From the NCBI GenBank assembly GCA_035289485.1, contig DATDXA010000031.1, positions 27,807 through 91,806 on the forward strand: a stretch of 64,000 nucleotides of DNA. The letters run 5' to 3'. The translations under genes were made by a program, and so were the position numbers. The notes below the pieces were generated by a model. The model did not search any database and had not been told where the DNA came from. It saw only the letters and a program-made list of their open reading frames with translations. Below, piece after piece: positions 1 through 64,000 of the stretch. The first letter of the stretch is position 1; every line of letters begins with the position of its first letter. Source of the DNA: an archaeon (GTDB taxonomy: Archaea; Iainarchaeota; Iainarchaeia; Iainarchaeales; Iainarchaeaceae).

Positions 1-234
1 GAAAAAGCCGAATGCATAATAGCAGAGCTTGAAAACTCCACAACGCACGCTTTCGTGATGACAGAATTTGCAGGGAGCACGCTGCTCCTTGACCCTGTGC
101 AGAAAGTCGATTTCCGGGAATATTACGCAAACAAAAAAGAAATTCTGGAAAAATATTCATTCGGCGGCTCTAAAATAAAGCGCTTTGCATACCGCTTCAA
201 CCGCGAGAACTACGAGCAATTCCAAAATCAGTGA
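1..234 (+). CDS. 3' end of a hypothetical protein (partial, runs off the window start)
   Basis: Open frame 1 from window edge to TGA at 232-234. No recognisable domain in the 77-aa fragment. Confidence 0.35.
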   Translation, partial: EKAECIIAELENSTTHAFVMTEFAGSTLLLDPVQKVDFREYYANKKEILEKYSFGGSKIKRFAYRFNRENYEQFQNQ

Positions 235-237
235 TTT

Positions 238-1221
238 TTAGAATTCCTCTCTCTCAACCCTGTTGTCCTTGCTGCCATATTTATGGGCAAATTTCTTGAT
301 TCCGTTTTCCGAAAGGAGCGTGTTCTTTGTCCCGAGGTGCATCACTTCAGAGCTCGCATTCGCGGTTCCCCACTTTATTCCCTCTTCCGCTCCCCGCCCC
401 TTCATTATTGCCGCAACAAACCCAGCGCCGAATGAATCCCCCGCCCCTGTCACATCAACTACCGGCACATCATAAGGCCTCATGAAATATGTGCTCTTGC
501 CGTCTGTTGCATGGGCGCCGTGCTTTCCTTGCGTGATTGCTACAAAATCCGCAAACTCGCAGAGCTTCCGCAGGTTGCGGTGCACATCGGCAGAGCCCGT
601 GAGCTTTAGCGCCTCCTCCGAATTCAAAAGCAGCACATCCACGCTTGCGAAAATTTTTTTCAATCCATCGAGCCCGAGCGCGAGCTCTTTTTGTCCCGGG
701 TTAAATGCGATTTTGGCGCCAATTTTTTTCGCGTGCCTTGCAACCTTTGAGAGGAGCTCGGAGTCTGAGTGCATCGAGCTTAGGTAGAACCATTTCGCGG
801 AAAGCTTTTCCGTGTTTATTTTCGCGTGTGAAAGCATAGCCGTGGTGCCGCCATAGTGAAGAATAATCCTGTCCTTTCCCATCCCTGTGAGAATCACGGA
901 GTACGCCGTGTGCGCTCCCTTCATCTTGAGAATATTTTTCACATCAACTTTTTCTTTTTTGAGCACATTCAGGATTTCAGAAGCGCTCTCATCTTCCCCA
1001 ACCGCGCAGAGAATCCCTGCCTTCAATCCAAGATGGGCGAATGCAACAGAAGTGTTCACCGCCCCTCCCCCTGTGAAATAATCAAGCTCATCGATTTCCA
1101 CTTTCGAGCCGGGAGTTAACACGCACTTCTCCCCTGCCATTGAGCCCTTTGGCATGTAAACGAAAACATCCTCAGTAGCTGAGCCGATTGAGATTACATC
1201 AAGTTTTTTGTTTGTTGCCAA
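238..1221 (-). CDS. PfkB/ribokinase-family carbohydrate or nucleoside kinase; candidate ATP-dependent PFK-B given glycolytic neighbours
   Basis: N-terminal Gly-rich substrate motif GGGAVNTSVAF and C-terminal PfkB signature DVTGAGDSFGAGFV. 327 aa. Confidence 0.85.
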   Translation of the reverse strand: MATNKKLDVISIGSATEDVFVYMPKGSMAGEKCVLTPGSKVEIDELDYFTGGGAVNTSVAFAHLGLKAGILCAVGEDESASEILNVLKKEKVDVKNILKMKGAHTAYSVILTGMGKDRIILHYGGTTAMLSHAKINTEKLSAKWFYLSSMHSDSELLSKVARHAKKIGAKIAFNPGQKELALGLDGLKKIFASVDVLLLNSEEALKLTGSADVHRNLRKLCEFADFVAITQGKHGAHATDGKSTYFMRPYDVPVVDVTGAGDSFGAGFVAAIMKGRGAEEGIKWGTANASSEVMHLGTKNTLLSENGIKKFAHKYGSKDNRVEREEF

Positions 1222-1347
1222 AATTGAAAACCGTTTTAATATGCGGTTTTCAGGTTAATTAAACCCTTTGCCGCATTTGCCCGCCTGCCGACCCCTCGCT
1301 TACCTTTAAATTCCTTAAACCCCTAATTCTTTACAATTGCTTTTGAG

Positions 1348-2349
1348 GTGATGCGCTTGGTGAAGGTTGCAATAAACGGTTTTGGCAGGATTGGAAAGCT
1401 GGTTCTGCGCAACGGCATAAAGGAAAAAGGCCTTGAATGGGTCATCAACCACCCAAAAGGCATTGAGAGCGCAATGCAGGCTTTCAAGTACGATTCTGTT
1501 TATGGAAAATACCAAGGTGAAATTTCAATCAGCGGCACGAGCCTAATTATCGATGGGAAAAAAGTCGCCGTGATATCAACAAAGGACGCCCCCGAGAAAC
1601 TTCCATGGAAGCAGATGAAAGTTGATGTTATAGTTGAGAGCACCGGGGTGTTTCGCGGCAAGGATGATGCCGGAGGGCACATAAAGGCCGGCGCAAAAAA
1701 AGTGATCATTTCAGCCCCCGCAAAGGGCGATATTGAAAGCTTTGTAATCGGCGTGAACACGGGAAAACTAAACACTTCAGCAGCGGTAATTGACAATGCC
1801 TCGTGCACAACAAATTGCCTGATGCCCGTTCTAAAAGTTCTCAATGATAAATTCAAAATAAAGCGCGGCTTTATGACAACGATTCATGCATACACAGCAG
1901 ACCAAAACCTTGTCGATGGCGCGCATGATGATCCGCGGCGCGCACGTGCGGCAGGGCTTAATATAATTCCAACCAAAACCGGCGCATCCGAAGCGGCGGC
2001 AAAAGTAATTCCCGCGCTGAAAGGAAAAATTGACGGGAAAGCAATACGCGTTCCTGTGCCTGTGGGTTCGCTTATAGATGTCACATGCGAACTTGAAAAG
2101 AGCACAACCGCGGAGGAAATAAATGCCGAGATGAAAAAGGCTTCAGAGGGTCCGCTCAAGGGGATTTTGGGCTACACAGAAGAGCCAATAGTTTCAAGTG
2201 ACATTATTGGCGATAAGCGCTCTAGCATATTTGATTCCAAGCTCACAAAAGTGATTGGCGGAAACCTAGTGCAGGTAGTTTCGTGGTACGATAACGAAAT
2301 GGGCTACTCGCAGCGCGTTGTTGATTTGGTAAAGCAGCTGAAGATTTGA
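1348..2349 (+). CDS. gap: Glyceraldehyde-3-phosphate dehydrogenase, type I (bacterial/eukaryotic type)
   Basis: NGFGRIGK Rossmann motif, catalytic ASCTTNCL, and WYDNEMGYS near the C-terminus. GTG-ATG tandem start. TATA-like cctttaaat about 45 nt upstream. Confidence 0.9.
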   Translation: MMRLVKVAINGFGRIGKLVLRNGIKEKGLEWVINHPKGIESAMQAFKYDSVYGKYQGEISISGTSLIIDGKKVAVISTKDAPEKLPWKQMKVDVIVESTGVFRGKDDAGGHIKAGAKKVIISAPAKGDIESFVIGVNTGKLNTSAAVIDNASCTTNCLMPVLKVLNDKFKIKRGFMTTIHAYTADQNLVDGAHDDPRRARAAGLNIIPTKTGASEAAAKVIPALKGKIDGKAIRVPVPVGSLIDVTCELEKSTTAEEINAEMKKASEGPLKGILGYTEEPIVSSDIIGDKRSSIFDSKLTKVIGGNLVQVVSWYDNEMGYSQRVVDLVKQLKI

Positions 2350-2371
2350 TTCAAATCAGACTTTAATGTGC

Positions 2372-2734
2372 TCATACTCCCTGCAAGGCATCCAGCCCGC
2401 GATTTTTTCTGGGCGCAGAAATCTTACCGTCAAATCTTTCAGCGGACTTCCACACACGCGGCCAATCAATAAATTTACTGCCCCGCATAACGTTTCCAAC
2501 CAAAAGAGCCGCGTTGCCTTCTCCGATTTTTCCTGCAAGCCTTTCGAACTCTTTATTGTCTGCTCCAGATAACTTTGCCCTTACTTCAGAAACAGAAAAA
2601 GCGCGATCGGGGCGCAGAATTCCTGCTTCCTCTTCATGCAGCTTCATTGCCTGCCTTTTCAACCGCCTATCTTCTCCAAGCAGCCTGTCCCTTTTGTTTT
2701 TTGTAAGTGGCGGCTTTACTCTTACCGGCTTCAT
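2372..2734 (-). CDS. Small basic hypothetical protein (about 121 aa from internal Met). The tracked ORF extends to 2800 and overlaps the PGI 3' end.
   Basis: Lys/Arg-rich N-terminus with no recognisable domain. Sits 5 nt downstream of the PGI stop on the same strand, so possibly co-transcribed. Confidence 0.3.
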   Translation of the reverse strand: MKPVRVKPPLTKNKRDRLLGEDRRLKRQAMKLHEEEAGILRPDRAFSVSEVRAKLSGADNKEFERLAGKIGEGNAALLVGNVMRGSKFIDWPRVWKSAERFDGKISAPRKNRGLDALQGV

Positions 2735-2738
2735 CTGC

Positions 2739-3548
2739 TCACATTTCCCTGTACCTGTCAAACAGACTGGAAAATTCCTGCGGCCTTGCAAGCCATGCAA
2801 ATTTCTTCGGATTCTTCATCGCTTCAGAATAAATAGGCTTTTTAGTGAGTCCGAATTCAGGGAACGCCCGCGGGGCAATTAGTTTCACATGCGGAATTCC
2901 ATGCCCGTATTCTTTGTTTGGCACAAACCCGTGGTGAGTTTCATAATACATTGCGCCGCGCATCTTCTCAATCGGCACGTAATCGGATTCAAACCCCGGG
3001 TACACCCAGTTCGCCATCACAAGGGTTTCGCCCTCGGAGGGGTTCACAGTGATGTGCGCAAATCCGGGAATCATTAGGCATTTGTCCCCCGCCCGTGCAT
3101 CAAAAACCAAGAACTCATCATCCTTTTGCAGAAGGTAGTGCGCGTGCCCGTGCAGCACCTCATACACTTCAGGGTACCACGTATCAGTTCCCGCAACCTT
3201 TGGGTGGTAGTGGCCGAAGGTTTTGTTGAATTCCCCCCCGACACTAAATGGCGGCAAAATTGTAACATCATACCTGAGGTTGTTTTCCATTATTTTTTTC
3301 GCGTCCTTTCGAAGGTGCACATTGCGGTACATATAATAGAATTCAGGCGGCGATTCAACTGCCGGGTTTTTGAGCACGGATTTCATCCTCTCGCGCGTTC
3401 TCACATCCGCCTCGATTTTTCCCATTCCTGCCCCAAAAATGAGCTTTGCACCATCAAGTTTGAGAGGCAGCCCGCTTGCTTTTTTGAGCTCTATAATCGC
3501 CATGAAAGTAACTGGGATGATTAGGAATAAATAGCTTCTCCTCCACAA
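2739..3548 (-). CDS. pgiA: Cupin-type glucose-6-phosphate isomerase (cPGI)
   Basis: Cupin PGI signatures TFGHYH...EVYEVL and IPGFAHITVNPSEGE, matching the TxGHxHx(n)EVY and PPxxAHxxxN motifs of Pyrococcus-type cPGI. True start probably the Met of MAIIELKK around 3503. Confidence 0.75.
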   Translation of the reverse strand: MWRRSYLFLIIPVTFMAIIELKKASGLPLKLDGAKLIFGAGMGKIEADVRTRERMKSVLKNPAVESPPEFYYMYRNVHLRKDAKKIMENNLRYDVTILPPFSVGGEFNKTFGHYHPKVAGTDTWYPEVYEVLHGHAHYLLQKDDEFLVFDARAGDKCLMIPGFAHITVNPSEGETLVMANWVYPGFESDYVPIEKMRGAMYYETHHGFVPNKEYGHGIPHVKLIAPRAFPEFGLTKKPIYSEAMKNPKKFAWLARPQEFSSLFDRYREM

Positions 3549-3560
3549 TCCAATAAATAA

Positions 3561-4814
3561 TTGGCTTGGTGTGATTGGGGGTTTTTGGTTTTGCAGTACA
3601 AAACGGTTTTTGATTACAAATTAAAGGGAAAAACTGTATTCGTGCGCGCCGATTTGAACAGCTCCGTTGTTGAAGGCCGCGTTGTGATTTCCTCGCGCCT
3701 TCGCGAGCATTCAAAAACCATTTACGCGCTAAGTGAAGAAGGCGCAAAAGTCGTTTTGCTTTCACATCAGGGCCGCCCTGGAGAGGACGAATTTATCGAG
3801 CTCAAAAGGCACGCTGACCATATAAGAAAATTCACAGGGAAGCCGCTCAAATTCGTTCGCTGGAGCGAGGATTATGTGGGCGCCATTAAAGCAATGAAAG
3901 AAGGGGATGTGATTTTGCTCGACAACACCCGCTTCCAAAAAGAGGAGCAGGAAGACAAAACCCCGCAAGAGCACGGCAAGGACCCGTTCATCAAAAATTT
4001 GGGGCCTTTGGGGCAGCTTTTTGTTCAGGATTCCCTGAGCGTTTGCCACAGGCCGCACGCAAGCGTTGTGGGTTTCAAAAAGTACATGCCATGCGTTGCA
4101 GGCCCTGTGCTTTCGCATGAATTAGAGGCGCTCTCAAAGCTTGACAAATCCAAAAGAAGCGGAAAGCTCGTGGTTCTCGGAGGATCCAAGCTCTCTGATT
4201 CTGTTGCAATTCTAAAAGGCATGCTTGATAGCGGCATGTGCAATGAGGCATGCATAGGCGGGCTATTTGGCGAGCTGTTTTTGAAAGCGAAAGGAACTGA
4301 TTTTGGGGCAAAAGAAAAGTTCTTCTCGGAAAAAGGCTTTGAAAAGATGCTTCCTGCCGCCAAGGCGCTTTTGCAAAAGCACGGCAAGAAAATAATCCTT
4401 CCAACCGACCTTGCAATCGAGGTTCCTAATGGCGCGGGAAAGAACGGCGCAAGCTCAAAGCGCAAGGAGATAAAAATCTCAGATTTACCAAGCGAATACA
4501 GCCCGCTTGATATCGGCAGCGAAACCACGGAGATTTTCAAAAAGAAAATCAGGCAATCCGAAGTCGTGGTATTCAACGGCCCGATGGGCGTTTACGAGAA
4601 AACCAAGTTCTCTGTTGGCACAAAAAAAGTACTCGAAGCAATCGCATTCCACCGCTGCTTCTCAATTATTGGGGGAGGTGATACCGAGCGAGCGCTCACT
4701 TCATTCGGGCTTGTGCCGCAGGATTTTTCGCATGTCTCGCTTGCCGGAAAAGCACTTTTGCAATATTTGAGCGCGGAGCCGCTTCCCGGCCTTGAGATTT
4801 TGGAAAAAAAATAA
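3561..4814 (+). CDS. pgk: Phosphoglycerate kinase
   Basis: Archaeal PGK-like N-terminus (VFVRADLNSS...LSHQGRPG) and a C-terminal GGGDT-type hinge region. 417 aa. Confidence 0.9.
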   Translation: MAWCDWGFLVLQYKTVFDYKLKGKTVFVRADLNSSVVEGRVVISSRLREHSKTIYALSEEGAKVVLLSHQGRPGEDEFIELKRHADHIRKFTGKPLKFVRWSEDYVGAIKAMKEGDVILLDNTRFQKEEQEDKTPQEHGKDPFIKNLGPLGQLFVQDSLSVCHRPHASVVGFKKYMPCVAGPVLSHELEALSKLDKSKRSGKLVVLGGSKLSDSVAILKGMLDSGMCNEACIGGLFGELFLKAKGTDFGAKEKFFSEKGFEKMLPAAKALLQKHGKKIILPTDLAIEVPNGAGKNGASSKRKEIKISDLPSEYSPLDIGSETTEIFKKKIRQSEVVVFNGPMGVYEKTKFSVGTKKVLEAIAFHRCFSIIGGGDTERALTSFGLVPQDFSHVSLAGKALLQYLSAEPLPGLEILEKK

Positions 4815-4833
4815 TCAGGGCTAGTCACAAAAT

Positions 4834-5976
4834 CTAAACAAGTTCAATTATCTGCTTTGCAATTTCCGCTTTCGTTCCCCCGAGCCACTTTGATTTTTTT
4901 GCGGAGCAAAAATACATCTCCCTCTTTTCAGCTTCGCGTGCATGCGCCCTGAGATCCGTTGCAGCAAGCGCGTGCAGCCCTTTCTTTTTTAAAAATTCCT
5001 TTGCCTCTTTCTCAATTTGCGCTCTGCTCTTGCCCCAAAGCGCCTTGAATGCGACAATTTTTATGTGCGGGAATTTTTTGCGCACGGTTTCTATGAGTTT
5101 TGCGCGTGGCTTCAAATCCAAAGTTACTGTTTTAATTGAATCCATTTTTCCAGGGGTTTTTTTCAATTCAAAATCCGGAATTGCCGCAGGGCAGAAAAAA
5201 TATTCTGCGCCGCGCGCAAGTTCACTTAGAACCTTTTCTTCCAATTCATCCGCAAAATCCGCCCTTTCAAAATCCAGAAATTCAGACCCTACTTTATTTC
5301 CAATTATTTTCACGTTCCCCTTCTGCCTTTTGAGCTCAAGTGCGAGTTCGGTTCCGAGTTCACCCGTGCTGTGGTTTGTAATAACGCGCACATCATCAAT
5401 TTTTTCCTGTATTGCTCCGGAAGCAACAACAATTTTCTTTCCTGCAAATTTATTTCTGGAAAGCGCCCTCTCCACTTCAAAAACAATTTTGCCAATGGAT
5501 GCAAGCTTTGCCTTTCCATCTTCTTCTAGCGGCGCAATCATTCTCACCCCGCGCGTTTCAAGCTTTTTGAGGTTCTCCAAAACAATAGGGTGCTCATACA
5601 TGGGCTTGTGCATTGCAGGCGCCAGCAGAACCGGCTTTCCCGCCCCGATTGCAACAGTTGCCATTGTTGTCACGGGCGTATCATCGATTCCCATTGCTAT
5701 TTTGCTTATCGTGTTTGCTGTTGCGGGCGCAATAAGAAGCAGGCTCGCTTTTCCCTTTTTTCCAAAAAGCTTCACATGCTCAATGTTTCCGGTAAGCTTT
5801 GAAATTACCGATTTTCCGGAAGCAAATTCCATCGATTCTTCGCTTACAAGCTGCCTGCCCCATCCGCTCATAACAACTTGGACTTCAAACCCTTTCCTTC
5901 GCAGTTCGCGGCATAGTTCAAATGAGCGCACCGCAGCAATGCTACCTGTAACGCCAAGAACTATCAGATGTTTCAT
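4834..5976 (-). CDS. coaBC: Bifunctional phosphopantothenoylcysteine decarboxylase / phosphopantothenate-cysteine ligase (CoaBC, Dfp)
   Basis: Flavoprotein N-domain (LGVTGSIAA...APAMHKPMY) followed by a DFP/CoaB domain (ASGAIQEKIDDVRVITNHSTGELG). 380 aa. Confidence 0.85.
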   Translation of the reverse strand: MKHLIVLGVTGSIAAVRSFELCRELRRKGFEVQVVMSGWGRQLVSEESMEFASGKSVISKLTGNIEHVKLFGKKGKASLLLIAPATANTISKIAMGIDDTPVTTMATVAIGAGKPVLLAPAMHKPMYEHPIVLENLKKLETRGVRMIAPLEEDGKAKLASIGKIVFEVERALSRNKFAGKKIVVASGAIQEKIDDVRVITNHSTGELGTELALELKRQKGNVKIIGNKVGSEFLDFERADFADELEEKVLSELARGAEYFFCPAAIPDFELKKTPGKMDSIKTVTLDLKPRAKLIETVRKKFPHIKIVAFKALWGKSRAQIEKEAKEFLKKKGLHALAATDLRAHAREAEKREMYFCSAKKSKWLGGTKAEIAKQIIELV

Positions 5977-6018
5977 AGGTTATTTGCGCGTGGAAAGCGG
6001 TAAAAAAGGGTGTATGCT

Positions 6019-6953
6019 TTAAGTATCGTCCGTTAGTGAACTGCCATCAGTGAAGAAAAACGTAATGCGGAACGTACCCGGTGTTAGTATAGATTTGTTG
6101 CTATAAAGGTCAAAGGTCTGCGCGCCCGAGTTTGCAGGAATCTGCTGCCCATAATCTGAATTCTGCTGGCTGCCATTCTTGCGCACAACAACTGGCCAAG
6201 CCCCATTATTGACTGTTGACCAATAATCGCCTGTGCCATTCAGCCTCACATCAATATGGTCTATCGTCTTGGGGTTTGTCAATGTCAGATTTGCAGTCCA
6301 ATGCCAGTCTGGACCGTCACCGGGCAAAAAATCATTGGCGCTGTTGCCATAATCTTTTGCGAAATCAGCAGAGGCCGAGTCAAGCAAAACACTGAGCGAA
6401 TTGCTTCCGCCACCGGGCGGCGGAGACGAAGGGCAGTTGCTATTTTTCACTTCCACCGCGCCCTTTTCAGTGTAGGTCTTTACAATCTTGGTAGTTGTGC
6501 AGGGGAAACCGGCGCATGAATATGCCTTGACATCATAAATGTCGCAAACCTCGCTTCCGGATAAAGTGCAAGGGATGTCCTTGTGCGTTGTATTGACTGT
6601 CACGTTTTCTGACCACTGGCAATAAATCTGCCCGTACTTCTGGCCCACTATCTCCACTTTGTATTTTGCAACTGCCGCCCCAATATCAACCCCTATTGTA
6701 AAAGTATCTCCAGAGCCGCTCCCCGAACCGCCTCCGGTTGATGTTGCCGTGAACTTCTTGCACGCGGTAGGAGTGGTTATTTTTATCCCATCAGGCGAGG
6801 GTGGAATATTGCTTTTCACCCCATCAAAGTTGCATCCGGTCGTGCTCTGCCCTGTTCCAATCGCATTGAGCGCAATGACCGTTATGATTGCGAGCACCGC
6901 AAGCCCGCCGCCGAGAAGAAGGTATTCGGTTGCGGTCTGGGCGCGTTACATCA
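6019..6953 (-). pseudogene. Pilin-like protein with class III signal peptide, paralog A. The reading frame has TAA at codon 3 (ATG ATG TAA then RAQTATEY...). The tracked ORF restarts at GTG 6897.
   Basis: The reverse complement of 6945-6953 reads ATGATGTAA in frame with RAQTATEYLLLGGGLAVLAIITVIALNAIGTGQ, which is homologous to the N-termini of paralogs B and C. TATA motif about 27 nt upstream. Confidence 0.6.
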
Positions 6954-6976
6954 TAGTGAATAGAATGCCTTCAAGT

Positions 6977-6990
6977 ATATTTTAAGCTTT
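6977..6990 (-). promoter_or_regulatory. BRE/TATA promoter motif (AAAGCTTAAAATAT on gene strand) for pilin-like paralog A
   Basis: Near-identical 13-14 nt motif upstream of all three paralogs. About 25 nt upstream of ATGATG, so consistent with a leaderless transcript. Confidence 0.5.
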
Positions 6991-7009
6991 GCAAACGATT
7001 ATAGTCTGA

Positions 7010-7939
7010 TTACGGATAATGGCATCCCCATATCGCGGTTCCTGCACCCGAGCATGCCCACCACTGTACCCCCGCAGAGGTATACGAATCAAATACATAC
7101 CCTCCATTCGTGCATGTATTAGGGGAACTGCCGCATGCAGGAATCGGCATGCAAGTGCCGCCATAATAATTGTAACCGAATCCGCAACCGCAGCTATTTG
7201 GCGGAACCCAAAATGATGGCGAGGTGCAAGTAACCTTTGCTACACAAGTGCCCGATAAAAATACGAAATTCGGGTTGTCGCATTCGCAAGTGGTGCCGTA
7301 AGAATCAACATGCGCTCCTGCAGGGCATGTAAACGGCGTAACAGGAACCACTGGTGCGGATGTACCGGGGCAGTCGCTGTTTTTCACTTCCACTGCGCCC
7401 TTTTCCATTGAGATTTCCATTGTTTTGTTCTGGGAATCGAATGCATACGCCGCCACATCATATGCGCCGCATGGGGCATCGCCCGGCACATTGCACACAT
7501 ACGAGACCGTGCTGCCATTGGGTTGCGCCACATTAGCAGGGTAGCTGTACCCCCCTGGGTTTTGGTCAGCGCAGAAACTATAGCCTGCGGACTTTTGCGA
7601 ACTCACAATCACGCCGTATCTTTTCACCTTCGAGCCCACATCGAATTTCACCACAAATGAACTACTATACCCAGAGCCGCTTCCGGAGCCTCCTACTCCT
7701 GTCATAATGGCCTTTTTGCATAATGTCGGGCTCGTTATCCTAATCCCATCCGGCGGCACCACAAGGCTGCTTTTTCCGGCATCAAAGTTGCAGTTGGTCA
7801 GGTCCTCTCCAGTTCCTATGGTATTGAGTGCCAGAATAGTAATAATCACAAGGACAGCCACGGCTCCTCCAATTAGCAGCAGGTATTCGGTCGCTGTCTG
7901 AGCACGTTTTTTGGCAAAAAAACCCTTCAATTCTGGCAT
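7010..7939 (-). CDS. Pilin-like protein with class III signal peptide, paralog B, carrying a Cys-rich C-terminal module
   Basis: KKRAQTATEYLLLIGGAVAVLVI (Q at +1, E at +5, hydrophobic helix). Conserved core CNFD...PPDGIRIT...CKK, a GGSGSGSG linker, and EKGAVEVKNSDCP. More than 15 Cys in the last 120 aa. Confidence 0.7.
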   Translation of the reverse strand: MPELKGFFAKKRAQTATEYLLLIGGAVAVLVIITILALNTIGTGEDLTNCNFDAGKSSLVVPPDGIRITSPTLCKKAIMTGVGGSGSGSGYSSSFVVKFDVGSKVKRYGVIVSSQKSAGYSFCADQNPGGYSYPANVAQPNGSTVSYVCNVPGDAPCGAYDVAAYAFDSQNKTMEISMEKGAVEVKNSDCPGTSAPVVPVTPFTCPAGAHVDSYGTTCECDNPNFVFLSGTCVAKVTCTSPSFWVPPNSCGCGFGYNYYGGTCMPIPACGSSPNTCTNGGYVFDSYTSAGVQWWACSGAGTAIWGCHYP

Positions 7940-7960
7940 GCCAATAATAACCGATTCATG

Positions 7961-7973
7961 ATATTTAAGCTTT
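7961..7973 (-). promoter_or_regulatory. BRE/TATA promoter motif (AAAGCTTAAATAT) for paralog B
   Basis: Same motif as upstream of paralogs A and C. 22-34 nt upstream of the start codon. Confidence 0.5.
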
Positions 7974-7991
7974 CTTGGCGCGGATTTATTG

Positions 7992-8528
7992 CTAGCAAAC
8001 GCCGCTGAATTTCACAACGACAGCGCCCTTTTCCGTTGCGGATTCTGACAATTTGTTCGATAAATCATAGGCACTCACAACCACATCATAAGTGCCGCAT
8101 TGTTCGGAGCCATCCGGATAGCAATAATGAGTCACCGAAGTCGCATTCGGTGGCACTGGCTGATTTGACAAATCACAGAAATATGCGCCCGATATCTGCG
8201 ATTTTATTGTCACGCTGTATTTTGAAACTTTCGGCCCGACATCGAATTTTACCGCAAACCAGTCATCTCCTGAACCGCTCCCTGATCCGCTTCCGGATCC
8301 GCCGCTAAATGAGGTCATAATCGCCTTTTTGCACGCTGTAGGGGACGTTATTTTCACCCCATCCGGCGCGACAGGTATGTTGCTTTTCACAGAATCAAAG
8401 TTGCAGCCGGTCTGGGTTTGCCCAGTTCCAATGGTGTTAAGCGCGAGAACGGTTATTATCGCAAGAACTGCCAATGCTCCGCCGAGCAGAAGAAGATATT
8501 CGGTTGCTGTCTGTGCGCGGCTTTCCAT
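7992..8528 (-). CDS. Pilin-like protein with class III signal peptide, paralog C (short form, core domain only)
   Basis: MESRAQTATEYLLLLGGALAVLAIITVLALN, the same conserved core, a (GS)6 linker, and EKGAVVVKFSGVC at the C-terminus. Confidence 0.7.
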   Translation of the reverse strand: MESRAQTATEYLLLLGGALAVLAIITVLALNTIGTGQTQTGCNFDSVKSNIPVAPDGVKITSPTACKKAIMTSFSGGSGSGSGSGSGDDWFAVKFDVGPKVSKYSVTIKSQISGAYFCDLSNQPVPPNATSVTHYCYPDGSEQCGTYDVVVSAYDLSNKLSESATEKGAVVVKFSGVC

Positions 8529-8574
8529 TCAAAAATCCCCTGATGCCAATAGTGTAACCAAATAGCTTATTCCT

Positions 8575-8588
8575 GTTATTTAAGCTTT
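8575..8588 (-). promoter_or_regulatory. BRE/TATA promoter motif (AAAGCTTAAATAAC) for paralog C
   Basis: Same motif, about 50 nt upstream of the start. Confidence 0.45.
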
Positions 8589-8674
8589 CTTCAGGCCCAT
8601 TTCCCCATCCAAAACTCCTGGGATTTTAGGAATGTTCTTAATCACTTTCAGCCCCCCATTTTTAGGTATTTCCA

Positions 8675-9793
8675 ATGCAGCTAGACAACCTCTCACTTGC
8701 ATACCTTATAGAAGAGCTAAGGCCAACACTTGACGGGGCGTATGTGAACAAGGTTTCGCAAACAGATAATGGCTGGCTAAAAATAAAGCTCCACTCAAAA
8801 AAAGGCTCGAAGGATTTGATAATTGCAAAGAACAATTTCTTCATTTCAAATTATTCAATTCAGGCAAAGCACGGCAAGAACAATTTCGCGGTTTCGCTCA
8901 AAAAAAGCCTCTACAACAAAAAGCTGGTTTCCGCGCAAACACACGATTTCGACCGCGTGGTTGAATTCAAATTTCTAGAGCACACGCTTGTTCTTGAGCT
9001 CCTTGGCGAGGGCAATCAAATCCTCATGGGAAAGGACGGGAAAATAATTTCTTGCGCGCGCAACGAGGACTGGGCTGACCGCAAAACCCGCAGGGGCGAG
9101 ACATATATTTTCCCAAAGCACCAGCGCAATCCCGCGCAGCTTGAGGGCGATGATCTAAAAAAGATTTTCGGCTTTTCGGAAAAGGACGCAATCCGCGCCC
9201 TGCTCTCTTCTGTAAACATTCCGCCCCTGATTGCAGAAGAAACTTTTTTCCTTCTAAAAATCGACAAGGCAAAGCCCGCTGCAAAAGTTTCCGAAGCGGA
9301 AGCCGAAAGGGTGGCAGCCAAAATAAGGGAATTCTACTCGCTCAAAGAGGAATACGTGCCGGTCTCTTACAAGGGTTTCGTTTTTCCTTTTCCACTTCAG
9401 CACCTAAAGGAACAGCCCGCGCCCATAAAATCACTAAACGATTTTCTAAATGAATTGCTAGTGCCCACGATTTCCACTCCAAAAGAGGAGGAGAAAAAGA
9501 CGGTTTCCAAGAGCCGCGTCTCGGGACTTGAATTCATGCAAAAGCAGCAGGTGGAGGCGAAAAAGAAATTCGAGCTTGCGGCAGAGGAAAACAACCGCAA
9601 AGCAGAGCTCATATACGAGCATTACAATGAAATCGAGGAGCTGCGAAAGGCCGTGCTCGCAGGTGTGCAAAAGAACCTTAACGAAAAAAAGATTTCAGAA
9701 GCCCTATTTGCCGCCGCTTCAAAAGGAAATGCGGCGGCTAGGCTGCTAAAAAAACTTGACATCAAGAAAAAGAAAATGGAACTTGAACTTTGA
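8675..9793 (+). CDS. NFACT-N (FbpA/Rqc2/Tae2-like) domain protein, short form with a Lys/Glu-rich coiled-coil tail
   Basis: The N-terminus LSLAYLIEEL...GAYVNKVSQ...WLKIKL...LIIAKNNFFISNY resembles the NFACT-N / fibronectin-binding protein A N-domain. At 372 aa it is shorter than typical archaeal NEMF homologs (about 600-670 aa). Confidence 0.55.
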   Translation: MQLDNLSLAYLIEELRPTLDGAYVNKVSQTDNGWLKIKLHSKKGSKDLIIAKNNFFISNYSIQAKHGKNNFAVSLKKSLYNKKLVSAQTHDFDRVVEFKFLEHTLVLELLGEGNQILMGKDGKIISCARNEDWADRKTRRGETYIFPKHQRNPAQLEGDDLKKIFGFSEKDAIRALLSSVNIPPLIAEETFFLLKIDKAKPAAKVSEAEAERVAAKIREFYSLKEEYVPVSYKGFVFPFPLQHLKEQPAPIKSLNDFLNELLVPTISTPKEEEKKTVSKSRVSGLEFMQKQQVEAKKKFELAAEENNRKAELIYEHYNEIEELRKAVLAGVQKNLNEKKISEALFAAASKGNAAARLLKKLDIKKKKMELEL

Positions 9794-9798
9794 TAAAA

Positions 9799-10065
9799 TT
9801 ATCTCTGTTCAGAGCCTATTTCCCTTTCATCAACTATGAAGACATCGCTAACCGCTGTTACTGCGGAGTACGGCACTTCAATTATCCTGTCCTTGGCGTC
9901 AATTTTCTTTGCCACTTTAGATTCCCTGTCGACTTCGACAAGAAGGTGCTCTATTGTGCCTGTCTGCTCATCAACGAGAAGGTCAACTAGCTTTCCAACT
10001 TCGTCTCCTCTGTTGGTAATGACCCTTTTTGTTGCAAGCTGCCTTGCTATTGTGTATTTGTACAT
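9799..10065 (-). CDS. PRC-barrel domain protein
   Basis: 88 aa, with GDEVGKLVDLLVDEQTGTIEHLLV typical of PRC-barrel proteins. Confidence 0.65.
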   Translation of the reverse strand: MYKYTIARQLATKRVITNRGDEVGKLVDLLVDEQTGTIEHLLVEVDRESKVAKKIDAKDRIIEVPYSAVTAVSDVFIVDEREIGSEQR

Positions 10066-10269
10066 AGTAGTCTCCCCTTTTTCTTCATCAAAAAGAAAAT
10101 TTCTATATTAGGAAAGTCTAACTTATTTAAATATTTATGGGGGAAGAGGCCCGAATACATAACTCTTTTCGCGGATTTGAGACGGTTTACGATTGTTTAA
10201 TGGGGTTAGATGGCTAATGCCTGGCTCCTTCATGCCTGCTTGAAAAGGAGACAAAAACGTGTTATGTAG

Positions 10270-11505
10270 ATGATATTTTTGAGGGTTAATACCTTCCCAA
10301 TCCTTTATAAAAATCGTCGAAGCCCAATGTGCTCTATGCCAATTATACTTGAAGCGGTTGAGCACAAGGAAGAGGGCTGCGGCTGCCACAGCCACGAAGC
10401 TGCCGAGACCATCGAGGCTCCTGTTGCTGTTGAAGAATTCGACGGCGCGGAGATGAACTATGAGCACTCGGAAAAAGACGAGACAAAGTTCCTCTCAAAA
10501 AAGCAGGTAGAAAAACTAAAGAATTCAAGGTACGCAATGGTCGGCTCTCACTCTGCGGTCCAGATATGCTCATGGAACAAGAAAGCAATAAAGCAGGAAG
10601 GCGTTTGCTACAAGCAAAAATTCTACGGGATAGAATGCGCAAACTGCGCCCAGATGTCGCCTTCCGTTCTCTGGTGCAATGAAAATTGCGTTTTCTGCTG
10701 GCGCCCGATGGAGTGGATGCGCAACGTAAACCTTGAAGATGTTGAAGTTGATGCCCCTGCAAAGATAATTTCAGGGACAATTGTGCAGCGCCAAAAGCTG
10801 CTCTCAGGTTTTGGCGGCCTCACTTCCATAAACAAAGAGAGGTATGAGAAAAGCAAAATGCCGACGCACTGGGCGGTTTCGCTCTCTGGCGAACCAACGC
10901 TCTACCCTAAAATCTGCGAACTCATTGCAGAAATCAAAAGCCTGCCCGAAACAAAAAGCGTGTTCCTTGTAACAAACGCGCAGAAGACCGATGTGTTTGA
11001 GAAAATGGCCACAAACAAAAAATACCTTCCAACGCAGCTTTACGTTTCACTAGATGCTCCAAATGAGGAGATGTTCAAAAAAATCAACCGCTCCGTTCTG
11101 CAGGATGGCTGGCAGAGGCTTGCGAATTCAATGCGCGTAATTTCAAATTTAGAAACACGAAAGGTCGTGCGCGTGACTCTTATGAAAAGCATCAACGATG
11201 ATGAGGCAAACCTGCAGGCATGGTCTGATTTGGTCTGGACAATGAAGCCGGAATTTTTGGAAATAAAATCCTACATGCACATCGGCGATTCACGCTCGCG
11301 CCTCTCACGTGACAACATGCCAACTTTTGATGAGATTAAAGCATGGTCAGAAAAATTCGCCGCAATTTCAGGATATGTTTGCAAGGATTTCTCGCGCCCG
11401 AGCAGGATAATGCTCCTTGTGCGCCCTGATTTGAAGGAAAAGAACACCAAGCTCGAATTCGCAAGAAAGGAAATGGGGCTTAACGGCGATGGAATTGACT
11501 TTTAG
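10270..11505 (+). CDS. taw1: tRNA 4-demethylwyosine synthase (TYW1/Taw1), radical SAM
   Basis: CYKQKFYGIECANCAQMSPSVLWCNENCVFCWRP radical-SAM and second cluster, and SLSGEPTLYP. True start probably at an internal Met (MCSMP or MNYEH). Has an N-terminal extension containing CGCH. Confidence 0.8.
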   Translation: MIFLRVNTFPILYKNRRSPMCSMPIILEAVEHKEEGCGCHSHEAAETIEAPVAVEEFDGAEMNYEHSEKDETKFLSKKQVEKLKNSRYAMVGSHSAVQICSWNKKAIKQEGVCYKQKFYGIECANCAQMSPSVLWCNENCVFCWRPMEWMRNVNLEDVEVDAPAKIISGTIVQRQKLLSGFGGLTSINKERYEKSKMPTHWAVSLSGEPTLYPKICELIAEIKSLPETKSVFLVTNAQKTDVFEKMATNKKYLPTQLYVSLDAPNEEMFKKINRSVLQDGWQRLANSMRVISNLETRKVVRVTLMKSINDDEANLQAWSDLVWTMKPEFLEIKSYMHIGDSRSRLSRDNMPTFDEIKAWSEKFAAISGYVCKDFSRPSRIMLLVRPDLKEKNTKLEFARKEMGLNGDGIDF

Positions 11506-11529
11506 AGTGCAGAAAAAACCCCGCGCGCC

Positions 11530-12126
11530 TCATTTCGTAAAACTTTTCCCAGTCACCCGGTTCCTGAAAATTCTCCAGCCATAAACCGTGTATGCCTTTG
11601 CCCTGTTTTTTTTCCACATTACGTGAAATTTCCTGATTTCATCACTCAATTGTTCATGCGTCGGGGGGAACGGAGAGCAGGCATACTGCAATCCCGCAAG
11701 GGACGGGCCCATCTCCTTGTACATTTTTCTGACGTCCTCTGGCATTTTCCAATAATCCTGCTTTACGAGTGGCCTAACTCCCACCAAAGTGAGCTTTCCG
11801 GAAAGCCAGTCTATGATTTGCGGGACCTCGTCAATGTGATATTTTCTCAGGAATTTGCCGACCGGCGTTACCCGGTTATCCTCTTTTTTCAGTTTTTCGA
11901 TTGCGTGGTCACCTGCCATGACATGCATGTAATCAGTGTGCGCACCGCGCTTCATTGTCCGAAGTTTCCTGATTATAATAGGTTTCCCTCCTTTTCCGAC
12001 ACGCACCTGTGCGTGAATCGGGCCCAAATCGGAAAAAGTCTTCAGCTTCATACGAAAAAAATGCCTTAAGTTAAGAAAAACCATCCGGTTCCCGGCATCC
12101 CTTACCAAAATTCTTAAATAAACCAA
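11530..12126 (-). CDS. Bacterial-type sugar phosphotransferase (PglC/WbaP C-terminal catalytic domain family), apparently lacking the N-terminal membrane helix
   Basis: IRKLRTM...GKFLRKYHIDEVPQIIDWLSGKLTLVGVRP matches the KFRTM...DELPQ...SLVGPRP motifs of pfam02397-type sugar transferases. No hydrophobic N-terminus. Confidence 0.7.
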   Translation of the reverse strand: MVYLRILVRDAGNRMVFLNLRHFFRMKLKTFSDLGPIHAQVRVGKGGKPIIIRKLRTMKRGAHTDYMHVMAGDHAIEKLKKEDNRVTPVGKFLRKYHIDEVPQIIDWLSGKLTLVGVRPLVKQDYWKMPEDVRKMYKEMGPSLAGLQYACSPFPPTHEQLSDEIRKFHVMWKKNRAKAYTVYGWRIFRNRVTGKSFTK

Positions 12127-12143
12127 CCGCCTTTATTCCAAAC

Positions 12144-12404
12144 ATGGCTCGCCACGATGACGAAGAGACAACGCTTGAGGGCAGCAGGTTCTGGGACGCC
12201 GGAAAGATAATGCTCGTGGTTGTTTTCGTGGTAGGATTTATCGCAGGCGCATTCGTCACAAACAAATTCATTGACAATAATGCCCTCACAACAACGCAGG
12301 CCGATTCAAATTCACTTTTAGAGCAGAACCGCTTCCTTGATGAGCGCAACGATTCCCTGTATAGCTGCCTTACAAATTATGGCATAGACCCGAATTCGTG
12401 CTAG
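12144..12404 (+). CDS. Small hypothetical membrane protein
   Basis: Single predicted TM helix (IMLVVVFVVGFIAGAFV). 86 aa. Confidence 0.35.
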   Translation: MARHDDEETTLEGSRFWDAGKIMLVVVFVVGFIAGAFVTNKFIDNNALTTTQADSNSLLEQNRFLDERNDSLYSCLTNYGIDPNSC

Positions 12405-12407
12405 GCC

Positions 12408-13037
12408 TTAAGAAACACGCCCGCGCTTTTTCTTGCGGTAGTGCTTTGAGTTGAAGTGCTCCCGCAGCTCCTCAATCTGGCTTTTTGGCATCTTAATTTC
12501 ATTATCCTTCACCGCTTTTTCTATCCGCGCCGCAATATTCTCCCCGGCCCCTTCAAGCCTTTTTTGTGTTTCAACCATTATCTGCTGCGCCTTCTCAGAG
12601 CGCGCCTCGTGCAGTGCCTTCTCAACCTCGTGCAATAAATCAATCATCTCAGAGCTTGCCGCGTGCAAATCCTTCTGCAGATGGCCCGCCCTTTTTAGGT
12701 TATTTGAAAAATGTGATTTCTCCTTGCGCGCTTTCCTTGCAATATCAAGCGCGTCATCAAGGAGCGCATGTATTTTTTTCCCCGCATTTCCCGCAAGGCT
12801 TCCGTGCGCGCGCACAGCCTCTTCCATTTCGTGCAGCGACTCTTCCACGGATTTTTCGAGATTTACAAGCGTAAGCTTTGTATGGATCGCAGACCTTATC
12901 TCATTGTACTCTTTTCTTTCAATGAGCCTGCGCGCCATTTTTGTTTCCAGGGCGTACGCCTTTTTGAGAAGCGCCTCGCGCTCCTTTTCAAGCGAGGGTA
13001 TCTTGTCCGCGCCAAACATCAATTCAAACGGGTTCAT
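12408..13037 (-). CDS. Hypothetical coiled-coil protein
   Basis: 209 aa, Glu/Lys/Ala-rich and helical, ending in the basic tail KKKRGRVS. Confidence 0.4.
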   Translation of the reverse strand: MNPFELMFGADKIPSLEKEREALLKKAYALETKMARRLIERKEYNEIRSAIHTKLTLVNLEKSVEESLHEMEEAVRAHGSLAGNAGKKIHALLDDALDIARKARKEKSHFSNNLKRAGHLQKDLHAASSEMIDLLHEVEKALHEARSEKAQQIMVETQKRLEGAGENIAARIEKAVKDNEIKMPKSQIEELREHFNSKHYRKKKRGRVS

Positions 13038-13086
13038 GCCTTTAGGTTCAGGCTTTCTGCAAATAAAATGGTTGCGGTTGCCCAGG

Positions 13087-13449
13087 TTATTTCACAAATT
13101 CCGTATTTCCCATTCCCCTAAAATCATTGTCGCCTGTGAGGAATTTCATTCCGCGCTTTTCTGCAAGTGTATAGCCCACGCAATCCGAATATGAGAGTGC
13201 CTTCTTTTTGTGCGCGTGCCGCAGTTTTGCAGCCTCAAATAGCTCGTTCTTTTCAATTTCCACAATGTTCAGGTTAAGCTCTGCATATTTTTCCTCGACT
13301 TTTGCGCTCTCGTGGTATTTTAGCATATAATAAAGCAGTTCCACGGCGTTAAATGCCGACGTATTTATCGTTTCGTTTAGGTATTTTCTATAATTCGGGT
13401 TGCCCTGCAACATTTCAATTATGGCGTATGTATCGAAAAAATACATCAC
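13087..13449 (-). CDS. vapC: PIN-domain toxin (VapC family)
   Basis: MMYFFDTYAIIE N-terminal acidic motif and a GDNDF-type C-terminal motif. Overlaps the upstream antitoxin by 4 nt. Confidence 0.75.
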   Translation of the reverse strand: MMYFFDTYAIIEMLQGNPNYRKYLNETINTSAFNAVELLYYMLKYHESAKVEEKYAELNLNIVEIEKNELFEAAKLRHAHKKKALSYSDCVGYTLAEKRGMKFLTGDNDFRGMGNTEFVK

Positions 13450-13667
13450 CAGTCACTTTCCTTTCTTATTTCATCCTTAATTTTCTGCGCGTCAAGCTTC
13501 CATCCTTTAAGCGAACCAAACACCTTTGGATTGGGCGTCTTCTTTTTTCTCAATTCCACAATGATTTCCTCATCAGGCCCGATTTTTTCGAGTGCGACAA
13601 TTTCCTTAGGTATCCTAAATCCTATGCTGTTCCCCCAGCTCCTTGTTTTTGCGACAATTTCAACCAT
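13446..13667 (-). CDS. vapB: AbrB/SpoVT/MazE-type antitoxin (VapB)
   Basis: SWGNSIGFRIPKEIV swapped-hairpin motif. 73 aa. Confidence 0.7.
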   Translation of the reverse strand: MVEIVAKTRSWGNSIGFRIPKEIVALEKIGPDEEIIVELRKKKTPNPKVFGSLKGWKLDAQKIKDEIRKESDW

Positions 13668-13788
13668 GTTTTTTGCTCCAGATTCTAACTAATTATACAA
13701 TAATTATACTTTAAACCTTTCTTTACGAATATTCAATATTACGTCAATCAACGAAATACTTAAATGTGTTTTGCTGTAAAGTTTTTGC

Positions 13789-16700
13789 ATGGGAAAAAAA
13801 CTCCTGCCTTTGCTGCTGCTCTTTTCGCTTGTTTTTGCAGGCTGCCTTGCCAACCCGACAACCGAAGACCGCCTCTCCTGCCTCGAACTCACATCATATG
13901 CTTTCACATCAATCCCCCAATGCAAAACGCAGGATGAGTGCTTTTCGCGCGCACAGGCTGCTCTTGGTTTTGATGAATCCTCCCTTAACTCCATTACCCG
14001 TGAAGAGCTCCTAGGCGCAAAAAACCATCTCGCGCGCTCATGGCTCTTTCTCAATAACGCAAGGGCGAATCTCAAAAACATCCATGCCTTATGCTACTCC
14101 GAGAGCTATTTGGGAATTCCAATGGAAGTGAATGAGCTCAATTCAAATCTCACAACCGTTGGAAAAGAAATAGATTTCTTCAACAAATCCGCGGCGCGCG
14201 CAATCAACACAGAGCTCACTTCAATGGAACTAGATGACATCAATGTGATTGCGCAAGAGCCGCTCTTTGATGATTACTCAGTTCTAAACCAGAATGTGGT
14301 GGATTTTTCGGCGCACAATTCCTCCGGTAAAACCTACGCCTCACGGTTCATCCGCGAGGCCGAAAAATTCAACACAATCGCGCAAACACTAAGCCTTCAG
14401 GGCACACTGCAGCAAACAAGCCTTTTTGGAATAGTTTCAGAAAACAAATCCGCGGCAAAAGAACTGCTAGCCGAATCATCAAAAAAGAGGGATTTTCCGC
14501 TGCAAATAATCGCGCCGGTTTTTTATGGCATTTCAGATTTCCTGCGTGATTTTTTTGCGCTCGGAGGCTCTCTGCAGTCCCTAAAAGCCCTGCCCTCATT
14601 TGATGTGCTATCCTCAATCAACAGCCTCGTGGGAAGCGACAACTCCGCCGCATCTGAATTCTTCTCAGTATTCAAGTCAGATGCGGAGCACAGGAATTTA
14701 CTGAACCTGAAAAACTCCGGCAAGATGCAGCGGGCAAGTTCAGAACTGCCATTGCTTGAATCCGGGCTTGAAATGATTTCCGCTTCCCTCAAATCAATTT
14801 ACACGCAGGATTACCTTGATGCCGGCCTTGCATCCTCGGGTTTTGAGGAATTTCCCGTATCCGAACCGGATCCGCGCAATTTCTATTCTGCTTATTCTGC
14901 AAGGATAAATTTCGTAAAATCGAGGCTGCGCTCCCTTGAGCAGGCGGAGTTTCTTGGCACAATAACCCTTGGCGCAAAAACAACAGAACTTATCGAAATA
15001 CTAGAAGAGAATTCGCGCATTGCAAATGAAATGGATTATTTCACGAGGCTCTCATCCGGCGCCCTGTCCGCATGCGCAGAAAGCCTCTTGCTCGCAGAAT
15101 CAAAAATTTCCTCAAAAGAATTTGAATCGGGAGATGCCGCCGTACTCTCACTCAAGGCAAAGCTGGCTTCCGAGATTTCGGATTTCAAAGCGCAAAACCG
15201 ACTCTCAGGGTGCATTGCAGCGCTTGCGGATTTTCGCAGGCTCGAAGAATACATTAAAAGCGAAAACCCAAGTGCAAAAGCAGCCGAACTGATTGCAGCG
15301 TGCATAATTGATGCGCAGCAGCTCGGCCCTTTTGCGCAATCAGCGGAACTTTCCGCGCAGCTAAATGCCCTAAACAAAATAGTGCCGCCATATGCTAACC
15401 CCGAACTTGTCCTATCTTCCTGCACAAGCTTAAAACAGAGGCTTCTAACCTCCGCGCAATCCTCAGCCGAATCCGCTTCCGCAACACAAAAATTTTCCAC
15501 ACTCTCAAATTACGTCTCAATTCTTGCGCAATTTGCAGCGAAATTTCCCTCTCTTCCATCGGAGCCCGCGGCAAAAAAACTCCAGAATTCTTTCACGGAA
15601 ATTTCCTCAAATTTTACTGATTCCGGCATCAAGAGCGAATCAATTGCGCAAGCGTCCGAACTTGGCGCAAAGCTCGAAAGCCTCAATGCGGATGCAGAGC
15701 AAACACTCAAATCACTTGCCTCAGAGGCGGTGGAAAAATATTCCAAAATAGATTACCCGCAAAACCCGAACCCTCTTCTAATCCCTTCTGGTGTGCTTTC
15801 TGCTTCACAATCCTTTGCGAGAATTTCGTTTGAAAATATCCCCCGCGAAATTCCCCTGTCCGTTATTTCCGCAATAAGCCTGAATTCGCGGGATGCCGCC
15901 GCTGTTTTCTCCACAGGAAATATCGGCTTTGCAGCCCAGGGCGAGAAAACATCCCTGCGTTTTACCGGCCTTCTGCCCGGCATAAATTCAATAGTGCTTG
16001 ATCTCAATGCATTCGCCCAAAGCGCGGGAGCAAAAAATCCCGAAATTCCGCTAAGTGCCGGCGCGGAAAAAATAATCTCTGAAAAAGACTCCATCCTGAA
16101 AAACGCCGCACAATTTTCAGGCGACAAAAAACCCGAGATTGATTTTTTCTCCCAAAAAATAGATTTCCTTGCAAAGCAGGGGCTTTTGGATGATGCGGCA
16201 AAGGCGCTTGCGCTGCTTAAGGAAACTTATTCGGGCGCGGAAGTGCAGGCACAGGAGGCGCTAAAAAAGAAAGCCGATTCATACGCCGAGAAATTCGGGC
16301 AGCTTGCAGCCCTGCGCACCTCCCTTGCAAAGAATTCGAAAGATTTGCTTGATAATTTTTCCTCGCTTGGCGCAGCAATTCCCGCAGAAATTGCCGCATA
16401 TATCCCGATTACAGGGCAGCGCGCAAAAGAACTCTCTGTGCTTGCAGCAAAACAAATTCCGCAGGAAAAGGAATTTGCAGCCCTTATGCAAAAAGGCGAT
16501 TTTGCAGGCGCCATATCGCTTGCCGAAAAAACAGGGCTTGATGAACAAATAACGCTGCTTGATTCTGCTAACAGCGAATCGGAAAATGCCATTGAAAAAA
16601 TCAGGCAGAACGCAATCTCCTCATACGAACTCGCTTCAGAAAAAAGCAAATCTTCTCCTGCGAGTGCCGCTGCCGAGCAGCTTCTCTTAAAATCCAGGGA

Positions 16701-16953
16701 TTCTTTGGGGAAAAAATCCTACCTAAGCTCCCTGCTAAATTCCTCAAATGCGCTTGCTGTTCTCCCTTCGGGCAACCAAAACCTTTTCGGGGGTTTTGAA
16801 ATTCCGCTTCCGGTTTACCCGCTCGCTCTTGTGGTTGTCGCTGCAGGAATTTATGCGTGGAAAAAGAAATCCGTTCAAAAGCCCGCAGAGCCTTCAAGAG
16901 TAAAAAAAGCAAATGAAGAAAATCAGGAAGATGCAGAGCCGCTTCTTTTCTAA
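13789..16953 (+). CDS. Large (1054 aa) exported Ala/Ser/Leu-rich protein with N-terminal signal peptide plus lipobox-like Cys and a C-terminal transmembrane anchor
   Basis: MGKKLLPLLLLFSLVFAGC signal/lipobox, low-complexity predicted-helical body, and C-terminal LALVVVAAGIYAWKKK followed by an acidic tail. Confidence 0.7.
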   Translation: MGKKLLPLLLLFSLVFAGCLANPTTEDRLSCLELTSYAFTSIPQCKTQDECFSRAQAALGFDESSLNSITREELLGAKNHLARSWLFLNNARANLKNIHALCYSESYLGIPMEVNELNSNLTTVGKEIDFFNKSAARAINTELTSMELDDINVIAQEPLFDDYSVLNQNVVDFSAHNSSGKTYASRFIREAEKFNTIAQTLSLQGTLQQTSLFGIVSENKSAAKELLAESSKKRDFPLQIIAPVFYGISDFLRDFFALGGSLQSLKALPSFDVLSSINSLVGSDNSAASEFFSVFKSDAEHRNLLNLKNSGKMQRASSELPLLESGLEMISASLKSIYTQDYLDAGLASSGFEEFPVSEPDPRNFYSAYSARINFVKSRLRSLEQAEFLGTITLGAKTTELIEILEENSRIANEMDYFTRLSSGALSACAESLLLAESKISSKEFESGDAAVLSLKAKLASEISDFKAQNRLSGCIAALADFRRLEEYIKSENPSAKAAELIAACIIDAQQLGPFAQSAELSAQLNALNKIVPPYANPELVLSSCTSLKQRLLTSAQSSAESASATQKFSTLSNYVSILAQFAAKFPSLPSEPAAKKLQNSFTEISSNFTDSGIKSESIAQASELGAKLESLNADAEQTLKSLASEAVEKYSKIDYPQNPNPLLIPSGVLSASQSFARISFENIPREIPLSVISAISLNSRDAAAVFSTGNIGFAAQGEKTSLRFTGLLPGINSIVLDLNAFAQSAGAKNPEIPLSAGAEKIISEKDSILKNAAQFSGDKKPEIDFFSQKIDFLAKQGLLDDAAKALALLKETYSGAEVQAQEALKKKADSYAEKFGQLAALRTSLAKNSKDLLDNFSSLGAAIPAEIAAYIPITGQRAKELSVLAAKQIPQEKEFAALMQKGDFAGAISLAEKTGLDEQITLLDSANSESENAIEKIRQNAISSYELASEKSKSSPASAAAEQLLLKSRDSLGKKSYLSSLLNSSNALAVLPSGNQNLFGGFEIPLPVYPLALVVVAAGIYAWKKKSVQKPAEPSRVKKANEENQEDAEPLLF

Positions 16954-16954
16954 A

Positions 16955-18172
16955 TCATTTCTTCAAATAAAAGTAGGCGAAAACACCAAGCGAAATCAGC
17001 GCAAGTATTGCAGAGCCGATTATTTCAATCCCTATTCCCTTCTGCAATGTCACAGTTGTGGTTTCGCACTCAAGCAGGCGCGATTCATACTCTGCCGCGC
17101 ACCCAAGTTCGTAATTGCCAGCGCTCAGGCCTTTCACGCTGAAAACAACATCCTGCGAAGCATTTGGTTCAAGCGTGCCAATTGATTTGGATTTTTCCCC
17201 GGTAACTTCAAGGCCCGTAAGAGGCGTTATTGCTACGCTAGAAACATTTTCCTTGCTTATATTTTGCACCGTGATTTTGAGCGGAATGCTCCCCCCAGTG
17301 TAGAGCTTGTCATTATCCAGCGCGACTTTTACCGAAATCTTGTGCGGCGGCTCAACCGCCCCAAGATCTGGCCTGTTTGTGAGCATCCTCTCTTCCTCAC
17401 CAAAAACATTTGTAAATGCCATGACCGAGGGGAGCAGCGTGAAGGGCACTGCCTTGTGCGCTACAATAAAATATGAAATGCTCAGTTCCCCAGGCTTTGC
17501 GCAGTTTCCAAGCGCATCCCGCTCAGAGCACTTTGGCACTGTTCCGCTCTTTGAAGTGATTCCGTCAAGCACGCTAACTTCAGGAGCCGCCCTTTCAAGC
17601 TCGGCTTTTCTATAGCTTAGTGAAACCGTTGCATCTTCAGTTCCAAAATTTCTTGCAACTGAAGTGATTTTGAACGGCACTCCCACATATGGCGCGTAAG
17701 TGTCAAGGTCCATTTTGAAGCCTTTCTCCTGCGGGAAATAAGCTCCCGTATAAACCCCGAATTTCGAATCCGCAAAAACCGTTATCGCATTCACGGTGTA
17801 AGAAGTCTGGCCGCAAACCGTGACGCTGTTATTTTCCTTCAAAAGCCCCTGGGGCACCGGGATTCTCACAACCCCGTTCTGGAAATCGGCGTATGTAAGC
17901 TCTGCAATCTTTTGCGTGTTGAATAAAACATTGATTTTCGCGTTGCTCTTTGGCACGGGCGCGAGATTTGCATTGAGTGAAATTATCTGAAACATCTCTG
18001 CGTTGATGTCGCCTGAGTAAATAAAATCAAAATTTGTGCACTTGTGCACATTAACCCCGCTTATGTAGAAATCCTGGTAGCCTTGGTCGTGGAAAGTGAA
18101 TTCCTGCACAACCGCTGCTGAGGTTATGTAGCTGAAAAATACTAGTGCAAATAAAATAAGGAATTTTTTCAT
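16955..18172 (-). CDS. Exported hypothetical protein with signal peptide and C-terminal TM anchor (Thr/Val/Ser/Gly-rich)
   Basis: MKKFLILFALVFFSYITSAAV signal and C-terminal IIGSAILALISLGVFAYFYLKK. Its stop codon is 1 nt from the stop of the convergent 1054-aa gene. Confidence 0.65.
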   Translation of the reverse strand: MKKFLILFALVFFSYITSAAVVQEFTFHDQGYQDFYISGVNVHKCTNFDFIYSGDINAEMFQIISLNANLAPVPKSNAKINVLFNTQKIAELTYADFQNGVVRIPVPQGLLKENNSVTVCGQTSYTVNAITVFADSKFGVYTGAYFPQEKGFKMDLDTYAPYVGVPFKITSVARNFGTEDATVSLSYRKAELERAAPEVSVLDGITSKSGTVPKCSERDALGNCAKPGELSISYFIVAHKAVPFTLLPSVMAFTNVFGEEERMLTNRPDLGAVEPPHKISVKVALDNDKLYTGGSIPLKITVQNISKENVSSVAITPLTGLEVTGEKSKSIGTLEPNASQDVVFSVKGLSAGNYELGCAAEYESRLLECETTTVTLQKGIGIEIIGSAILALISLGVFAYFYLKK

Positions 18173-18176
18173 TCGG

Positions 18177-18704
18177 TCACTTCTTTCTTTTAGTTTTCCT
18201 GGAAAGTTCCTTCAAAGGCTTTGCGCGCAGGAACAGTTCAGTAATTATTGAATCCGTTGTTTCTTTAATAGTTTTCCTGTTCTCAAGCTCGATGATTTTT
18301 GCCTTTGCATAGTTGCGAGCGGCATGCTTTTTGCAGTAATCTATCCCTTCGCAGAACACATTGTCCTGCACCTTTTCATCCCTGTATCCGCGCAGTTCAA
18401 GCCTTGCCCCTAATCTCTCAGGGTTCAGGCGCAGCAGCACGCAAAAATCAAACTTGCCCTTTATTTCGCAGAGCATATGCCCCTCAACAATGATGTTTTT
18501 TTCCTTTGCAAGGAGTTTATTTAGCCTCGATTCTAGTTTTTCAATCGGCACCACGAGTTCATTTTCCGCGGCGTCAAACTCCCCGATTCCTTCGCGCAGC
18601 GAGAATTCTTTCTCATTGAGGACCTTATGCCCGAGCTCCTGCCCAAGCTTTTTTGCAATGGTGGTTTTGCCAACCCCCGGGGTTCCTGTTATGCAGATTC
18701 GCAT
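18177..18704 (-). CDS. Fap7/hCINAP-like putative adenylate kinase (P-loop NTPase)
   Basis: MRICITGTPGVGKTT Walker A at the extreme N-terminus and about 175 aa, as in archaeal Fap7-type kinases. Confidence 0.7.
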   Translation of the reverse strand: MRICITGTPGVGKTTIAKKLGQELGHKVLNEKEFSLREGIGEFDAAENELVVPIEKLESRLNKLLAKEKNIIVEGHMLCEIKGKFDFCVLLRLNPERLGARLELRGYRDEKVQDNVFCEGIDYCKKHAARNYAKAKIIELENRKTIKETTDSIITELFLRAKPLKELSRKTKRKK

Positions 18705-19124
18705 CTGGAAATTGGGTCAGGATGGTAATAAAGCATTTCCGAATCGGCCATTAAATCAGAAAGCTGAAAATAGAAAAAGCGGCGGAAAGAGGAGAAGGGG
18801 TGAACAATGAGATTAGCTTACAGAGGCTTAATAGCATAAGTCTTCCTTAGGCCAATAGCTTGGTCAGTTAACCTCTCCCCGCCTTGTTCTAGGCACAGAA
18901 GCAATTTGGCGGCATTGGACTGCTGTTCGGTCTTTAGCCCACTACCACTTACAGATGACATTAAATGTTCCATGCCCAAAACATCATCTCTAATGATTTA
19001 AGTAGTATAAATACCTTTCTGTACAACGGAGCAAGTATAAGGCTCCGTTTACCTAAAGGAGTCATTTTGTTCAGTTATTTGGAAAAATAAGCTTTATAGT
19101 GCCTTTTTTCTTATGTATATTCAC

Positions 19125-19295
19125 TTTTTTTTCGCGCTAAAAAAATTTTTGAAAAAACGCGAAAATTCGGTTTATGTATATGGGTGTTTCTGTGAAAAAT
19201 TTCGCGCTTAATCGCCAAAATGGTTTTTACGGCTTTTCGCGTTTTTCCGTGTCCAAATTTTCGCGCGAATGATGTTTTCATAACGCAAAAAATGG
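19125..19295. repeat. AT-rich intergenic repeat block: palindrome TTTTCGCG-N21-CGCGAAAA plus direct copies of AAATTT(T)CGCGC...CAAAA(A)TGGTTT
   Basis: Read directly: ttttcgcgctaaaaaaatttttgaaaaaacgcgaaaa at 19129-19165. aaatttcgcgc at about 19196 and aaattttcgcgcg at about 19254. ccaaaatggttttt and caaaaaatggttt about 60 nt apart. Confidence 0.6.
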
Positions 19296-19406
19296 TTTAG
19301 AAAAAGAGTTTTAGCAAAACAAATACTTTCTTAGTATATTTTGGGCTGTTCCGGAAGCCTGCTTCCCATTATGGCAAGTAAATGATAGTGGAACTGAATT
19401 ATCCAT

Positions 19407-19733
19407 TCAAATATTTTTCATCAATTCCTTTTTCACTTTCTCAAAGAACTGCGGGGTTACTTTGCCAATCTCCTTGAGGAAAAGTTCCTTTTCCATCGAG
19501 GCAATGGTATCCGTTCTTACAAAGCTTTTTGCCCTGAGTTCCCCTGAAAAATCCTTTTCCGTCATTTCAAGCTCAAATTCTTTCATGGTTGCCTTGGTTG
19601 TCAGGGGGCAAGTCCAATAGAATGCGTGCGCGTTGTTGAAATGTTCATTTGAGATTATCAGTGCCGGCCTTATTTTGTAATCAATTTGGTTTGTGAAGGG
19701 AAACCTTGCCAAAGCCACGGTTAATTGGTTCAT
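19407..19733 (-). CDS. PemK/MazF-family toxin (mRNA interferase)
   Basis: DYKIRPALIISNEHFNNAHAFYWTCPLTTK matches the MazF/PemK core (RP.l..s......v.P.T). Confidence 0.7.
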   Translation of the reverse strand: MNQLTVALARFPFTNQIDYKIRPALIISNEHFNNAHAFYWTCPLTTKATMKEFELEMTEKDFSGELRAKSFVRTDTIASMEKELFLKEIGKVTPQFFEKVKKELMKNI

Positions 19734-19739
19734 TGAAAA

Positions 19740-19955
19740 TCACAGGTATGTTTTCCAGATTTCGTCCTCATCGTTGCCCCATATTTTTTCAAGCGCCCTT
19801 TGCGAAAGTGCCGCTTTGGCATACTTGTTCGGGCCCATTTTTTCCCGCAGTATTTCCCTTATGACCTCACTTCTGCTCTTGTAGAGGCCTGATTTTACCC
19901 TGCCGTCTATCCATTTTTCCATTTCATCCGTGACATCCGCGCTTAGTGTTGTCAT
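19740..19955 (-). CDS. Ribbon-helix-helix (CopG/ParD-like) antitoxin paired with the PemK toxin
   Basis: VKSGLYKSRSEVIREILRE RHH signature. 71 aa, immediately upstream of the toxin. Confidence 0.65.
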   Translation of the reverse strand: MTTLSADVTDEMEKWIDGRVKSGLYKSRSEVIREILREKMGPNKYAKAALSQRALEKIWGNDEDEIWKTYL

Positions 19956-20156
19956 ACATCACATATAGCGGGCTATATTTTTAAAGGTTATGAAATTGGC
20001 AAAGCAGGGCAATCTTGCACAAAACTATTTACTAAAAAATCTTAGTAAAACAAAGAATCTTTTGGTATAATTTAAGCGCCATTATGGCACACATTATGCC
20101 TTGGCAACAACTGCGTTGTTGATTCAATTTCCCGCCGATTTTGGGCTGTCTTTTAT

Positions 20157-20441
20157 TTGTTTTGCAGCCAGTTCCTTCAAATGCTTCTAGAATTTTTCGC
20201 ATACCTAACGGGCCTATTTGGAATACTCATGGCTTTTGGCCATTTCTTCCAGGCAAACAGGATTTACAAAAACAAAAGCTCAAAGGATGTGAGCCTTGTC
20301 AATTACATAATTCTAATGGTCGGCTGCTGGGTGTGGCTCATTTATGGGATATTGAAGCAGGACTACCCGATAATGATAAGCTTTGGGATTTCAGTTGTAG
20401 GGACAACTGCGGTTGTTGCGCTCAAGTTTGTTTACAAGTAG
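20157..20441 (+). CDS. SemiSWEET (MtN3/PQ-loop) sugar transporter, 3-TM half unit
   Basis: 94 aa with three TM helices. FQANRIYKNKSSKDVSL matches the PQ-loop motif (PQxxKxxKxKSxxGVS). Confidence 0.7.
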   Translation: MFCSQFLQMLLEFFAYLTGLFGILMAFGHFFQANRIYKNKSSKDVSLVNYIILMVGCWVWLIYGILKQDYPIMISFGISVVGTTAVVALKFVYK

Positions 20442-20567
20442 TTGGGAACTTAGTTGCCATTGTATTGGTACTTTGAATAAATACTTAACTCTGTTGGGGG
20501 TACTTATAATTGTTTAGGGGTTGAGGGGCCTAGATACTATTAGTTGTTTTTGAAAAATATGTGGCTT

Positions 20568-21098
20568 TTATTCTTTGAAAAAATGCACTAACCAAAGCGC
20601 AAACGAACCTATCAAATAGAAGTTTAGAAGATCAAACAAGAGCCTAATCACTGTAAGAGAATAAGGGTATGATACCTCAATTCCTGATGGAATTGGTGGC
20701 AATAAAACATCCGTTATTGGAAGGTATACAAGCGTAGAAAAAGCATACCATATCCCATAACCGGATAAGGTAAGTATTATGTTGATTTTATTTGGGTACA
20801 AACACTCCGTGAAAGACTTTGCCATAGATATATCATCACTCCAATTCTTTTTATCTCTTACTTTATCTAAAAACCAAAAGGAAAAGCAAGATATTAGATA
20901 AAATGTGGCAATCTCAGTCACAAGTCTCATAATCCAATAAATATGTGACCCTAAATGCACCCTAGCTACAAGATTTTGGGCAAAAATGTTTTCTGACGGA
21001 GTTAGCAGGATAGTATCTAATAAATAAAATAGCCCGTAGGCAAAAATAACAAAAAGAATTTTTTTCTCATTTGGTTTCAAAAAATAAAATGGCTTCAT
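20568..21098 (-). CDS. Hypothetical polytopic membrane protein (AT-rich gene)
   Basis: 176 aa, at least four hydrophobic segments, no recognised family. Local GC is clearly lower than the flanks. Confidence 0.45.
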   Translation of the reverse strand: MKPFYFLKPNEKKILFVIFAYGLFYLLDTILLTPSENIFAQNLVARVHLGSHIYWIMRLVTEIATFYLISCFSFWFLDKVRDKKNWSDDISMAKSFTECLYPNKINIILTLSGYGIWYAFSTLVYLPITDVLLPPIPSGIEVSYPYSLTVIRLLFDLLNFYLIGSFALWLVHFFKE

Positions 21099-21251
21099 CT
21101 ATAGTTCTATCTTTTCCAGAGTTAATATTATTTAGCAATTCTCTCTTAGTTCTCTCTTCCCCCCGGCTGTGAGGGAAAAGTTGCCACACCCGAGCCATTT
21201 TCTAAAGTGCACCTATATTTCTTGAAGGGCATAATATAATTTCCGTAAAAC

Positions 21252-21279
21252 GTTTCAATTCAGCCAATTCAATTGAAAC
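21252..21279. promoter_or_regulatory. Perfect 9-bp inverted repeat GTTTCAATT-N10-AATTGAAAC; candidate terminator or operator hairpin
   Basis: Read directly. Lies about 75 nt downstream of the aCPSF1 stop and about 155 nt upstream of the membrane-protein gene start. Confidence 0.4.
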
Positions 21280-21353
21280 ATCGCGACTTCACTCACCGGT
21301 TCCGCCCATGCGAATATATTGCGCCCCGACAGGGCTCAAATGAATAAATAGTA

Positions 21354-24300
21354 TTACTTCAACCTTACCGAATCCAAATTCCTTATCGCCTGCGAGCTTA
21401 TCCCGAACTTTTGCGAAAAGTGCTTTGCAAGCTCAACACATTTCTCGGCTTCGCCGTGATCTGTAAGTATTCTCTTCGGCTTGGGCTTTAGGTTTCTCAC
21501 ATACGCAGAGAGCTGCATGCGATCAGAGTGCCCTGAAAACCCATCAAGCCTTTCAATCCTAAGATTCACATTCAGTTTTCTTGTCCTTCCGGCATTATCC
21601 GTAATCGGCAGGCTCTTTACTCCGCTTAGAACCTTTCTTCCAAGCGAGCCTTCACCCTGGTAACCTACAAAAGCAAGTGTATTGACCGGGTTCTCCGCGA
21701 GGCGGTAGAAGTACTGAACGCTTGCTCCGCCAGTTAGCATTCCGCTAGAAGCCAGAATTATTGCTTTCCCGTTCTGTGCAATTGCGTCCCTGTCCTCCGG
21801 CTTTGCAACCTGGAAAATATCTGAAGTGAAGGGCGAATCGTTTTGCAAAACCCTCTTCTGAACTCCCGTGCGCAAATACTCAGGATATGCCGTGTGTATT
21901 GCCGAGCTCTCCTTGGTCATTCCATCAATATACACTTTGACTTCAGGGTCAATTAGGCCTTTTCTGTAATAATTCTCAATTACAAGCTGAATCTCCTGCG
22001 CCCTTCCGACAGCAAACACGGGCACCAAAATAGAGCCGCCCTGATTCACAGTTTCTTGTATGATTTTCAAAAACCTCGCTTCCGTGTCCTCACGCGCGGT
22101 TTGAATGTCATCCTTTCCGCCGTATGTGCTCTCAACAATAAGGGTTTCAAGCCTTGGATAATTTATGTCAACATTATTGAAGAGCCTGCTAAAGCCGTAC
22201 TTGATGTCTGCGCTGTAAACCAAGTTGTGCGCCCCCTCTCCAATATGAAGGTGCACTGATGCGCTTCCGAGCACATGTGCCGCATTATGGAATGTAAGCC
22301 TCATATCCGGCGCAATATCAGTAACTTCGCGGTAATCGCGTGTGATGCAGTACTTGAGCATTTCCTTAACATCGCGCTCAGAATAAGGCGCTTCCTTATT
22401 CTCCTTTGCCATGATGTCAAGATAGTCAAAGAGAAGCAGCGCGCCAAGATCACGTGTCGGCTCGGTGTTGTGAAGGCAAATTGGCGCTTCCCCGCCAACA
22501 AAATTCTGGTCATCTTCAACCGAAAAGTCGTAGACAAACCCATTAGTTGGCTCTACCATATTAATCTCTGTAATCGGGAGGAATGCCAGGTCGGTTTCTG
22601 AAAACTCCATTAACTTTTCCCTGGTTTCCTGCGCCACCAAAGAAGTGCCATTGGCACTTTTTACCCAATTCTTATTTAGAAGTTCTGCAAGCCTTTGCTT
22701 GGTGACATGCTTTCTATTTTTCAGCCTGTGGTAAAACCACTCTTGCCCAAAACCCACTTCTTTTAAGGGCAAAATATCGCACCCTTTCTTATCTAATCTT
22801 CTTTTTCCAAAGAACTCGGATAAATTTATTGTGATGCTGTAAACCGTATTTTTTGTTTTTGCTTTCGGCATCGCAATAGTAAATTTGCTGTATGTAAAGC
22901 CGAGTTGCGAGCATAAATATGACAAATCCGAGGCCAAATCCTTGCTGACAGTTGTTGCGGTAGCTGTCTTGTTCAGTTGGTTTATTGTGCCATCACCTTC
23001 AAAATAGGCTTCCAGAAAAGCTAACTTTAGTTCGTCCCCGACGTTGAATACTATTTCTGGTATTCTTTTACTTGTTGCTTTTTTATAGCCTGGGAAAAAT
23101 TCTTTCTTGAATACGTCCAACAAATTTTTAGAATTTATTGCCACCCTAAGCCTTGTTTCCTGGCTTATGCTATCTTTTGCCTCAATGTCGAACACTTTTC
23201 TAACCGCATTTTTAAGTTCCTCTACAATTCCCCTGTCTTTGAGCCCGAAGGTGAGCCTTATCCCCCTTTTCTCAAAATGACCTTCTGCAGTAAAATATCC
23301 TAAAATTTTCATGAGGTCTGTGTTCACGCTGATTTTGCCCGGGAGCTTGATTTTGGATCCTTTGCCATTGTATTGCTCCAAGCCAATCGTTTCAATTTTT
23401 TCATTTCCTGACGGGAGTTTGTGCGGGGCAATAAGATAGTCCCCAATCTTTAATTCGCTGACTTTGGCATCAGAGATTTTTCCATTTTTGAGGACAAATA
23501 CGCTGTGGGATCCCGTTACCTTTACCTTTCTTTTGTTCCTTGTCACAATTTCAAATATTTTGCCTTCAACTTTGTGCCTTATTACTTTTTTGACTTTCTT
23601 AAAATTAATTTTCTTGTCTTTTGAGAAAGCAGGCACGTATAACTCCTGATTTGGCTGTGCCGCCATGTATTCGTTTTCAGGATAAAAATCCACATTCTTC
23701 GAGTTGCCGATGATTTTATCTATCACTGCGCCAATTTTTTCTATTTTTATGCGGCCATTTTCCTTTATCATAACCGGTTCTGCATAGTCCACACTCATGT
23801 ACACCGGGCCGCGGTAACCCAGTTTGAACAGGTAAGGCAAAAATCCTATGTGGTCCATGTGCGTGTGGCTAATCACAACCGCATCAAGCTCATTTATCGG
23901 GAAGCGAATCGCGTCAAGATAGGGAAATGCGTCCTCAGAGTTTTGCGCCGCAACATTGATTCCACAGTCCATTAATATTTTTGTCCTGCGGGTTTCAAGC
24001 ATTATGCAGCTTCTTCCAACCTGCCTAAATCCTCCAAGAGGAGTTAGCCTAATCCAGCTCGGGCCCGGCTTTTCAGAATAAATTTTCTTTGCAGTTTCCT
24101 GCAAAATCTTTTTGCGCTCGGAAGCATATTTCACAAGGTGGTGCCTAATCCCGCGCAATATTTCACTTGGCGAAGTCGGGCTTCTCAAAATTTTAGGGGT
24201 CCATCCGGTTTGCAGTATAATTTCTTTTGTTGTCATTCCGCCCTTGCCAATTACAAGGCCGGGCTTAAGCGCTTCAATTACAACTTCACTAAAAGCTTCC

Positions 24301-24581
24301 ATGAACTGAATGTCCGCGATTTTGGCGTCCTCAGGGACAATTTTCATTATCTTTTCGCGCGCCTCTTTTTCCTCAAGCAGCAGAGATTTGTCCGCGCGGA
24401 TATTCACTTTCTTCTTTAGCTGGTGCGCAATCGCGCGCACATAATCCTCGTTCTCGTGGAAAGCGCGGGGATTTTTTGTATAAATCGCAATCTCAGGCCC
24501 TTCAAGGTCGACTGATGAGACTTCGGCTTCCTTTGGCACGATTGCCGCAACAGTTTCCTTTACTTCCTTTAGATATTCCAT
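21354..24581 (-). CDS. aCPSF1 / FttA (KH-KH, metallo-beta-lactamase, beta-CASP, RMMBL ribonuclease; archaeal transcription termination factor) interrupted by an intein
   Basis: N-terminal KH domains (VIGKGGMTTKEI), HTHMDH zinc motif, and GPVYM then intein then TEPTRDL, which aligns with ...GPVYCTRPTRDL... of intein-free aCPSF1. C-terminal beta-CASP/RMMBL region. 1075 aa = 259 + 446 + 370. Confidence 0.9.
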   Translation of the reverse strand: MEYLKEVKETVAAIVPKEAEVSSVDLEGPEIAIYTKNPRAFHENEDYVRAIAHQLKKKVNIRADKSLLLEEKEAREKIMKIVPEDAKIADIQFMEAFSEVVIEALKPGLVIGKGGMTTKEIILQTGWTPKILRSPTSPSEILRGIRHHLVKYASERKKILQETAKKIYSEKPGPSWIRLTPLGGFRQVGRSCIMLETRRTKILMDCGINVAAQNSEDAFPYLDAIRFPINELDAVVISHTHMDHIGFLPYLFKLGYRGPVYMSVDYAEPVMIKENGRIKIEKIGAVIDKIIGNSKNVDFYPENEYMAAQPNQELYVPAFSKDKKINFKKVKKVIRHKVEGKIFEIVTRNKRKVKVTGSHSVFVLKNGKISDAKVSELKIGDYLIAPHKLPSGNEKIETIGLEQYNGKGSKIKLPGKISVNTDLMKILGYFTAEGHFEKRGIRLTFGLKDRGIVEELKNAVRKVFDIEAKDSISQETRLRVAINSKNLLDVFKKEFFPGYKKATSKRIPEIVFNVGDELKLAFLEAYFEGDGTINQLNKTATATTVSKDLASDLSYLCSQLGFTYSKFTIAMPKAKTKNTVYSITINLSEFFGKRRLDKKGCDILPLKEVGFGQEWFYHRLKNRKHVTKQRLAELLNKNWVKSANGTSLVAQETREKLMEFSETDLAFLPITEINMVEPTNGFVYDFSVEDDQNFVGGEAPICLHNTEPTRDLGALLLFDYLDIMAKENKEAPYSERDVKEMLKYCITRDYREVTDIAPDMRLTFHNAAHVLGSASVHLHIGEGAHNLVYSADIKYGFSRLFNNVDINYPRLETLIVESTYGGKDDIQTAREDTEARFLKIIQETVNQGGSILVPVFAVGRAQEIQLVIENYYRKGLIDPEVKVYIDGMTKESSAIHTAYPEYLRTGVQKRVLQNDSPFTSDIFQVAKPEDRDAIAQNGKAIILASSGMLTGGASVQYFYRLAENPVNTLAFVGYQGEGSLGRKVLSGVKSLPITDNAGRTRKLNVNLRIERLDGFSGHSDRMQLSAYVRNLKPKPKRILTDHGEAEKCVELAKHFSQKFGISSQAIRNLDSVRLK
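22467..23804 (-). mobile_element. Intein (446 aa, Ser1...His-Asn, +1 Thr) with LAGLIDADG homing-endonuclease domain, inserted in aCPSF1
   Basis: Begins SVDYAEPVMI and ends ICLHN followed by T. LAGLIDADG motifs ILGYFTAEGHF and LKLAFLEAYFEGDGTI. AT-richer than the exteins. Confidence 0.8.
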
Positions 24582-24706
24582 AAGCTCAACTTCAGTCCGT
24601 TCAGATTTTTCACAATAATTTTTAGTATGCGGGCGATTTTTGCAAATTTTTTAATAAGGAAAATTCGTTAAATGTAAAATATCGGATTCATCCAAGTGCG
24701 CCGCAT

Positions 24707-25345
24707 TCACGCCATTGCGGTTTCCTTTACTATCTTCTCAATCTTGTCCTTTGCGATTTCGCGAACGCCCTTCTCATCTATAACAAAAACAGTTGCCCCG
24801 ACTCCGCCCGAATAAATGTCCCTTTTCTTTGCGGCCTCAATTGCCCTGACCGCAAGTGTTATTGCGTCTTTTTCGTTCATTCCCTTTTTGTAAGAATTAT
24901 CAAGCGTTACAAGCGCGGGCTCAGTTCCCGAGCCGCTTACCGCATATTTGTCCCGCTCAAGGATTGCGCCCATAGGGGTCAGATCAAAGAGCTCTGCCTT
25001 TCCGTTATAGCCGCCGATTATCAGCTGCACAATGTATGGGTAATACCTGTTAGCATTCATTACATTGGAAAGGAAATTCGCCGCAGCGCGCGCTGTCATG
25101 CGCTCATTGCGTTCAAGCTCATACACTTTCGCGTGGCTTTTTAGGAACCTTATAATCATGAGGCTGTCGCCAACGTCTCCAGCGTTTGTTACCGCAAGAG
25201 AGCCATTAATCTTGTAAATTTTCTCGGACTCGTCCTCGTATGCTATGTGCCCCATTGAGGCGCGCTTATCCGCGGCGAGAACTAGCCCAGAGTCGTAAAT
25301 TAATCCTACCGTAGTTGTTCCGGTTTTAAGGTCTTTACTTTCCAT
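24707..25345 (-). CDS. psmB: Proteasome beta subunit
   Basis: Short propeptide followed by TTTVGLIYDSGLVLAADKRAS (N-terminal Thr nucleophile). Confidence 0.9.
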   Translation of the reverse strand: MESKDLKTGTTTVGLIYDSGLVLAADKRASMGHIAYEDESEKIYKINGSLAVTNAGDVGDSLMIIRFLKSHAKVYELERNERMTARAAANFLSNVMNANRYYPYIVQLIIGGYNGKAELFDLTPMGAILERDKYAVSGSGTEPALVTLDNSYKKGMNEKDAITLAVRAIEAAKKRDIYSGGVGATVFVIDEKGVREIAKDKIEKIVKETAMA

Positions 25346-25410
25346 AAATTCACCAAAATCAGAGGTTATTATCTGAAAGATTGTCCCCCTGAAACCTTTA
25401 TAAAGCTTAG

Positions 25411-25740
25411 TCAGGCGTAAGCCGCTGCCTTTTGCGCCCCTATTTTCTCCATGGATTTGCGCACAAGCCTCTTATCAAGCTCTGAGAGCTGCTTTACAAC
25501 TGCGCTTCCCGAATTTATCCTATACATCTCCGCCTTTCCGACCCTGCGCGTGCCCTCCACAATTCCGGCCTCTTCGAGATTTTTCCAGAATGTTTCAAGT
25601 GTGTTCCACGAAACACCCGAATTCCTGCAAATGTCCCTTTTTGAATAATCAAAGACGTCGTTTTCAAGCAGGAAATCAATCACCCTTATGGCGGGGTAGT
25701 CGCCGAAGAATTTCACAAACAGGGATTTTTCAGATTTCAT
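25411..25740 (-). CDS. Winged-helix DNA-binding protein (putative transcriptional regulator)
   Basis: DICRNSGVSWNTLETFWKNLEEAGIVEGTRRVGKAEMYRIN helix-turn-helix plus wing pattern. Confidence 0.55.
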   Translation of the reverse strand: MKSEKSLFVKFFGDYPAIRVIDFLLENDVFDYSKRDICRNSGVSWNTLETFWKNLEEAGIVEGTRRVGKAEMYRINSGSAVVKQLSELDKRLVRKSMEKIGAQKAAAYA

Positions 25741-25757
25741 AATAAAATAATTTCTGC

Positions 25758-26054
25758 ATGGGCATATTTAAATCTTTATCGTTATCATTTCAATTTATGA
25801 AACTTTCTCCCATTGACGTAAAAAGGCGGATTCTTTACAAAATGGCGAGAAAGAACCTCTGGGGCGGGAAGCATACTGCCTATGATGAGATGTGGAAACG
25901 CGGGCTTCCACAAGAACACTGGGCTGATTTCAGGCACGAACTCGACAACCTCATAAAAGAAGGTTTTGTGGCAAAGAAGCCTACCGGTTATGGCATGCAC
26001 ATTTCCCTGAACGTGCGCATGAAGGCCGAAATAGAAAAGATTATTTTTGAGTGA
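25758..26054 (+). CDS. Hypothetical protein
   Basis: 98 aa, no confident domain. Confidence 0.3.
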   Translation: MGIFKSLSLSFQFMKLSPIDVKRRILYKMARKNLWGGKHTAYDEMWKRGLPQEHWADFRHELDNLIKEGFVAKKPTGYGMHISLNVRMKAEIEKIIFE

Positions 26055-26754
26055 CCGGCGCCTTCTTGGATGCGGCATCTTTCACCGGCTTCACTTCAAA
26101 GCTTTCCACAATCTCAACTTTCTTAATTTCAGGAATCACATCCTTAATCGTTTTCGAAAAAGGCCCGACAAACGGAGCAATGTTTTTTGCAAGCTCTTTT
26201 GGAAGCTTCACTTTGAGCGCATCGCCATCAAGCATGGTTTGCGCCTTCTCTTTTAGCGGGAAAAACTTTTCAGTTAGAAGCTGCGCCTTTTCTTTCGAAT
26301 CCTTAACTTCGCGCACGATTTTGAGTTCGTACTCGACTTCCTTTCCCGCAAGATCGCTGTTCAAATCAACGCGCACCCTTCCGCCGGAAACCGTCTGCAC
26401 TTTCCCATAGCTCCCATTAAGGTCAACCACCAAGCCGGGGAGCGGCTGGATATTTCTTTTGCGGAACTGCTGCAAAGGGACAATTACAACAAGCTCTTTT
26501 CTTCTTTCGCCAAAAGCTTTCGCGGCTGCAAGCTTAACCGTTCGCGATTCGCCCTCTTTCATTTCGCGCACTGCATCCTCAAGGCCCGCGAGTATGTCTC
26601 CCCTGCCAACAATCGTTGGCACCGGGCCAAAAACCGCATTCTCGCGCCAAAAACCATTATCCTTGGCTACCTGCTCTGAAGTTGAGTCAAAAATCCTGCC
26701 GCTCTCAAGTTCACGCCCTGTGAACTCCAAAAGCACAATGCTGTTTTGTTTCAT
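26041..26754 (-). CDS. FKBP-type peptidyl-prolyl cis-trans isomerase (long archaeal form with insert-in-flap domain)
   Basis: VLLEFTGRELESGRIFDST...GRGDILAGLEDAVREMKEGE FKBP core plus a C-terminal helical extension. 237 aa. Confidence 0.8.
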   Translation of the reverse strand: MKQNSIVLLEFTGRELESGRIFDSTSEQVAKDNGFWRENAVFGPVPTIVGRGDILAGLEDAVREMKEGESRTVKLAAAKAFGERRKELVVIVPLQQFRKRNIQPLPGLVVDLNGSYGKVQTVSGGRVRVDLNSDLAGKEVEYELKIVREVKDSKEKAQLLTEKFFPLKEKAQTMLDGDALKVKLPKELAKNIAPFVGPFSKTIKDVIPEIKKVEIVESFEVKPVKDAASKKAPVTQK

Positions 26755-26836
26755 AACATCCCTTCCAAAAAAATGCGCTTTAAAAGGCTTTTTAATCGCA
26801 ATCTACTTTGTATTCAGATAATTTTTAGCCCTGAAT

Positions 26837-28210
26837 GTGTTTTTAAAATCAGCGTGTTTTGAAGGTTTAAAGATGAAACTCACAGGCGGACAGGTATTTG
26901 CTATTTTCATAGTAGTCATAATGCTAGGCTCAATTGTGAGCGTTTTTACTTTTGGCACAGCGCAGCAGCCAGCCCAGCAAGGCCCGAATGTCCCTGCGCC
27001 AATTGAAAACACAACCATTCTCTCATATGATGCAACAGGCGTTAGCGCCAAAGTAATACAGGTTTTCCCAACGGCTCTTCTCATTGCAAACACAACCTCT
27101 CTTGAAACACTTGAAATTGATACCGCGCTTCGCAAAGTTCCAGGCATTACGCTTGTCAGCGGCTCGCAGTTTGTCGACTCAGAAGGCGCGGGCGTGAATT
27201 TCAGGACCTCTCTTCGTTTTGAATCCGCGGAAAAAATCCCCGCAGCGCTTGCCGCAATAAATGAAATTCCAATCCTTTCCTCAGTTGAAGTTTTCCCGCA
27301 GGCGCTTGTAACGGTGCCAGATTCCATAGAGTTCAAGAACGCAGGCCTTGAACTTACGCTAGGATATTCATTCCCAAGTAAGCAGCTTCAGGCATACGTT
27401 TCTGATTCTACCAAGAGCGGCGATGAAATCAAAATCACAATCCAGGCCGATTTCAAGGGGCAGAGCTTTGCCGGTTCAGTTGCATATGAAGAACAGGAGC
27501 CTCAGCAGGCATATTTCGTTGACGGAGAATTCACAATATCCTCGCTCGAATCCGATTATTTCCTGCGAACTACCGCGCCTCTTTCGCAGATGAATTTGCT
27601 TGAAAGCGCGAAGGCGGAAATAATTGCGGCTTCACAAGACCCTGCGGCAACAATAGAGATTGCGCCGGCGTCAAATTCCACGCTCATTTATTTTTCAAGC
27701 CCTGAAAATATTTTTGAGCAGGATTTGAATACTTTCCTCTCAAATTTTACAGGCGTTTCATCCTTCTCTTTGCAGCTTGACCAGAATTTTGCATCTGTAA
27801 ATTTCGATGGCAACGCAGGCGAGTACACTGAATTTCGCGATTCGCTGCGCGCGCAGCTAGATTCGCTTGGCTTTAAGGTTGCAACAATTACCGAGCCAGT
27901 AGTTTCGCTGCAGGGCAACACTTCCGCTTCGCAAGGCAAGCAGGAGTTCCTTGATTTGGTTGAGGCAAGCGCAAAGAAGAATTCGCTGCAAATTGAGGTG
28001 CTGCAAAAAGCGGTGATTGATGCCAACACAATTTTCGTCCCTGATGTGAATGCAGATTTCGCGGTTGCGCAAGGGAAATTCCAAGCTTATGTAAATACCG
28101 CGCACAAATCCGGCGATTCTGTAAACCTCTCGCTTCTGATTTTCGGAAGCAAGAAAGACGGTGCCGTGCAGATTCAGGCGCAGGAAGCTGACACTGCTGC
28201 GCAGCCGTAG
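26837..28210 (+). CDS. Hypothetical exported/membrane-anchored protein with internal duplication
   Basis: N-terminal TM/signal (VFAIFIVVIMLGSIVSVFTF). Two similar segments, QAYVSDSTKSGDEIKITIQADFKGQ and QAYVNTAHKSGDSVNLSLLIFGSKKDG. Confidence 0.5.
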   Translation: MFLKSACFEGLKMKLTGGQVFAIFIVVIMLGSIVSVFTFGTAQQPAQQGPNVPAPIENTTILSYDATGVSAKVIQVFPTALLIANTTSLETLEIDTALRKVPGITLVSGSQFVDSEGAGVNFRTSLRFESAEKIPAALAAINEIPILSSVEVFPQALVTVPDSIEFKNAGLELTLGYSFPSKQLQAYVSDSTKSGDEIKITIQADFKGQSFAGSVAYEEQEPQQAYFVDGEFTISSLESDYFLRTTAPLSQMNLLESAKAEIIAASQDPAATIEIAPASNSTLIYFSSPENIFEQDLNTFLSNFTGVSSFSLQLDQNFASVNFDGNAGEYTEFRDSLRAQLDSLGFKVATITEPVVSLQGNTSASQGKQEFLDLVEASAKKNSLQIEVLQKAVIDANTIFVPDVNADFAVAQGKFQAYVNTAHKSGDSVNLSLLIFGSKKDGAVQIQAQEADTAAQP

Positions 28211-28299
28211 ACATTTCAGCAAATGATCGAAAATTACTTATTGAAGCATTGATTGACGCTGAAAATTCGAAATCAAATTGGTGACTTTTGGTCTTCCAA

Positions 28300-28644
28300 T
28301 CACTTCCCAAATTTCTCAATAGCTTCCGCAATATCCCCTTTCGTTTCTTCAAGCGCCTTGCGCGCCTTTTCTTTTGAAACCTTTGCCTGCTCTGAAACCA
28401 TTTCAATGTCCGATTCAGGAATTTGCGCTTCCCCTTTTTCCTCTTTTGCAGGGCCGATTACCGTGTAGGTTTTCTGCCCGCCAAGATCCACTGCGCTAAC
28501 CTGCGGCTTTTCAAAAACAAGCCTTGAGCCGTCCTCAAGTTCAAATATCACGCGCTTAGTATCAAGGTCTTCGCTTTTGATTCCAAGCTGGCGCATCATC
28601 TGCTTCATTTTGCGAGGGTCCATTCCTCCAAGCCCTGGGAACAT
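28300..28644 (-). CDS. nac: Nascent polypeptide-associated complex alpha subunit (archaeal NAC)
   Basis: NAC domain (MMRQLGIKSEDLDTKRVIFELEDGSRLVFEKPQV) plus C-terminal UBA-like tail (EETKGDIAEAIEKF). Confidence 0.85.
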   Translation of the reverse strand: MFPGLGGMDPRKMKQMMRQLGIKSEDLDTKRVIFELEDGSRLVFEKPQVSAVDLGGQKTYTVIGPAKEEKGEAQIPESDIEMVSEQAKVSKEKARKALEETKGDIAEAIEKFGK

Positions 28645-28760
28645 AAATCAAAACACCAATCATAAATGGGTGTGAGAGGTTTTTATTGGTTTTGAGGCGC
28701 GAAAGCGCAAGGCCCGCAGTTGTAAACCTTTATTAATCGCCTTGCAGTTCCCTCTTTACA

Positions 28761-29402
28761 ATGCCAAAAAATATCCTAAGTTCATTCCGTGCCTTCTCAG
28801 AGAGCTTCGAAGTCCCGGAAGCAGACCCGCGCGCGGACGCCCTCAAGATTTATTTCAACCGCGGCGGAGTGATTTCTGCCGTGAAAACCTCAAAGCCCTG
28901 GCCAAAATTAATTTACCCAACTCCCCTTCGCATGGACGCGCAGATAAAAGAGCTTGAGGCCTTGCGCTCGCATTATGGCAAAAAGGAGAAGGAGTGGAAG
29001 GAGAAATTGCACGGCGCAAAAACATATCACCAGCGCCACCAGGTAATGAAATTTTCCGAGCCGCTCTACTGGCAGCACACCGCAAAATCCCTGACCGATA
29101 AGGAGTACAAATCAGACGCCCAAAAGGTCGGCCTTCCTGTGCACCTCTCAGCAGACCCCAAGTGGAAACCGATGATTAATATGTTTGTAAATGATGTCGA
29201 GTACCGCAAGAATTTGGTAGAAACCGTGCAGACAAGCATCGTTTACAAAAAGGACAAGAAGGTTGCAAAGTACGCCGATGTTTTGCAGGCGCTGCGCTCT
29301 GAAATTTCCGAATCAAAGCTAGCGGACCTAAAAAAGAAAATCACACAGCTCGATGGCGAAATAAACGCCCTAAAATCAATAAAAAAATGGGCGCAGGAAT
29401 AG
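28761..29402 (+). CDS. Hypothetical protein
   Basis: 213 aa, Lys-rich, no recognised domain. Confidence 0.4.
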   Translation: MPKNILSSFRAFSESFEVPEADPRADALKIYFNRGGVISAVKTSKPWPKLIYPTPLRMDAQIKELEALRSHYGKKEKEWKEKLHGAKTYHQRHQVMKFSEPLYWQHTAKSLTDKEYKSDAQKVGLPVHLSADPKWKPMINMFVNDVEYRKNLVETVQTSIVYKKDKKVAKYADVLQALRSEISESKLADLKKKITQLDGEINALKSIKKWAQE

Positions 29403-29425
29403 CCGTATACTTTTTCCATACTTGA

Positions 29426-29439
29426 CACCGGCACCGAAC
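29426..29439. repeat. Direct repeat copy 1 (CACCGGCACCGAAC) bracketing the VapBC-2 cassette
   Basis: Exact 14-nt match with 30439-30452. 1013 bp apart, same orientation. Confidence 0.5.
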
Positions 29440-29494
29440 CCTAGTTTTGTTTTTATTCTTCCGCGCGCGCATTCTTTTCTGAGGTGGTTGCTTT

Positions 29495-29785
29495 ATGCAG
29501 CAAGTTCAGATGACAAGAAAAGAAAAAGAATCTCAGGAAACAGAATCCAAGCCAAATTCAAAGGCCCCGATAGCAAAATTCTCCGCAGGAGGAATTCAGG
29601 TCGCGGTATGGGAAAATGAGGGCAAGGAAGGCTCCTCTTATAGCACCGTCACAATGGACAAGCGATACAAGAGCGGCGAGGAGTGGAAGTCCACAAAATC
29701 GCTGCGCGCAAACGACCTTCCAAAGGCAATTCTAGTGCTTGAGAAGGCGTATGAGTTCATGGTCCTCAAGGACCTGGATTCCTAG
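29495..29785 (+). CDS. Small hypothetical protein, possibly a PC4/YdbC-like ssDNA-binding fold
   Basis: IQVAVWENEG...YSTVTMDKRYKSGEEWKSTKSLRANDLPKAI loosely resembles the PC4 C-terminal domain pattern. Weak. Confidence 0.3.
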   Translation: MQQVQMTRKEKESQETESKPNSKAPIAKFSAGGIQVAVWENEGKEGSSYSTVTMDKRYKSGEEWKSTKSLRANDLPKAILVLEKAYEFMVLKDLDS

Positions 29786-29834
29786 TTGCTACGGGGGCGA
29801 TATTATTAATTACTATAGCGCTATAGACTTAGGT

Positions 29835-30050
29835 ATGCCAGCCGACACAACAACCCTTCAGGTTCAAAAAAAAACAAAAGCACTCCTTGATTTGCTCAAG
29901 GGCACATACGGGAGCAGGACATATGATGACGTTATCCAAAAGCTGGTGATGAAAAAGACCGGCTCCATGGCAGGGAAGTTCAAAATGAAGGGGAAGAGCA
30001 CAATGCAGCAGATTATGCGCGGCATGAGGGATGAAAATGACCGTTTCTAG
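29835..30050 (+). CDS. Putative VapB-type antitoxin (start at internal ATG 29835 of the tracked ORF 29739-30050)
   Basis: 72 aa. Overlaps the downstream PIN gene by 20 nt, the typical antitoxin-toxin arrangement. Confidence 0.5.
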   Translation: MPADTTTLQVQKKTKALLDLLKGTYGSRTYDDVIQKLVMKKTGSMAGKFKMKGKSTMQQIMRGMRDENDRF

Positions 30051-30423
30051 GCTGCTGCTTGATTCAAGTGCATGGCTAAATTACCTATCAATCGAGGGTG
30101 GGAAAATGAAACCGATTGTTGAAAGTGAGGCAACCGCAATTTTCACTTCCGTAATTTCACTCCATGAAGTGCACAAGGTCCTCTCAAAGGCCGGAAAAAC
30201 CCGTGAAGAGCTCGAAAATGCCATTGGTTTTATTGAGGAGAACAGTGCCGTGCTCCCGATATACCGAAACACCGCTTTGGATGCGTCTTCAATTTCGCTA
30301 ACGCATGGGCTTCATACAGTTGACAGCATCATCTACGCCGCCGCGCAAGAATCAGGGTGCGAACTGGTCACATTTGACAAGCATTTTAGGGGAATGCCAA
30401 GTGTCCGGCTCATAAAGGCCTAA
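30031..30423 (+). CDS. vapC: PIN-domain toxin (VapC family), second copy
   Basis: LLLDSSAWLNYL...VTFDKHF PIN acidic motifs. 130 aa. Confidence 0.7.
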   Translation: MKMTVSRLLLDSSAWLNYLSIEGGKMKPIVESEATAIFTSVISLHEVHKVLSKAGKTREELENAIGFIEENSAVLPIYRNTALDASSISLTHGLHTVDSIIYAAAQESGCELVTFDKHFRGMPSVRLIKA

Positions 30424-30438
30424 ACACTGCTGTGCCCG

Positions 30439-30452
30439 CACCGGCACCGAAC
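30439..30452. repeat. Direct repeat copy 2 (CACCGGCACCGAAC), 15 nt after the VapC-2 stop
   Basis: Exact match to 29426-29439. Confidence 0.5.
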
Positions 30453-30598
30453 TCCCTGAATTTCTTTATAAACCTCCAAAGTGTTCTTTGCTTTGGTGAT
30501 TTTGAATGTATGAATTTGCAATAGTGAAGTTTTCGGATGAAGAAACAGAAAGCGGTGAACCATGGGTCGCAAATTAGCGGCGGCAGAAAAATAGTTTT

Positions 30599-30624
30599 AT
30601 ATGGTTAACCCTATATAACCATAT
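30599..30624. promoter_or_regulatory. Palindromic operator ATATGGTTA-N8-TAACCATAT enclosing a TATA-like ctatataa, immediately upstream of the RHH gene
   Basis: Read directly: 9-bp perfect arms with the spacer containing TATA. Confidence 0.5.
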
Positions 30625-30625
30625 T

Positions 30626-30970
30626 ATGGCTTCAAAATCAATCCAGATACGAAAACCCTCAAGAATGGCAGGCACAAAAATGACGGCGGCAGAATACGAT
30701 AAGGTCCAGGCTTTGGTCGATTCCGGACTTTACCTTAATGTTTCCGACTTCATGAGGGTTGCTGTTCGGGAAAAACTTGACTCAATAGAAATCATCAAGC
30801 TGCGCGATGTAGATTACAAAACCGCAAAGAAGGAAGTTCTTGCATATTACGAAAAGTTCAGAGAGGCTTACCCTGACGAGGCCGCAAACGACCTTGGAAT
30901 TCCGCTCGAAACTGCTGCAAAAATAACTTCTGAGCTGATTAAAGAAAAAAGGCTGGAGGTAATACAATGA
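30626..30970 (+). CDS. Ribbon-helix-helix DNA-binding protein (CopG/ParD-like), paralog of the 19740-19955 antitoxin
   Basis: DSGLYLNVSDFMRVAVREKL compared with SGLYKSRSEVIREILREKM in the other RHH gene. True start may be the internal Met MAGTK or MTAAE. Confidence 0.55.
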   Translation: MASKSIQIRKPSRMAGTKMTAAEYDKVQALVDSGLYLNVSDFMRVAVREKLDSIEIIKLRDVDYKTAKKEVLAYYEKFREAYPDEAANDLGIPLETAAKITSELIKEKRLEVIQ

Positions 30971-31149
30971 ATATTCATTATGAGGAAGGGGATGCGCTCA
31001 AAGGAGATTTGATTGTTGCAGAAGCGAGGAAAACCAGCAAGCCAAAATTAGTCATAGGCTCGTCAAGGCACAGGGCGCAGCAGATAATCCTTGAAGAGAA
31101 CGCCTTCACCCTGATTAGGAAAAAACTTCGGTTCCTTCCCAAAACCTAA
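30967..31149 (+). CDS. Small hypothetical protein (possible toxin partner of the RHH gene)
   Basis: 60 aa, overlaps the RHH gene by 4 nt. No recognisable motif. Confidence 0.3.
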   Translation: MNIHYEEGDALKGDLIVAEARKTSKPKLVIGSSRHRAQQIILEENAFTLIRKKLRFLPKT

Positions 31150-31173
31150 AAATCATTCGCGCAAATTATTCTT

Positions 31174-33273
31174 ATGGACATTTTGGAGTTAGTAAAGAAG
31201 CACAACGGCTTCGAATCCTTCAACCCCATGCAGGAAAAGGCAATAGCTGCAGGGCTAGTTGAAAAGAGCATGGTTGTTAGCGCCCCTACCGCTTCTGGAA
31301 AAACCGTTGTTGCGGAAATCGCGGCTCTTAATACCATTCTTAATTTGCGCAAAAAAGTTGTCTACACTTGCCCTTTGCGCGCGCTTGCAACGGAGCACTC
31401 AAATGATTTCAAGCGCAAATACTCAGAAACCCTTTCAATCAAAACCGTGCTGAGCACGGGGGATCTGGACTCAAGTGGCGCCTTTCTCGGCTCGAAGGAT
31501 GTAATCTTTAGCACTTATGAAAAACTGGATTCTCTTCTCGTGCACCGCGCTGACTGGCTTTCTAATGTCGGCCTTCTTGTAATTGATGAGATTCACACAA
31601 TAGGTTCTGACCGCGGGCCCACACTTGAGATGCTAATCACCAAGCTTCGATTTGTAAACCCGAAAATGCAGGTGCTCGGGCTCTCCGCAACCATTCCAAA
31701 TGCAAAAGAGCTTGCAAAATGGCTCAGTGCGCAGCTAGTTGAGAGCGATTACCGGCCGGTGAAATTGCGCGAAGGCGTTTTCCTTGAAAGTTCAATAACC
31801 TTCAAGGATTCAGTTGAGGAAATTGTTCCGGACCGTGAGGATGTTCTTGCAATCGCCGCTGACACTCTCAAAAAAGGAAAACAGGCGCTCGTTTTCGTAA
31901 ACACGCGCCGCACAAGTGAATCCATGGCAAAAAAGCTCGCAGCGCTCACGGAAAAAAACCTCAAGCCGAGCGAGAAAATTGTACTTGAGAAGGCCGCAAA
32001 AAGGGCACTCAATGTCCTTGAAACCCCCACAATTCAGTGCGAAACAATAGCTTCTCTAATAAAGAAGGGCGCGTGCTTTCATAACGCGGGACTGATGCAA
32101 AAGCAGCGCGAAATAATCGAGGAGCTCTTCAAGAGCGGTCATTTAAAATTTATTTCAAGCACGCCAACTTTGGCTCAGGGAATTAACATGCCCGCCTATA
32201 GAGTAATAATGCATTCTCCATATCGCTACACGGGATCCGGAATGCAAAGAATTCCGGTAAGTGAATGGAAACAAATTGCCGGGCGTGCGGGCCGGCCAAA
32301 GTATGATACCACTGGAGAGGCAATTTTGCTCTCCAAAACCGAATTCGAAAGGGACGATTACACTGAGTATTTCATCAATGGAGAAGTGGAACCCGCGGAT
32401 TCGCGAATGGGCTCAGAAGCAATGCTCCGTTTCCATTTGCTCTCTGCAATAGCAACAGGTTTCATTTTCGATTTGGAATCTGCGGATAAATTCTTTTCCG
32501 CAACGTTTTATTCACACCAGCTCGGCGGCGTTTCGCAGCTTTTTTCTAAAATAATCTCGATGATTCAATCCCTAAAGGAGATGGGCTTTGTTGAAACCAG
32601 CGAAAAGCGCATCAGCGCAACCCCTCTTGGGCGAAGGGTTGCAGAGCTCTATTTAGATCCGCTTTCCGCGCACGAAATCGTTAACGCGCTAAAAAGAGCA
32701 AAGTTTTCAGACCTCTCATACCTCTACACGATTTCGAATGCTGGCGAATTCCGCCCTCTTCTCAATGCGCCGCGCGCAAAAGAGGGGGAACTCTGGGAAC
32801 AATTGCAGGATGACAAGAAATACATCCCCGCAAACATCGATGTTGACATGTTCTCTGACAATGATATGCTCTCAAAGTACTGGACAAGCCTTATGCTAAA
32901 GGACTGGGTTTCTGAAGTTCGCGAGCAGGAACTAGTTGATTCTTATAAAATCCAGCCGGGAATTTTGCGCGCAAAGCTTCAGAACGCCGACTGGCTCACT
33001 TACTCCTCACTTGAGCTTGCAAAAATGCTCTCACTAGAGGCGCATTTCTCGCCGCTCAATAAAATGCGCAAGAGGCTCCAGTCAGGAATCAAGGAAGAAC
33101 TAATCCCGCTTTGCGAACTTCGCGGCATCGGGCGCGTGAGGGCCAGAAGGCTCTGGGGCGTTGGGGTAAAAGGAATTTCAGATGTGAAGCGCACTGATGT
33201 TAAAGATTTGGGCAAAATTCTCGGAGAAAAGGTTGCGGTAAAGGTAAAGCAGCAGCTTGGGGCAACTAAATAA
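31174..33273 (+). CDS. Ski2-like DNA helicase Hel308 (Hjm)
   Basis: SAPTASGKT Walker A and DEIH box, followed by helicase C, winged-helix, ratchet and HhH C-terminal domains. 699 aa. Confidence 0.85.
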   Translation: MDILELVKKHNGFESFNPMQEKAIAAGLVEKSMVVSAPTASGKTVVAEIAALNTILNLRKKVVYTCPLRALATEHSNDFKRKYSETLSIKTVLSTGDLDSSGAFLGSKDVIFSTYEKLDSLLVHRADWLSNVGLLVIDEIHTIGSDRGPTLEMLITKLRFVNPKMQVLGLSATIPNAKELAKWLSAQLVESDYRPVKLREGVFLESSITFKDSVEEIVPDREDVLAIAADTLKKGKQALVFVNTRRTSESMAKKLAALTEKNLKPSEKIVLEKAAKRALNVLETPTIQCETIASLIKKGACFHNAGLMQKQREIIEELFKSGHLKFISSTPTLAQGINMPAYRVIMHSPYRYTGSGMQRIPVSEWKQIAGRAGRPKYDTTGEAILLSKTEFERDDYTEYFINGEVEPADSRMGSEAMLRFHLLSAIATGFIFDLESADKFFSATFYSHQLGGVSQLFSKIISMIQSLKEMGFVETSEKRISATPLGRRVAELYLDPLSAHEIVNALKRAKFSDLSYLYTISNAGEFRPLLNAPRAKEGELWEQLQDDKKYIPANIDVDMFSDNDMLSKYWTSLMLKDWVSEVREQELVDSYKIQPGILRAKLQNADWLTYSSLELAKMLSLEAHFSPLNKMRKRLQSGIKEELIPLCELRGIGRVRARRLWGVGVKGISDVKRTDVKDLGKILGEKVAVKVKQQLGATK

Positions 33274-33281
33274 ACTCTGGA

Positions 33282-35618
33282 TTACGCCGCCTTCTCAGCA
33301 ATTTCCTTCTCAATAAGCGACCTTATCTTCTCCGCATCGAACCCGAGCTTAATGAGCCTTGTCTGGCCCTTGATTCCTTTCCCGGAATTTGTCGAGTGTA
33401 TGAGCCCGTACATTTCAAGTTCGGAGATGTATTCGCGGTACCAGCGCGCGCTCACCGTGGTTTCCTTGAATTTTTTTGAAATGCGGCAGTACTCATCGTA
33501 AATTTCCCCAGAGAACAAAACCCCTTCCTCGCTCTCGCCGGTTATTTTTTGCATCGGTTTTTTGTTCAGCGCAAGCGCCGCAATCGCATACAAAACAAGC
33601 TGCTGCTGCTCAGGAAGAGTAGAAACCATATTGAAAATTATCTCCTCTTCTACGGTTTTCTTCGCCTTTTTAACTTCGGCATCCGTAACTTTGCCAAGCG
33701 ATTTCTTATCGGCAATCTCACCTGCTCGCAGCATGAGCATTACCGCAGTGCGCGCATCCCCAGATTCCTGCGCTGCCACTGCTGCCGCGAGATGTATTGC
33801 GGATTCTTCAATGGTATTTGGCCGAAAAGCCGATTGCACGCGTTGCTTTATGATTTCCGTGAGCTCCTGCGCATTATATGGCGGGAACACAAGCTCGTGC
33901 TCGCAGAGGCTGCTTTTGGTGCGCGGGTCAAGCCTGTCTTTAAACATCACATTGTTTGAAATGCCAATTATTGATATGCCGCCATCCTTTATTTCATCGT
34001 TCGCGCGCGTGAGGCCATAAATTAATTCATCCAGGTCCTTTACTTTATCAACTTCATCCAGTACGAGTATCAGTTGCTTTCCCCTGCGCGCGTAATCAAC
34101 CAGCTTTTCGTAAATGAAAGCCGCGGAAAAGCCCAAAAAATTCTCCTCAGGGTACAATTCCTTTACAATCTTTATGAGGATGCGGTATTTGCTGTTGTGA
34201 TTTCTGCAGTTGACGTAATTTCCCTCAATTGGCATGTTCTTTGAGATTGCAAAATCAAGAAGCTGCTGCATCACATGCTTTGTAACCGAAGTTTTCCCGG
34301 TATTATGGGAAATAATTCCATTTGCGATAAAATTATGGTTTTTTGGAACCGTCAAATCATACACAAAATCTTCAAATGCCTCTTCAATCTTTGCAATTTT
34401 TGAGGCGGAAAAGCCCGTTTCATTAATTGGCATTGTTTTGACATACTTTGTAATCATTATCCGCAGCCTTTCTTGTTTTACAGTGCTATAAAACCCTATT
34501 TTATTGTAAAATTTGAATATGTTTTCCTGTCCCTGTATATATAGTCGGTAGGCGTCAAATATTTTTCCGTTTAATTTGGCTGGCTTGCTTCTGACTTTGC
34601 ATCTGATTCCTTCCTGGTATAAAATATATGCGACCTGCTGCAGGAATTTTTTTGAATTCGAGTAGTACTCTATCTGAAATGTTTGCTGGCTTACAGTGCC
34701 ATCGCCGGAAAACAAAGCCTTCAAAAACTCCCTTTGGATTGTGGGTGAGGCTTGTAAAATCGATTCGGGAACTTCAATAATCCGGCTTTTCTCTCCAAAA
34801 GGGACTCCAAGTGAGTTCAGAGTTTGGCACGCGTTTTGTGAAATCATGTTGACGTGTGCACACCTGTCCTTTGGATAAATTATTGACGGGGTTCCGCCAA
34901 AGACTTTTGCCAAATCCTCCTGCACTTTTTTAAGCAAATTAGCATCAATGCTGAAATATCTATATCTTTGCCTGTCCGCATTATAGTAATAACCTCTGCC
35001 ATCCTTTGCTTTTTTCTGTTTTCTATTAAGACTTCCGTCGCTTAAAGTAAAACCCAGCAATCTGGCCAGTGCAAGTGGCATTTCATGGTCATTTAAGGAT
35101 GGCAAATCATATCCAAGTGCAAGTTCATCAGCTATCTTCAATTGATTGGACTTTTTCCACTCCATATCCGAAGTTAAAAGAGGATGGTCCCGTGTAACAG
35201 TCAACTCATAGCCGTTTTCAAGTGTTATTTTAAGCAATTTGTCATTATTCTTGTATTTCAGGAAGACAAAATCAGACCACTCATATTTTTTTATTTTCTT
35301 GTTGAATGTGGCCACTAAATCAGTTAGCATATCAACGTCTCTGATTTTTTTCCACCCATTACTCGTGTAAACAAGGCTGTCGCCTGCAATGCAACCCGTT
35401 TTTCCGTAAATGAAAACATTGTCGGATTTCTTGCCGCGGATTGATTCTGAGAGGATTGAGGAGATTTGTTCTATATACTTGTCGCGGAAAGGGAGTATTT
35501 TAGGAGTATAATGCGTGGTTATGATGTTTCTGTCCAAAAAAATGGTTTCGCGCGCGAACTCGCGCTCAAAAATGTTCACACGTTCAGAACTAACCGTAGA
35601 TACAGAAGTATTTTGCAA
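33282..35618 (-). CDS. Orc1/Cdc6 replication initiator interrupted by an intein in the Walker A P-loop. TTG start as tracked.
   Basis: Extein reads ...NVFIYGKTG then intein then TGKTSVTKHV (P-loop GKTGTGKTS once spliced). LVLDEVD Walker B and a C-terminal winged helix. 778 aa = 75 + 364 + 339. Confidence 0.9.
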   Translation of the reverse strand: MQNTSVSTVSSERVNIFEREFARETIFLDRNIITTHYTPKILPFRDKYIEQISSILSESIRGKKSDNVFIYGKTGCIAGDSLVYTSNGWKKIRDVDMLTDLVATFNKKIKKYEWSDFVFLKYKNNDKLLKITLENGYELTVTRDHPLLTSDMEWKKSNQLKIADELALGYDLPSLNDHEMPLALARLLGFTLSDGSLNRKQKKAKDGRGYYYNADRQRYRYFSIDANLLKKVQEDLAKVFGGTPSIIYPKDRCAHVNMISQNACQTLNSLGVPFGEKSRIIEVPESILQASPTIQREFLKALFSGDGTVSQQTFQIEYYSNSKKFLQQVAYILYQEGIRCKVRSKPAKLNGKIFDAYRLYIQGQENIFKFYNKIGFYSTVKQERLRIMITKYVKTMPINETGFSASKIAKIEEAFEDFVYDLTVPKNHNFIANGIISHNTGKTSVTKHVMQQLLDFAISKNMPIEGNYVNCRNHNSKYRILIKIVKELYPEENFLGFSAAFIYEKLVDYARRGKQLILVLDEVDKVKDLDELIYGLTRANDEIKDGGISIIGISNNVMFKDRLDPRTKSSLCEHELVFPPYNAQELTEIIKQRVQSAFRPNTIEESAIHLAAAVAAQESGDARTAVMLMLRAGEIADKKSLGKVTDAEVKKAKKTVEEEIIFNMVSTLPEQQQLVLYAIAALALNKKPMQKITGESEEGVLFSGEIYDEYCRISKKFKETTVSARWYREYISELEMYGLIHSTNSGKGIKGQTRLIKLGFDAEKIRSLIEKEIAEKAA
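34302..35393 (-). mobile_element. Intein (364 aa, Cys1...His-Asn, +1 Thr) with LAGLIDADG homing-endonuclease domain, inserted in Orc1/Cdc6
   Basis: Starts CIAGDSLVYTSNG and ends NGIISHN followed by T. LAGLIDADG motifs LARLLGFTLSDGSL and FLKALFSGDGTV. AT-rich relative to exteins. Confidence 0.8.
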
Positions 35619-35674
35619 AATTTTAATCCCCCGAACTCACTTGGACTGAACTGGATTTAAGGGAATTGAGTTGT

Positions 35675-35691
35675 GGAAGTGAACCACTTCC
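35675..35691. promoter_or_regulatory. Palindrome GGAAGTG-AAC-CACTTCC, 57 nt upstream of orc1/cdc6; ORB-like candidate Orc1 binding site
   Basis: Read directly. Contains the 11-mer GTGGAAGTGAA, which is also present upstream of the polD operon at 43348-43358. Confidence 0.4.
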
Positions 35692-35735
35692 GATACTGCG
35701 TGTTTGCTTTCCTAATTTTGCCTTGTAATTTTTCC

Positions 35736-36017
35736 TTACGCAGGGCTTTCCGGTTTTTGCATTTGCATTTTTTTATTCCTATTATTGGCTGCAATCAATC
35801 TCTGGTGCGCATCAACTGCGGCCGCATAATTCTTTCTGAGCGGCTCCAATTCGGCTTCCGGACGCTCGTCAGCTGCACGTAGCGCCCTTAGCGCCCGATT
35901 CTTGGCTTCTTTTAGCGCCGCAAGGTCGGCAGGCGGCTTTGCAGGCTCAATATGCGGATGCACAACTGTCTCAGCCGGGCTTAGAGGCCCTTTTCTTGGG
36001 AATAATCGCATTCTCAT
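35736..36017 (-). CDS. Hypothetical small protein (uncertain)
   Basis: 93 aa, Ala/Arg-rich, GC-rich frame, no motif. Confidence 0.25.
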   Translation of the reverse strand: MRMRLFPRKGPLSPAETVVHPHIEPAKPPADLAALKEAKNRALRALRAADERPEAELEPLRKNYAAAVDAHQRLIAANNRNKKMQMQKPESPA

Positions 36018-36139
36018 GTCATCAATTGCCGTTTATCTGATTTAAATCCTTTTTGTGTTATGTATTTTCTGAGAACTTGCCTCATGTCAGAAATCAAATT
36101 CAAGGTTTTTGGCGCGGGGAAAGCCTTAAAATATAGTTA

Positions 36140-36544
36140 ATGTGTATTAGTATCAATAAGTTCTCATTTCTAGAAGGGGTGATTGTATTGGCTTTCATGG
36201 AAAAGCTTATTGGAAAGAGAGACGAACTTGATATTGAGGATTTCCTCAACAATCTAGATACCGAGGAAGAAAATCCGTACGAGGATGCGGAGGCTTTTGT
36301 AAAGCCCATAACCTTGCAAACAGAACACGACAAGGATGTGGTGCTAGAAGAGGCAAAGAAGGGCAACATATTGCTCATAAACATAGCCGACCTCTCAAAA
36401 CGGAACGCTATGAAGCTAAAGGAACTCGTAACCGCCATAAGGGCAGGAATAGAGGACATTGACGGGGATGTTGCAAGAATTTCACAGGATAGAATCATAG
36501 TAACTCCCGCAAAGGTCAAGATAATTAAGAGAAAGGAAGAGTAA
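36140..36544 (+). CDS. sepF: SepF-like cell-division protein (DUF552), likely start at MEKLIG about 36197
   Basis: The C-terminal domain ...KKGNILLINIADLSKRNAMKLKELVTAIRAGIEDIDGDVARISQDRIIVTPAKVKII matches the SepF fold pattern. Confidence 0.6.
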   Translation: MCISINKFSFLEGVIVLAFMEKLIGKRDELDIEDFLNNLDTEEENPYEDAEAFVKPITLQTEHDKDVVLEEAKKGNILLINIADLSKRNAMKLKELVTAIRAGIEDIDGDVARISQDRIIVTPAKVKIIKRKEE

Positions 36545-36556
36545 ACAGTGAAGTGA

Positions 36557-37372
36557 ATGCTTCTGGAGAAACCAGCCTTTTCGCCTGCGCTGAACGCAGC
36601 GGATGCCGAACGGGCGGTTTCCTCATTGCTTAAAAAAAATCACTGGAATAAATACGACTTCTCGGGGAAGGAAATATTCTACATCCCCTATTGGTTTTTT
36701 TCATACGACATTTACGAACAGGTAGAGAAGAAAACAAATCATCTCTCAAGCGGCTTCAATTCTTTAAACGCATTCTCAAACGAGTTTGATAAGAGCATTG
36801 CAGCGCTCACGCACGATTCGGACGCCAAGAAAAAAAACGAGCTTGACGATGCGGCAAACGTTCATGTTGTGAGCCCGCGCCTAAGTGAGGATGAGGCAAG
36901 GGGAATAATTTCTGTTCGCCTCGCATCAAATGAGGGGACTTCAAAAGAGCACGTGATAATTTCGGGCCTTGCGATGTTTTTCGTTCCAATCTGGCTTATT
37001 GGCGTGAGCATTAGCAAGAAAAAAATTTCCCTGCGCGTGAACGCCGTGAATGGCGACATTGAAAACGCAAAAGCTGTTCCAAGGCGCGAGAAAGGCTTCT
37101 CAGAACTTACAGCTGAAGTTCTTGAAGAGCTCAAAACTCCCGCGGGCTGGATTGAATACTCAACTGGCGCTGTGGGGATGATTTCAGATGCAATTGCGGG
37201 TATTGCCAAGAGCTCTGTGCAATCAAAGAAAAAAAATAAATTTTCCGTATCCGGAAAAATCAGCTTTTCAGCCGGCGAAGAGGCGCCAAGCATTTCCAAC
37301 AATGACATTCAGGTAATAATTCTCGCGATGGTTGCGATAATTATTATTTTGTGGGCGATTTACAGGTTCTGA
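36557..37372 (+). CDS. Hypothetical protein with central and C-terminal TM helices, immediately downstream of sepF
   Basis: 271 aa, no recognised family. C-terminal helix IQVIILAMVAIIIILWAIY. Confidence 0.45.
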   Translation: MLLEKPAFSPALNAADAERAVSSLLKKNHWNKYDFSGKEIFYIPYWFFSYDIYEQVEKKTNHLSSGFNSLNAFSNEFDKSIAALTHDSDAKKKNELDDAANVHVVSPRLSEDEARGIISVRLASNEGTSKEHVIISGLAMFFVPIWLIGVSISKKKISLRVNAVNGDIENAKAVPRREKGFSELTAEVLEELKTPAGWIEYSTGAVGMISDAIAGIAKSSVQSKKKNKFSVSGKISFSAGEEAPSISNNDIQVIILAMVAIIIILWAIYRF

Positions 37373-37387
37373 AAAAACAGTTCGGCA

Positions 37388-38026
37388 TTATTTTCGCATT
37401 TTTATTCCAGTTCCCGAGAGCTTAGCGGGAATGCCTAATGAAGATGCAACTTCTAATAAATATTCAAAGTTCCAAGTTTGTGTTATATATGCCTCTCCAC
37501 CCGGTTTTAAAATTTCGTAAATGTTTGACAGTGAACTTCTCGAATCTCCGCCCCAATCAACTCCACCTCTAGTCGAAACAACCAAATGAAAGCGATTCTT
37601 CCCAAAACGGCGTGCCAAATCATGCACGGATACTTTGTGAAAATTCGGCTGGCTATGCCTGTCAACCAAATCAGAATTCGTGATTCTTATTCCTTTCTCA
37701 CTTGCAAGTTCAGCGGCAAAAGAGCTTTCTCCGCATCCTTCATTGAGTATTTCGATTCTTTGTTTTGGAAAACGCGCTTTTAATGTGCCAACTTTTTTCC
37801 TGAAATTTACCCCGTGGTCTCTCTGAATTTTTTCCAAGTTACGCCTATACTCTCCAATATTTCCATTTGGTCCATACCGCATAACAAAATCTTTTGCCGC
37901 GTCTATTTCCCCTTCACGCCTTCCAGCTTTGCTTCTAACATAAGCCCTTCTGCGGGCGTATTGGTCCGGCTTTCTTCTAGGGCTTGGCATGAACACACAA
38001 CCATTTTGCGATATTAAAATTATCAC
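37388..38026 (-). CDS. Class I SAM-dependent methyltransferase (substrate unknown)
   Basis: Motif I EILNEGCGESSFAAELA and motif post-I IRITNSDLVD. 212 aa. Confidence 0.6.
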   Translation of the reverse strand: MIILISQNGCVFMPSPRRKPDQYARRRAYVRSKAGRREGEIDAAKDFVMRYGPNGNIGEYRRNLEKIQRDHGVNFRKKVGTLKARFPKQRIEILNEGCGESSFAAELASEKGIRITNSDLVDRHSQPNFHKVSVHDLARRFGKNRFHLVVSTRGGVDWGGDSRSSLSNIYEILKPGGEAYITQTWNFEYLLEVASSLGIPAKLSGTGIKMRK

Positions 38027-41000
38027 ACATACTCAAACAAACTCTTCTGCCGCACCTTGTCATTTGTGAACACGGAATTAATTTCCTTTTCCACAAGCTC
38101 AATTCTCTGCTTGAGATAGGCGCTCAAAGAATATTCGCGTATGAGGCTCTTTGCAATTGTCAAATATTTCTTAACAGATCCTTGCGCTATTGTAAGTATC
38201 AGCGTTTCCTCTCCGCACTTTGTGCATTTCCCAATGAGCGGTATGCGCCTGAATTTTTCATTGCACTTGCTGCACCTAATCACCTGGCGCGAAAACGAGC
38301 GCGCATTCCCAATAATATCCGGAAGGAAATGGCTCATTAGCACCCTCTCAAGCGCGTCCTTTTTTTCAACCGCGCGGATTTTTCCCTGCACCGCCGCCTG
38401 CGCGTGGATTTTTTCCTCCATTGATTTGAATGTGATGTAGCTGGATTCTTTTGGCCCCTCATCAAAGAGCGCGGTTTCATGCGTGTAAAAAAATCCCCTG
38501 TACTGCCCGTCCTTTCCTATTTTTGCCTTTATTATCGGAACAGATGAAAGTTCCGGGTCGCTTAGAAGCATGCTCTTTTCATATAGTTCAAGCGGGTACT
38601 CACGGCACGTTTCAACCTCATACACCTCATCATCAATTTCCTGCGGATTTATTGCAACCGAGAACACAAGAGGCGCATCCATTCTTCCGCCCCTGGTTGA
38701 TGGGAGATAGAGCCTTGAGAAATTCAAAAGCGCATCCATTAGAAGCATTATCGAATCCTGGTCGCCGTCCGCATTCCTTCTTTTCGCGAGATGGAAATAC
38801 GGATGAGCGAAATTAACTTTCGCCTTTGTGTATCCAATTATCCTGCAAACAACTCCTGCCGATGTGTGCGGCGCAAGCCCCAAAAACAAATCTCCGACAA
38901 GCTCCTCTTTTGTCGTAATATTATAGTAAGGCGCCATCCCGTAAAATCTTTCAAGCTCCTCATCAACAAATTTTGAAACGCGCACGAAAAAATCCCCCGC
39001 GTCCTCATTTACAACCATATCCTGTACAAAAATCTCACACATCTGCGTATCGCTAACAAGCTCTTTTCCCTCAAAATCAAGCGTGTACCCAAGCTCGTGC
39101 GCCTTCTCAACGCTCAGCCCTATTTCTTTTGGCTTGAAGTGCGTTAGCGGAGCATTCAATAGCTCAAATCTAATTGTTGCATCCCTGAAAATGTGCAGAT
39201 TCTGGCGCGCGCGAAGTATCCCTTTCTCAATGGGTTCTGGCATCTTATCCGCATTTATGAGCCCTTTCACTCCCTTCACAAGTGCTGGCGGGCTAAGCCC
39301 GAGATTTTTTGCGGCTTCAGTGAAAATTTTGCGCACATCCACTTTTCTGCTGCTAAAACCCGATGTTTCCGAGCCGCATTTTGTGCAGATTTCCGCTTTT
39401 CCAAACTTCCCGCATTTTTTGCACTTTCTTGCGGATTCATTCCTGCTAGAAGTCGCATGCGAATACGGTTGCTCCTCCACATTTTCAGTTTTCGTGTTGA
39501 TAAAGTAGGCAACTTCCGCTTCCACGCTCCCATAATTTTCCGCGGCCTTGTTAATTGAGCGTATGCTCCCTCCAGCTGTTCCTATCGGAAAGAGAGTCAT
39601 CGGGTCCCCGACCATTTTTCGCGGCTTTGCAGCCTCTGGGCGGCCCATTCTGCATCCAACAAAGGTTCCCGCTTTATCCATTATTTTCATGCCCGAAAGC
39701 GCGGAGAGCATTTCAAGGACCGTTGAATCTTTTTTGGGCTCCTCTTCATTTGTGCCGCCAAAAGTTTTGAAAAACGAATAAGCATATTCATGCCCAATCA
39801 CAATCGCCCCTTCACGCAGCTTGTGCGGCAGCCCGATTTTTTCAAGGAGCGCCTTGTTCTCCGCACTGCCGGAGAGCAAGAGCTCATCGATTTCGGTTCC
39901 TGAAAAAACTTTCTCGCAAGAGCGCACCTGCCCGATTAGAAACGCCGCTTCTTCCGAAGTTAGCGCAGTATAATAGTGCAGGTACTTGGGGTGCAGCGCA
40001 ATTCCCGTCTGCAATGAGAGTTCTACTGCGGTGTTCTGGTCAACCGAATTCGGGTTTGCAAGCATCGGCCCGAAATCAAACGCATTTTCCTTCCCTGTCT
40101 GTTCGGACGCGATATTTCGCAGCTCAAGCATCCACCACTCCTCACAATATCCCGCTGGCATCAGAGGGTGCGCTGTCTTTCTAAAATCCCCAAGCGCTAT
40201 TAGCATGTCCCCTAAAAATATTATTTCCTTCACAGCAGCCCTCATCTTAATTGCTTCCGCAGCAGATGAAATTTTTCGCACTTCCCCGTCCACAAGCTTT
40301 ACTATGGGGCCTTCGATGCTATCAACCGGAAACATCTCGGCGCTCTTTCCCGGCCGCTCCATTTTCGTTTGCGTCCCAACCGCCAAAAAATCATCAAGAA
40401 GATGCATAGAAGCCGGGTGGATTCCCTTTGCCATTATGCATGTGTTTCTTGCCCTTCCATACCGCAGCCGAAAGCCTCCATATTTTGAGGGGTATGAAAA
40501 AATCGGCCTTCCCGCCGCAATCCTTGAAAGATAATTGAAATTCGGCTTCACTTCCTTTTCCTTGCCGCTTGAGCCCTTGCCGATTTTTATTATCTCCTCA
40601 AGCCAGTTCCAGTTCAATCCAAGCATTTTTGCAAATGTCATTATTTTCATGGCCTTTAGCCCGACACCTTCCGAAATCACAAGGCACATTCCGCCGCGCA
40701 CCCTGTTTGAGGGAATCCTCTCAAGGTCTTTGTGGTTATTCACTTCGCGCTCCTCAGTTGGCTCTCCGTTAACGCACACCGGGCAGCCGCGCACAATCTT
40801 TCGCACCTCATCATCTTTGAGCTTGTACTGCCTTGTGATGATTTCATCGTAGATATTTATTTCCTCAACATATCTCTCCACTTCGTCCTCTGTTGGCTTG
40901 TAGCGGTCAAGCCCCATAAGCGACCTTGCATAATCGCCCAAAATCAGCGGGAACACTGTTGCGGTTCCACCAGCCGCCCTAATCGGCCCTGCAAAATAAA

Positions 41001-41442
41001 TGTCGACGTATTTGCTGCCATCAGGGTTTTTGCTTATTTTAATTTTGGGCACCCCGTCAAGCGGCGCTACAACAACCCCCTCCGTTACAAGCACAAGGCA
41101 TGTTTTCACCGCCTGCTCAAGCCTTTTTTCCGCATCCGGAATCTTCACAAGCTTTTCTTCAATGATTTCGCGAAAGAGCTGGAAAATTGCCCTGTTGCGG
41201 TCTCCCTTGAACTCTTCCCAGAGTTCCCTGTAGCGCTTTGCAACTCCTTTTGGGCCTATGATGTTCTCTGTCCTGTCCGCAAGGTCAAGTGTAGGGGGGC
41301 ACTCGACTTCAAGAGCCACATCCTTTCCAATGGCGCGCGCCTGCGATGCGATTGAGTACTGCCTATCCACGCGCTTTTTTATGGATTCGAAATAATTTTT
41401 TGTGGCAGAATCCGCCTTCACTTCAAGCTTCACTTCAGTCAT
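38023..41442 (-). CDS. DNA polymerase D (family D) large catalytic subunit DP2
   Basis: 1139 aa. N-terminal region conserved with PolD DP2 proteins, Zn-finger cysteine clusters (CKKCGKFGKAEICTKCG; CSKCNEKFRRIPLIGKCTKCG). Overlaps the DP1 gene by 4 nt. No intein. Confidence 0.9.
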   Translation of the reverse strand: MTEVKLEVKADSATKNYFESIKKRVDRQYSIASQARAIGKDVALEVECPPTLDLADRTENIIGPKGVAKRYRELWEEFKGDRNRAIFQLFREIIEEKLVKIPDAEKRLEQAVKTCLVLVTEGVVVAPLDGVPKIKISKNPDGSKYVDIYFAGPIRAAGGTATVFPLILGDYARSLMGLDRYKPTEDEVERYVEEINIYDEIITRQYKLKDDEVRKIVRGCPVCVNGEPTEEREVNNHKDLERIPSNRVRGGMCLVISEGVGLKAMKIMTFAKMLGLNWNWLEEIIKIGKGSSGKEKEVKPNFNYLSRIAAGRPIFSYPSKYGGFRLRYGRARNTCIMAKGIHPASMHLLDDFLAVGTQTKMERPGKSAEMFPVDSIEGPIVKLVDGEVRKISSAAEAIKMRAAVKEIIFLGDMLIALGDFRKTAHPLMPAGYCEEWWMLELRNIASEQTGKENAFDFGPMLANPNSVDQNTAVELSLQTGIALHPKYLHYYTALTSEEAAFLIGQVRSCEKVFSGTEIDELLLSGSAENKALLEKIGLPHKLREGAIVIGHEYAYSFFKTFGGTNEEEPKKDSTVLEMLSALSGMKIMDKAGTFVGCRMGRPEAAKPRKMVGDPMTLFPIGTAGGSIRSINKAAENYGSVEAEVAYFINTKTENVEEQPYSHATSSRNESARKCKKCGKFGKAEICTKCGSETSGFSSRKVDVRKIFTEAAKNLGLSPPALVKGVKGLINADKMPEPIEKGILRARQNLHIFRDATIRFELLNAPLTHFKPKEIGLSVEKAHELGYTLDFEGKELVSDTQMCEIFVQDMVVNEDAGDFFVRVSKFVDEELERFYGMAPYYNITTKEELVGDLFLGLAPHTSAGVVCRIIGYTKAKVNFAHPYFHLAKRRNADGDQDSIMLLMDALLNFSRLYLPSTRGGRMDAPLVFSVAINPQEIDDEVYEVETCREYPLELYEKSMLLSDPELSSVPIIKAKIGKDGQYRGFFYTHETALFDEGPKESSYITFKSMEEKIHAQAAVQGKIRAVEKKDALERVLMSHFLPDIIGNARSFSRQVIRCSKCNEKFRRIPLIGKCTKCGEETLILTIAQGSVKKYLTIAKSLIREYSLSAYLKQRIELVEKEINSVFTNDKVRQKSLFEYV

Positions 41443-42980
41443 TGCCCGTCCCCTGATTCATTAGCCGCGCCAAAATTATTCTCAGTAAGCCGCCTGGTTT
41501 TGAGGTTGATATCAATTGCAATACCCGGAGTTGGCACAAGCCCCTCTCTTATCTGGTACTCCGTTCTTCCCTGCCAGCAGCCCGCATTTGCAACCATGCA
41601 CCCGCGGTACTGCGCGTACCCTTTGATGTGCATATCCCCGCCAAAATAATAATCCGGCTCCTCTCGAATCACCATGTAATCCCTCTTCTCAGGAACATAC
41701 GGCTGCGTTAGCCCAAAACCAGTTGATAAATCCCGCTTGCGCAAAAGCTCAACCATTGCCTGCGCGGGTTCCCTATAGCTTAGATGCTTAGTGGCAGCAA
41801 TCATGTCATGAAAAGAAGCGCCGTGATAAATCATGCATTTCATTCCCTCAAGTTCAACCCAGCTTGGCGAACCCACAAAATGCATATTCTTCATCGCATG
41901 CATCTCCTTTGCAAATTCCTCTGGTATTGCAGGCTGCGGATCAGCCCTTCTCACGGCGTCGTGCTGGCCTGGGCACATAAAAATTTCAATGTACTCGGGG
42001 ATTTGCGAAATCACTTCAGTTAACTTTTCATACTGCTCGTAAATATCCTTGATTTCAAGCTCATCATACTGCTCCGGATAAATTCCCACGCCATCCACAT
42101 TGTCCCCTGCAATCACAAGGTATTTTATTTTTCCAACGCGCGCGATTTCCTTCTCGCCGCTCACATTTCCATTTAGCCATGAGATAAATTTTGAAAATTC
42201 CTTTTCCATAAACAGCCGGCTTCCCATGTGTATGTCTGAAATTAGGCACACACTCAAATCGCGCTCTGAACTGCGCGGCGAGCGCTGCATGATTTCGGGC
42301 CACAAAAAAGATTTCGCAATAATCATCTCATCTGAGAACGCCTTTCCCTTAACCCCGATAACATCATCTAGCAGAATTTTTGCGCTGTCGCGGCTTGTTT
42401 CAAGATGCTCTTTGGAAACAACCACAAGGCATCTTCCCTCGGGGCTATCCAGTTCGATTATAGTGTTGCCGTTTTTGCTCACCCACTTTTCAACAACCAT
42501 TCCTATGAGATCAATTTCGGCATATTTTGCAAGGCCCTTTAGCCTGTCAAAAGTTTTCGGAGAAAACCCGGGGCGGTGCGCAAGAAGCGAGTGCAGGAAT
42601 GTGTACTTGTCGCGAAAATAGCCAAGAAAGTCCTTAATTTTCCCTTCGCTTGCGCTCTTATTCGTCACTTCATATTCTTCCATTACCCGAAAATCCGCTT
42701 CAACATCTTTGGCAAGCGCGTTGAAGCGTGATTTTTTAACAATCACCTCTTCTTTTACGCTCCCAAGTTTCGAGTCATGCTTTACAAGATTTTGCTTTAC
42801 CTTTTCAGCGGAGATTATGGGCTCTTCAATGCCCTCAATTATTTCCTTCCAGTGCTCCTCTGCTTCAAGAAGCCCAATGGATTCGCGGTCTATTAGCTGC
42901 CCATTGCCTGTGCAGAATTCGACAATTTCTTTTTTACGGTTTTCAGTCAAGGTCGCGGAAGCCACACTTATCCCTTGCAT
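41439..42980 (-). CDS. DNA polymerase D small subunit DP1 (Mre11-like calcineurin phosphoesterase, 3'-5' exonuclease)
   Basis: Phosphoesterase motifs (ISDIHMGS, AGDNVDG, MCPGQHD, GDMHIKGY) and an N-terminal OB region. 513 aa. Confidence 0.9.
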   Translation of the reverse strand: MQGISVASATLTENRKKEIVEFCTGNGQLIDRESIGLLEAEEHWKEIIEGIEEPIISAEKVKQNLVKHDSKLGSVKEEVIVKKSRFNALAKDVEADFRVMEEYEVTNKSASEGKIKDFLGYFRDKYTFLHSLLAHRPGFSPKTFDRLKGLAKYAEIDLIGMVVEKWVSKNGNTIIELDSPEGRCLVVVSKEHLETSRDSAKILLDDVIGVKGKAFSDEMIIAKSFLWPEIMQRSPRSSERDLSVCLISDIHMGSRLFMEKEFSKFISWLNGNVSGEKEIARVGKIKYLVIAGDNVDGVGIYPEQYDELEIKDIYEQYEKLTEVISQIPEYIEIFMCPGQHDAVRRADPQPAIPEEFAKEMHAMKNMHFVGSPSWVELEGMKCMIYHGASFHDMIAATKHLSYREPAQAMVELLRKRDLSTGFGLTQPYVPEKRDYMVIREEPDYYFGGDMHIKGYAQYRGCMVANAGCWQGRTEYQIREGLVPTPGIAIDINLKTRRLTENNFGAANESGDGQ

Positions 42981-43246
42981 TTCTCCCTAACGGATTCGAG
43001 TTCGGAAATTATGGTCCATATTTCAGTGCGCGTGTGCGCGGGCATATTGATGTCGTTACTGATGTCTTCCATGAGATAAATCGCATTTGAAATATTCACA
43101 TCAAGCTGCGCCTCACTTGAGGTTATTTTCGCCCTTGCATCTTCACAAGCCTTGCGTATGTTTCGCGGCACTGTGGTGTCATCCATAATGGCATCCATTA
43201 GCTCGGCAATATAATCAACCCTTTCCTCAATGCTTGCTTCCTTCAT
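42968..43246 (-). CDS. UPF0147-family conserved archaeal protein
   Basis: 92 aa, helical, VPRNIRKACEDA motif resembling UPF0147. Overlaps the DP1 start by 13 nt (same operon). Confidence 0.5.
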   Translation of the reverse strand: MKEASIEERVDYIAELMDAIMDDTTVPRNIRKACEDARAKITSSEAQLDVNISNAIYLMEDISNDINMPAHTRTEIWTIISELESVREKCKG

Positions 43247-43347
43247 CTAAAACACCTCAAGTTTGGAAAGATTTGCAAATGAAAAATAAGTGCCTGCCCC
43301 AAAAAAGGCGCCGCTTGCCACTTTGTTAAAATCAGCCAACATATGCA

Positions 43348-43420
43348 TTCACTTCCACGGATAGTTCAATCCGCTTGAAATAGATTTTGCGCAAACCCAA
43401 TATAAATGCTACTGGAAGTT
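43348..43420. promoter_or_regulatory. Inverted pair of ORB-like elements (CACTTCCAC at 43350-58; CTGGAAGTT at 43412-20) flanking a 53-nt AT-rich spacer, upstream of the UPF0147-DP1-DP2 operon
   Basis: Read directly. The first element is the reverse complement of GTGGAAGTGAA found upstream of orc1. Confidence 0.35.
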
Positions 43421-43432
43421 CTAAGTTGCGGA

Positions 43433-43918
43433 TTAGTCAGTTATACTTTCCGCGTTACGCCGCAGTGTTTCAAAAACTTGCGACCTCTCCCCCTCAGATA
43501 ATACGCTTGGATTTTCTACTAAAAATCCACGTATCCTAGTAACAAACTCCCTTAAGCTACCACACTCTCTAGCCAATCTAGCTAATTTTTCATTTAGATA
43601 GGGGAGTTGGCTTTTAGATGTATGGTGAATTACTTCATTAAGGTTATAACTAAGCGGATCGTTCATAGCTTTTGCAAAGTGACCTGGCCGAATCTTTGTA
43701 ATTCGATTAAAAGCCCTTTCAAAAATTATTCCTCTTTGCTCCGGAGTTGTTGGCCAAGGAACATCTGGAAAAATTTTAAATCGCCTATCCAATGGAGTAT
43801 TACCACTAGTGCGTTTATGTTCAGGGGTCTCCCCGAACCAGCGTTTTTGGATTTTTAATTGACTCTTTAAAAAATTAATTTCGGCTGCGGTTGGATGCAG
43901 TCTGGATTTTGGCGCCAT
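43433..43918 (-). CDS. Hypothetical protein (AT-rich gene)
   Basis: 161 aa, no recognisable domain. Lower GC than the flanks. Confidence 0.4.
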   Translation of the reverse strand: MAPKSRLHPTAAEINFLKSQLKIQKRWFGETPEHKRTSGNTPLDRRFKIFPDVPWPTTPEQRGIIFERAFNRITKIRPGHFAKAMNDPLSYNLNEVIHHTSKSQLPYLNEKLARLARECGSLREFVTRIRGFLVENPSVLSEGERSQVFETLRRNAESITD

Positions 43919-43935
43919 ATTACAGTCAAATACTT

Positions 43936-44997
43936 TTACCTATTTAATAGTTCGCGATCCGAAAATCCAGTTTCCGCCCCAAAAAGCGCCTTTGCAATCG
44001 CAGCCCTTACCTCTTCTGCGCTTTGCGGGAGATTCTCCCCATCAATTAGCACTTCAAAATCAGTGAGTTCTTTGAATGCCGCCTCCATTTCCTCATTTGT
44101 TGCAATATCGGCCTTGTTTACAATCACCATTGTTTTTTTGTCGGGGAATGTCTCGTGCGTGTGCGCAAGAAGCGAAACCTGCTGCTCTAAAGGGTAGCCG
44201 CATGCAAGTGTCGGGTCGATTATGAAAACAACCGCCTTTGCAACATGCTTGATTGCAGCAAGCGCCTTCTGCTCAATAGGGTTCAAATCAGGCCTGTCCA
44301 AAAGCCCCGGAGTATCAAGCACCTGGACTTTGCGGTACTTCAAATCAAAATAACCCGTGTTTATGTGCTTTGTTGTGAAGGGAAATGGCGCGATTTTTGC
44401 TTTCGAACCTGTGAGCCGCTTTAGAAGCGTGGTCTTTCCGACATTGGGGCACCCAGCAAGCACCATTGTGGGGAGCTCAAAATCGATTGTTGGCAGTTCG
44501 CGAAGCCGCTTCGAATCTTCCTTAAGCTGGTTCATTGGCACCCGAAGTTTTTTCATAACCGAGCTGGCCCTTCCCTGAAATGATTTGAACGCAGCATTAG
44601 ATTCTCCAATCGAATTTGCAGCATACGATCTCTTGCCGTACTCATACCGCAGCCTTTTGATTATGCGTGCAGATGCGCTAAGGCGCGCGAGGTTTTGCTT
44701 AAGCCTTGTGATGTCTGAGAGAATGCTTATTAGGTCAAGATAGAAAGGGTCAAGCGCATCGATTTTGGGGAACTGCTTTGAGAGGTTAGTTAGCTTTTCA
44801 TAGAGAAATTCACCAAATGAGGCAATCTTGAGGCCGTTGAGGTTTTTTATGACCTTAAGGGGAGTTATGCCCTTGCGGCTAACGCTCAGTTTCGAGGTCA
44901 TGTGGAATGCCTGTTCTAACAATTCCTCGGCTTTTGGGAACTGATTTTCCTTTGGGCGTTCCCGTGCCTTATTTAAATGTTTTTTATCCCTTTTCAT
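43936..44997 (-). CDS. NOG1-type GTP-binding protein (Obg/HflX-like superfamily)
   Basis: NOG1 N-terminal helical domain followed by a G-domain (G1 AGCPNVGKTT, G3 DTPG, G4 NKAD). Confidence 0.8.
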   Translation of the reverse strand: MKRDKKHLNKARERPKENQFPKAEELLEQAFHMTSKLSVSRKGITPLKVIKNLNGLKIASFGEFLYEKLTNLSKQFPKIDALDPFYLDLISILSDITRLKQNLARLSASARIIKRLRYEYGKRSYAANSIGESNAAFKSFQGRASSVMKKLRVPMNQLKEDSKRLRELPTIDFELPTMVLAGCPNVGKTTLLKRLTGSKAKIAPFPFTTKHINTGYFDLKYRKVQVLDTPGLLDRPDLNPIEQKALAAIKHVAKAVVFIIDPTLACGYPLEQQVSLLAHTHETFPDKKTMVIVNKADIATNEEMEAAFKELTDFEVLIDGENLPQSAEEVRAAIAKALFGAETGFSDRELLNR

Positions 44998-46089
44998 TGG
45001 TTTACCCGCTTTAAATTGGTTTTTATGGATATAAAGAACTTCTACTCAGGCAATTATAAAAGGTATATTGTGGTGCCTGCTGCGCTACTTGTGGTTTTCC
45101 TTTTCCTCATATTTATCAATCCCGGGGTTACCCAAGGAATTGACCTAAAAGGCGGCACAAACATCATAGTGCGCTCAGATGCCCCGCTTGATGCGCAGTC
45201 TTTGCAAACAAAACTAAATTCAGAATTTAGCCTAACTGATTTGCAGATAACCCCAATTTCTTCCCCCGTAGGAAATGGCCTTTATATCCAGTATTCTGAC
45301 AACACCGAGCTTTCGGATTCCAGAACGCTTCTTGCACAGGCAAAAGAAAACCTGGAATCAAATCCGCAGGCTGCAAAATCCCTTGCAATAGAGTCGATTC
45401 AGGCTTCGGGCACGAGCGCGAACCTATTCGAACTTGAGGCCCTAAGCGCGCAAGAAGCAGTAAGCGCCGCAATCGAAACGCTTGCAGAGGCAGAAAGCGC
45501 ATTTGATGTGGAACTGCAAAAAGCAATCTCGGAAAATTACGCGCTCGGAGAGGACATAAAGTTCCAGAAAACCGTGATAGGGCCTTCACTTGGAAGCTCG
45601 TTTTTCGCACTTGCAATACAGGTGATGCTGATGGGAATGGTTCTTCTCTCCATTGTAATATTCCTCTATTTTCGGGAAATAATCACCTCGCTTACAGTCA
45701 TAGCCGCTGCAGTGTTCAACATCATTGGCTCTCTTGCTTTAATGTCAGTTTTCTCAATTCCAGTTTCCCTTACAACAATTCCCGCGCTTCTCATGATGGT
45801 CGGTTACAGTGTTGACACTGAAATTGTCATGAGTTCGAGGGTGCTCAAAAGAAAAGAGCAGACCGCAAAGGAGAGGATGAATGAGTCCCTGATAACTATT
45901 CTCACAATGAGCCTTACTGCAATCGTTGCCGTGGGCGTTATGGCTGTACTTTCCTATTTCGCCCAAGTAAATGTGATATTCCAGATTTCAATTGTGCTTT
46001 TCTTCGGGCTTGTTTCAGATTTGGTCTCAAGCACCATGCTAAATGCCCCCCTAATACTTGCACACGCTGAAAAGGAGGAGAAAAAATGA
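44977..46089 (+). CDS. secF: Protein-export membrane protein SecF
   Basis: GIDLKGGT motif after the first TM and C-terminal polytopic helices. Start likely MDIKNF (internal Met). Confidence 0.8.
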   Translation: MFFIPFHWFTRFKLVFMDIKNFYSGNYKRYIVVPAALLVVFLFLIFINPGVTQGIDLKGGTNIIVRSDAPLDAQSLQTKLNSEFSLTDLQITPISSPVGNGLYIQYSDNTELSDSRTLLAQAKENLESNPQAAKSLAIESIQASGTSANLFELEALSAQEAVSAAIETLAEAESAFDVELQKAISENYALGEDIKFQKTVIGPSLGSSFFALAIQVMLMGMVLLSIVIFLYFREIITSLTVIAAAVFNIIGSLALMSVFSIPVSLTTIPALLMMVGYSVDTEIVMSSRVLKRKEQTAKERMNESLITILTMSLTAIVAVGVMAVLSYFAQVNVIFQISIVLFFGLVSDLVSSTMLNAPLILAHAEKEEKK

Positions 46090-47723
46090 TAAGAGAGCTC
46101 CTCTCAAATTGGCGAATAATAGTTTTTATCGTGGCGCTGCTTGGCGCTCTTGCAATCCTCACATTCCAGGGGCCGGATTACGGGCTTGAATTCACTGGCG
46201 GAACTTATTTCCAGATAAAACTTGAAGACAGCCTCTCAACAAGCGATCTTGAACGGGTTGTCCAGCTGATTTCGCGCAGAATTGATGCATTCGGCCTGAA
46301 GGATTCAAGGGTAAATTCCCTTGGCCCTGATTTGGTGGGAGCGCAGATTGCAGAAACCGATCCCGAAAAAATAGCCGAAATAGAGGCGCTCATTAAAACC
46401 CAGGCAAAGTTTGAATCAATGCTTGATGGCAATGTGCTTTTCACGGGCGCGGATTTCAAGAACGTTTCTAAAGATCCGGCTTCCGGTTATGGAACTTTCG
46501 ATGCGGGCAATGGCACTGTGGAATGGAGGCTTCCGTTCGTTCTCAGCCAGGTTGCCGCAGAAAAATTCTCAAAAGGCATTTTTCACAAATGCACCGCTGT
46601 CGGATATGAAAATTCCGTTGTCCAATATGACTGCGCAAAAACATATTTCTTCATAGACCGGCCACAAGATGGCGTGATATTGCTTCCGCAAAGCGTCTAT
46701 GCCCAAGATTTGGCACTGCTCGCAATTGGGAATGTGGATGAGAGCATCCCTGCGGGCCTTAGCGTTGAAGAGCTGATGCAAAACTCTGGGGTGCCATATT
46801 TTGTAATTTCTGATACAAACGGAGCTAGCGAATCCCAGTTGCTTGCACTTGAATCAATTGCCGCACAAAAAAAGAAGGCGATAGTCCATTCAGGCATTTC
46901 AGGGCAGACAAAGTCATCCCTTCAGGCAATGGGCTTCAAAGTCATCGAAGTGGGCGCTTCGAGGCAAAACATTCCATGGATTTGGCTCTCAGTGGGCGCA
47001 AGGCAGGCAATTGGAATTGATCCGGAAATTGCGGGAATGAATCCATATATTGAGGATGTGAAGAATGCAAAAATATATTCAAGCCTCTACATCCGCGGTT
47101 TTTCACAGGATGCAGTGCAGGCAAGCGCTGAACTTAAAAACCTTCAAATCCTGCTTGAAACGGGTTCATTGCCAACGGCAATAGAAAGCGTCTCAAAAGA
47201 GACAATCTCCCCCTCACTTGGAGCGGATTTCCTCACCACCACATTGATAATCGGTATTTCCGCAATCCTTTCGGTTTCACTTCTAATATTCATACGCTAC
47301 AGAAAGCTTCGCCTTGCACTTCCTGTGATATTTGTGGGAATTAGCGAAGTGCTGATAACCGCGGGGTTTGCGGTGTTTGGCCACATAAGATTTGATCTTG
47401 CAAGCATGACCGGAATAATTGCCGCAGTTGGAACCGGCCTAAACGACCAGATAGTCATTCTTGATGAACTCCTAAAGGGCGGTGGCGGGGAGGGCGAGTC
47501 GAGTTATGCCAGCAGGATAAAAAAAGCATTTTTCATAGTCATAGTCGCCGCGGCAACGACAAGCGCCGCACTTGCGCCGCTCATTTTATTCTCATCATAC
47601 GGATTTGGAAAGCTTGCGGGCTTTGCAATCACAGAAATACTAGGAATAATGGTAGGAGTACTAATCAGCAGGCCAGCGTTCTCAATAATCGCTGAGCAAA
47701 TACTCAAGGCATCAAAGCGATAA
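46086..47723 (+). CDS. secD: Protein-export membrane protein SecD
   Basis: GLEFTGGTYFQIKL motif, large extracytoplasmic domain, six C-terminal TM helices. 4-nt overlap with secF. Confidence 0.8.
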   Translation: MIRELLSNWRIIVFIVALLGALAILTFQGPDYGLEFTGGTYFQIKLEDSLSTSDLERVVQLISRRIDAFGLKDSRVNSLGPDLVGAQIAETDPEKIAEIEALIKTQAKFESMLDGNVLFTGADFKNVSKDPASGYGTFDAGNGTVEWRLPFVLSQVAAEKFSKGIFHKCTAVGYENSVVQYDCAKTYFFIDRPQDGVILLPQSVYAQDLALLAIGNVDESIPAGLSVEELMQNSGVPYFVISDTNGASESQLLALESIAAQKKKAIVHSGISGQTKSSLQAMGFKVIEVGASRQNIPWIWLSVGARQAIGIDPEIAGMNPYIEDVKNAKIYSSLYIRGFSQDAVQASAELKNLQILLETGSLPTAIESVSKETISPSLGADFLTTTLIIGISAILSVSLLIFIRYRKLRLALPVIFVGISEVLITAGFAVFGHIRFDLASMTGIIAAVGTGLNDQIVILDELLKGGGGEGESSYASRIKKAFFIVIVAAATTSAALAPLILFSSYGFGKLAGFAITEILGIMVGVLISRPAFSIIAEQILKASKR

Positions 47724-47772
47724 GTTGAGCCATGTTTTTTTCGTGTTCTAAATTCACGCAAACTGGCCAGCT

Positions 47773-48261
47773 TTAAAGAAATCCTGAAAAGTCCTTAACT
47801 CCAGTGATTTTTTTCGTGAAATAATACCACAGGCCAATCACGAATGCGGCTGTTGTGAACCACGAGACGATATGCACTACTTCTCCTGCAAAAATTCCAT
47901 ACTCCTTTCCGGCAAATATCACAAGAAACACCCTCAAATAATTCAGGGCGAGCAGAAGAGCAGCTCCGGCAATGAAAATCCCGGCTTTCTGCCTTAAGGG
48001 GGGTTTCTTTAGCGAAAATATTATCGATGCCAGAATGCTTATGCTCACAATTCCTGTGCACGAAGATACGATTTCAAATGCCCCTCCCTGCACAAATATC
48101 GTGTTCCCAAAGTATTCAAGCCCGAAAAACCCCGCCACTTCTGAGGCAATCCTGTTCTGAAGGACAGAAAAATCAAGCAGAAAAATCAGCAGTTCGGCTA
48201 TTCCAAAAACCGCGAAGAACTTCACAAGAAAGGATATTTCGTTTTCCCGTATTTTCACCAA
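47773..48261 (-). CDS. Exosortase/archaeosortase-family transpeptidase (small form)
   Basis: FEIVSSCTGIVSISIL (conserved Cys in a CxG context) and LALNYLRVFLV (conserved Asn/Arg) within a polytopic membrane protein. 162 aa. Confidence 0.55.
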   Translation of the reverse strand: MVKIRENEISFLVKFFAVFGIAELLIFLLDFSVLQNRIASEVAGFFGLEYFGNTIFVQGGAFEIVSSCTGIVSISILASIIFSLKKPPLRQKAGIFIAGAALLLALNYLRVFLVIFAGKEYGIFAGEVVHIVSWFTTAAFVIGLWYYFTKKITGVKDFSGFL

Positions 48262-48779
48262 GGCACCTTTTTTAGGTTTATCTTGTATGCAAAGTAATTA
48301 GAAAGCCTGTGCACGACAAGTGTCACAGCCGCCATCACGGCAATCTGTGCAATGCCCGGCACATAAACAGGCAGCCCGAGCAGGATTCCGCCGGCTACAA
48401 AATCAAGCTGGTCAAGAAAAAAAGCCGGCTTTCCCGGAGCCATGCCGATTCTTCTCTTAAGAAAGCTCCCTGCCATATCGCCAAGTATTGCTCCAAGCGA
48501 GAGCAGAAAGCCAAGCAGCATGTAATCTGGCAGCAGCGATGCGACCTGCGCTTCAAATAGCAAATTTATCACAAACGCGGCAAGCGTTCCTATCAAAGTC
48601 CCAAAAAAGAACCCCTTGAAAGTTTTCCCCTTGCCAAATATCGGCCTTCCATCAGGAAACTTTTTCCCAAGGTCAAGAGGAGTTTTGCCGCCAAGCAGCA
48701 TTGCAGAACTGTTCGCAAAATACATTGGCGCGAGATAGAGAATAACCCCGGCCAAAAAATCCATTACCATTTTGCCCAC
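48255..48779 (-). CDS. carS: CDP-archaeol synthase (CarS, DUF46)
   Basis: FANSSAMLLGGKTPLDLGKKFPDGRPIFGKGKTFKGFFFGTLIG matches the CarS signature (AN..A...GG.PID.G..F.DG.R..G.GKT.RG). Overlaps the archaeosortase gene by 7 nt. Confidence 0.75.
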   Translation of the reverse strand: MGKMVMDFLAGVILYLAPMYFANSSAMLLGGKTPLDLGKKFPDGRPIFGKGKTFKGFFFGTLIGTLAAFVINLLFEAQVASLLPDYMLLGFLLSLGAILGDMAGSFLKRRIGMAPGKPAFFLDQLDFVAGGILLGLPVYVPGIAQIAVMAAVTLVVHRLSNYFAYKINLKKVPW

Positions 48780-48837
48780 CGCAGTAGAACCTATTTAATG
48801 ATTTATTGTTGAATACCTTTATTAGCGTGATGATGAT

Positions 48838-49806
48838 ATGCCAAAAGACTCTTTTAAAGGGCAAAAGCCCATGCAACTCGCTCCTTCCCAAGCGCTTGAT
48901 TGGCGCATTATAGCAATTATAGGGGTTGTTGCGCTCATTTTCCTCTCACTTGTTTTCATAATCATTGCAATGCCCTCAGCTGAAGGGTCAAATGCTCTCA
49001 CACTCACGGGAAATGGCATTGCAATAATCACCCTGAAAGGGGAAATCACCAACGAATCTTCAGGCGGGTTTGGTTCAACCGCCCAGACCGCCAATGGGAT
49101 AGTTGATTTAATTGATCAGGCTGAAAAGGACTCATCAATCGGCGCTATCTTGCTTGATATTGACAGCCCCGGAGGGGAAGTTGTTGCCTCCAAGCAGATT
49201 GTTTACAAAATCCGCGCCTCGAAAAAGCCAATTTACTCCTACATCAACTCCGTTGGCGCTTCAGGAGCGTACTATGTTGCAGCCGCCACAAAATATGTCA
49301 TGGCTGATGAGGACTCCATTACAGGGAGCATCGGGGTAATTTCAATAGGTTATAACCTTGAAGGCCTTCTCAAAAAAATCGGGGTCGAAGCCGAAGTGCT
49401 AAAGGTTGGCAAGTACAAGGACATGGGAAGCCCTTATAGGGAAATGACACAGGATGAGAACGCCATTCTTCAGGAAATACTTGAGCAGGCTTACCGCAAT
49501 TTCCGCGCAAATGTCCTGGAATTTCGAAAAGAAAAGCTAACTTACTCGCAGCTTGACAGCGTTGCGGATGGGCGAATTCTGACAGGGCGGCAGGCATACA
49601 ACAAAGGGCTTGTTGATGAGCTGCTAACAAGGCAGGCGGCAATTGACAAGGCAGCAGAGCTTGCGGGGATAAAAAATCCAAATAACGTGCAGTACGGCCA
49701 AACAGAATTCAGCGTATATGATTTATTTTTCTCATCTGGAAAATCATTTGGCAGCGGCTTTGTTAGCTCACTACAAGTTGAAAATGCTCCGCCAAAGATT
49801 AGCTAA
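48838..49806 (+). CDS. sppA: Signal peptide peptidase SppA (S49 family, 36K type)
   Basis: N-terminal TM, ILLDIDSPGGEV, catalytic-Ser context VGASGAYYVAAA, and ITGSIGVIS. Confidence 0.8.
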   Translation: MPKDSFKGQKPMQLAPSQALDWRIIAIIGVVALIFLSLVFIIIAMPSAEGSNALTLTGNGIAIITLKGEITNESSGGFGSTAQTANGIVDLIDQAEKDSSIGAILLDIDSPGGEVVASKQIVYKIRASKKPIYSYINSVGASGAYYVAAATKYVMADEDSITGSIGVISIGYNLEGLLKKIGVEAEVLKVGKYKDMGSPYREMTQDENAILQEILEQAYRNFRANVLEFRKEKLTYSQLDSVADGRILTGRQAYNKGLVDELLTRQAAIDKAAELAGIKNPNNVQYGQTEFSVYDLFFSSGKSFGSGFVSSLQVENAPPKIS

Positions 49807-49809
49807 TCT

Positions 49810-50505
49810 TTAAAACAAATTCACAATTGCCACTGCAACAAGTGCGCCGAAGATGCTTGCAAAGAAATTCACCTGCGTGTTTGTGAGCATCCCTCTGCGC
49901 TGAAATGTGGCGCCAAGGAAGCTGTCAAATGCGCCTCCCAAAAAGCCGGATACAACAAACGCTGCAAATGCCTTTAGCGATGCGCTCACGAAAAAATAAT
50001 ATATTGCGCCAATTATTGCCGCTGCAACAAGTGAAGCTGCAAATCCGAGCGCAGTTACTCCGCCATCAGTTCCCTTCTCAACTTTTTTAAGATTTGTTAT
50101 GAGCACTGGTTTTGCTTTTGAAATAAGCCCGATTTCAGATGAAACAGTGTCCGCAAAAGCCGCAGACACCGCGCCGAAGAATGCAATGTACTGCCCGAAA
50201 AAAAGTGCGGCTATTGCCGCTGCGCAGTTCCCAAAAATATTTGAGGATGTTCTCTGAGCGTGCTTTTCCTCGCCCTTTCTTCCAACCCAAGTTGCAAGCT
50301 CTGCTAACACATAGAACACAAGCAAAGCGAAGAATGCAACAGTGCCTCCGAATGCGAATGCCGCAATTCCTATTGCGTTAGCAATGAGTATTCCTCCGTT
50401 GCTGAGAATTTTCAAAAAAAAGGTCGCAATGCTAAAGAGAAATAGAACAACCACGACAATAGCCCACGGAGGGATGCTTTCAATCATCAATGGCCCACGC
50501 CTCAA
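49810..50505 (-). CDS. DUF92/TMEM19-family integral membrane protein
   Basis: Polytopic, Ala/Gly-rich helices. Pattern ...GGVTALGFAASLVAAAIIG...GGAFDSFLGA is typical of DUF92. Confidence 0.5.
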   Translation of the reverse strand: MRRGPLMIESIPPWAIVVVVLFLFSIATFFLKILSNGGILIANAIGIAAFAFGGTVAFFALLVFYVLAELATWVGRKGEEKHAQRTSSNIFGNCAAAIAALFFGQYIAFFGAVSAAFADTVSSEIGLISKAKPVLITNLKKVEKGTDGGVTALGFAASLVAAAIIGAIYYFFVSASLKAFAAFVVSGFLGGAFDSFLGATFQRRGMLTNTQVNFFASIFGALVAVAIVNLF

Positions 50506-51134
50506 ACAAAGGATGAATTTGCGAATTCTATCCTCTTTATTGGCACGATTTTCTTGAGCTCGGGGTAGAGCTTGTTTGGCAGGTTTCCAAAAACAAGCTC
50601 GTCGATAATCTTTTTAGAGTCAATCTCTGCGACGAATTTTTTGCAAAGCTCCTCGGTTTTCTTGTGAACGCTCGCCCTCTTTTTCCCAGATGCCTTTCTG
50701 TCCGTAACCACAATAACCTTCATATTTATGGGCTTGCCATCCTTTGTGCTGAAAGTCTTCACAACCATCACTTTGCTAGACCTTCTGCGCACAAGCCTTC
50801 TTATGAAATCATCCTTTATGAAATGCCCAGTGGCTTCCGTTTGCGCCTTGTTGCCGTTTATTGTTTTTACCTTGAACATTATCTTTATGTGCTGCTTTTT
50901 TGGCTGGTTTGCAAGGTCGCGCCCGCTGATATTTATTATCCTTCCAATAATCATTTCAGGCTTTTCCGCGACTGTTTCGCCAATCTCGCGGCGCTCAAAC
51001 TCCTCTGGCGCAACAACCGTGTACCACGATTTCTTCTTCCACTTATCAGCTGTCTTTTTCTTGGTCTTTGGCTGGGCTGCCTTTTCCTTTCCGCCCGCCT
51101 TCTCAGTTTTCTTATCTTCAACAATTGCCGGCAT
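50502..51134 (-). CDS. rps3ae: 30S ribosomal protein S3Ae (eS1)
   Basis: KKKSWYTVVAPEEF...IIGRIINISGRDL. 210 aa. Confidence 0.9.
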   Translation of the reverse strand: MPAIVEDKKTEKAGGKEKAAQPKTKKKTADKWKKKSWYTVVAPEEFERREIGETVAEKPEMIIGRIINISGRDLANQPKKQHIKIMFKVKTINGNKAQTEATGHFIKDDFIRRLVRRRSSKVMVVKTFSTKDGKPINMKVIVVTDRKASGKKRASVHKKTEELCKKFVAEIDSKKIIDELVFGNLPNKLYPELKKIVPIKRIEFANSSFV

Positions 51135-51253
51135 AAAACATCATCATCCTAATCATTTCACCAAACACGACCTGCTCGTCGGGAGGGAGCGCCCTGTCTT
51201 TGCCTTGTGGCTCGACAGGCCTTGGTTCGAAATCATTGCTCCAATCATAATAA

Positions 51254-51730
51254 TCACTTCACCAAAAGGGCCGCGGATTCAGCAGTATATCTCCATGCCT
51301 TGTCCAGTTTGCCCTTGCTTTGGTAATAATCCGTGAGCCTTCTGATTTTGCTCACTGTAAGCATGTATCCTCTCTTTGCTGTCTGGTCCTTCTTGTTTGT
51401 TGCCATGTGCTTTTGCAAAACAACCGACCTTTTTATCAGGTTCAAAAGCTCTCTTGGAATATCCGAGAGCAGCCCGTGCTTTGCAAGAACCTTCTCAACT
51501 GTAAGCCCCGTGGTTTCCTTAACATTTGGAACGCCGTACTGGTCGCGCAGAGTCATTCCGATTTCAGCAGGGGTCATTCCTGCGTTTGCGGAATCAACAA
51601 TAATTTGCTCGATTTCGCCAGAGTCGTACTCAACCCACTCGCGCTTCTTTCCCGACCTGCTCGCCTGGAGGGAGCGTTCTGCCTTCGGCAGAACTGGCTT
51701 CGCAACGTTTTCAGAATGACCTTTTGCCAT
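51254..51730 (-). CDS. rps15: 30S ribosomal protein S15 (uS15; S13e type)
   Basis: N-terminal S13e extension plus C-terminal uS15 domain (DQTAKRGYMLTVSKIRRLTDYY). Confidence 0.9.
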   Translation of the reverse strand: MAKGHSENVAKPVLPKAERSLQASRSGKKREWVEYDSGEIEQIIVDSANAGMTPAEIGMTLRDQYGVPNVKETTGLTVEKVLAKHGLLSDIPRELLNLIKRSVVLQKHMATNKKDQTAKRGYMLTVSKIRRLTDYYQSKGKLDKAWRYTAESAALLVK

Positions 51731-51908
51731 TTTTTCACTTCAACAATTTTTAGCCTTAAATCTAAAACCAATTAACTTTCCTAAAACCAAATTTACTTAT
51801 GGTGCCTTCCTGCCCTATCGGAACAGGAGAGCTAAACTTCAAAAACTGCTAACTAATCTCCCTAGAGAAACCTATAAAAACCGAAGTGTGTTATGTAGAA
51901 TATATCTC

Positions 51909-52556
51909 CTAGTAATACCGCGCCCTCGCCTCAACCTGCGCCATCTGCTCTAGCACATCCTTCGCGCCCTCAAACCCCGCGCAGTAAGCCCTCTCAACCG
52001 CTTCCCATTTTTCCATTATCTTAAAGTGCGTCGCTGCAAAGGTCTTGCGTAGCACAAGCAAATCAACCGCCTTGGATTCAACTTTAGAAGAGACTTCGCC
52101 CATCCCAAAATCAATGAACACTAGTTTTCCATTGTGCAGGATGATATTGCTTGTAGTCAAATCCCCGTGAACCAAATCGGCGCAGTGCAGCTTTGCAATC
52201 ATTTTCCCCATCTGAGTGCAGAGTTTTTCCACTTCAGAATCTGAAATGGTTTTTCCTTTGCCGCTTTTGAGCAATTCTTCCTTAAGTGTTTTCCCTTCAA
52301 TGAATTCGGTAATTATAGTCCGCTCCTTAAGGTCAATTTTCAATATCGCGGGCGTTCGAACCCCAGCTTTTTTTGCGCGCGAGAGCATGCCGCACTCCGT
52401 GCGCATCCTCTCTTTTATTATCTTTTCATCAAGCGCTTTTTCGCGATAGATCTTGGGCTCACGAATCTTCACAATGCATTTTCTGCCAAGGTATGTGCCA
52501 AGAAATATCCGCGCCTCTGCGCCCTGCTTTACAAGCCTCATAATCACTTTCCGCAT
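51909..52556 (-). CDS. bud32: Bud32/PRPK-type atypical kinase (KEOPS subunit)
   Basis: RIO-like kinase fold: GAEARIFLG P-loop, VKIREPK Lys, HCADLVHGDLTTSNIIL catalytic loop, and IDFG. Confidence 0.8.
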   Translation of the reverse strand: MRKVIMRLVKQGAEARIFLGTYLGRKCIVKIREPKIYREKALDEKIIKERMRTECGMLSRAKKAGVRTPAILKIDLKERTIITEFIEGKTLKEELLKSGKGKTISDSEVEKLCTQMGKMIAKLHCADLVHGDLTTSNIILHNGKLVFIDFGMGEVSSKVESKAVDLLVLRKTFAATHFKIMEKWEAVERAYCAGFEGAKDVLEQMAQVEARARYY

Positions 52557-53074
52557 GTTGTATCAATGTTATTTTTTAGCTGTTCAACTGCTTTAGTGGA
52601 AAAATTGAGCGCATTGGATGTTTCTTTCGAAGTAATATATTCAAGTCCCTGTACAGGCTTCACTTCTGCCTGCAGCCCAAGCGCCTTCCTTGCATATGCG
52701 AGCGCATTCGCGGCCGCCGCATCCGATGAGCCAAGGGGCCCCGCAACACTGCATTCTGAATAAGTGAAATCTATTTTGGGGTAATTTTCAGAAAGCACAA
52801 GAAGGGCCTTCTGCATATCTGAAAGGTTCATTTTCATCTGTATGATGTTTTCCTCATTTGTGCTGGAGGGATCAAGTTTTTTCAGCTCGTATTGGTATTT
52901 CGCTATTTCTTCAGGGTTTGTCGGGGATAGCCTTTCTTTTCCGATGCCAAACTTTGCATCTATTTCCCTCAGTTTTGCGGCATTATCCGGCAGGGAGATG
53001 CCAAGCTGCTGCGTGCCAAAATATAAAATGGCAACTACTGCCACAATCAAGATTATTGTCTTAAGCGCGCCCAT
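52544..53074 (-). CDS. Hypothetical N-terminally anchored extracytoplasmic protein
   Basis: Single N-terminal TM (IILIVAVVAILYF). 176 aa, no known domain. Confidence 0.4.
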   Translation of the reverse strand: MGALKTIILIVAVVAILYFGTQQLGISLPDNAAKLREIDAKFGIGKERLSPTNPEEIAKYQYELKKLDPSSTNEENIIQMKMNLSDMQKALLVLSENYPKIDFTYSECSVAGPLGSSDAAAANALAYARKALGLQAEVKPVQGLEYITSKETSNALNFSTKAVEQLKNNIDTTCGK

Positions 53075-53114
53075 GGTAACCCTGGCATAAAAAGGCTTTT
53101 CCCGTTTATTAAGG

Positions 53115-55550
53115 TTACTTTATTTCAAGCGAAACGCCAGTGCCAGGCCTTATAGGGCCGTTCCCTTTTCCCATGGAAATAACCTTAACGTTCATGGTTT
53201 TTTTGATGTCTTCTTCCACTTTTGCAAACATTCCCTCATCTTTTTCGAAAAATACCTTAACTTCCGAAATCTCAGCGTTCATTGCCATGTTTTTCTCGCT
53301 TTTGTGCTTGCGAAGTACCGCAATAATTGTTTTTGCAAGTTCTCCTGCCTTTTCCGCGCTTTCATCAAGGAGTTTTTCATCCTCCTCTGGCCATTTCTCC
53401 AAATGAACCGATGTTTCGTTCATGTATGCTTTGAAATTGGACTGGAATATTTCCTCGGTTGTGTGGGGGACAAAGGGCGAGAGCATCTTGAGAATTTCCG
53501 TAAAAATCTTCACAAGCACAGCCTTTGCAGCGCCCGAGCTTTTGTCCGATTCGCTGTAAACGCGGTGCTTTACCTGCTCTATGTAATAATCCGCGAACTC
53601 AAGCCAGAAAAAATTGCGCAGGGCCGAGAGTGCCTTGGAGTATTCGTACGATTCAAGCGCCTCTGTTGCCTCTTTTTTTGTGCGGCTAAAAATACTGAGT
53701 ATCCATCTGTCAAGTTCGTGCATGTTCTTCTTTTCTTTTTCGAAATCAGAAAGCTTTACCCCTTGCGTTTTCATTGCAACGAATTTTGCGGCATTCGAGA
53801 GCTTTGTGAGAAACTTCTTAGCGCTCAAAAACTCCTTTTCCTGGAACGGCAAATCCTCGCCAAGTGAGCCGTTTGCGGCCCAGTACCTTAGCATATCCGC
53901 CGAGTACTTCTCAACCATTTCAACGGGGTTTACCACATTTCCAAGGCTCTTTGACATCTTGCGCCCCTTTGGGTCAAGTGCGTGCCCGGAAATCATTATT
54001 TCTTTCCACGGGAGTTTCTTCTCATGGAAATAAGCCTTCACAACCGTGTTGAACGCCCAGAGCGTTATGATGTCGTGCGCCTGCGGCCGCAGGCTCATCG
54101 GGAAAATCTTTGCGTGCAATTTTTTGTCCTCTGCCCATTTTGAATTTATCTGAGGGGTAAGAGATGATGTCGCCCATGTGTCAAGCACATCCTTTTCAGG
54201 GACAAATTCAGTGCCGCCGCACTTTGGGCACTTCTTTACCAAGGGCTTATCCTGCAGCGGATCCACAGGAAGCTGCTTTTCATCGGCTGTAATTGTTTCT
54301 TCGCATTTCTTGCAATACCATAGGGGAAATGGAACTCCAAAAAATCTCTGCCTTGAAACGCTCCAGTCCCACTGCAAGCCCTTAATCCAGTTCTCAAAGC
54401 GAATCTTCATGTGCTCTGGGTGCCACTTGAGTTCATTTCCTTTTTTCAGGAACTCATCTTTCAAGTCAAGGTATTTGAAAAACCACTGCTTTGTGTTCAT
54501 TATCTCCATTTCGCTTTTGCATCTCTCATGAACTTTCACAGCGTGCCTTATCGCTTTTTGCGATTTCAAAAGGCCGGCTTCTTTCAAATCCAAAATAATT
54601 TCCTTTCTTGCTTCCCTTATTTTTTTCCCGGCGTACTTTCCTGCAAGTGCGCTCATCCTGCCATCCGGAGTAAATCCAACGCGCAAGGGAAGGCTGTGCG
54701 CAAAATACCACTCCATATCCGTCTGGTCTCCGAATGTGCAGCACATCACAATTCCGGTACCCTTCTCCGGGTCAACGCGCGCGTCCTCAAGCACAGTCAC
54801 TTCGTGCCCGGAAATCGGCACAATCACTTTTTTTTCGAGCAGTTCCTTCTTTCTTTTATCCGATGGATGGATAAAAACCGCAACGCAGCTTGAGAGCATC
54901 TCAGGCCTAGTTGTTGCGATTATTATTTCCCCGCCGCCCTTTATTTTGAAAATGAGGTCATTGAATGTAGAATCCATTTCCACATCCTCAAGCTCTGCCT
55001 GTGCAATCGCGGTTTCGCATGTGGGGCACCACATGGATGGCGCTTCCTTTCTGTACGCGCGCTTCTCTTTGTAAATTTCAAGAAAACTTTTCTGGCTTGT
55101 TTTGCGCGCAAGCGGCTCAATTGTTCTGTAAAGCAAATTCCAATCAAGGCTTAGCCCAAGCGCTTTGAAATCCGAAATCATCACATCCTCATGCTTGCGG
55201 GTTTCTTCAAGGCAGATTTTTATGAACTGCTCGCGCGTGAAATCCTTTGCCCTTATGCTTCTGCTCTTTTCAACAAGCCTCTCTGTTGCAAGGCCGTTAT
55301 CATCAAGGCCGAATGGGTAGAAAACATTGAAACCATTCATTCGCTTGTAGCGCGCAATGAAATCCGCCTGAGCGTAGGAAAAAGCGTGCCCTAGGTGCAT
55401 TCTTCCAGAAACTGTCGGGGGCGGGGTGTCAATACTGAAAATCGGCTTTTTGCTTGCGCTGTCAAAATCATATATTTTGCCCTTTTCCCAGCTTGCCTGC
55501 CACTTTCTTTCGCTTTCCAAAAACGCGTTTTTCTGTGTATTTTCCTGCAT
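53115..55550 (-). CDS. valS: Valyl-tRNA synthetase (class I aaRS with CP1 editing domain), compact 811-aa form
   Basis: PPTVSGRMHLGHAFSY (ValRS-type HIGH region), WCPTCETAIAQAELE CP1 zinc motif, DTWATSSLTP, KMSKSLGNVV. Confidence 0.8.
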   Translation of the reverse strand: MQENTQKNAFLESERKWQASWEKGKIYDFDSASKKPIFSIDTPPPTVSGRMHLGHAFSYAQADFIARYKRMNGFNVFYPFGLDDNGLATERLVEKSRSIRAKDFTREQFIKICLEETRKHEDVMISDFKALGLSLDWNLLYRTIEPLARKTSQKSFLEIYKEKRAYRKEAPSMWCPTCETAIAQAELEDVEMDSTFNDLIFKIKGGGEIIIATTRPEMLSSCVAVFIHPSDKRKKELLEKKVIVPISGHEVTVLEDARVDPEKGTGIVMCCTFGDQTDMEWYFAHSLPLRVGFTPDGRMSALAGKYAGKKIREARKEIILDLKEAGLLKSQKAIRHAVKVHERCKSEMEIMNTKQWFFKYLDLKDEFLKKGNELKWHPEHMKIRFENWIKGLQWDWSVSRQRFFGVPFPLWYCKKCEETITADEKQLPVDPLQDKPLVKKCPKCGGTEFVPEKDVLDTWATSSLTPQINSKWAEDKKLHAKIFPMSLRPQAHDIITLWAFNTVVKAYFHEKKLPWKEIMISGHALDPKGRKMSKSLGNVVNPVEMVEKYSADMLRYWAANGSLGEDLPFQEKEFLSAKKFLTKLSNAAKFVAMKTQGVKLSDFEKEKKNMHELDRWILSIFSRTKKEATEALESYEYSKALSALRNFFWLEFADYYIEQVKHRVYSESDKSSGAAKAVLVKIFTEILKMLSPFVPHTTEEIFQSNFKAYMNETSVHLEKWPEEDEKLLDESAEKAGELAKTIIAVLRKHKSEKNMAMNAEISEVKVFFEKDEGMFAKVEEDIKKTMNVKVISMGKGNGPIRPGTGVSLEIK

Positions 55551-55643
55551 ATCAATCCCTTAGGCTCTAATGCAGATATTCAATAGAATAAGGATTAAAA
55601 GGGTTGATTTAGGGCACTTTAAAAAACAGTGAATTCGCAAGGC

Positions 55644-56792
55644 TTACCCAAACAGCCCCTTGAACTTTCCAAAGAAATCCTTTCTCTCTTTTGCGATTCC
55701 CTCTTCTTTTGCAAGCTTTTCAAGCAGCTCTTTCTCGCGCTTTGAGAGCTTTTCCGGAGTTTTTACAATGACTTTCACATACTGGTCGCCGTACTCGTTT
55801 CTCTCAAGGAACTTGATTCCCTTATCAGCCATGCGAAAAATGGTTCCCGATTGCGTCCCCGCAGGAATCTTTAGCTTCGCTTTCCCCTTAAGCGTTGGGA
55901 CTTCAATTGTCGCTCCCAGAGCCGCCTCGCCAAATGAGAGCGGAGCTTCCATGTAAATATCCTCCTCATCTCGCCTAAAAATCGTGTGAGGTTCGACAAA
56001 AATAACCGCAATTATATCGCCGCGCGCAGCCCCGTGCTCTCCTGAATGCCCCTGCCCCGCAAGGCGCAGGTGCTGGCCCGTATCAATTCCTTCCGGAATA
56101 GTAATCGTGATTTTTTTCTTCCTGTGAACTTTCCCTGAGCCGCCGCATTCCTTGCACGGGTCAGTTATAATTTCTCCAGCGCCTCTGCATTTCCTGCACG
56201 TGCCCTGAGTCTGTATAACCCCCAAAAATGTCCTGCGTGTCTGCCTCTCAACTCCAGACCCGCCGCACTGCTCGCATGTTTTTTTCCCGGAAGATGATTT
56301 TGCCCCGCTTCCCTTGCATACCTCGCACTCAACAATAACATCAATCTCAATTTCCTTTTTCGCGCCGAATGCCGCCTCTTCAAATTCAAGATTGAGCCTT
56401 ACTGCAATGTCCTCTCCGCGCGAAGGGCCCCGTCTCCCGCCGCCGAACTGGTTGCCAAAAATGTCAGAGAAACCTCTCCCGAAGCCAAACGATTCGAAAA
56501 TATCCGAAAAATCGCCAAAGTCCGCGCCTTCTCCGCCAAAACCTGAAGCGCCCTGAAATCTTTCAGATTGCTCTCCGAACTGGTCGTAGTTGCGGCGCTT
56601 TTGCTCATCGCCAAGAATGGAATAAGCGTGCTGAACTTCTTTGAACTTGTCTTCCGCGCCCTTGTCCTTGTTCAAATCAGGGTGGTATTTCTTTGCAAGG
56701 TCCTTGTACGCCTTCTTGATGTCCTCTTGCGTGGCGCCGCGTGAGACACCAAGAGTTGCATAGTAGTCCTTTGCCATTTCAAACAACTTCAC
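55644..56792 (-). CDS. dnaJ: Chaperone DnaJ (Hsp40)
   Basis: J-domain with HPD (KKYHPDLNKDKGAE), Gly/Phe-rich linker, four CxxCxGxG zinc-finger repeats, C-terminal domain. Confidence 0.9.
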   Translation of the reverse strand: MKLFEMAKDYYATLGVSRGATQEDIKKAYKDLAKKYHPDLNKDKGAEDKFKEVQHAYSILGDEQKRRNYDQFGEQSERFQGASGFGGEGADFGDFSDIFESFGFGRGFSDIFGNQFGGGRRGPSRGEDIAVRLNLEFEEAAFGAKKEIEIDVIVECEVCKGSGAKSSSGKKTCEQCGGSGVERQTRRTFLGVIQTQGTCRKCRGAGEIITDPCKECGGSGKVHRKKKITITIPEGIDTGQHLRLAGQGHSGEHGAARGDIIAVIFVEPHTIFRRDEEDIYMEAPLSFGEAALGATIEVPTLKGKAKLKIPAGTQSGTIFRMADKGIKFLERNEYGDQYVKVIVKTPEKLSKREKELLEKLAKEEGIAKERKDFFGKFKGLFG

Positions 56793-56860
56793 GCGTTCTC
56801 TTGAAAAATGTTTTCAGGCGGCCTTTTGCCGCCTTGCGCATTTTCAAAAAAGCCTTTTAG

Positions 56861-58723
56861 TTACTTTTTCTCTTCGGTAAAATCCGCGTCAACGACATTG
56901 TCATCTCCGCCCTTTCCCTGCCCTTTGCTTCCTTTTGCAGAACCTGTGCCATTGGGATTCGCGCCCTGCGATGCGTTCTTGTACATCTCAGTTGATGCCG
57001 CCTGCACTTCGCTATTGAGCGCTTCAAATGAGGATTTTATCTTCTCCAAATCCTTTGGCTCGGTTCCGAGCAGCTTTTTGAGCTCCTCGTTTTTGGCCTT
57101 GATTGAATTTACCTTATCTTCCGGGAATTTGCCCTTCATTTCCGTGAGCATCTTCTCGGTGCTGTAGACAAAGGCATCTGCATTGTTCACGGTTTCCACT
57201 TCCTCGCGCCTCTTTTTATCCTCGCTCTCGTGCGCCTCCGCATCTTTCTTCATTTTTTCTATTTCCTGCTCCGAAAGCTTTTGTGACGCCGTAATCTTGA
57301 CGCTCTGCTCTTTTCCCGTGCCAAGGTCCTTTGCGGCAACGTGCACAATTCCATTTGCATCTATGTCAAATGTTACCTCAACTTGCGGCACTCCGCGGGG
57401 CGCTGGAGGAATTCCAGCGAGTTGGAATCTTCCAAGTGTTTTGTTTCCAGAAACCATTTGACGCTCTCCCTGCAGCACATGTATATCGACTGCCGGCTGA
57501 TTATCCGAAGCGGTTGAAAACACCTGGCTCTTCTTTGTTGGGATTGTCGTGTTTCTTTCGATGAGTTTTGTGAAAACTCCGCCCAAGGTTTCGATTCCAA
57601 GGCTTAGCGGAGTGACATCAAGAAGCAAAACATCTTTCACTTCCCCTGCAAGTACGCCCGCTTGTATCGCAGCGCCCATTGCAACACATTCCATTGGGTC
57701 CAGGCCTCTTTCAACTTTTGAGCCAATTTCCTTCTCAACAAATTGCTGAACAATTGGCATTCTTGTTGGACCTCCCACAAGAACAATTTTGCTAATGTCG
57801 GCAGGAGTCATCTTTGCGTCCGCAAGTGCCTGCTGCACAGGTTTTGCGCACCTTTTTACTATTGGTCCAATGAGCTCTTCGAGTTTAGCCCTGTTTATTT
57901 TCATCTGAAGGTGCTTTGGCCCCTCATTTGTCGCCGTGATATATGGAAGATTTATTTCAGTCTCGACAACAGTTGAGAGCTCGATTTTTGCCTTCTCCGC
58001 GGCCTCATTGACCCTCTGCATCGCTGTGGTATCCTTCTTAAGATCAAATCCTTCTTTTGATTTGAATTCGCCTATGATATAATTTACAAGCGCCTCATCC
58101 ATATCGCGCCCGCCAAGCTGTGTGTCTCCTGAAGTTGAACGAACCTCAAACACTCCGTTCTCATATTCCATTATGGTAACATCAAGCGTTCCGCCGCCCA
58201 AATCGAATACCAATATTTTGAAATTCTGGCTCTTCTTGTCAAGGCCGTATGCCATCGAAGCGGCTGTTGGCTCATTTACAATCCTTACAACCTCAAGCCC
58301 TGCAATAGAACCAGCGTCCTTTGTTGCCTGCCTTTGGTTGTCATCAAAATACGCAGGCACAGTTATCACTGCCTTGCTTATTTTTTCGCCCAAAAACTCC
58401 TCTGCATCCTTTTTTATTTTTTGCAGCACGAATGCCGAAAGCTGCTGTGGCGTGTAGTCCTTGTCTCCGGCTTTATACTTGAAATCGGTTCCCATTTTCC
58501 TCTTGAACCCAAAAAATGTCCTGTCCGCATTGGAAACAGCCTGCCTGCGTGCGGGCTCTCCTACCAGAAGCTGCCCGTCTTTTGTGAATGCAACAACGCT
58601 TGGGAATGCCTTCCCATAAACCGTGTTCCCCTCTGCCGAAGGGATTATTTTTGGCTTTCCGCCCTCAAGAAATGCCGCCGCACTGTTGCTTGTTCCGAGG
58701 TCCACGCCTATAGTCTTTGCCAT
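56861..58723 (-). CDS. dnaK: Chaperone DnaK (Hsp70)
   Basis: [23 protein letters not shown], and [14 protein letters not shown]. 620 aa. Confidence 0.95.
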
Positions 58724-59685
58724 TATACCATCTCCTTTTTTTCAATTTCTAAAACCACAGTCGATTTTTTGCTGTGTTTTAAATGCAACCCGATTAATTC
58801 TGCCCATTTACCTATGTGGCTTTTTGGAACACCCAAACGATATATTTGTTTTCGAGCAATAACCGGTCGGCCCCCTAAACAGTATGGCTCCACGCGCTTT
58901 TTAATTTCGATAATAGAATTTTTTATTCCCTTAAAATTTAAATATTCAGAAATTCTGTCAAGCAATCTTTTGTCCGCATTATACAAATAAACGTGAATGT
59001 AATTTCCCTGCCTTAATACGCTTCCTTCGGCGTCCCATAATCCGGCTAAAAATCTTGGCGCAAGCCCCTCCTCTGAAAAAATATAATCCAGTGTGTCTTC
59101 TGAAATTGTTCCGTTCTTTTTAATGAGCGCCGCAATTTTGACGCTTGAAAGCCTTAGTTTCCATAACCCGTCATCCCTGTAAACTTCCTGCACAGTCCCG
59201 TATTTTTCCATCGTTGCCTTCAAATATTCTTTCATCCCCTTATCCTTGTTGAATGCCTCAACCATGAATTTTTGTACTGCTCCGTCTCCTATACAAAACC
59301 CAATCATATATGCCAAGTCTTCGCCAATTTTTATTGCCGAAAGATTTTTTGCAGAATTACCAAATGCAATTACCGTTGACCCATCGAAATTTGCCGGGAA
59401 CATTTCTGTGCTCACATGCCTTCTTACCAATGGAATGCCCAAGTTCCTAAACCAGCAGCCCAAAATCGAATCCGGGACATTGAGTATTTTTTCAATCGTT
59501 GTGATATCGTTTTTTGGGTAAAGCTTTGCCAGCAACGCGGCAATATTCTCTTTTCCAATAATTTTTTTGATTGCCCTGAAATCATGGTTCACCCGTAAAT
59601 CATTTATTTTCTTTATTGTTTCACTCTCGTGCTCCGTAAGCACAGGATTCAAAATCGCAGTTTTATAATTAACCATGAATTTCAC
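58723..59685 (-). CDS. Free-standing double-motif LAGLIDADG homing endonuclease inserted between grpE and dnaK
   Basis: [14 protein letters not shown] and [21 protein letters not shown] motifs. 320 aa. AT-rich relative to neighbours. Overlaps the grpE 3' end by 17 nt and abuts the dnaK start. Confidence 0.75.
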
Positions 59686-60241
59686 CAGATTTCTTGTTAA
59701 CCTTCACCTTTGCAGGCCGCAGAACTTTCCCGTTCAGTGTATATCCTTTTCCAAGCTCCTCAAGTATTTCCTCATCCTGTTTTGATTCATCCTTTCCTGT
59801 CATAAGAACTTCATGCAGCGTGTGGTCGAATTTTTTCCCGACTGTTTCAATGCGCCTCACCCCGTTCCGCTCAAGCGTCTTGATGAACTGCGCCCTTAAA
59901 ACCTCAAATCCCTTTTTCATCTCCTCATTGCCGGATTTTGCCGCCTGCCGCAGCCCCTGCTCGACCGAATCTACAAGCGGGAGAAAATCCTCAATTGATT
60001 TCGCGCCCGCGAATTTTCTAAAATCCTCCTTCTCCCGCTCTATGCGCTTTGCAGCGTTCTCAAACTCCGCCTGCAGGCGCTGGAGTGTGTCCTTGTAATC
60101 ATCCGCAATTTTTTTTAGTTCTCCAATCTGCTTTTCGTACTGCTCCCTGATTTTCAATTCAGCCTCGCTGAGCGCATGCTCCTTGTTTTTTGCGCCCTCT
60201 ATGTGGCCTTTTTGCCTGTTCTTTTCTGCCTCATTTTCCAC
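59669..60241 (-). CDS. grpE: Nucleotide exchange factor GrpE
   Basis: Long N-terminal coiled-coil plus C-terminal beta domain (DHTLHEVLM...GYTLNGKVLRPAKV). Confidence 0.85.
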   Translation of the reverse strand: MENEAEKNRQKGHIEGAKNKEHALSEAELKIREQYEKQIGELKKIADDYKDTLQRLQAEFENAAKRIEREKEDFRKFAGAKSIEDFLPLVDSVEQGLRQAAKSGNEEMKKGFEVLRAQFIKTLERNGVRRIETVGKKFDHTLHEVLMTGKDESKQDEEILEELGKGYTLNGKVLRPAKVKVNKKSGEIHG

Positions 60242-60265
60242 TAAATCACCGCAAAAAGCCCATTT

Positions 60266-60805
60266 TTGACTAAATTGTTTAATCTTTTACAATCTTTTTT
60301 AATCAAAACGTTTTTAAACCTTTCAACGGCATTTTTTCTCATGAGCGAAACCGAGCAGCAAGCGCCTGGCCAGATGAGGCGGGCATCTTTTAAGATTGTA
60401 ATAAGAAAAGTCGAGCAGCCATTCTCCCAAAGCCCGCTTGATGAGCTGAACTGGATTTGCCAATCGCTCGGCTTTATGGAGCCAATTGACAGGGACAAAA
60501 CCGCTTCAAGCATCTTTAGAGAAATTATCAAGGCCACCGAAAGCGGGGAAGCGCTCTCTTCAAGTGCGATTGCAGATCGCGTGGGGATGAGCCGCGGAGC
60601 TATCATAAACCATCTAAACAATCTCATGCGCTCTGGGCTGATTACCCGCGATGGCAGATTCTACTCCGCCCGCTCGCGCTCAATTTACCGCACAATCGAG
60701 GAAATCGAAGAGGATATCGAGCGCATATTTACCAAAATGAAAAGGACTGCCATGGCCCTAGATGAGGAACTTGGCATAAAAGCGGAAAACTCCAAGCGCG
60801 AATAG
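60266..60805 (+). CDS. HTH/winged-helix transcriptional regulator divergent from grpE (candidate heat-shock operon regulator)
   Basis: SSSAIADRVGMSRGAIINHLNNLMRSGLITRDGRFY helix-turn-helix plus wing. Probable start MSETEQQ near 60340. Confidence 0.5.
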   Translation: MTKLFNLLQSFLIKTFLNLSTAFFLMSETEQQAPGQMRRASFKIVIRKVEQPFSQSPLDELNWICQSLGFMEPIDRDKTASSIFREIIKATESGEALSSSAIADRVGMSRGAIINHLNNLMRSGLITRDGRFYSARSRSIYRTIEEIEEDIERIFTKMKRTAMALDEELGIKAENSKRE

Positions 60806-60836
60806 GTTTATTTACCTGAAGCAACAACTTACTTTT

Positions 60837-61322
60837 ATGTTTCCACAAAAAAAGGGCAGAAGCTGGGGCTGGGCTGCAAGCCACGCCATAAAGGACAAGG
60901 CGTTTGAAAAGCTCTTTGCCCTCAAAGAACCTCGCTATGCCGCGCTTCTTCTAGTGGAATTTTTCCTGACAATGCTTATAGTTGCGGGCATTGTTCTCTA
61001 CATTGACGGCCGTTTCAACCAGCTGCAAACGCCGCTAAATATTTTCGCATTCGCCGGAATTTGCTTTGCCGCGATTCACTTCTACAATTACACTTCCGCA
61101 TTTCGAAAATCCCGCAAAAACGGCATACAAAGAACTTCATCAATCAAAACACTCGCGCTCGAATTCATACTATTCCTAATAATTGCAGTTTCCGCATTCG
61201 TCTACTACGATCCGAAAATAAACACGCTTCCCTATCCATACAATATAGTTTTCTTTCTCGCAATCCTTGCAGTGCCGCTCTATTTTTACATAAATGAGAA
61301 ATTCCTAAAGGCCGCGTACTAA
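60837..61322 (+). CDS. Hypothetical 4-TM membrane protein
   Basis: 161 aa with four hydrophobic helices and no known family. Confidence 0.4.
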   Translation: MFPQKKGRSWGWAASHAIKDKAFEKLFALKEPRYAALLLVEFFLTMLIVAGIVLYIDGRFNQLQTPLNIFAFAGICFAAIHFYNYTSAFRKSRKNGIQRTSSIKTLALEFILFLIIAVSAFVYYDPKINTLPYPYNIVFFLAILAVPLYFYINEKFLKAAY

Positions 61323-61331
61323 TTAAAATCA

Positions 61332-62318
61332 TCAAACCCAGTTCACATTTTCCATATCCGTTCTGAACTTCTGGCTTGTTTGCGCCTCTTCAACCGCAAC
61401 CGCCCTTCCAGCATTGTGCATAATCAGCCCAGTCCACGCAATCATCACTCCATTATCTGTTGCGTATTCTCGTGGGCAAACCTTGAGCTTTACTCCGCGC
61501 TCTTTGCACATTTTTGTGAGCATTTGTTGCAGCGCGCGCGAAGCAGCAACTCCTCCTGTGAGAAGCAGCTCCTTTTTCTCCGTGTGCGCAAGCGCGCGCT
61601 CGCAAACTTCGGTTATTGTTGCAAAAGCCGTGTGCATCATGCTATATGCTATGTCCTCATTTCTGTGCTTTCCTATATTTTTCTCCGTTGCAGTTAGAAG
61701 CCCGGAGAAATTCACATCCATTCCCTTCACTGAATAAGGCAGCTCAATGTATTCTTTCCCTTCAAAATACATCTTATCAAGCGCAGGCCCCGCGGGAAAC
61801 CCGATGCCAATTTCCCTTCCAAAAGAATCCAGCAAGTTTCCAACCCCGATATCAAGAGTCTCGCCATAAACCCTGTATTTTCCGCTCTCATAGCCGATTA
61901 CCTGCGTGTTCCCTCCAGAAACATAGAGCACAAGCGGGTCAGTGGATTTGCACATCTTTTTTGCAATTTCAACATGCGCAACGGAGTGGTTTACCGGAAT
62001 TATCGGTTTGCTATGAAGGGCGGCGAGCATGCGCGCCGCGGTTGCCCCGACACTTAGCGCAGTGCCAATCCCAGGGCCGCTACTGTATGCGATGCAGTCA
62101 ATCTCCTTCCAATCCAATTTGGATTTTTCAAGTGCTGCCTTAATCACTTTCGGGAACTGCTCTATGTGGTGCTCTGCGAGCTCTCGTGGAATCATGCCGC
62201 CGCTTTTTGTTGTAAACGAATGGCGCTCATCTGAGAGCACACTGCACGCAGAATCCACAATTCCAACAGCCGCTGTATGTGCCGTGGTTTCTATGCCCAA
62301 ACAGATTTTCTTCTTCAC
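61332..62318 (-). CDS. kae1: tRNA N6-adenosine threonylcarbamoyltransferase Kae1 (KEOPS catalytic subunit)
   Basis: LGIETTAHTAAVGIV N-terminus with His metal-binding pair (NHSVAHVEI) and TGGVAASRALQQM. Confidence 0.85.
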   Translation of the reverse strand: MKKKICLGIETTAHTAAVGIVDSACSVLSDERHSFTTKSGGMIPRELAEHHIEQFPKVIKAALEKSKLDWKEIDCIAYSSGPGIGTALSVGATAARMLAALHSKPIIPVNHSVAHVEIAKKMCKSTDPLVLYVSGGNTQVIGYESGKYRVYGETLDIGVGNLLDSFGREIGIGFPAGPALDKMYFEGKEYIELPYSVKGMDVNFSGLLTATEKNIGKHRNEDIAYSMMHTAFATITEVCERALAHTEKKELLLTGGVAASRALQQMLTKMCKERGVKLKVCPREYATDNGVMIAWTGLIMHNAGRAVAVEEAQTSQKFRTDMENVNWV

Positions 62319-62365
62319 AATCAGATTATTTGGCGTGGAATTTAAAGCAGAATCGCATTCCCCAT

Positions 62366-63421
62366 TCAGCGAGCATTTATTACCTTGCTTGCGGCTTTCT
62401 TGAGCCTATTTTCAACAGCAAGCCCAAGGCCTTTTGCGCCACCTGAAATTCCTTCAACAAGTATGATTTGCACACTAGGCAACATATCAAATTCCCTAAA
62501 TGTCCTAAAAAGGTTTTTTGCAATTGACGCGTAATCGCCCTTCAAATATTTCACGGCCGCGCCCATTTTCCCGTAATCATTTTTTTTCCTCGTTGTAATC
62601 ACCCCGATTTTTTTTCCCCTGCTTTCCGAGAGCATTTTCCGGATTGTTTTCCAAGAGTTTGCCCCTTCAATTACTATCACTTCAGCCCTTGGAGCATAGT
62701 GCCTGTATTTCATCCCAGGCGCTCTTGCAAGTGCTTTGCTGTGCGATTTTTTTGCGATTGATTTTACGAGAGGGTGCACTTTCACTTTTCCTATTATTGC
62801 CTCCAGTTCTTCAAGGCTAACTTTTCCAGGCCGCAGAAGCATTGGAATTTTCCCAGTAAGGTCCAGAACAGTTGATTCCACTCCTATATGCGCCCTTCCT
62901 CCGTCAATTATCGCGCCAATTCTTCCAAACAAATCCTCTTTCACATGCTGCGCCGATGTGGGCGATGGCTTTCCAAAAAGATTCGCCGATGGAGCCGCTA
63001 TTGGGCAACCCGATTCACTAATGAGCGCTAGCGCAATCCTGCTGCGCGGCATTCTCACCGCAACCGAATTGAGCCCCGCGGTTGTAACTGAAGGGACGTT
63101 CGCGGACTTTTCAAGCACGAGCGTAAGCGGCCCTGGCCAGAACTTTTCCATCAGGGCTTTTGCTTTCGCATCCACGCTTTTTACAAGTTCATAGATCTGA
63201 TGCTCACGCGAAATGTGCACAATAAGCGGGTCATCAAACGGCCTTCCCTTGGCGCGAAATATTCCCCTCACCGCTTTCGCATCCAGTGCATTCGCCCCAA
63301 GCCCATAAACAGTTTCAGTTGGGAACGCTACAGTTCCTCCGTGCCTAATTATTGCCGCCGCTTTTCGTATTTTCAAGCCCTGCGGCTTTTGCGCATTTAT
63401 TTTCACAAGAATGGTTTTCAT
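62366..63421 (-). CDS. sua5: Threonylcarbamoyl-AMP synthase Sua5/TsaC (YrdC domain plus Sua5 C-terminal domain)
   Basis: YrdC motifs (VAFPTETVYGLGANA; SANLFGKPSPTSAQHV) followed by a Sua5-type C-terminal domain. 351 aa. Confidence 0.8.
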   Translation of the reverse strand: MKTILVKINAQKPQGLKIRKAAAIIRHGGTVAFPTETVYGLGANALDAKAVRGIFRAKGRPFDDPLIVHISREHQIYELVKSVDAKAKALMEKFWPGPLTLVLEKSANVPSVTTAGLNSVAVRMPRSRIALALISESGCPIAAPSANLFGKPSPTSAQHVKEDLFGRIGAIIDGGRAHIGVESTVLDLTGKIPMLLRPGKVSLEELEAIIGKVKVHPLVKSIAKKSHSKALARAPGMKYRHYAPRAEVIVIEGANSWKTIRKMLSESRGKKIGVITTRKKNDYGKMGAAVKYLKGDYASIAKNLFRTFREFDMLPSVQIILVEGISGGAKGLGLAVENRLKKAASKVINAR

Positions 63422-63430
63422 AGCACGCCT

Positions 63431-63940
63431 TCAGATGTTTAGTAAGGAAATTACTGCCACAAAATTATAAAGCATGTGCGCAATGAAATTCGGCACAATG
63501 GATTTGTTCTGCTTGTATGCAATTCCAAGTATTATTCCAAGTGCAAATGCGCCAACAGCTTCCGCAACCGAACCATAACTTAGGTGCGCAATCCCAAAAA
63601 GCGCAGCAGAGAGCACAACGCCTATTCGCGGCACCAAAAATGCCCGAAACAAAAATTCCTCCGCAAAAACCCTTACAATGAAAAAATACGCCAGAACAAA
63701 TGGCGAGCCTGCGGCGAGCGATTTTGCAACCTGCTGCACGGGTTCAAGATCGTTTGTGCCGGCAAGGGTGAAAATAACCGAAAAAATAATAGAGAAAAAA
63801 ATCAGCGCGAGAAATATTTTTCCAGCTGCAAGGGCCTCATTAAACCACTTTCTATTTTTGGGAAAACCAAGTTCTGAGAGCAAAACTTTTTTGCGCTCAA
63901 CTGCTATTATGAAAAAAATCGGTATTGCAAGCATTGCCAA
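63431..63940 (-). CDS. CPBP-family (CAAX/Abi) intramembrane metalloprotease
   Basis: AEEFLFRAFLVPR (EExxxR motif 1), FGIAHLSYG (motif 2), and a C-terminal His (NFIAHMLYN). Confidence 0.7.
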   Translation of the reverse strand: MAMLAIPIFFIIAVERKKVLLSELGFPKNRKWFNEALAAGKIFLALIFFSIIFSVIFTLAGTNDLEPVQQVAKSLAAGSPFVLAYFFIVRVFAEEFLFRAFLVPRIGVVLSAALFGIAHLSYGSVAEAVGAFALGIILGIAYKQNKSIVPNFIAHMLYNFVAVISLLNI

Positions 63941-64000
63941 ATCAAGCAGAAATGCCGTGTAGGGGGGCGCTATTGCAAGCCCTCCTACTTGAATTCAGTA

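Follow-up and report, generated by a model that had tools for sequence, protein, structure and literature searches.

The palindrome GGAAGTG-AAC-CACTTCC, at positions 35675-35691 of the stretch of archaeal DNA that we analysed (64,000 nucleotides in all, called the window below), is probably the core of a composite operator in the orc1 promoter of a clade of Diapherotrites-like DPANN archaea; we put the probability of this reading at about 0.72. The palindrome is not a replication origin. In the original prediction it formed, together with a second copy of an 11-mer (GTGGAAGTGAA) upstream of the polD operon, a shared origin recognition box (ORB) at two promoters that marked a miniature origin. 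A conserved cis-element at the orc1 promoter survives from that proposal, and the shared ORB and the origin do not. To our knowledge, nothing is known experimentally about the control of replication initiation in DPANN archaea, and the orc1 locus supplies a sharply defined, conserved element of 27-48 bp, fixed to the orc1 core promoter, that is a ready probe for Orc1 autoregulation.

The element upstream of orc1

Pfam searches bore out the gene identities proposed earlier (Orc1/Cdc6, UPF0147, DP1 and DP2). The orc1/cdc6 gene (33282..35618, minus strand) is interrupted at the Walker A loop by an intein with a LAGLIDADG endonuclease; the intein boundaries in the Orc1 translation are GKTG/C...HN/TGKT, and the homologue at locus L002 has no intein. 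A sepF homologue (36140..36544, plus strand; Pfam SepF, E=4e-9) is divergent from orc1 and bounds a 521-nt spacer, and its place next to orc1 is kept in more than 20 loci. Two further ORFs, both on the minus strand, were rejected as genes: that at 35736-36017 has no homologue in related loci and is a lineage-specific ORF, and that at 36100-36519 is a shadow ORF lying antisense to sepF. A tRNA scan of the window detected no tRNA genes.

The palindrome starts 57 nt from the TTG start codon of orc1 at 35618, where the original prediction had placed it. It is the core of a 27-bp element (35668..35694, minus strand) that reads ATC-GGAAGTGGTTCACTTCC-ACAACTC on the orc1 sense strand, and the regions upstream of orc1 in related Diapherotrites-like archaea gave the consensus AsC-GGAAK-yrGTTyr-CTTCC-ACAACTC for it. 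A separate upstream box, GGAAAGCAAAC (35702..35712, minus strand), starts, read along the orc1 sense strand, 21 nt 5' of the dyad; it is similar to the right half-site in reverse complement (GGAAGCAAAC in L005, L008 and L010). Between the element and the gene lie a predicted orc1 TATA box, CTTAAAT (35655..35661, minus strand), assigned by sequence only, and a Shine-Dalgarno-like GGGGG (35628..35632, minus strand) 9 nt before the TTG. The order TAGGGG or GGGGG and then TTG-CAR is kept in relatives, and the TTG start of orc1 is conserved.

In 23 fetched loci, a set that includes a few duplicate sequences and in which Orc1 identity runs from about 88% down to about 59%, the region upstream of orc1 carries GGAA-N9(-10)-TTCC between conserved flanks. 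This conservation lifts the palindrome above chance. The element persists even though the more distal upstream DNA varies and shows no relationship between loci, the small ORFs inserted there differing too. A TATA-like heptamer begins 13 nt after the dyad in 16 of the 23 loci, and across species the element has the pattern of an operator, namely a dyad that is conserved in sequence and keeps its distance from the core promoter. Six further loci have a TATA-like pattern 9-12 nt after the dyad, mostly within a T-run, and in most loci the upstream box, GGAAAsCrAA or a variant of it, precedes the dyad by 18-21 nt, usually by 20-21 nt.

When the window was scanned with a weight matrix of the element, the orc1 site scored 42 bits, the next match 12 and the best shuffled sequence 20. 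The orc1 element is the single match in the 64-kb window, to which its uniqueness applies. Across 721 kb, GGAAG-N7-CTTCC occurred in this clade only at orc1; the other matches were coding or unrelated and came from distant lineages.

The GGAA/TTCC arms of the dyad are invariant, the outer four pairs never varying, and the inner three pairs break or change independently. Covariation within the dyad was inside the range of shuffles (78 of 500 shuffles reached the observed value). Arms that are conserved in sequence and do not covary suggest a protein-binding site rather than an RNA hairpin, and RNA pairing does not explain the conservation of the element.

A candidate operator and its possible binder

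The operator would be about 48 bp long and would consist of the GGAAAsCrAA box, then the dyad about two helical turns on, and then the ACAACTC flank, the dyad being GGAAK-N7-CTTCC, in which the central GTT is conserved. The operator stops 13 nt short of the predicted TATA box, which would put it just upstream of the expected TFB recognition element. A sequence-specific DNA-binding protein, probably a dimer or two monomers, would occupy the operator and help or hinder the recruitment of TBP and TFB, setting orc1 transcription. The TATA boxes and transcript starts that we describe, like protein binding and its effect on transcription, are predictions from sequence.

Which protein might bind was approached through the likeness to ORBs, whose published consensus is CTTCCAGTGGAAACGAAAGGGGT (PMC4153887, Table 2). 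The half-site GTGGAAGTGAAC agrees in 10 of 12 positions with GTGGAAATGAAA from published ORBs (PMC4153887), and the loci with GGAAGCAAAC match the ORB core GTGGAAA(C/T)GAAA at nine of 12. Because one half-site comes this close to the published core, Orc1 may regulate its own gene, and on the same likeness the element could also be an origin-type Orc1 site. We regard Orc1, acting through ORB-core-like half-sites, as a plausible candidate at a little under even odds, and an unlinked transcription factor as about equally probable. No canonical ORB is present. Scans with TTCCAGTGGAAAY and with the 23-mer ORB consensus gave no hits upstream of orc1 in any of the regions, and the hits in the window did not clearly exceed those in shuffles. 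No internal TTCCA-N-TGGAA dyad is present at the element, where GAGTT stands 5' of GTGGAA; nor is a G-rich 3' extension (GGGGT), since the core is followed by CCACTTCC, and the G-string occurs in no locus. The more distant orc1 loci used as positive control for the canonical scan also had no canonical ORBs, and because this control failed, the absence of ORBs is weak evidence when taken alone.

A more elaborate scenario, which we consider unlikely, is that in this DPANN clade orc1 has become uncoupled from the origin and that a remnant of an ORB has been kept as an autoregulatory operator. Orc1, bound to a pair of inverted GGAA(A)GYRAAC units, would then hold down expression from its own promoter, and the initiator, division and polymerase genes would be joined in one small cell-cycle circuit through the CTACATAA boxes that the orc1 and sepF promoters share with some polD promoters.

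The 11-mer in the predicted leader of the polD operon

The UPF0147-DP1-DP2 operon (38023..43246, minus strand; UPF0147 at 42968-43246, DP1 at 41439-42980 and DP2 at 38023-41442, by Pfam) has the same gene order in relatives. Upstream of it, CACTTCCAC lies at 43350-43358 and CTGGAAGTT at 43412-43420 with 53 nt of 35.8% GC between them, and these coordinates had been given correctly. The pair had been taken for a miniature origin; we found that the 53-nt spacer instead holds a predicted TATA box, a predicted transcript start and a 5' hairpin. The predicted TATA box of the operon is ATTTATATT (43399..43407, minus strand), and the hairpin, GCGGAT-TGAACT-ATCCGT (43357..43375, minus strand), is at the predicted 5' end of the transcript. 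The hairpin folds at -12.6 kcal/mol in the window, and RNAalifold on seven loci showed compensatory changes in five of its six pairs and a conserved TGAAYT loop. The seven complete polD-upstream regions that we examined (the window, L001, L010, L011, L016, L027 and L053) all have a strong TATA-like box some 20-30 nt upstream of the hairpin. CTGGAAGTT (43412..43420, plus strand) lies upstream of the predicted TATA box and in no conserved element; it is a match at the level of a 6-mer and is missing from L001, L010, L011, L016 and L053.

The second intergenic copy of GTGGAAGTGAA (43348..43358, minus strand) comes after the predicted TATA box, within what should be the transcribed leader, and reads as the Shine-Dalgarno-like GGAAGTGA of a short upstream ORF. 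GGAAGTGA is one mismatch off GGAGGTGA and is followed by ATGCAT and then ATG, this ATG being 5 nt downstream of the 11-mer. The possible ORF has 31 codons (43247..43342, minus strand), and its stop codon is immediately followed by the start codon of UPF0147. In relatives, short ORFs with 10-20 codons begin at the aligned ATG(G), and since their peptides are not conserved, translation of the upstream ORF stays putative. The 11-mer itself is missing from five of six relatives; at its place relatives have GGTGG, GGAGG or GGGGG plus ATG. Three other genes of the window, at 18172, 36557 and 51730, have GAAGTGA 1-5 nt ahead of their ATG. The polD copy thus has the features of a Shine-Dalgarno sequence, being GGAGGTGA-like, with a start codon within 4-9 nt, recurrent, and with counterparts at the same place in relatives. 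It is most likely a ribosome-binding-site-like leader sequence that is unrelated to the orc1 operator.

We also considered that one factor, Orc1 or another, binds GTGGAAGTGAA at both promoters and co-regulates the initiator and polymerase genes, and we judge this improbable. The exact 11-mer is present in both upstream regions, shuffles of the polD-upstream region never reached 11 nt (0/300), GGAAGT also occurs at the equivalent place in L027, and Pyrococcus Cdc6 binds an ORB cluster in dp1 (PMC1904270). In the window, 22 pairs of intergenic regions have some exact 11-mer in common, and the simulated probability of one for the orc1 and polD upstream regions was 0.022. This 11-mer has four copies in the window, two of them in paralogous coding sequence (EKGAVEVKN). 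The sharing is compatible with chance, and the claim of a shared motif fails on these counts and on the polD copy being unconserved. In eight other genomes with both regions, orc1 and polD upstream sequences share words of chance length only. L001, a close relative from the same assembly as L071 (81% DP1 identity), has GTGGTGGTAAT in place of the 11-mer despite 25 identical nucleotides before it. The polD copy also fell under the threshold with the 27-bp matrix, and its position in the leader, downstream of the predicted TATA box, together with the recurrence of GAAGTGA before ATG codons in this genome, argues against the cross-regulation at the polD operon that had been suggested.

Less likely readings (replication origin, RNA element) and known systems

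Still less probable is that the palindrome and its neighbours are Orc1-bound ORBs marking oriC, as in Pyrococcus or at Sulfolobus oriC1. The element does adjoin the initiator gene (57 nt), its GTGGAA...GAA core is like the ORB consensus, Pyrococcus ORBs have 'TTCC' and 'GAA' as their invariant motifs (PMC1904270), and two core-like units face each other in inverted orientation. The skew in the window speaks against an origin: at four-fold sites it falls monotonically over all 64 kb, with no switch at orc1. Plus-strand GC skew at four-fold degenerate sites in the window is -0.163 in plus-strand genes and -0.168 in minus-strand genes. In the orientation of orc1 it is 0.179 upstream (n=2005) and 0.156 downstream (n=2449), the same in sign and similar in size, an argument that assumes strand asymmetry caused by replication and that would miss a rarely used or recently acquired origin. 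In L016, L017, L020, L032 and L053, relatives with measurable skew, the sign is likewise unchanged across orc1.

The spacer between sepF and orc1 (35619-36139) has nearly the GC content of the window (45.3% vs 45.8%), holds no repeat families, and has no AT-rich unwinding element flanked by at least two inverted initiator sites. It is as short as 148-197 nt in relatives, where it amounts to two core promoters, and the element keeps its 13 nt from the TATA box. In a search for ORB-like clusters around orc1 and in the whole window, all repeat families that turned up were at chance level or were coding paralogues. The element lacks both the TTCCA-N-TGGAA dyad and the G-string, and canonical ORB scores did not clearly exceed those of shuffles. 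The claim of an origin at orc1 does not survive this evidence, which in the 64-kb window places the orc1-polD neighbourhood mid-replichore and not at an origin.

A second candidate origin at 19100-19280 (34% GC, six TTTCGCG repeats and two ATATACATAA boxes) was rejected because the skew does not switch there. The Sulfolobus ucm motif, ATTATACAAAC(TCAAT), resembles ACAACTCAAT and TACATAA and was rejected because so short and AT-rich a match carries no meaning; the paper on this motif (PMC12141716) describes the protein that binds it, UBP, as recently acquired in Desulfurococcales and Sulfolobales. A literature search for Diapherotrites origins returned nothing relevant. These results are a warning not to rely on analogy for an 'oriC next to cdc6' when such genomes are annotated.

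It is equally hard to credit that the palindrome is an RNA element, folding as a hairpin within a short upstream transcript or serving the variable upstream gene as terminator or attenuator: it folds better than shuffles on either strand (z about -2.4), T-rich sequence follows it, and in many loci a CTACATAA box and then A/T-rich DNA 35-50 nt upstream could be a promoter, but covariation is no higher than in shuffles, half-site changes are uncompensated (T-C in L017, L019 and L021; G-A in L012), and the palindrome is kept in L012, L016 and L053 with no co-directional upstream gene. Rfam gave no match at the gathering threshold in the window and three loci, and none at E up to 1 on 35500-36200 and 18600-20200.

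An operator at orc1 would have parallels in archaea. Some sites of archaeal activators and repressors abut the BRE/TATA region, among them the upstream sites of Ptr2 and TFB-RF1, and the NrpR operator of methanogens is GGAA-N6-TTCC. Like these sites, the orc1 element is a short GGAA/TTCC dyad, conserved in sequence and at a fixed distance from the core promoter. Its arms are spaced by 9 and not by 6 as in the NrpR operator, and it differs from the group as a whole in that the site is upstream of the TATA box, the target is orc1 and the regulator is represented by candidates only. With the ORBs and mini-ORBs of Orc1-1-type initiators it has in common its place immediately upstream of orc1 and the facing orientation of two units, the half-site GTGGAAG(T/C)(G/A)AAC and the upstream box GGAAA(s)C(r)AA, both of which resemble the core GTGGAAA(C/T)GAAA. 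Unlike ORBs, it has no TTCCA-N-TGGAA dyad, no G-string and no AT-rich DNA between the units, and unlike ORB origins it forms one composite site, 13 nt away from a predicted TATA box, and the skew does not switch there. The polD copy compares best with leaders that carry a Shine-Dalgarno sequence and an upstream ORF, in its closeness to GGAGGTGA, the ATG downstream and the purine-rich boxes with ATG in relatives, whereas its short ORF, unlike that of an established leader, is putative and its peptide unconserved. In Thermococcales, an ORB cluster inside dp1 is bound by Pyrococcus Cdc6 (Matsunaga et al. 2007, PMC1904270). The window resembles that arrangement in its orc1-polD neighbourhood and in a second initiator-related sequence near the PolD genes, but the Thermococcales cluster lies in a coding region, whereas the polD copy is a single 11-mer in the operon leader, reads as a Shine-Dalgarno variant and is not kept even in close relatives.

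Conserved elements at the orc1 promoter

The gene names in the original prediction were correct. The Orc1/Cdc6 gene lies at 33282-35618 (minus strand), its Walker A loop split by an intein with a LAGLIDADG endonuclease, the UPF0147-DP1-DP2 (polD) operon at 43246-38023 (minus strand), and a sepF homologue at 36140-36544, divergent from orc1. The palindrome GGAAGTG-AAC-CACTTCC was confirmed at 35675-35691, as were CACTTCCAC at 43350-43358 and CTGGAAGTT at 43412-43420. Because related contigs are labeled Candidatus Diapherotrites or 'archaeon', we assign the window to a DPANN archaeon. The TTG start of orc1 at 35618 is real, since TTG-CAR is kept at the aligned place in relatives. The window holds two inteins with LAGLIDADG endonuclease domains: that of Orc1 (33282-35618), missing from most relatives, and a second one (21354-24581) in an aCPSF1/FttA-type beta-CASP termination factor. 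An intein also occurs in a Hel308-like helicase of one relative (L002).

We fetched related loci via DP1 (3), intein-free Orc1 (67) and exact-protein look-ups (4). GGAA-N9(-10)-TTCC precedes orc1 in 23 loci, a set that includes a few duplicate sequences, over a range of Orc1 identity from ~88% to ~59%. The conserved block reads AsC-GGAAK-yrGTTyr-CTTCC-ACAACTC (alignment A2). A TATA-like box (CTTTTAA, CTTAAAT or similar) begins 13 nt past the dyad in 16 of the 23 loci, and a TATA-like pattern is found at 9-12 nt in six further loci; TAGGGG follows ~30 nt beyond the box, and then the TTG start. Most loci have a second box, GGAAAsCrAA, whose start is 20-21 nt upstream of the dyad; its sequence is similar to that of the right half-site when reverse-complemented. 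DNA outside these elements is not conserved, and the sepF-orc1 spacer ranges from 148 nt to >1.5 kb. When the 64-kb window was scanned with a weight matrix of 17 sites, a single match appeared, scoring 42 bits (next 12; shuffled maximum 20), and within this clade GGAAG-N7-CTTCC, with its 7-nt spacer, was found only at orc1 in 721 kb of fetched DNA. We read the palindrome as a conserved, probable operator held at a fixed position relative to the core promoter of orc1.

The closest relatives carry differing small unannotated ORFs inserted in the sepF-orc1 spacer (window 35736-36017; L071 2378-3298; L072 1209-1784; L073 1451-1891). These basic, Pfam-less ORFs of 84-306 codons, a different one in each close relative, all run in the direction of orc1 and stop just short of the conserved boxes; rapidly evolving genes, an insertion hot spot or spurious ORFs could each account for them.

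Relatives show a 32-fold enrichment of another box, CTACATAA, in the 600 nt preceding orc1. Every copy there is on the sense strand of orc1, and loci often have two, one close to the TATA box of sepF and the other 35-50 nt upstream of the dyad. Window copies are at 36058-36065, 51891-51898, 19111-19120 and 19172-19181; in addition, the TATA boxes of the window's gene for ribosomal protein S15 and of the L011 polD operon each have the box 12-17 nt upstream. CTACATAA may be an upstream promoter element, to be compared with the TACATA boxes of methanococci, which are bound by EarA.

The shared 11-mer and the polD leader

The original prediction took an 11-mer upstream of both orc1 and the polD operon as a shared site. 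GTGGAAGTGAA has four exact copies in the window, of which those at 6446 and 7383 are coding, encoding the identical peptide EKGAVEVKN in two tandem paralogous genes, leaving two intergenic copies. Chance is the favored explanation for these two: some exact 11-mer is common to 22 pairs of window intergenic regions, simulated sequences of both region lengths gave P=0.022 for a shared 11-mer, and in eight other genomes for which both regions were available, comparison of the orc1 element with the sequence upstream of polD gave only words of 5-9 nt in common, the chance level. The paralogues form a run of three minus-strand genes (6019-6897, 7010-7939 and 7992-8528), two of which contain the 11-mer; the one member tested had no Pfam match.

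Upstream of polD, a hairpin at 43357-43375 (minus strand) has counterparts at aligned places in six relatives (L001, L010, L011, L016, L027 and L053). Its stem shows compensatory substitutions (CGGAT/ATCCG, GCGGGC/GCCCGC, CAGCT/AGCTG), with double changes in 5 of 6 predicted pairs and an unchanged TGAAYT loop. Seven genomes have a strong TATA-like box in the polD upstream region, ~20-30 nt upstream of the hairpin. This position puts the hairpin at the predicted transcript 5' end, and it may serve the PolD operon as a cis-regulatory leader. What had been read as a 53-nt AT-rich spacer is the predicted TATA box, transcript start and hairpin of this operon, and CTGGAAGTT, upstream of the predicted TATA box, is not conserved in relatives.

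The polD copy of the 11-mer (43348-43358, minus strand) follows the hairpin, where relatives carry other purine-rich boxes and then ATG(G): GTGGTGGTAAT in L001 (81% DP1 identity; same assembly as L071), with the preceding 25 nt identical to the window, GGGGGTTGAAC in L010, and GCGGAGG in L053 and L016. Within this copy GGAAGTGA differs from the Shine-Dalgarno consensus GGAGGTGA by one mismatch, and GAAGTGA stands immediately before ATG in three other window genes. The ATG after the copy starts a 31-codon ORF whose end abuts the UPF0147 start codon. We infer from these features that the 11-mer is found here by coincidence, as a Shine-Dalgarno-like part of a structured leader.

Replication across the window

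At four-fold degenerate third positions, the G-versus-C skew of the plus strand was -0.163 in 22 plus-strand genes and -0.168 in 41 minus-strand genes, and is therefore independent of transcription direction, a signature expected of replication. Cumulatively, the skew declines monotonically over positions 1 to 64000. Were there an origin at the spacer, the skew would be expected to change sign there or, if the origin were only partly in use, at least to weaken on one side. Neither was seen at the orc1 spacer in the 64-kb window: in orc1 orientation the skew was 0.179 upstream (n=2005) and 0.156 downstream (n=2449), and relatives with usable skew (L017, L032, L053, L016 and L020) also kept one sign on both sides of orc1. 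The uniform skew (about -0.16 in either gene orientation) places the whole window on one replichore. The leading strand is usually the G-rich strand; if so here, forks cross from high to low coordinates, consistent with the minus strand, probably the leading one, carrying 41 of the 63 called ORFs.

The sepF-orc1 spacer (35619-36139) has 45.3% GC (window 45.8%), and contains no repeat families and no match to the published consensus ORB, CTTCCAGTGGAAACGAAAGGGGT (PMC4153887). With the absence of a skew flip, these results argue against the proposed origin next to orc1, and the orc1 locus is not a replication origin.

Elsewhere, ATTCCAATGGAAGTGAATGAGCT at 14116-14138, inside a Pfam-less ORF of 1054 codons, is the sole perfect TTCCA-N-TGGAA dyad of the window; this single copy agrees with the ORB consensus in 16 of 23 positions and scores barely higher than shuffled sequence. 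The stretch 19100-19280 is AT-rich (34% GC) and has six TTTCGCG(C) repeats in both orientations, including a perfect 13-nt inverted pair (AAAAACGCGAAAA/TTTTCGCGTTTTT), and two ATATACATAA boxes 61 nt apart. The four-fold skew does not switch there, and the ~400 nt of non-coding DNA downstream had no Rfam match. A MazF/PemK-like toxin gene (19407-19960), preceded by a ribbon-helix-helix-like small ORF, lies with Pfam-less membrane-like ORFs in low-GC DNA (19-21 kb, 38-41% GC) that may be a small island.

A probable protein site at orc1

The orc1 element is not a terminator, since it is retained at loci that lack an upstream co-directional gene. As to an RNA structure, the four outer pairs of the dyad are invariant and uninformative either way, the three inner pairs vary uncompensated (T-C in L017, L019 and L021; G-A in L012), and each covariation measure was matched by 53-225 of 500 shuffles. 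Rfam searches gave no match here. A DNA-binding protein at this site is the economical reading of the sequence comparisons.

The orc1 element lacks the TTCCA-N-TGGAA dyad and the G-string of an ORB; its only ORB-like feature is the core, where GTGGAAGTGAAC agrees with GTGGAAATGAAA at 10 of 12 positions. Orc1 autoregulation through the putative operator is an attractive possibility because the operator adjoins orc1, is unique in the window and has half-sites that resemble the ORB core.

Follow-up and report, generated by a model that had tools for sequence, protein, structure and literature searches.

The window, that is the whole stretch of 64,000 nucleotides of archaeal DNA analysed here, contains a chaperone operon on the reverse strand with grpE (59669..60241; Pfam GrpE, E=5.5e-42), dnaK (Hsp70; 56861..58723; Pfam HSP70, E=1.9e-226) and dnaJ (55644..56792; identified by ORF translation, with DnaJ Pfam families on the orthologs in related loci). 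A divergent winged-helix regulator gene (60266..60805, forward strand; Pfam HTH_20, HTH_24 and HTH_5) lies upstream, as it does in most related loci whether or not they hold the gene described here. That gene, the coding sequence of a LAGLIDADG homing endonuclease, occupies 58723..59676 on the reverse strand, between grpE and dnaK, and encodes 317 aa from an ATG at 59676. A longer version of 320 aa (58723..59685, reverse strand) begins at an alternative GTG at 59685, and it was this version, with two LAGLIDADG motifs, that an earlier sequence-only reading had described; both motifs translate as it quoted them.

The 17-nt overlap with grpE given by that reading is correct for the GTG start, since grpE ends at 59669, but it shrinks to 8 nt with the ATG at 59676 (MVNYK...). 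The ATG is the likelier true start, because it agrees with the N-terminus that the closest homologs share and with that of the 317-aa public protein P0001. At the other end, we read from the sequence that the TAA stop of the endonuclease (58725-58723) and the ATG of dnaK (58723-58721) have one base in common, so the gene does end 1 nt into the dnaK start codon as had been reported. A Shine-Dalgarno sequence for dnaK, GGAG (58732..58735, reverse strand), is embedded in the final codons of the endonuclease ORF and precedes the dnaK ATG by 8 nt, in the sequence TTGAAAAAAAGGAGATGGTATAATG. The gene ends in an equivalent GGAGG-stop-ATG arrangement in other carrier loci. Its GC content was 0.387, compared with 0.482 for grpE, 0.479 for dnaK, 0.503 for dnaJ and 0.458 for the whole window. 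The markedly lower GC noted earlier (0.387 versus about 0.48 in the flanks) is therefore real and gives the gene a foreign look.

The encoded protein

Motif 1 (59275..59316) and motif 2 (59017..59052), both located by translation of the reverse strand, contain the predicted catalytic residues Asp134 (in GDG) and Glu220 (in DAEG). We compared 26 full-length homologs with 43-100% identity. Residues Y126, G129, F130, G133, D134 and G135 of motif 1 and F212, A214, W217, D218, E220 and G221 of motif 2 were invariant, so that D134 and E220 are conserved down to 43% identity. The Pfam family LAGLIDADG_3 (PF14528) matched the protein in two stretches with E=2.6e-14 (53.7 bits versus a cut-off of 22.5). 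The AlphaFold2 (AF2) model had a pLDDT of 87 and a pTM of 0.79, and its top PDB matches by Foldseek were all LAGLIDADG enzymes, with I-DmoI first (E 1e-9), followed by PI-SceI and I-Tsp061I. The WhiA structure 3hyi was also among the structural matches (E 3e-6), but the Pfam WhiA model scored only 13.9 bits on the ORF, under its cut-off of 23.2 bits.

Ahead of the nuclease core lies an N-terminal five-helix domain (59443..59634, reverse strand; residues 18-81 in the 320-aa numbering), which carries the conserved segment IExIxGVPDSTLxxWFKxLGI and is putatively an extra helix-turn-helix (HTH) DNA-binding domain. In the AF2 models it is joined to the core by a three-stranded beta segment (59329..59415, reverse strand; residues 91-119 by AF2 secondary structure). 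Motifs, profile and fold all place the protein among the single-chain two-motif LAGLIDADG homing endonucleases, with nuclease activity predicted from its sequence and model. Enzymes of this kind are Mg-dependent, cleave at a long site of about 18-22 bp and leave 4-nt 3' overhangs. The central claim of the sequence-only reading, that a LAGLIDADG homing endonuclease gene stands free within the grpE-dnaK-dnaJ operon, holds.

The two intein-borne LAGLIDADG enzymes it had placed elsewhere in the window are also real, one in Cdc6/Orc1 (33285-35636, reverse strand) and one in FttA/aCPSF1 (21357-24650, reverse strand). That reading had offered an escaped intein endonuclease as one possible origin. On this account one of the two inteins recently shed its splicing domains and moved into the operon. 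In its favour, two LAGLIDADG_3-bearing inteins are present in the same window, and the best PDB and NCBIfam matches of the ORF at the sequence level are intein endonucleases (PI-PfuI, 1dq3, and the RNA polymerase A'' and RNR inteins). However, the two intein endonucleases matched the profile of the endonuclease family only at E=3e-4 and 0.6, and the family has an N-terminal domain of its own and, in other archaea, free-standing relatives that share its architecture. The Cdc6 and FttA inteins each give an Intein_splicing hit with Pfam, but no Hint or Intein_splicing domain was detected in the ORF. We consider such an escape highly improbable. The gene is not itself intein-encoded, as the ORF ends at a stop of its own and DnaK begins at Met1 and is complete. 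An intron or RNA-element reading was rejected, since scans of the window for Rfam families and tRNA genes returned none and the element lies in a protein-coding operon.

Carriage among related operons

All members of the endonuclease family with readable flanks (4 context look-ups and 25 GTDB species loci) were found between grpE and dnaK. By crude start calls, the endonuclease stop fell between about -47 and +14 nt relative to the start of dnaK, while the distance on the grpE side varied from -53 to +521 nt. The left junctions of the insert differed among lineages, which counts against a proven single clean insertion point. The ORF was intact in every complete carrier locus.

The sequence-only reading had proposed a search of related genomes for empty grpE-dnaK sites, and these exist. 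We took the 80 metagenome loci whose DnaK is closest (63-80% identity); none had the endonuclease gene, even when searched with an HMM, and the grpE-dnaK gap was <300 nt in 56 of them. The non-carriers nearest to the window's own species were L034 and L040 (~80% DnaK identity), with no empty allele of the species itself among the loci found. On a DnaK tree computed without the 5' end of the gene discussed below, 26 carriers among 105 tips required 19 state changes (Fitch) versus 23.3 for random placement, and the nearest sampled DnaK of most carriers was a non-carrier; the carriers are GTDB species representatives and the non-carriers JGI contigs, so this interleaving is exaggerated and yields no estimate of frequency.

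The closest pair of loci, L020 (carrier) and L065 (empty), have flanks that are ~95-96% identical overall by BLAST and ~97-98% near the junction. They differ by the 0.9-kb endonuclease gene and a re-coded patch. Further presence/absence pairs were L014 with L057 and L064, and L024 with L050. Carriage is patchy among near-identical operons.

Much of the history of the gene may nevertheless be vertical with repeated loss, given that endonuclease identity is correlated with that of DnaK (r=0.37, Mantel p=4e-4). We dropped this identity-matrix correlation as a test of vertical versus horizontal descent, as an r of 0.37 resembles that of true operon-gene pairs and does not discriminate. We found no donor of a recent transfer, the closest sampled endonucleases being <=68% identical.

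These data bear on a further possibility, that the gene is a domesticated component of the operon. The LAGLIDADG protein would have been co-opted as a DNA-binding regulator or a stress-induced nuclease, as WhiA and HO were, and would be inherited vertically, the absences being simple losses. A conserved domesticated operon gene was the reading first favoured here, since the homologs are all syntenic, and it was dropped when no endonuclease gene turned up in the closest DnaK loci. It can call on the strict synteny in all carriers, on ORFs kept intact over the long term with a mean identity (48%) equal to that of DnaJ and above that of GrpE (36%), on the positive correlation with DnaK divergence, on the tight translational coupling to dnaK, and on the added HTH-like domain, as in WhiA, whose structure is among the matches. 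Yet the catalytic Asp and Glu are invariant, the distribution on the DnaK tree is near-random, and the gene is missing both from operons ~97-98% identical in flanking DNA and from 80/80 of the closest-DnaK metagenome loci. The conserved divergent winged-helix gene is also a more obvious regulator of the operon, being there with or without the endonuclease. The earlier reading had named, as what would refute a mobile element, homologs conserved in synteny in dnaK operons with degenerate motifs. The homologs are indeed syntenic among carriers, but their motifs are not degenerate (D134 and E220 invariant). With motifs intact and carriage patchy among near-identical operons, the domesticated, non-mobile gene it had also suggested is not favoured, and we regard it as unlikely.

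The 5' end of dnaK

The re-coded patch of the L020/L065 pair lies at the start of dnaK. In the first 52 nt of dnaK the two loci showed 20 mismatches (35%), compared with 42 in the next 1743 nt (2.4%), an excess with a binomial p=2e-18; the 600 nt upstream also held 20 mismatches. The endonuclease of L020 starts with ATG AGT AAG ATA TTA, which are the first five codons of dnaK in L065. The L020/L065 difference has the appearance, in sequence, of a recent insertion-type event, and loss of the gene alone, as domestication would have it, cannot turn an L020-like allele into the sensitive-type 52-nt patch of L065.

The same region stood out across the carriers. In a scan of the 620 dnaK codons, the five sites most associated with carriage fell in codons 5-7, and the run of seven codons starting at codon 5 was the maximum of the gene, with 2.68 extra mismatches (gene mean 0.27, sd 0.60). 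The peak of the association covers codons 5-10. At codon 7, 10/26 carriers but 0/78 non-carriers had a residue other than Ile (Fisher p=2e-7). In our window, codons 5-11 (58691..58711, reverse strand) read ATA GGC GTG GAC CTC GGA ACA, with 6 mismatches to the non-carrier consensus ATA GGA ATT GAT TTA GGA ACA. We take these codons to be the carrier-type form of the homing site, putatively uncleavable; no copy of the consensus with <=3 mismatches occurred within the window.

The GC3 of the whole dnaK gene was the same in carriers and non-carriers. The patch GC3 minus the gene GC3 was -0.20 in non-carriers, where the dnaK 5' end is AT-rich, and +0.09 in carriers, where it is at the gene average. 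Relaxed constraint on the start region of a translationally coupled dnaK could also produce this codon-bias signal, but it does not account for the 35% divergence of the L020/L065 patch, for the changes from Ile to Val or Cys, or for the fossil starts described next.

Several endonuclease ORFs begin with what looks like an old dnaK start: MAKVIGIDL/DSTEK in L003, MEKISGIDL/TPEN in L015 and MPAEKII-DF/DHE in L022. These fossil starts retain the non-carrier codons GGA ATH GAT TTG, whereas the working dnaK a kilobase downstream reads GGC/GGG ATA GAC/GAT CTC GGC.

One locus, L100, holds a decayed copy, the single degenerate example at this site. An 88-aa remnant stands between grpE and dnaK. Its GDG has become GNG and it has large internal deletions, but its 3' end and Shine-Dalgarno sequence are kept, and the dnaK that follows is still of the carrier type (GGC GTG GAT). 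The other large grpE-dnaK gaps held no remnants, only unrelated small ORFs (a CxxCxxCC domain, a DUF3467 and one unassigned). The existence of a decayed remnant is a further point against domestication. It also raises the idea of an inactive passenger, a gene that no longer cuts and persists since the ribosomes translating it deliver initiation at the embedded dnaK Shine-Dalgarno sequence, so that deletion of the ORF would harm dnaK expression. That sequence does lie within the last codons of the endonuclease both in the window and in other carriers, and the L100 remnant, in spite of its deletions, remains a single open frame that leads from a start to the same 3' end, as one would expect if read-through to the Shine-Dalgarno sequence matters. 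Over >50% divergence, however, selection for read-through would not keep the two motifs, D134, E220 and about 36 further columns unchanged, nor would it preserve a nuclease fold that AF2 predicts with confidence, and in non-carriers a plain spacer suffices. We consider a mere passenger quite improbable.

Probable homing at the dnaK start and comparison with known systems

A common insertion site, empty sites among close relatives, an altered carrier flank and a degenerate copy, four hallmarks of a mobile element that passes through invasion, fixation, decay and loss, were found. We consider it probable that the gene, free-standing and coding for a single-chain LAGLIDADG homing endonuclease, acts as a selfish element with one specific site in the dnaK operons of many tiny archaea of the DPANN type. 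Sequence comparison suggests that its target is the 5' coding end of dnaK, around codons 5-11 (IGIDLGT). The sequence-only reading had also considered a homing element targeting the grpE-dnaK junction, of which the homing element stands and the position of the target is revised to these codons. Nor does the gene appear to be the plain intergenic insert described earlier, as it seems to have gone into the reading frame of dnaK, bringing with it a start and a ribosome-binding site that replace those of dnaK.

Under the favoured mechanism, the enzyme would combine an I-DmoI-like double LAGLIDADG core with the N-terminal HTH-like domain and recognise a site of about 20 bp at the 5' end of the dnaK coding sequence in alleles that lack the endonuclease. 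This site, roughly ATA GGA ATT GAT TTA/GGA ACA, encodes the universally conserved IGIDLGT phosphate-binding loop. The enzyme would cut near the codon 9/10 boundary (slash). Repair off the carrier allele would then copy in a cassette that runs from the endonuclease ORF and its stop through a new Shine-Dalgarno sequence to a new, re-coded start of dnaK, typically GGC GTG/ATA GAC CTC GGS and presumably cleavage-proof. The old dnaK start would remain upstream and in several lineages would serve as the endonuclease's own start. Since the cassette would use the old start upstream and bring a new one, the element could be carried on the transcript of the heat-shock operon and be translated in tandem with its neighbours grpE and dnaK, while DnaK is kept intact with neither intron nor intein splicing. 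We infer that the protein is an active nuclease and that the re-coded patch confers immunity to cleavage, and expression of the endonuclease would be stress-linked.

The homing endonucleases known from archaea sit mainly in rRNA and tRNA introns and in inteins, and splicing conceals their insertion. The LAGLIDADG gene described here seems to survive within an essential gene for a protein by replacing the start of that gene, with no splicing. Our search of the literature on LAGLIDADG or homing endonucleases with dnaK, grpE or DPANN found no description of this element. From the comparative data one can predict a sensitive site of ~21 bp, naturally occurring variants of it that resist cleavage, and two residues for catalysis. 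The monomeric LAGLIDADG core with its HTH-like domain may serve as a scaffold for a rare-cutting nuclease. Annotators should be aware that DPANN dnaK operons hold a selfish element and mosaic dnaK 5' ends, and the latter matter for Hsp70-based phylogeny and for inference of horizontal transfer.

Two observations concern more distant relatives. In L116, which has the same architecture, the gene ends one base before the start of a cbiT-like methyltransferase, with no fossil host N-terminus visible, and a Hadarchaeal clade adjoins an SMC-like gene. That these relatives abut other genes hints at a strategy beyond dnaK. Tentatively, and with more doubt than confidence, we raise a general archaeal strategy in which a 'start-capturing' LAGLIDADG cassette invades the first codons of an essential gene and re-issues it with a nuclease-resistant 5' end that comes from the donor. 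If so, the endonuclease takes over the promoter and start of the invaded essential gene, and the position in a heat-shock operon would lead to stress-induced homing and move short dnaK segments between DPANN lineages.

Like the dnaK-operon endonuclease, I-DmoI, I-Tsp061I and the endonuclease domains of PI-SceI and PI-PfuI have a monomeric two-motif LAGLIDADG fold (Foldseek TM about 0.67-0.72 on the target). The I-DmoI-type enzymes are also archaeal in origin, and D21 and E117 of I-DmoI, which we take to be its catalytic Asp (motif 1) and Glu (motif 2), are the putative counterparts of D134 and E220. In contrast, I-DmoI-type enzymes sit in rRNA introns or inteins and the host gene is spared by RNA or protein splicing, whereas the dnaK-operon enzyme is free-standing and spares its host gene by replacing the 5' end. 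It also has an extra N-terminal domain of about 110 aa, absent in I-DmoI, with which it shares only ~20% sequence identity.

WhiA resembles the dnaK-operon endonuclease in joining a LAGLIDADG scaffold to an HTH-type DNA-binding domain. WhiA is a bacterial LAGLIDADG-derived transcription factor that has lost its catalytic residues, has a C-terminal HTH and is known as universal in its lineages. The dnaK-operon endonuclease has invariant catalytic residues, an N-terminal helical domain and a patchy distribution, so the degenerate catalytic residues and uniform vertical conservation of a WhiA-like domesticated regulator were absent from this family.

Free-standing endonucleases such as the T4 Seg and Mob proteins and F-CphI spread by 'intronless homing', in which the gene moves with flanking sequence into endonuclease-free alleles and the carrier allele is resistant through sequence differences. 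These phage enzymes share with the dnaK-operon gene the placement of a free-standing endonuclease gene beside or within a conserved gene. They are of the GIY-YIG, HNH or EndoVII type, are found in phage genomes and lie between genes, whereas the present enzyme is of the LAGLIDADG type, is found in cellular archaeal chromosomes and lies in frame in the first codons of its target. F-CphI of cyanophage S-PM2 has been described as a free-standing phage homing endonuclease with 'intronless homing' (PMC6083498).

In mitochondria, homing endonuclease ORFs fused in frame to host-gene sequence have been described, with the gene terminus duplicated or replaced (review PMC8393795); that review cites an N-terminal duplication in Tremella fuciformis. 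Both these fused ORFs and the dnaK-operon endonuclease use the upstream coding sequence and translation signals of the host, and in both mobility goes with partial replacement or duplication of a gene end by donor sequence. The mitochondrial cases are organellar introns or organellar free-standing ORFs, whereas the present case concerns an archaeal chromosome, with dnaK as the target and no intron. Unlike the mitochondrial cases, the dnaK-operon cassette supplies a new Shine-Dalgarno sequence and start for the displaced gene.

The endonuclease gene and its operon

The sequence-only reading placed a free-standing LAGLIDADG gene inside the grpE-dnaK-dnaJ operon, and this feature is real: the ORF is present at 58723..59685 (-), its translation contains both of the motifs reported for it, and it matched Pfam LAGLIDADG_3 with E=2.6e-14 (53.7 bits, cut-off 22.5). 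It is flanked by grpE (59669..60241, -) and dnaK (56861..58723, -); dnaJ follows downstream, and upstream a winged-helix gene is divergently oriented. The lower GC claimed for the gene was borne out (0.387 versus 0.48-0.50 for the chaperone genes), as was the single base shared by the endonuclease stop TAA and the dnaK ATG. The claimed overlap with grpE was also present, at a length of 8 nt rather than 17, the start probably being the ATG at 59676; both the N-terminus conserved among homologs (MVNY) and a public protein of 317 aa, P0001, favour this ATG. The dnaK Shine-Dalgarno sequence (GGAG, 58732-58735) lies within the last codons of the endonuclease gene.

An AlphaFold2 model of the endonuclease, built with 26 homologs as input, was of high confidence (pLDDT 87, pTM 0.79). 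Its best PDB matches were all LAGLIDADG proteins (I-DmoI, E 1e-9; PI-SceI; I-Tsp061I), with WhiA more distant. The two motifs, with Asp134 and Glu220 as predicted catalytic residues, were invariant across the 26 homologs at identities down to 43%. As modelled, fold and chemistry would be those of an ordinary LAGLIDADG enzyme.

The divergent winged-helix gene (ArsR/Lrs14-like; 60266-60805, +) was also seen at loci L001, L003, L008 and L034-L072. It lies beside grpE-dnaK-dnaJ in most DPANN-type loci, with or without the endonuclease, and is a candidate heat-shock regulator. Its homology begins near residue 38, so the TTG start listed for this ORF is probably too far upstream.

Conserved synteny and patchy carriage

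The 26 close homologs were full length (307-351 aa), and the few with a source name were labelled Diapherotrites or uncultured archaeon. The order grpE-endonuclease-dnaK was found in all four context look-ups and all 25 GTDB species representatives, whose records were named Iainarchaeum, Micrarchaeota, Woesearchaeota and Nanoarchaeia, plus two "bacterial" contigs. These two, L013 (DATILO010000065.1, labelled "Candidatus Binatia bacterium") and L025 (DATJLP010000012.1, labelled "Candidatus Acidoferrum sp."), have an archaeal DPANN-type grpE-endonuclease-dnaK-dnaJ arrangement and are probably contigs mis-binned into bacterial MAGs. The endonuclease stop always abutted dnaK, at about -47 to +14 nt from its start as crudely called, and the grpE-side junction varied from -53 to +521 nt. 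Every complete endonuclease copy was an intact ORF. Mean pairwise identity was 48% for the endonuclease, the same for DnaJ, and lower, at 36%, for GrpE. In carrier L009 (about 7373-7552), where the endonuclease is intact, the dnaK that follows it contains a TAA in frame near codon 19 (…AAAAFL*GG), not far from the contig end; dnaK could be truly disrupted there, or the stop could come from an error in sequencing or assembly.

Strict synteny, intact ORFs and conservation on a par with DnaJ, taken alone, fit a domesticated operon gene, a possibility that the sequence-only reading had tied to syntenic homologs with degenerate motifs. Syntenic homologs were indeed found in all carriers, but their LAGLIDADG motifs showed no degeneration. 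We regard it as quite probable that the element is a homing cassette at the dnaK start.

Metagenome contigs were searched for the nearest relatives of the window's DnaK, which gave 80 loci (63-80% identity), several of them closer to the window in DnaK, GrpE, DnaJ and the regulator than any carrier locus. The endonuclease was found in 0/80 of these loci by tblastn and an unfiltered family HMM, and grpE and dnaK were less than 300 nt apart in 56/80. Carriers and non-carriers were interleaved throughout a DnaK neighbour-joining tree. When the re-coded 5' patch was left out of the tree, 19 state changes were required for 26 carriers among 105 tips (bootstrap range 18-22), versus 23.3 expected if placement were random. 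The two groups were drawn from different collections, which overstates the mixing; the close pairs presented below are independent of this sampling. Some endonuclease-free operons (L051, L055, L060, L061, L062 and L069) had other small genes between grpE and dnaK, namely a CxxCxxCC (PF03692) protein, a DUF3467 protein and an unassigned ORF of roughly 110 aa, combined differently from locus to locus. In these operons the interval is a slot for accessory genes, with variable content.

The dnaK start with and without the endonuclease

Carrier L020 (groundwater MAG) and empty locus L065 (JGI contig) were about 95-96% identical overall on both flanks (BLAST) and about 97-98% close to the junction, with an insert of roughly 0.9 kb present in L020 and absent from L065. 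The L020 endonuclease start (ATG AGT AAG ATA TTA) matched L065 dnaK codons 1-5 (ATG AGT AAG ATT TTA), with the same ribosome-binding site ahead. The two dnaK genes differed at 20 positions in the first 52 nt and at 42 (2.4%) in the next 1743 nt (binomial p=2e-18), and 20 differences were found in the 600 nt upstream. Judged from these alignments, the dnaK patch travels together with the endonuclease gene. Had the gene simply been deleted from an allele like that of L020, the L020-type patch would have stayed behind, so L065 represents the uninvaded or a re-converted state. The same layout was seen more weakly in L014 versus L057/L064 (about 85%) and L024 versus L050 (about 79%).

Old dnaK starts were retained as fossils at the endonuclease N-terminus of carriers L003 (MAKVIGIDL, then DSTEK), L015 (MEKISGIDL, then TPEN) and L022 (MPAEKII-DF, then DHE). 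The fossil DNA was of the non-carrier type (GGA ATC GAT TTG and GGA ATA GAT TTG), and the working dnaK one kilobase downstream at the same loci read GGC ATA GAC CTC GGC and GGG ATA GAT CTC GGC. The element therefore entered within the dnaK reading frame and re-created the gene start downstream of itself, the likely entry point being most often after dnaK codon 9 (Leu). No fossil dnaK start was visible at the window locus, where the endonuclease start overlaps the grpE end.

We scanned all 620 codons of a back-translated DnaK alignment for association with carriage. The five strongest associations all fell within codons 5-7; at the third positions across codons 6-10, Cramer's V had a mean of 0.41 versus 0.16 gene-wide. 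A 7-codon sliding window reached its maximum at codon 5, where the excess of mismatches to the consensus of non-carriers was 2.68 (gene mean 0.27, sd 0.60), and each of the next six best windows overlapped it. The non-carrier consensus of this site was ATA GGA ATT GAT TTA GGA ACA; no carrier had fewer than 5 mismatches to it (mean 6.4), and non-carriers had a mean of 3.7. Codon 7 encoded Ile in 78/78 non-carriers, and Val or Cys in 10/26 carriers (Fisher p=2e-7). In the window, dnaK has the carrier-type ATA GGC GTG GAC CTC GGA ACA (58691-58711), and no copy of the sensitive consensus within 3 mismatches was found across the window. Overall GC3 was equal in carriers and non-carriers. Relative to its own gene, the dnaK 5' end was AT-rich in non-carriers (-0.20) and at the gene average in carriers (+0.09), so relaxed constraint on the start region could lie behind part of the codon signal, but it leaves the amino-acid changes, the L020/L065 patch and the fossils unexplained. 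On balance, we favour this segment of dnaK as the specific recognition site of a homing enzyme.

At locus L100, an 88-aa ORF between grpE and dnaK matched the family profile (E=8.5e-19). This remnant retains the N-terminal 60 residues, a motif 1 fragment with GDG changed to GNG, and a 3' end with GGAGG-stop-ATG; about 220 codons are missing, and GGC GTG GAT is still present in dnaK. L040, an endonuclease-free locus among the window's closest relatives, was compared over 4440-4503 with window 58723-58745. It has a carrier-like site (GTA GGC ATC GAC CTC GGC ACC, 8 mismatches), and its spacer, AAAAAAAGGAGTGATG, resembles the last 20 nt of the window endonuclease gene; L040 may be an allele left, with a footprint, by precise endonuclease loss. 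Intact carriers, sensitive empty sites and the decay in L100, with the possible loss in L040, are stages expected of the homing-endonuclease cycle (reviewed in PMC8393795).

Relatives, proposed mechanism and known systems

The window also holds two intein-borne LAGLIDADG_3 endonuclease domains, as had been noted, in the genes for Cdc6/Orc1 (33285-35636, -) and the beta-CASP RNase FttA/aCPSF1 (21357-24650, -). Escape from an intein had been among the origins suggested for the dnaK-linked gene; the window's two inteins matched the family profile at only E=3e-4 and 0.6, and descent from them was rejected. The 64-kb window therefore contains three LAGLIDADG elements, which belong to no fewer than two unrelated lineages.

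An exhaustive profile search found few 50%-identity clusters in the dnaK-linked family. Outside these it found a fringe of relatives (E 1e-34 to 1e-22) that are full length, share the N-terminal domain and have their GDG/WDADG motifs intact, which makes the dnaK element one member of a wider group of LAGLIDADG genes that are free-standing in archaea. Relatives forming a Hadarchaeal clade (L032, 54-1170; L114, 4001-5020; L115, 3838-4704) adjoin a 234-aa ORF and an SMC/Rad50-like gene at a fixed site. A frameshift splits the gene in L032, and in L115 the N-terminus is shorter; the clade has the look of a further site-specific element whose copies have decayed to differing degrees. A distant relative that shares the architecture, protein P0040 in locus L116 (597-1556), terminates one base ahead of a cbiT-like methyltransferase start (gene at 1557-2183). 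This stop-abuts-start layout echoes that at dnaK; no fossil host N-terminus was visible in L116.

In the mechanism that we propose, the enzyme would recognize the sensitive dnaK 5' sequence and cut near the codon 9/10 boundary, and repair from the carrier allele would copy in the ORF with its stop, followed by the Shine-Dalgarno sequence and a re-coded start for dnaK. Downstream homology would come from the body of dnaK, which is conserved. The poorly conserved upstream side would resolve variably, which would account for the fossils and for the differing junctions with grpE. The heat-shock operon and translational coupling would provide for expression.

Literature searches found no published description of a dnaK-linked endonuclease element; a DPANN protein-family study reported the bacterial DnaK-DnaJ-GrpE system in many DPANN, with nothing further on this topic (PMC8204110). 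By analogy, the lifestyle would resemble that of phage free-standing endonucleases (intronless homing). It would also be similar to that of those organellar endonuclease ORFs that fuse to host-gene sequence and duplicate a gene end (PMC8393795). What appears to be new is the host (cellular DPANN archaea), the target (dnaK phosphate-loop codons), the replacement of a gene start instead of splicing, and the added N-terminal domain on the enzyme.
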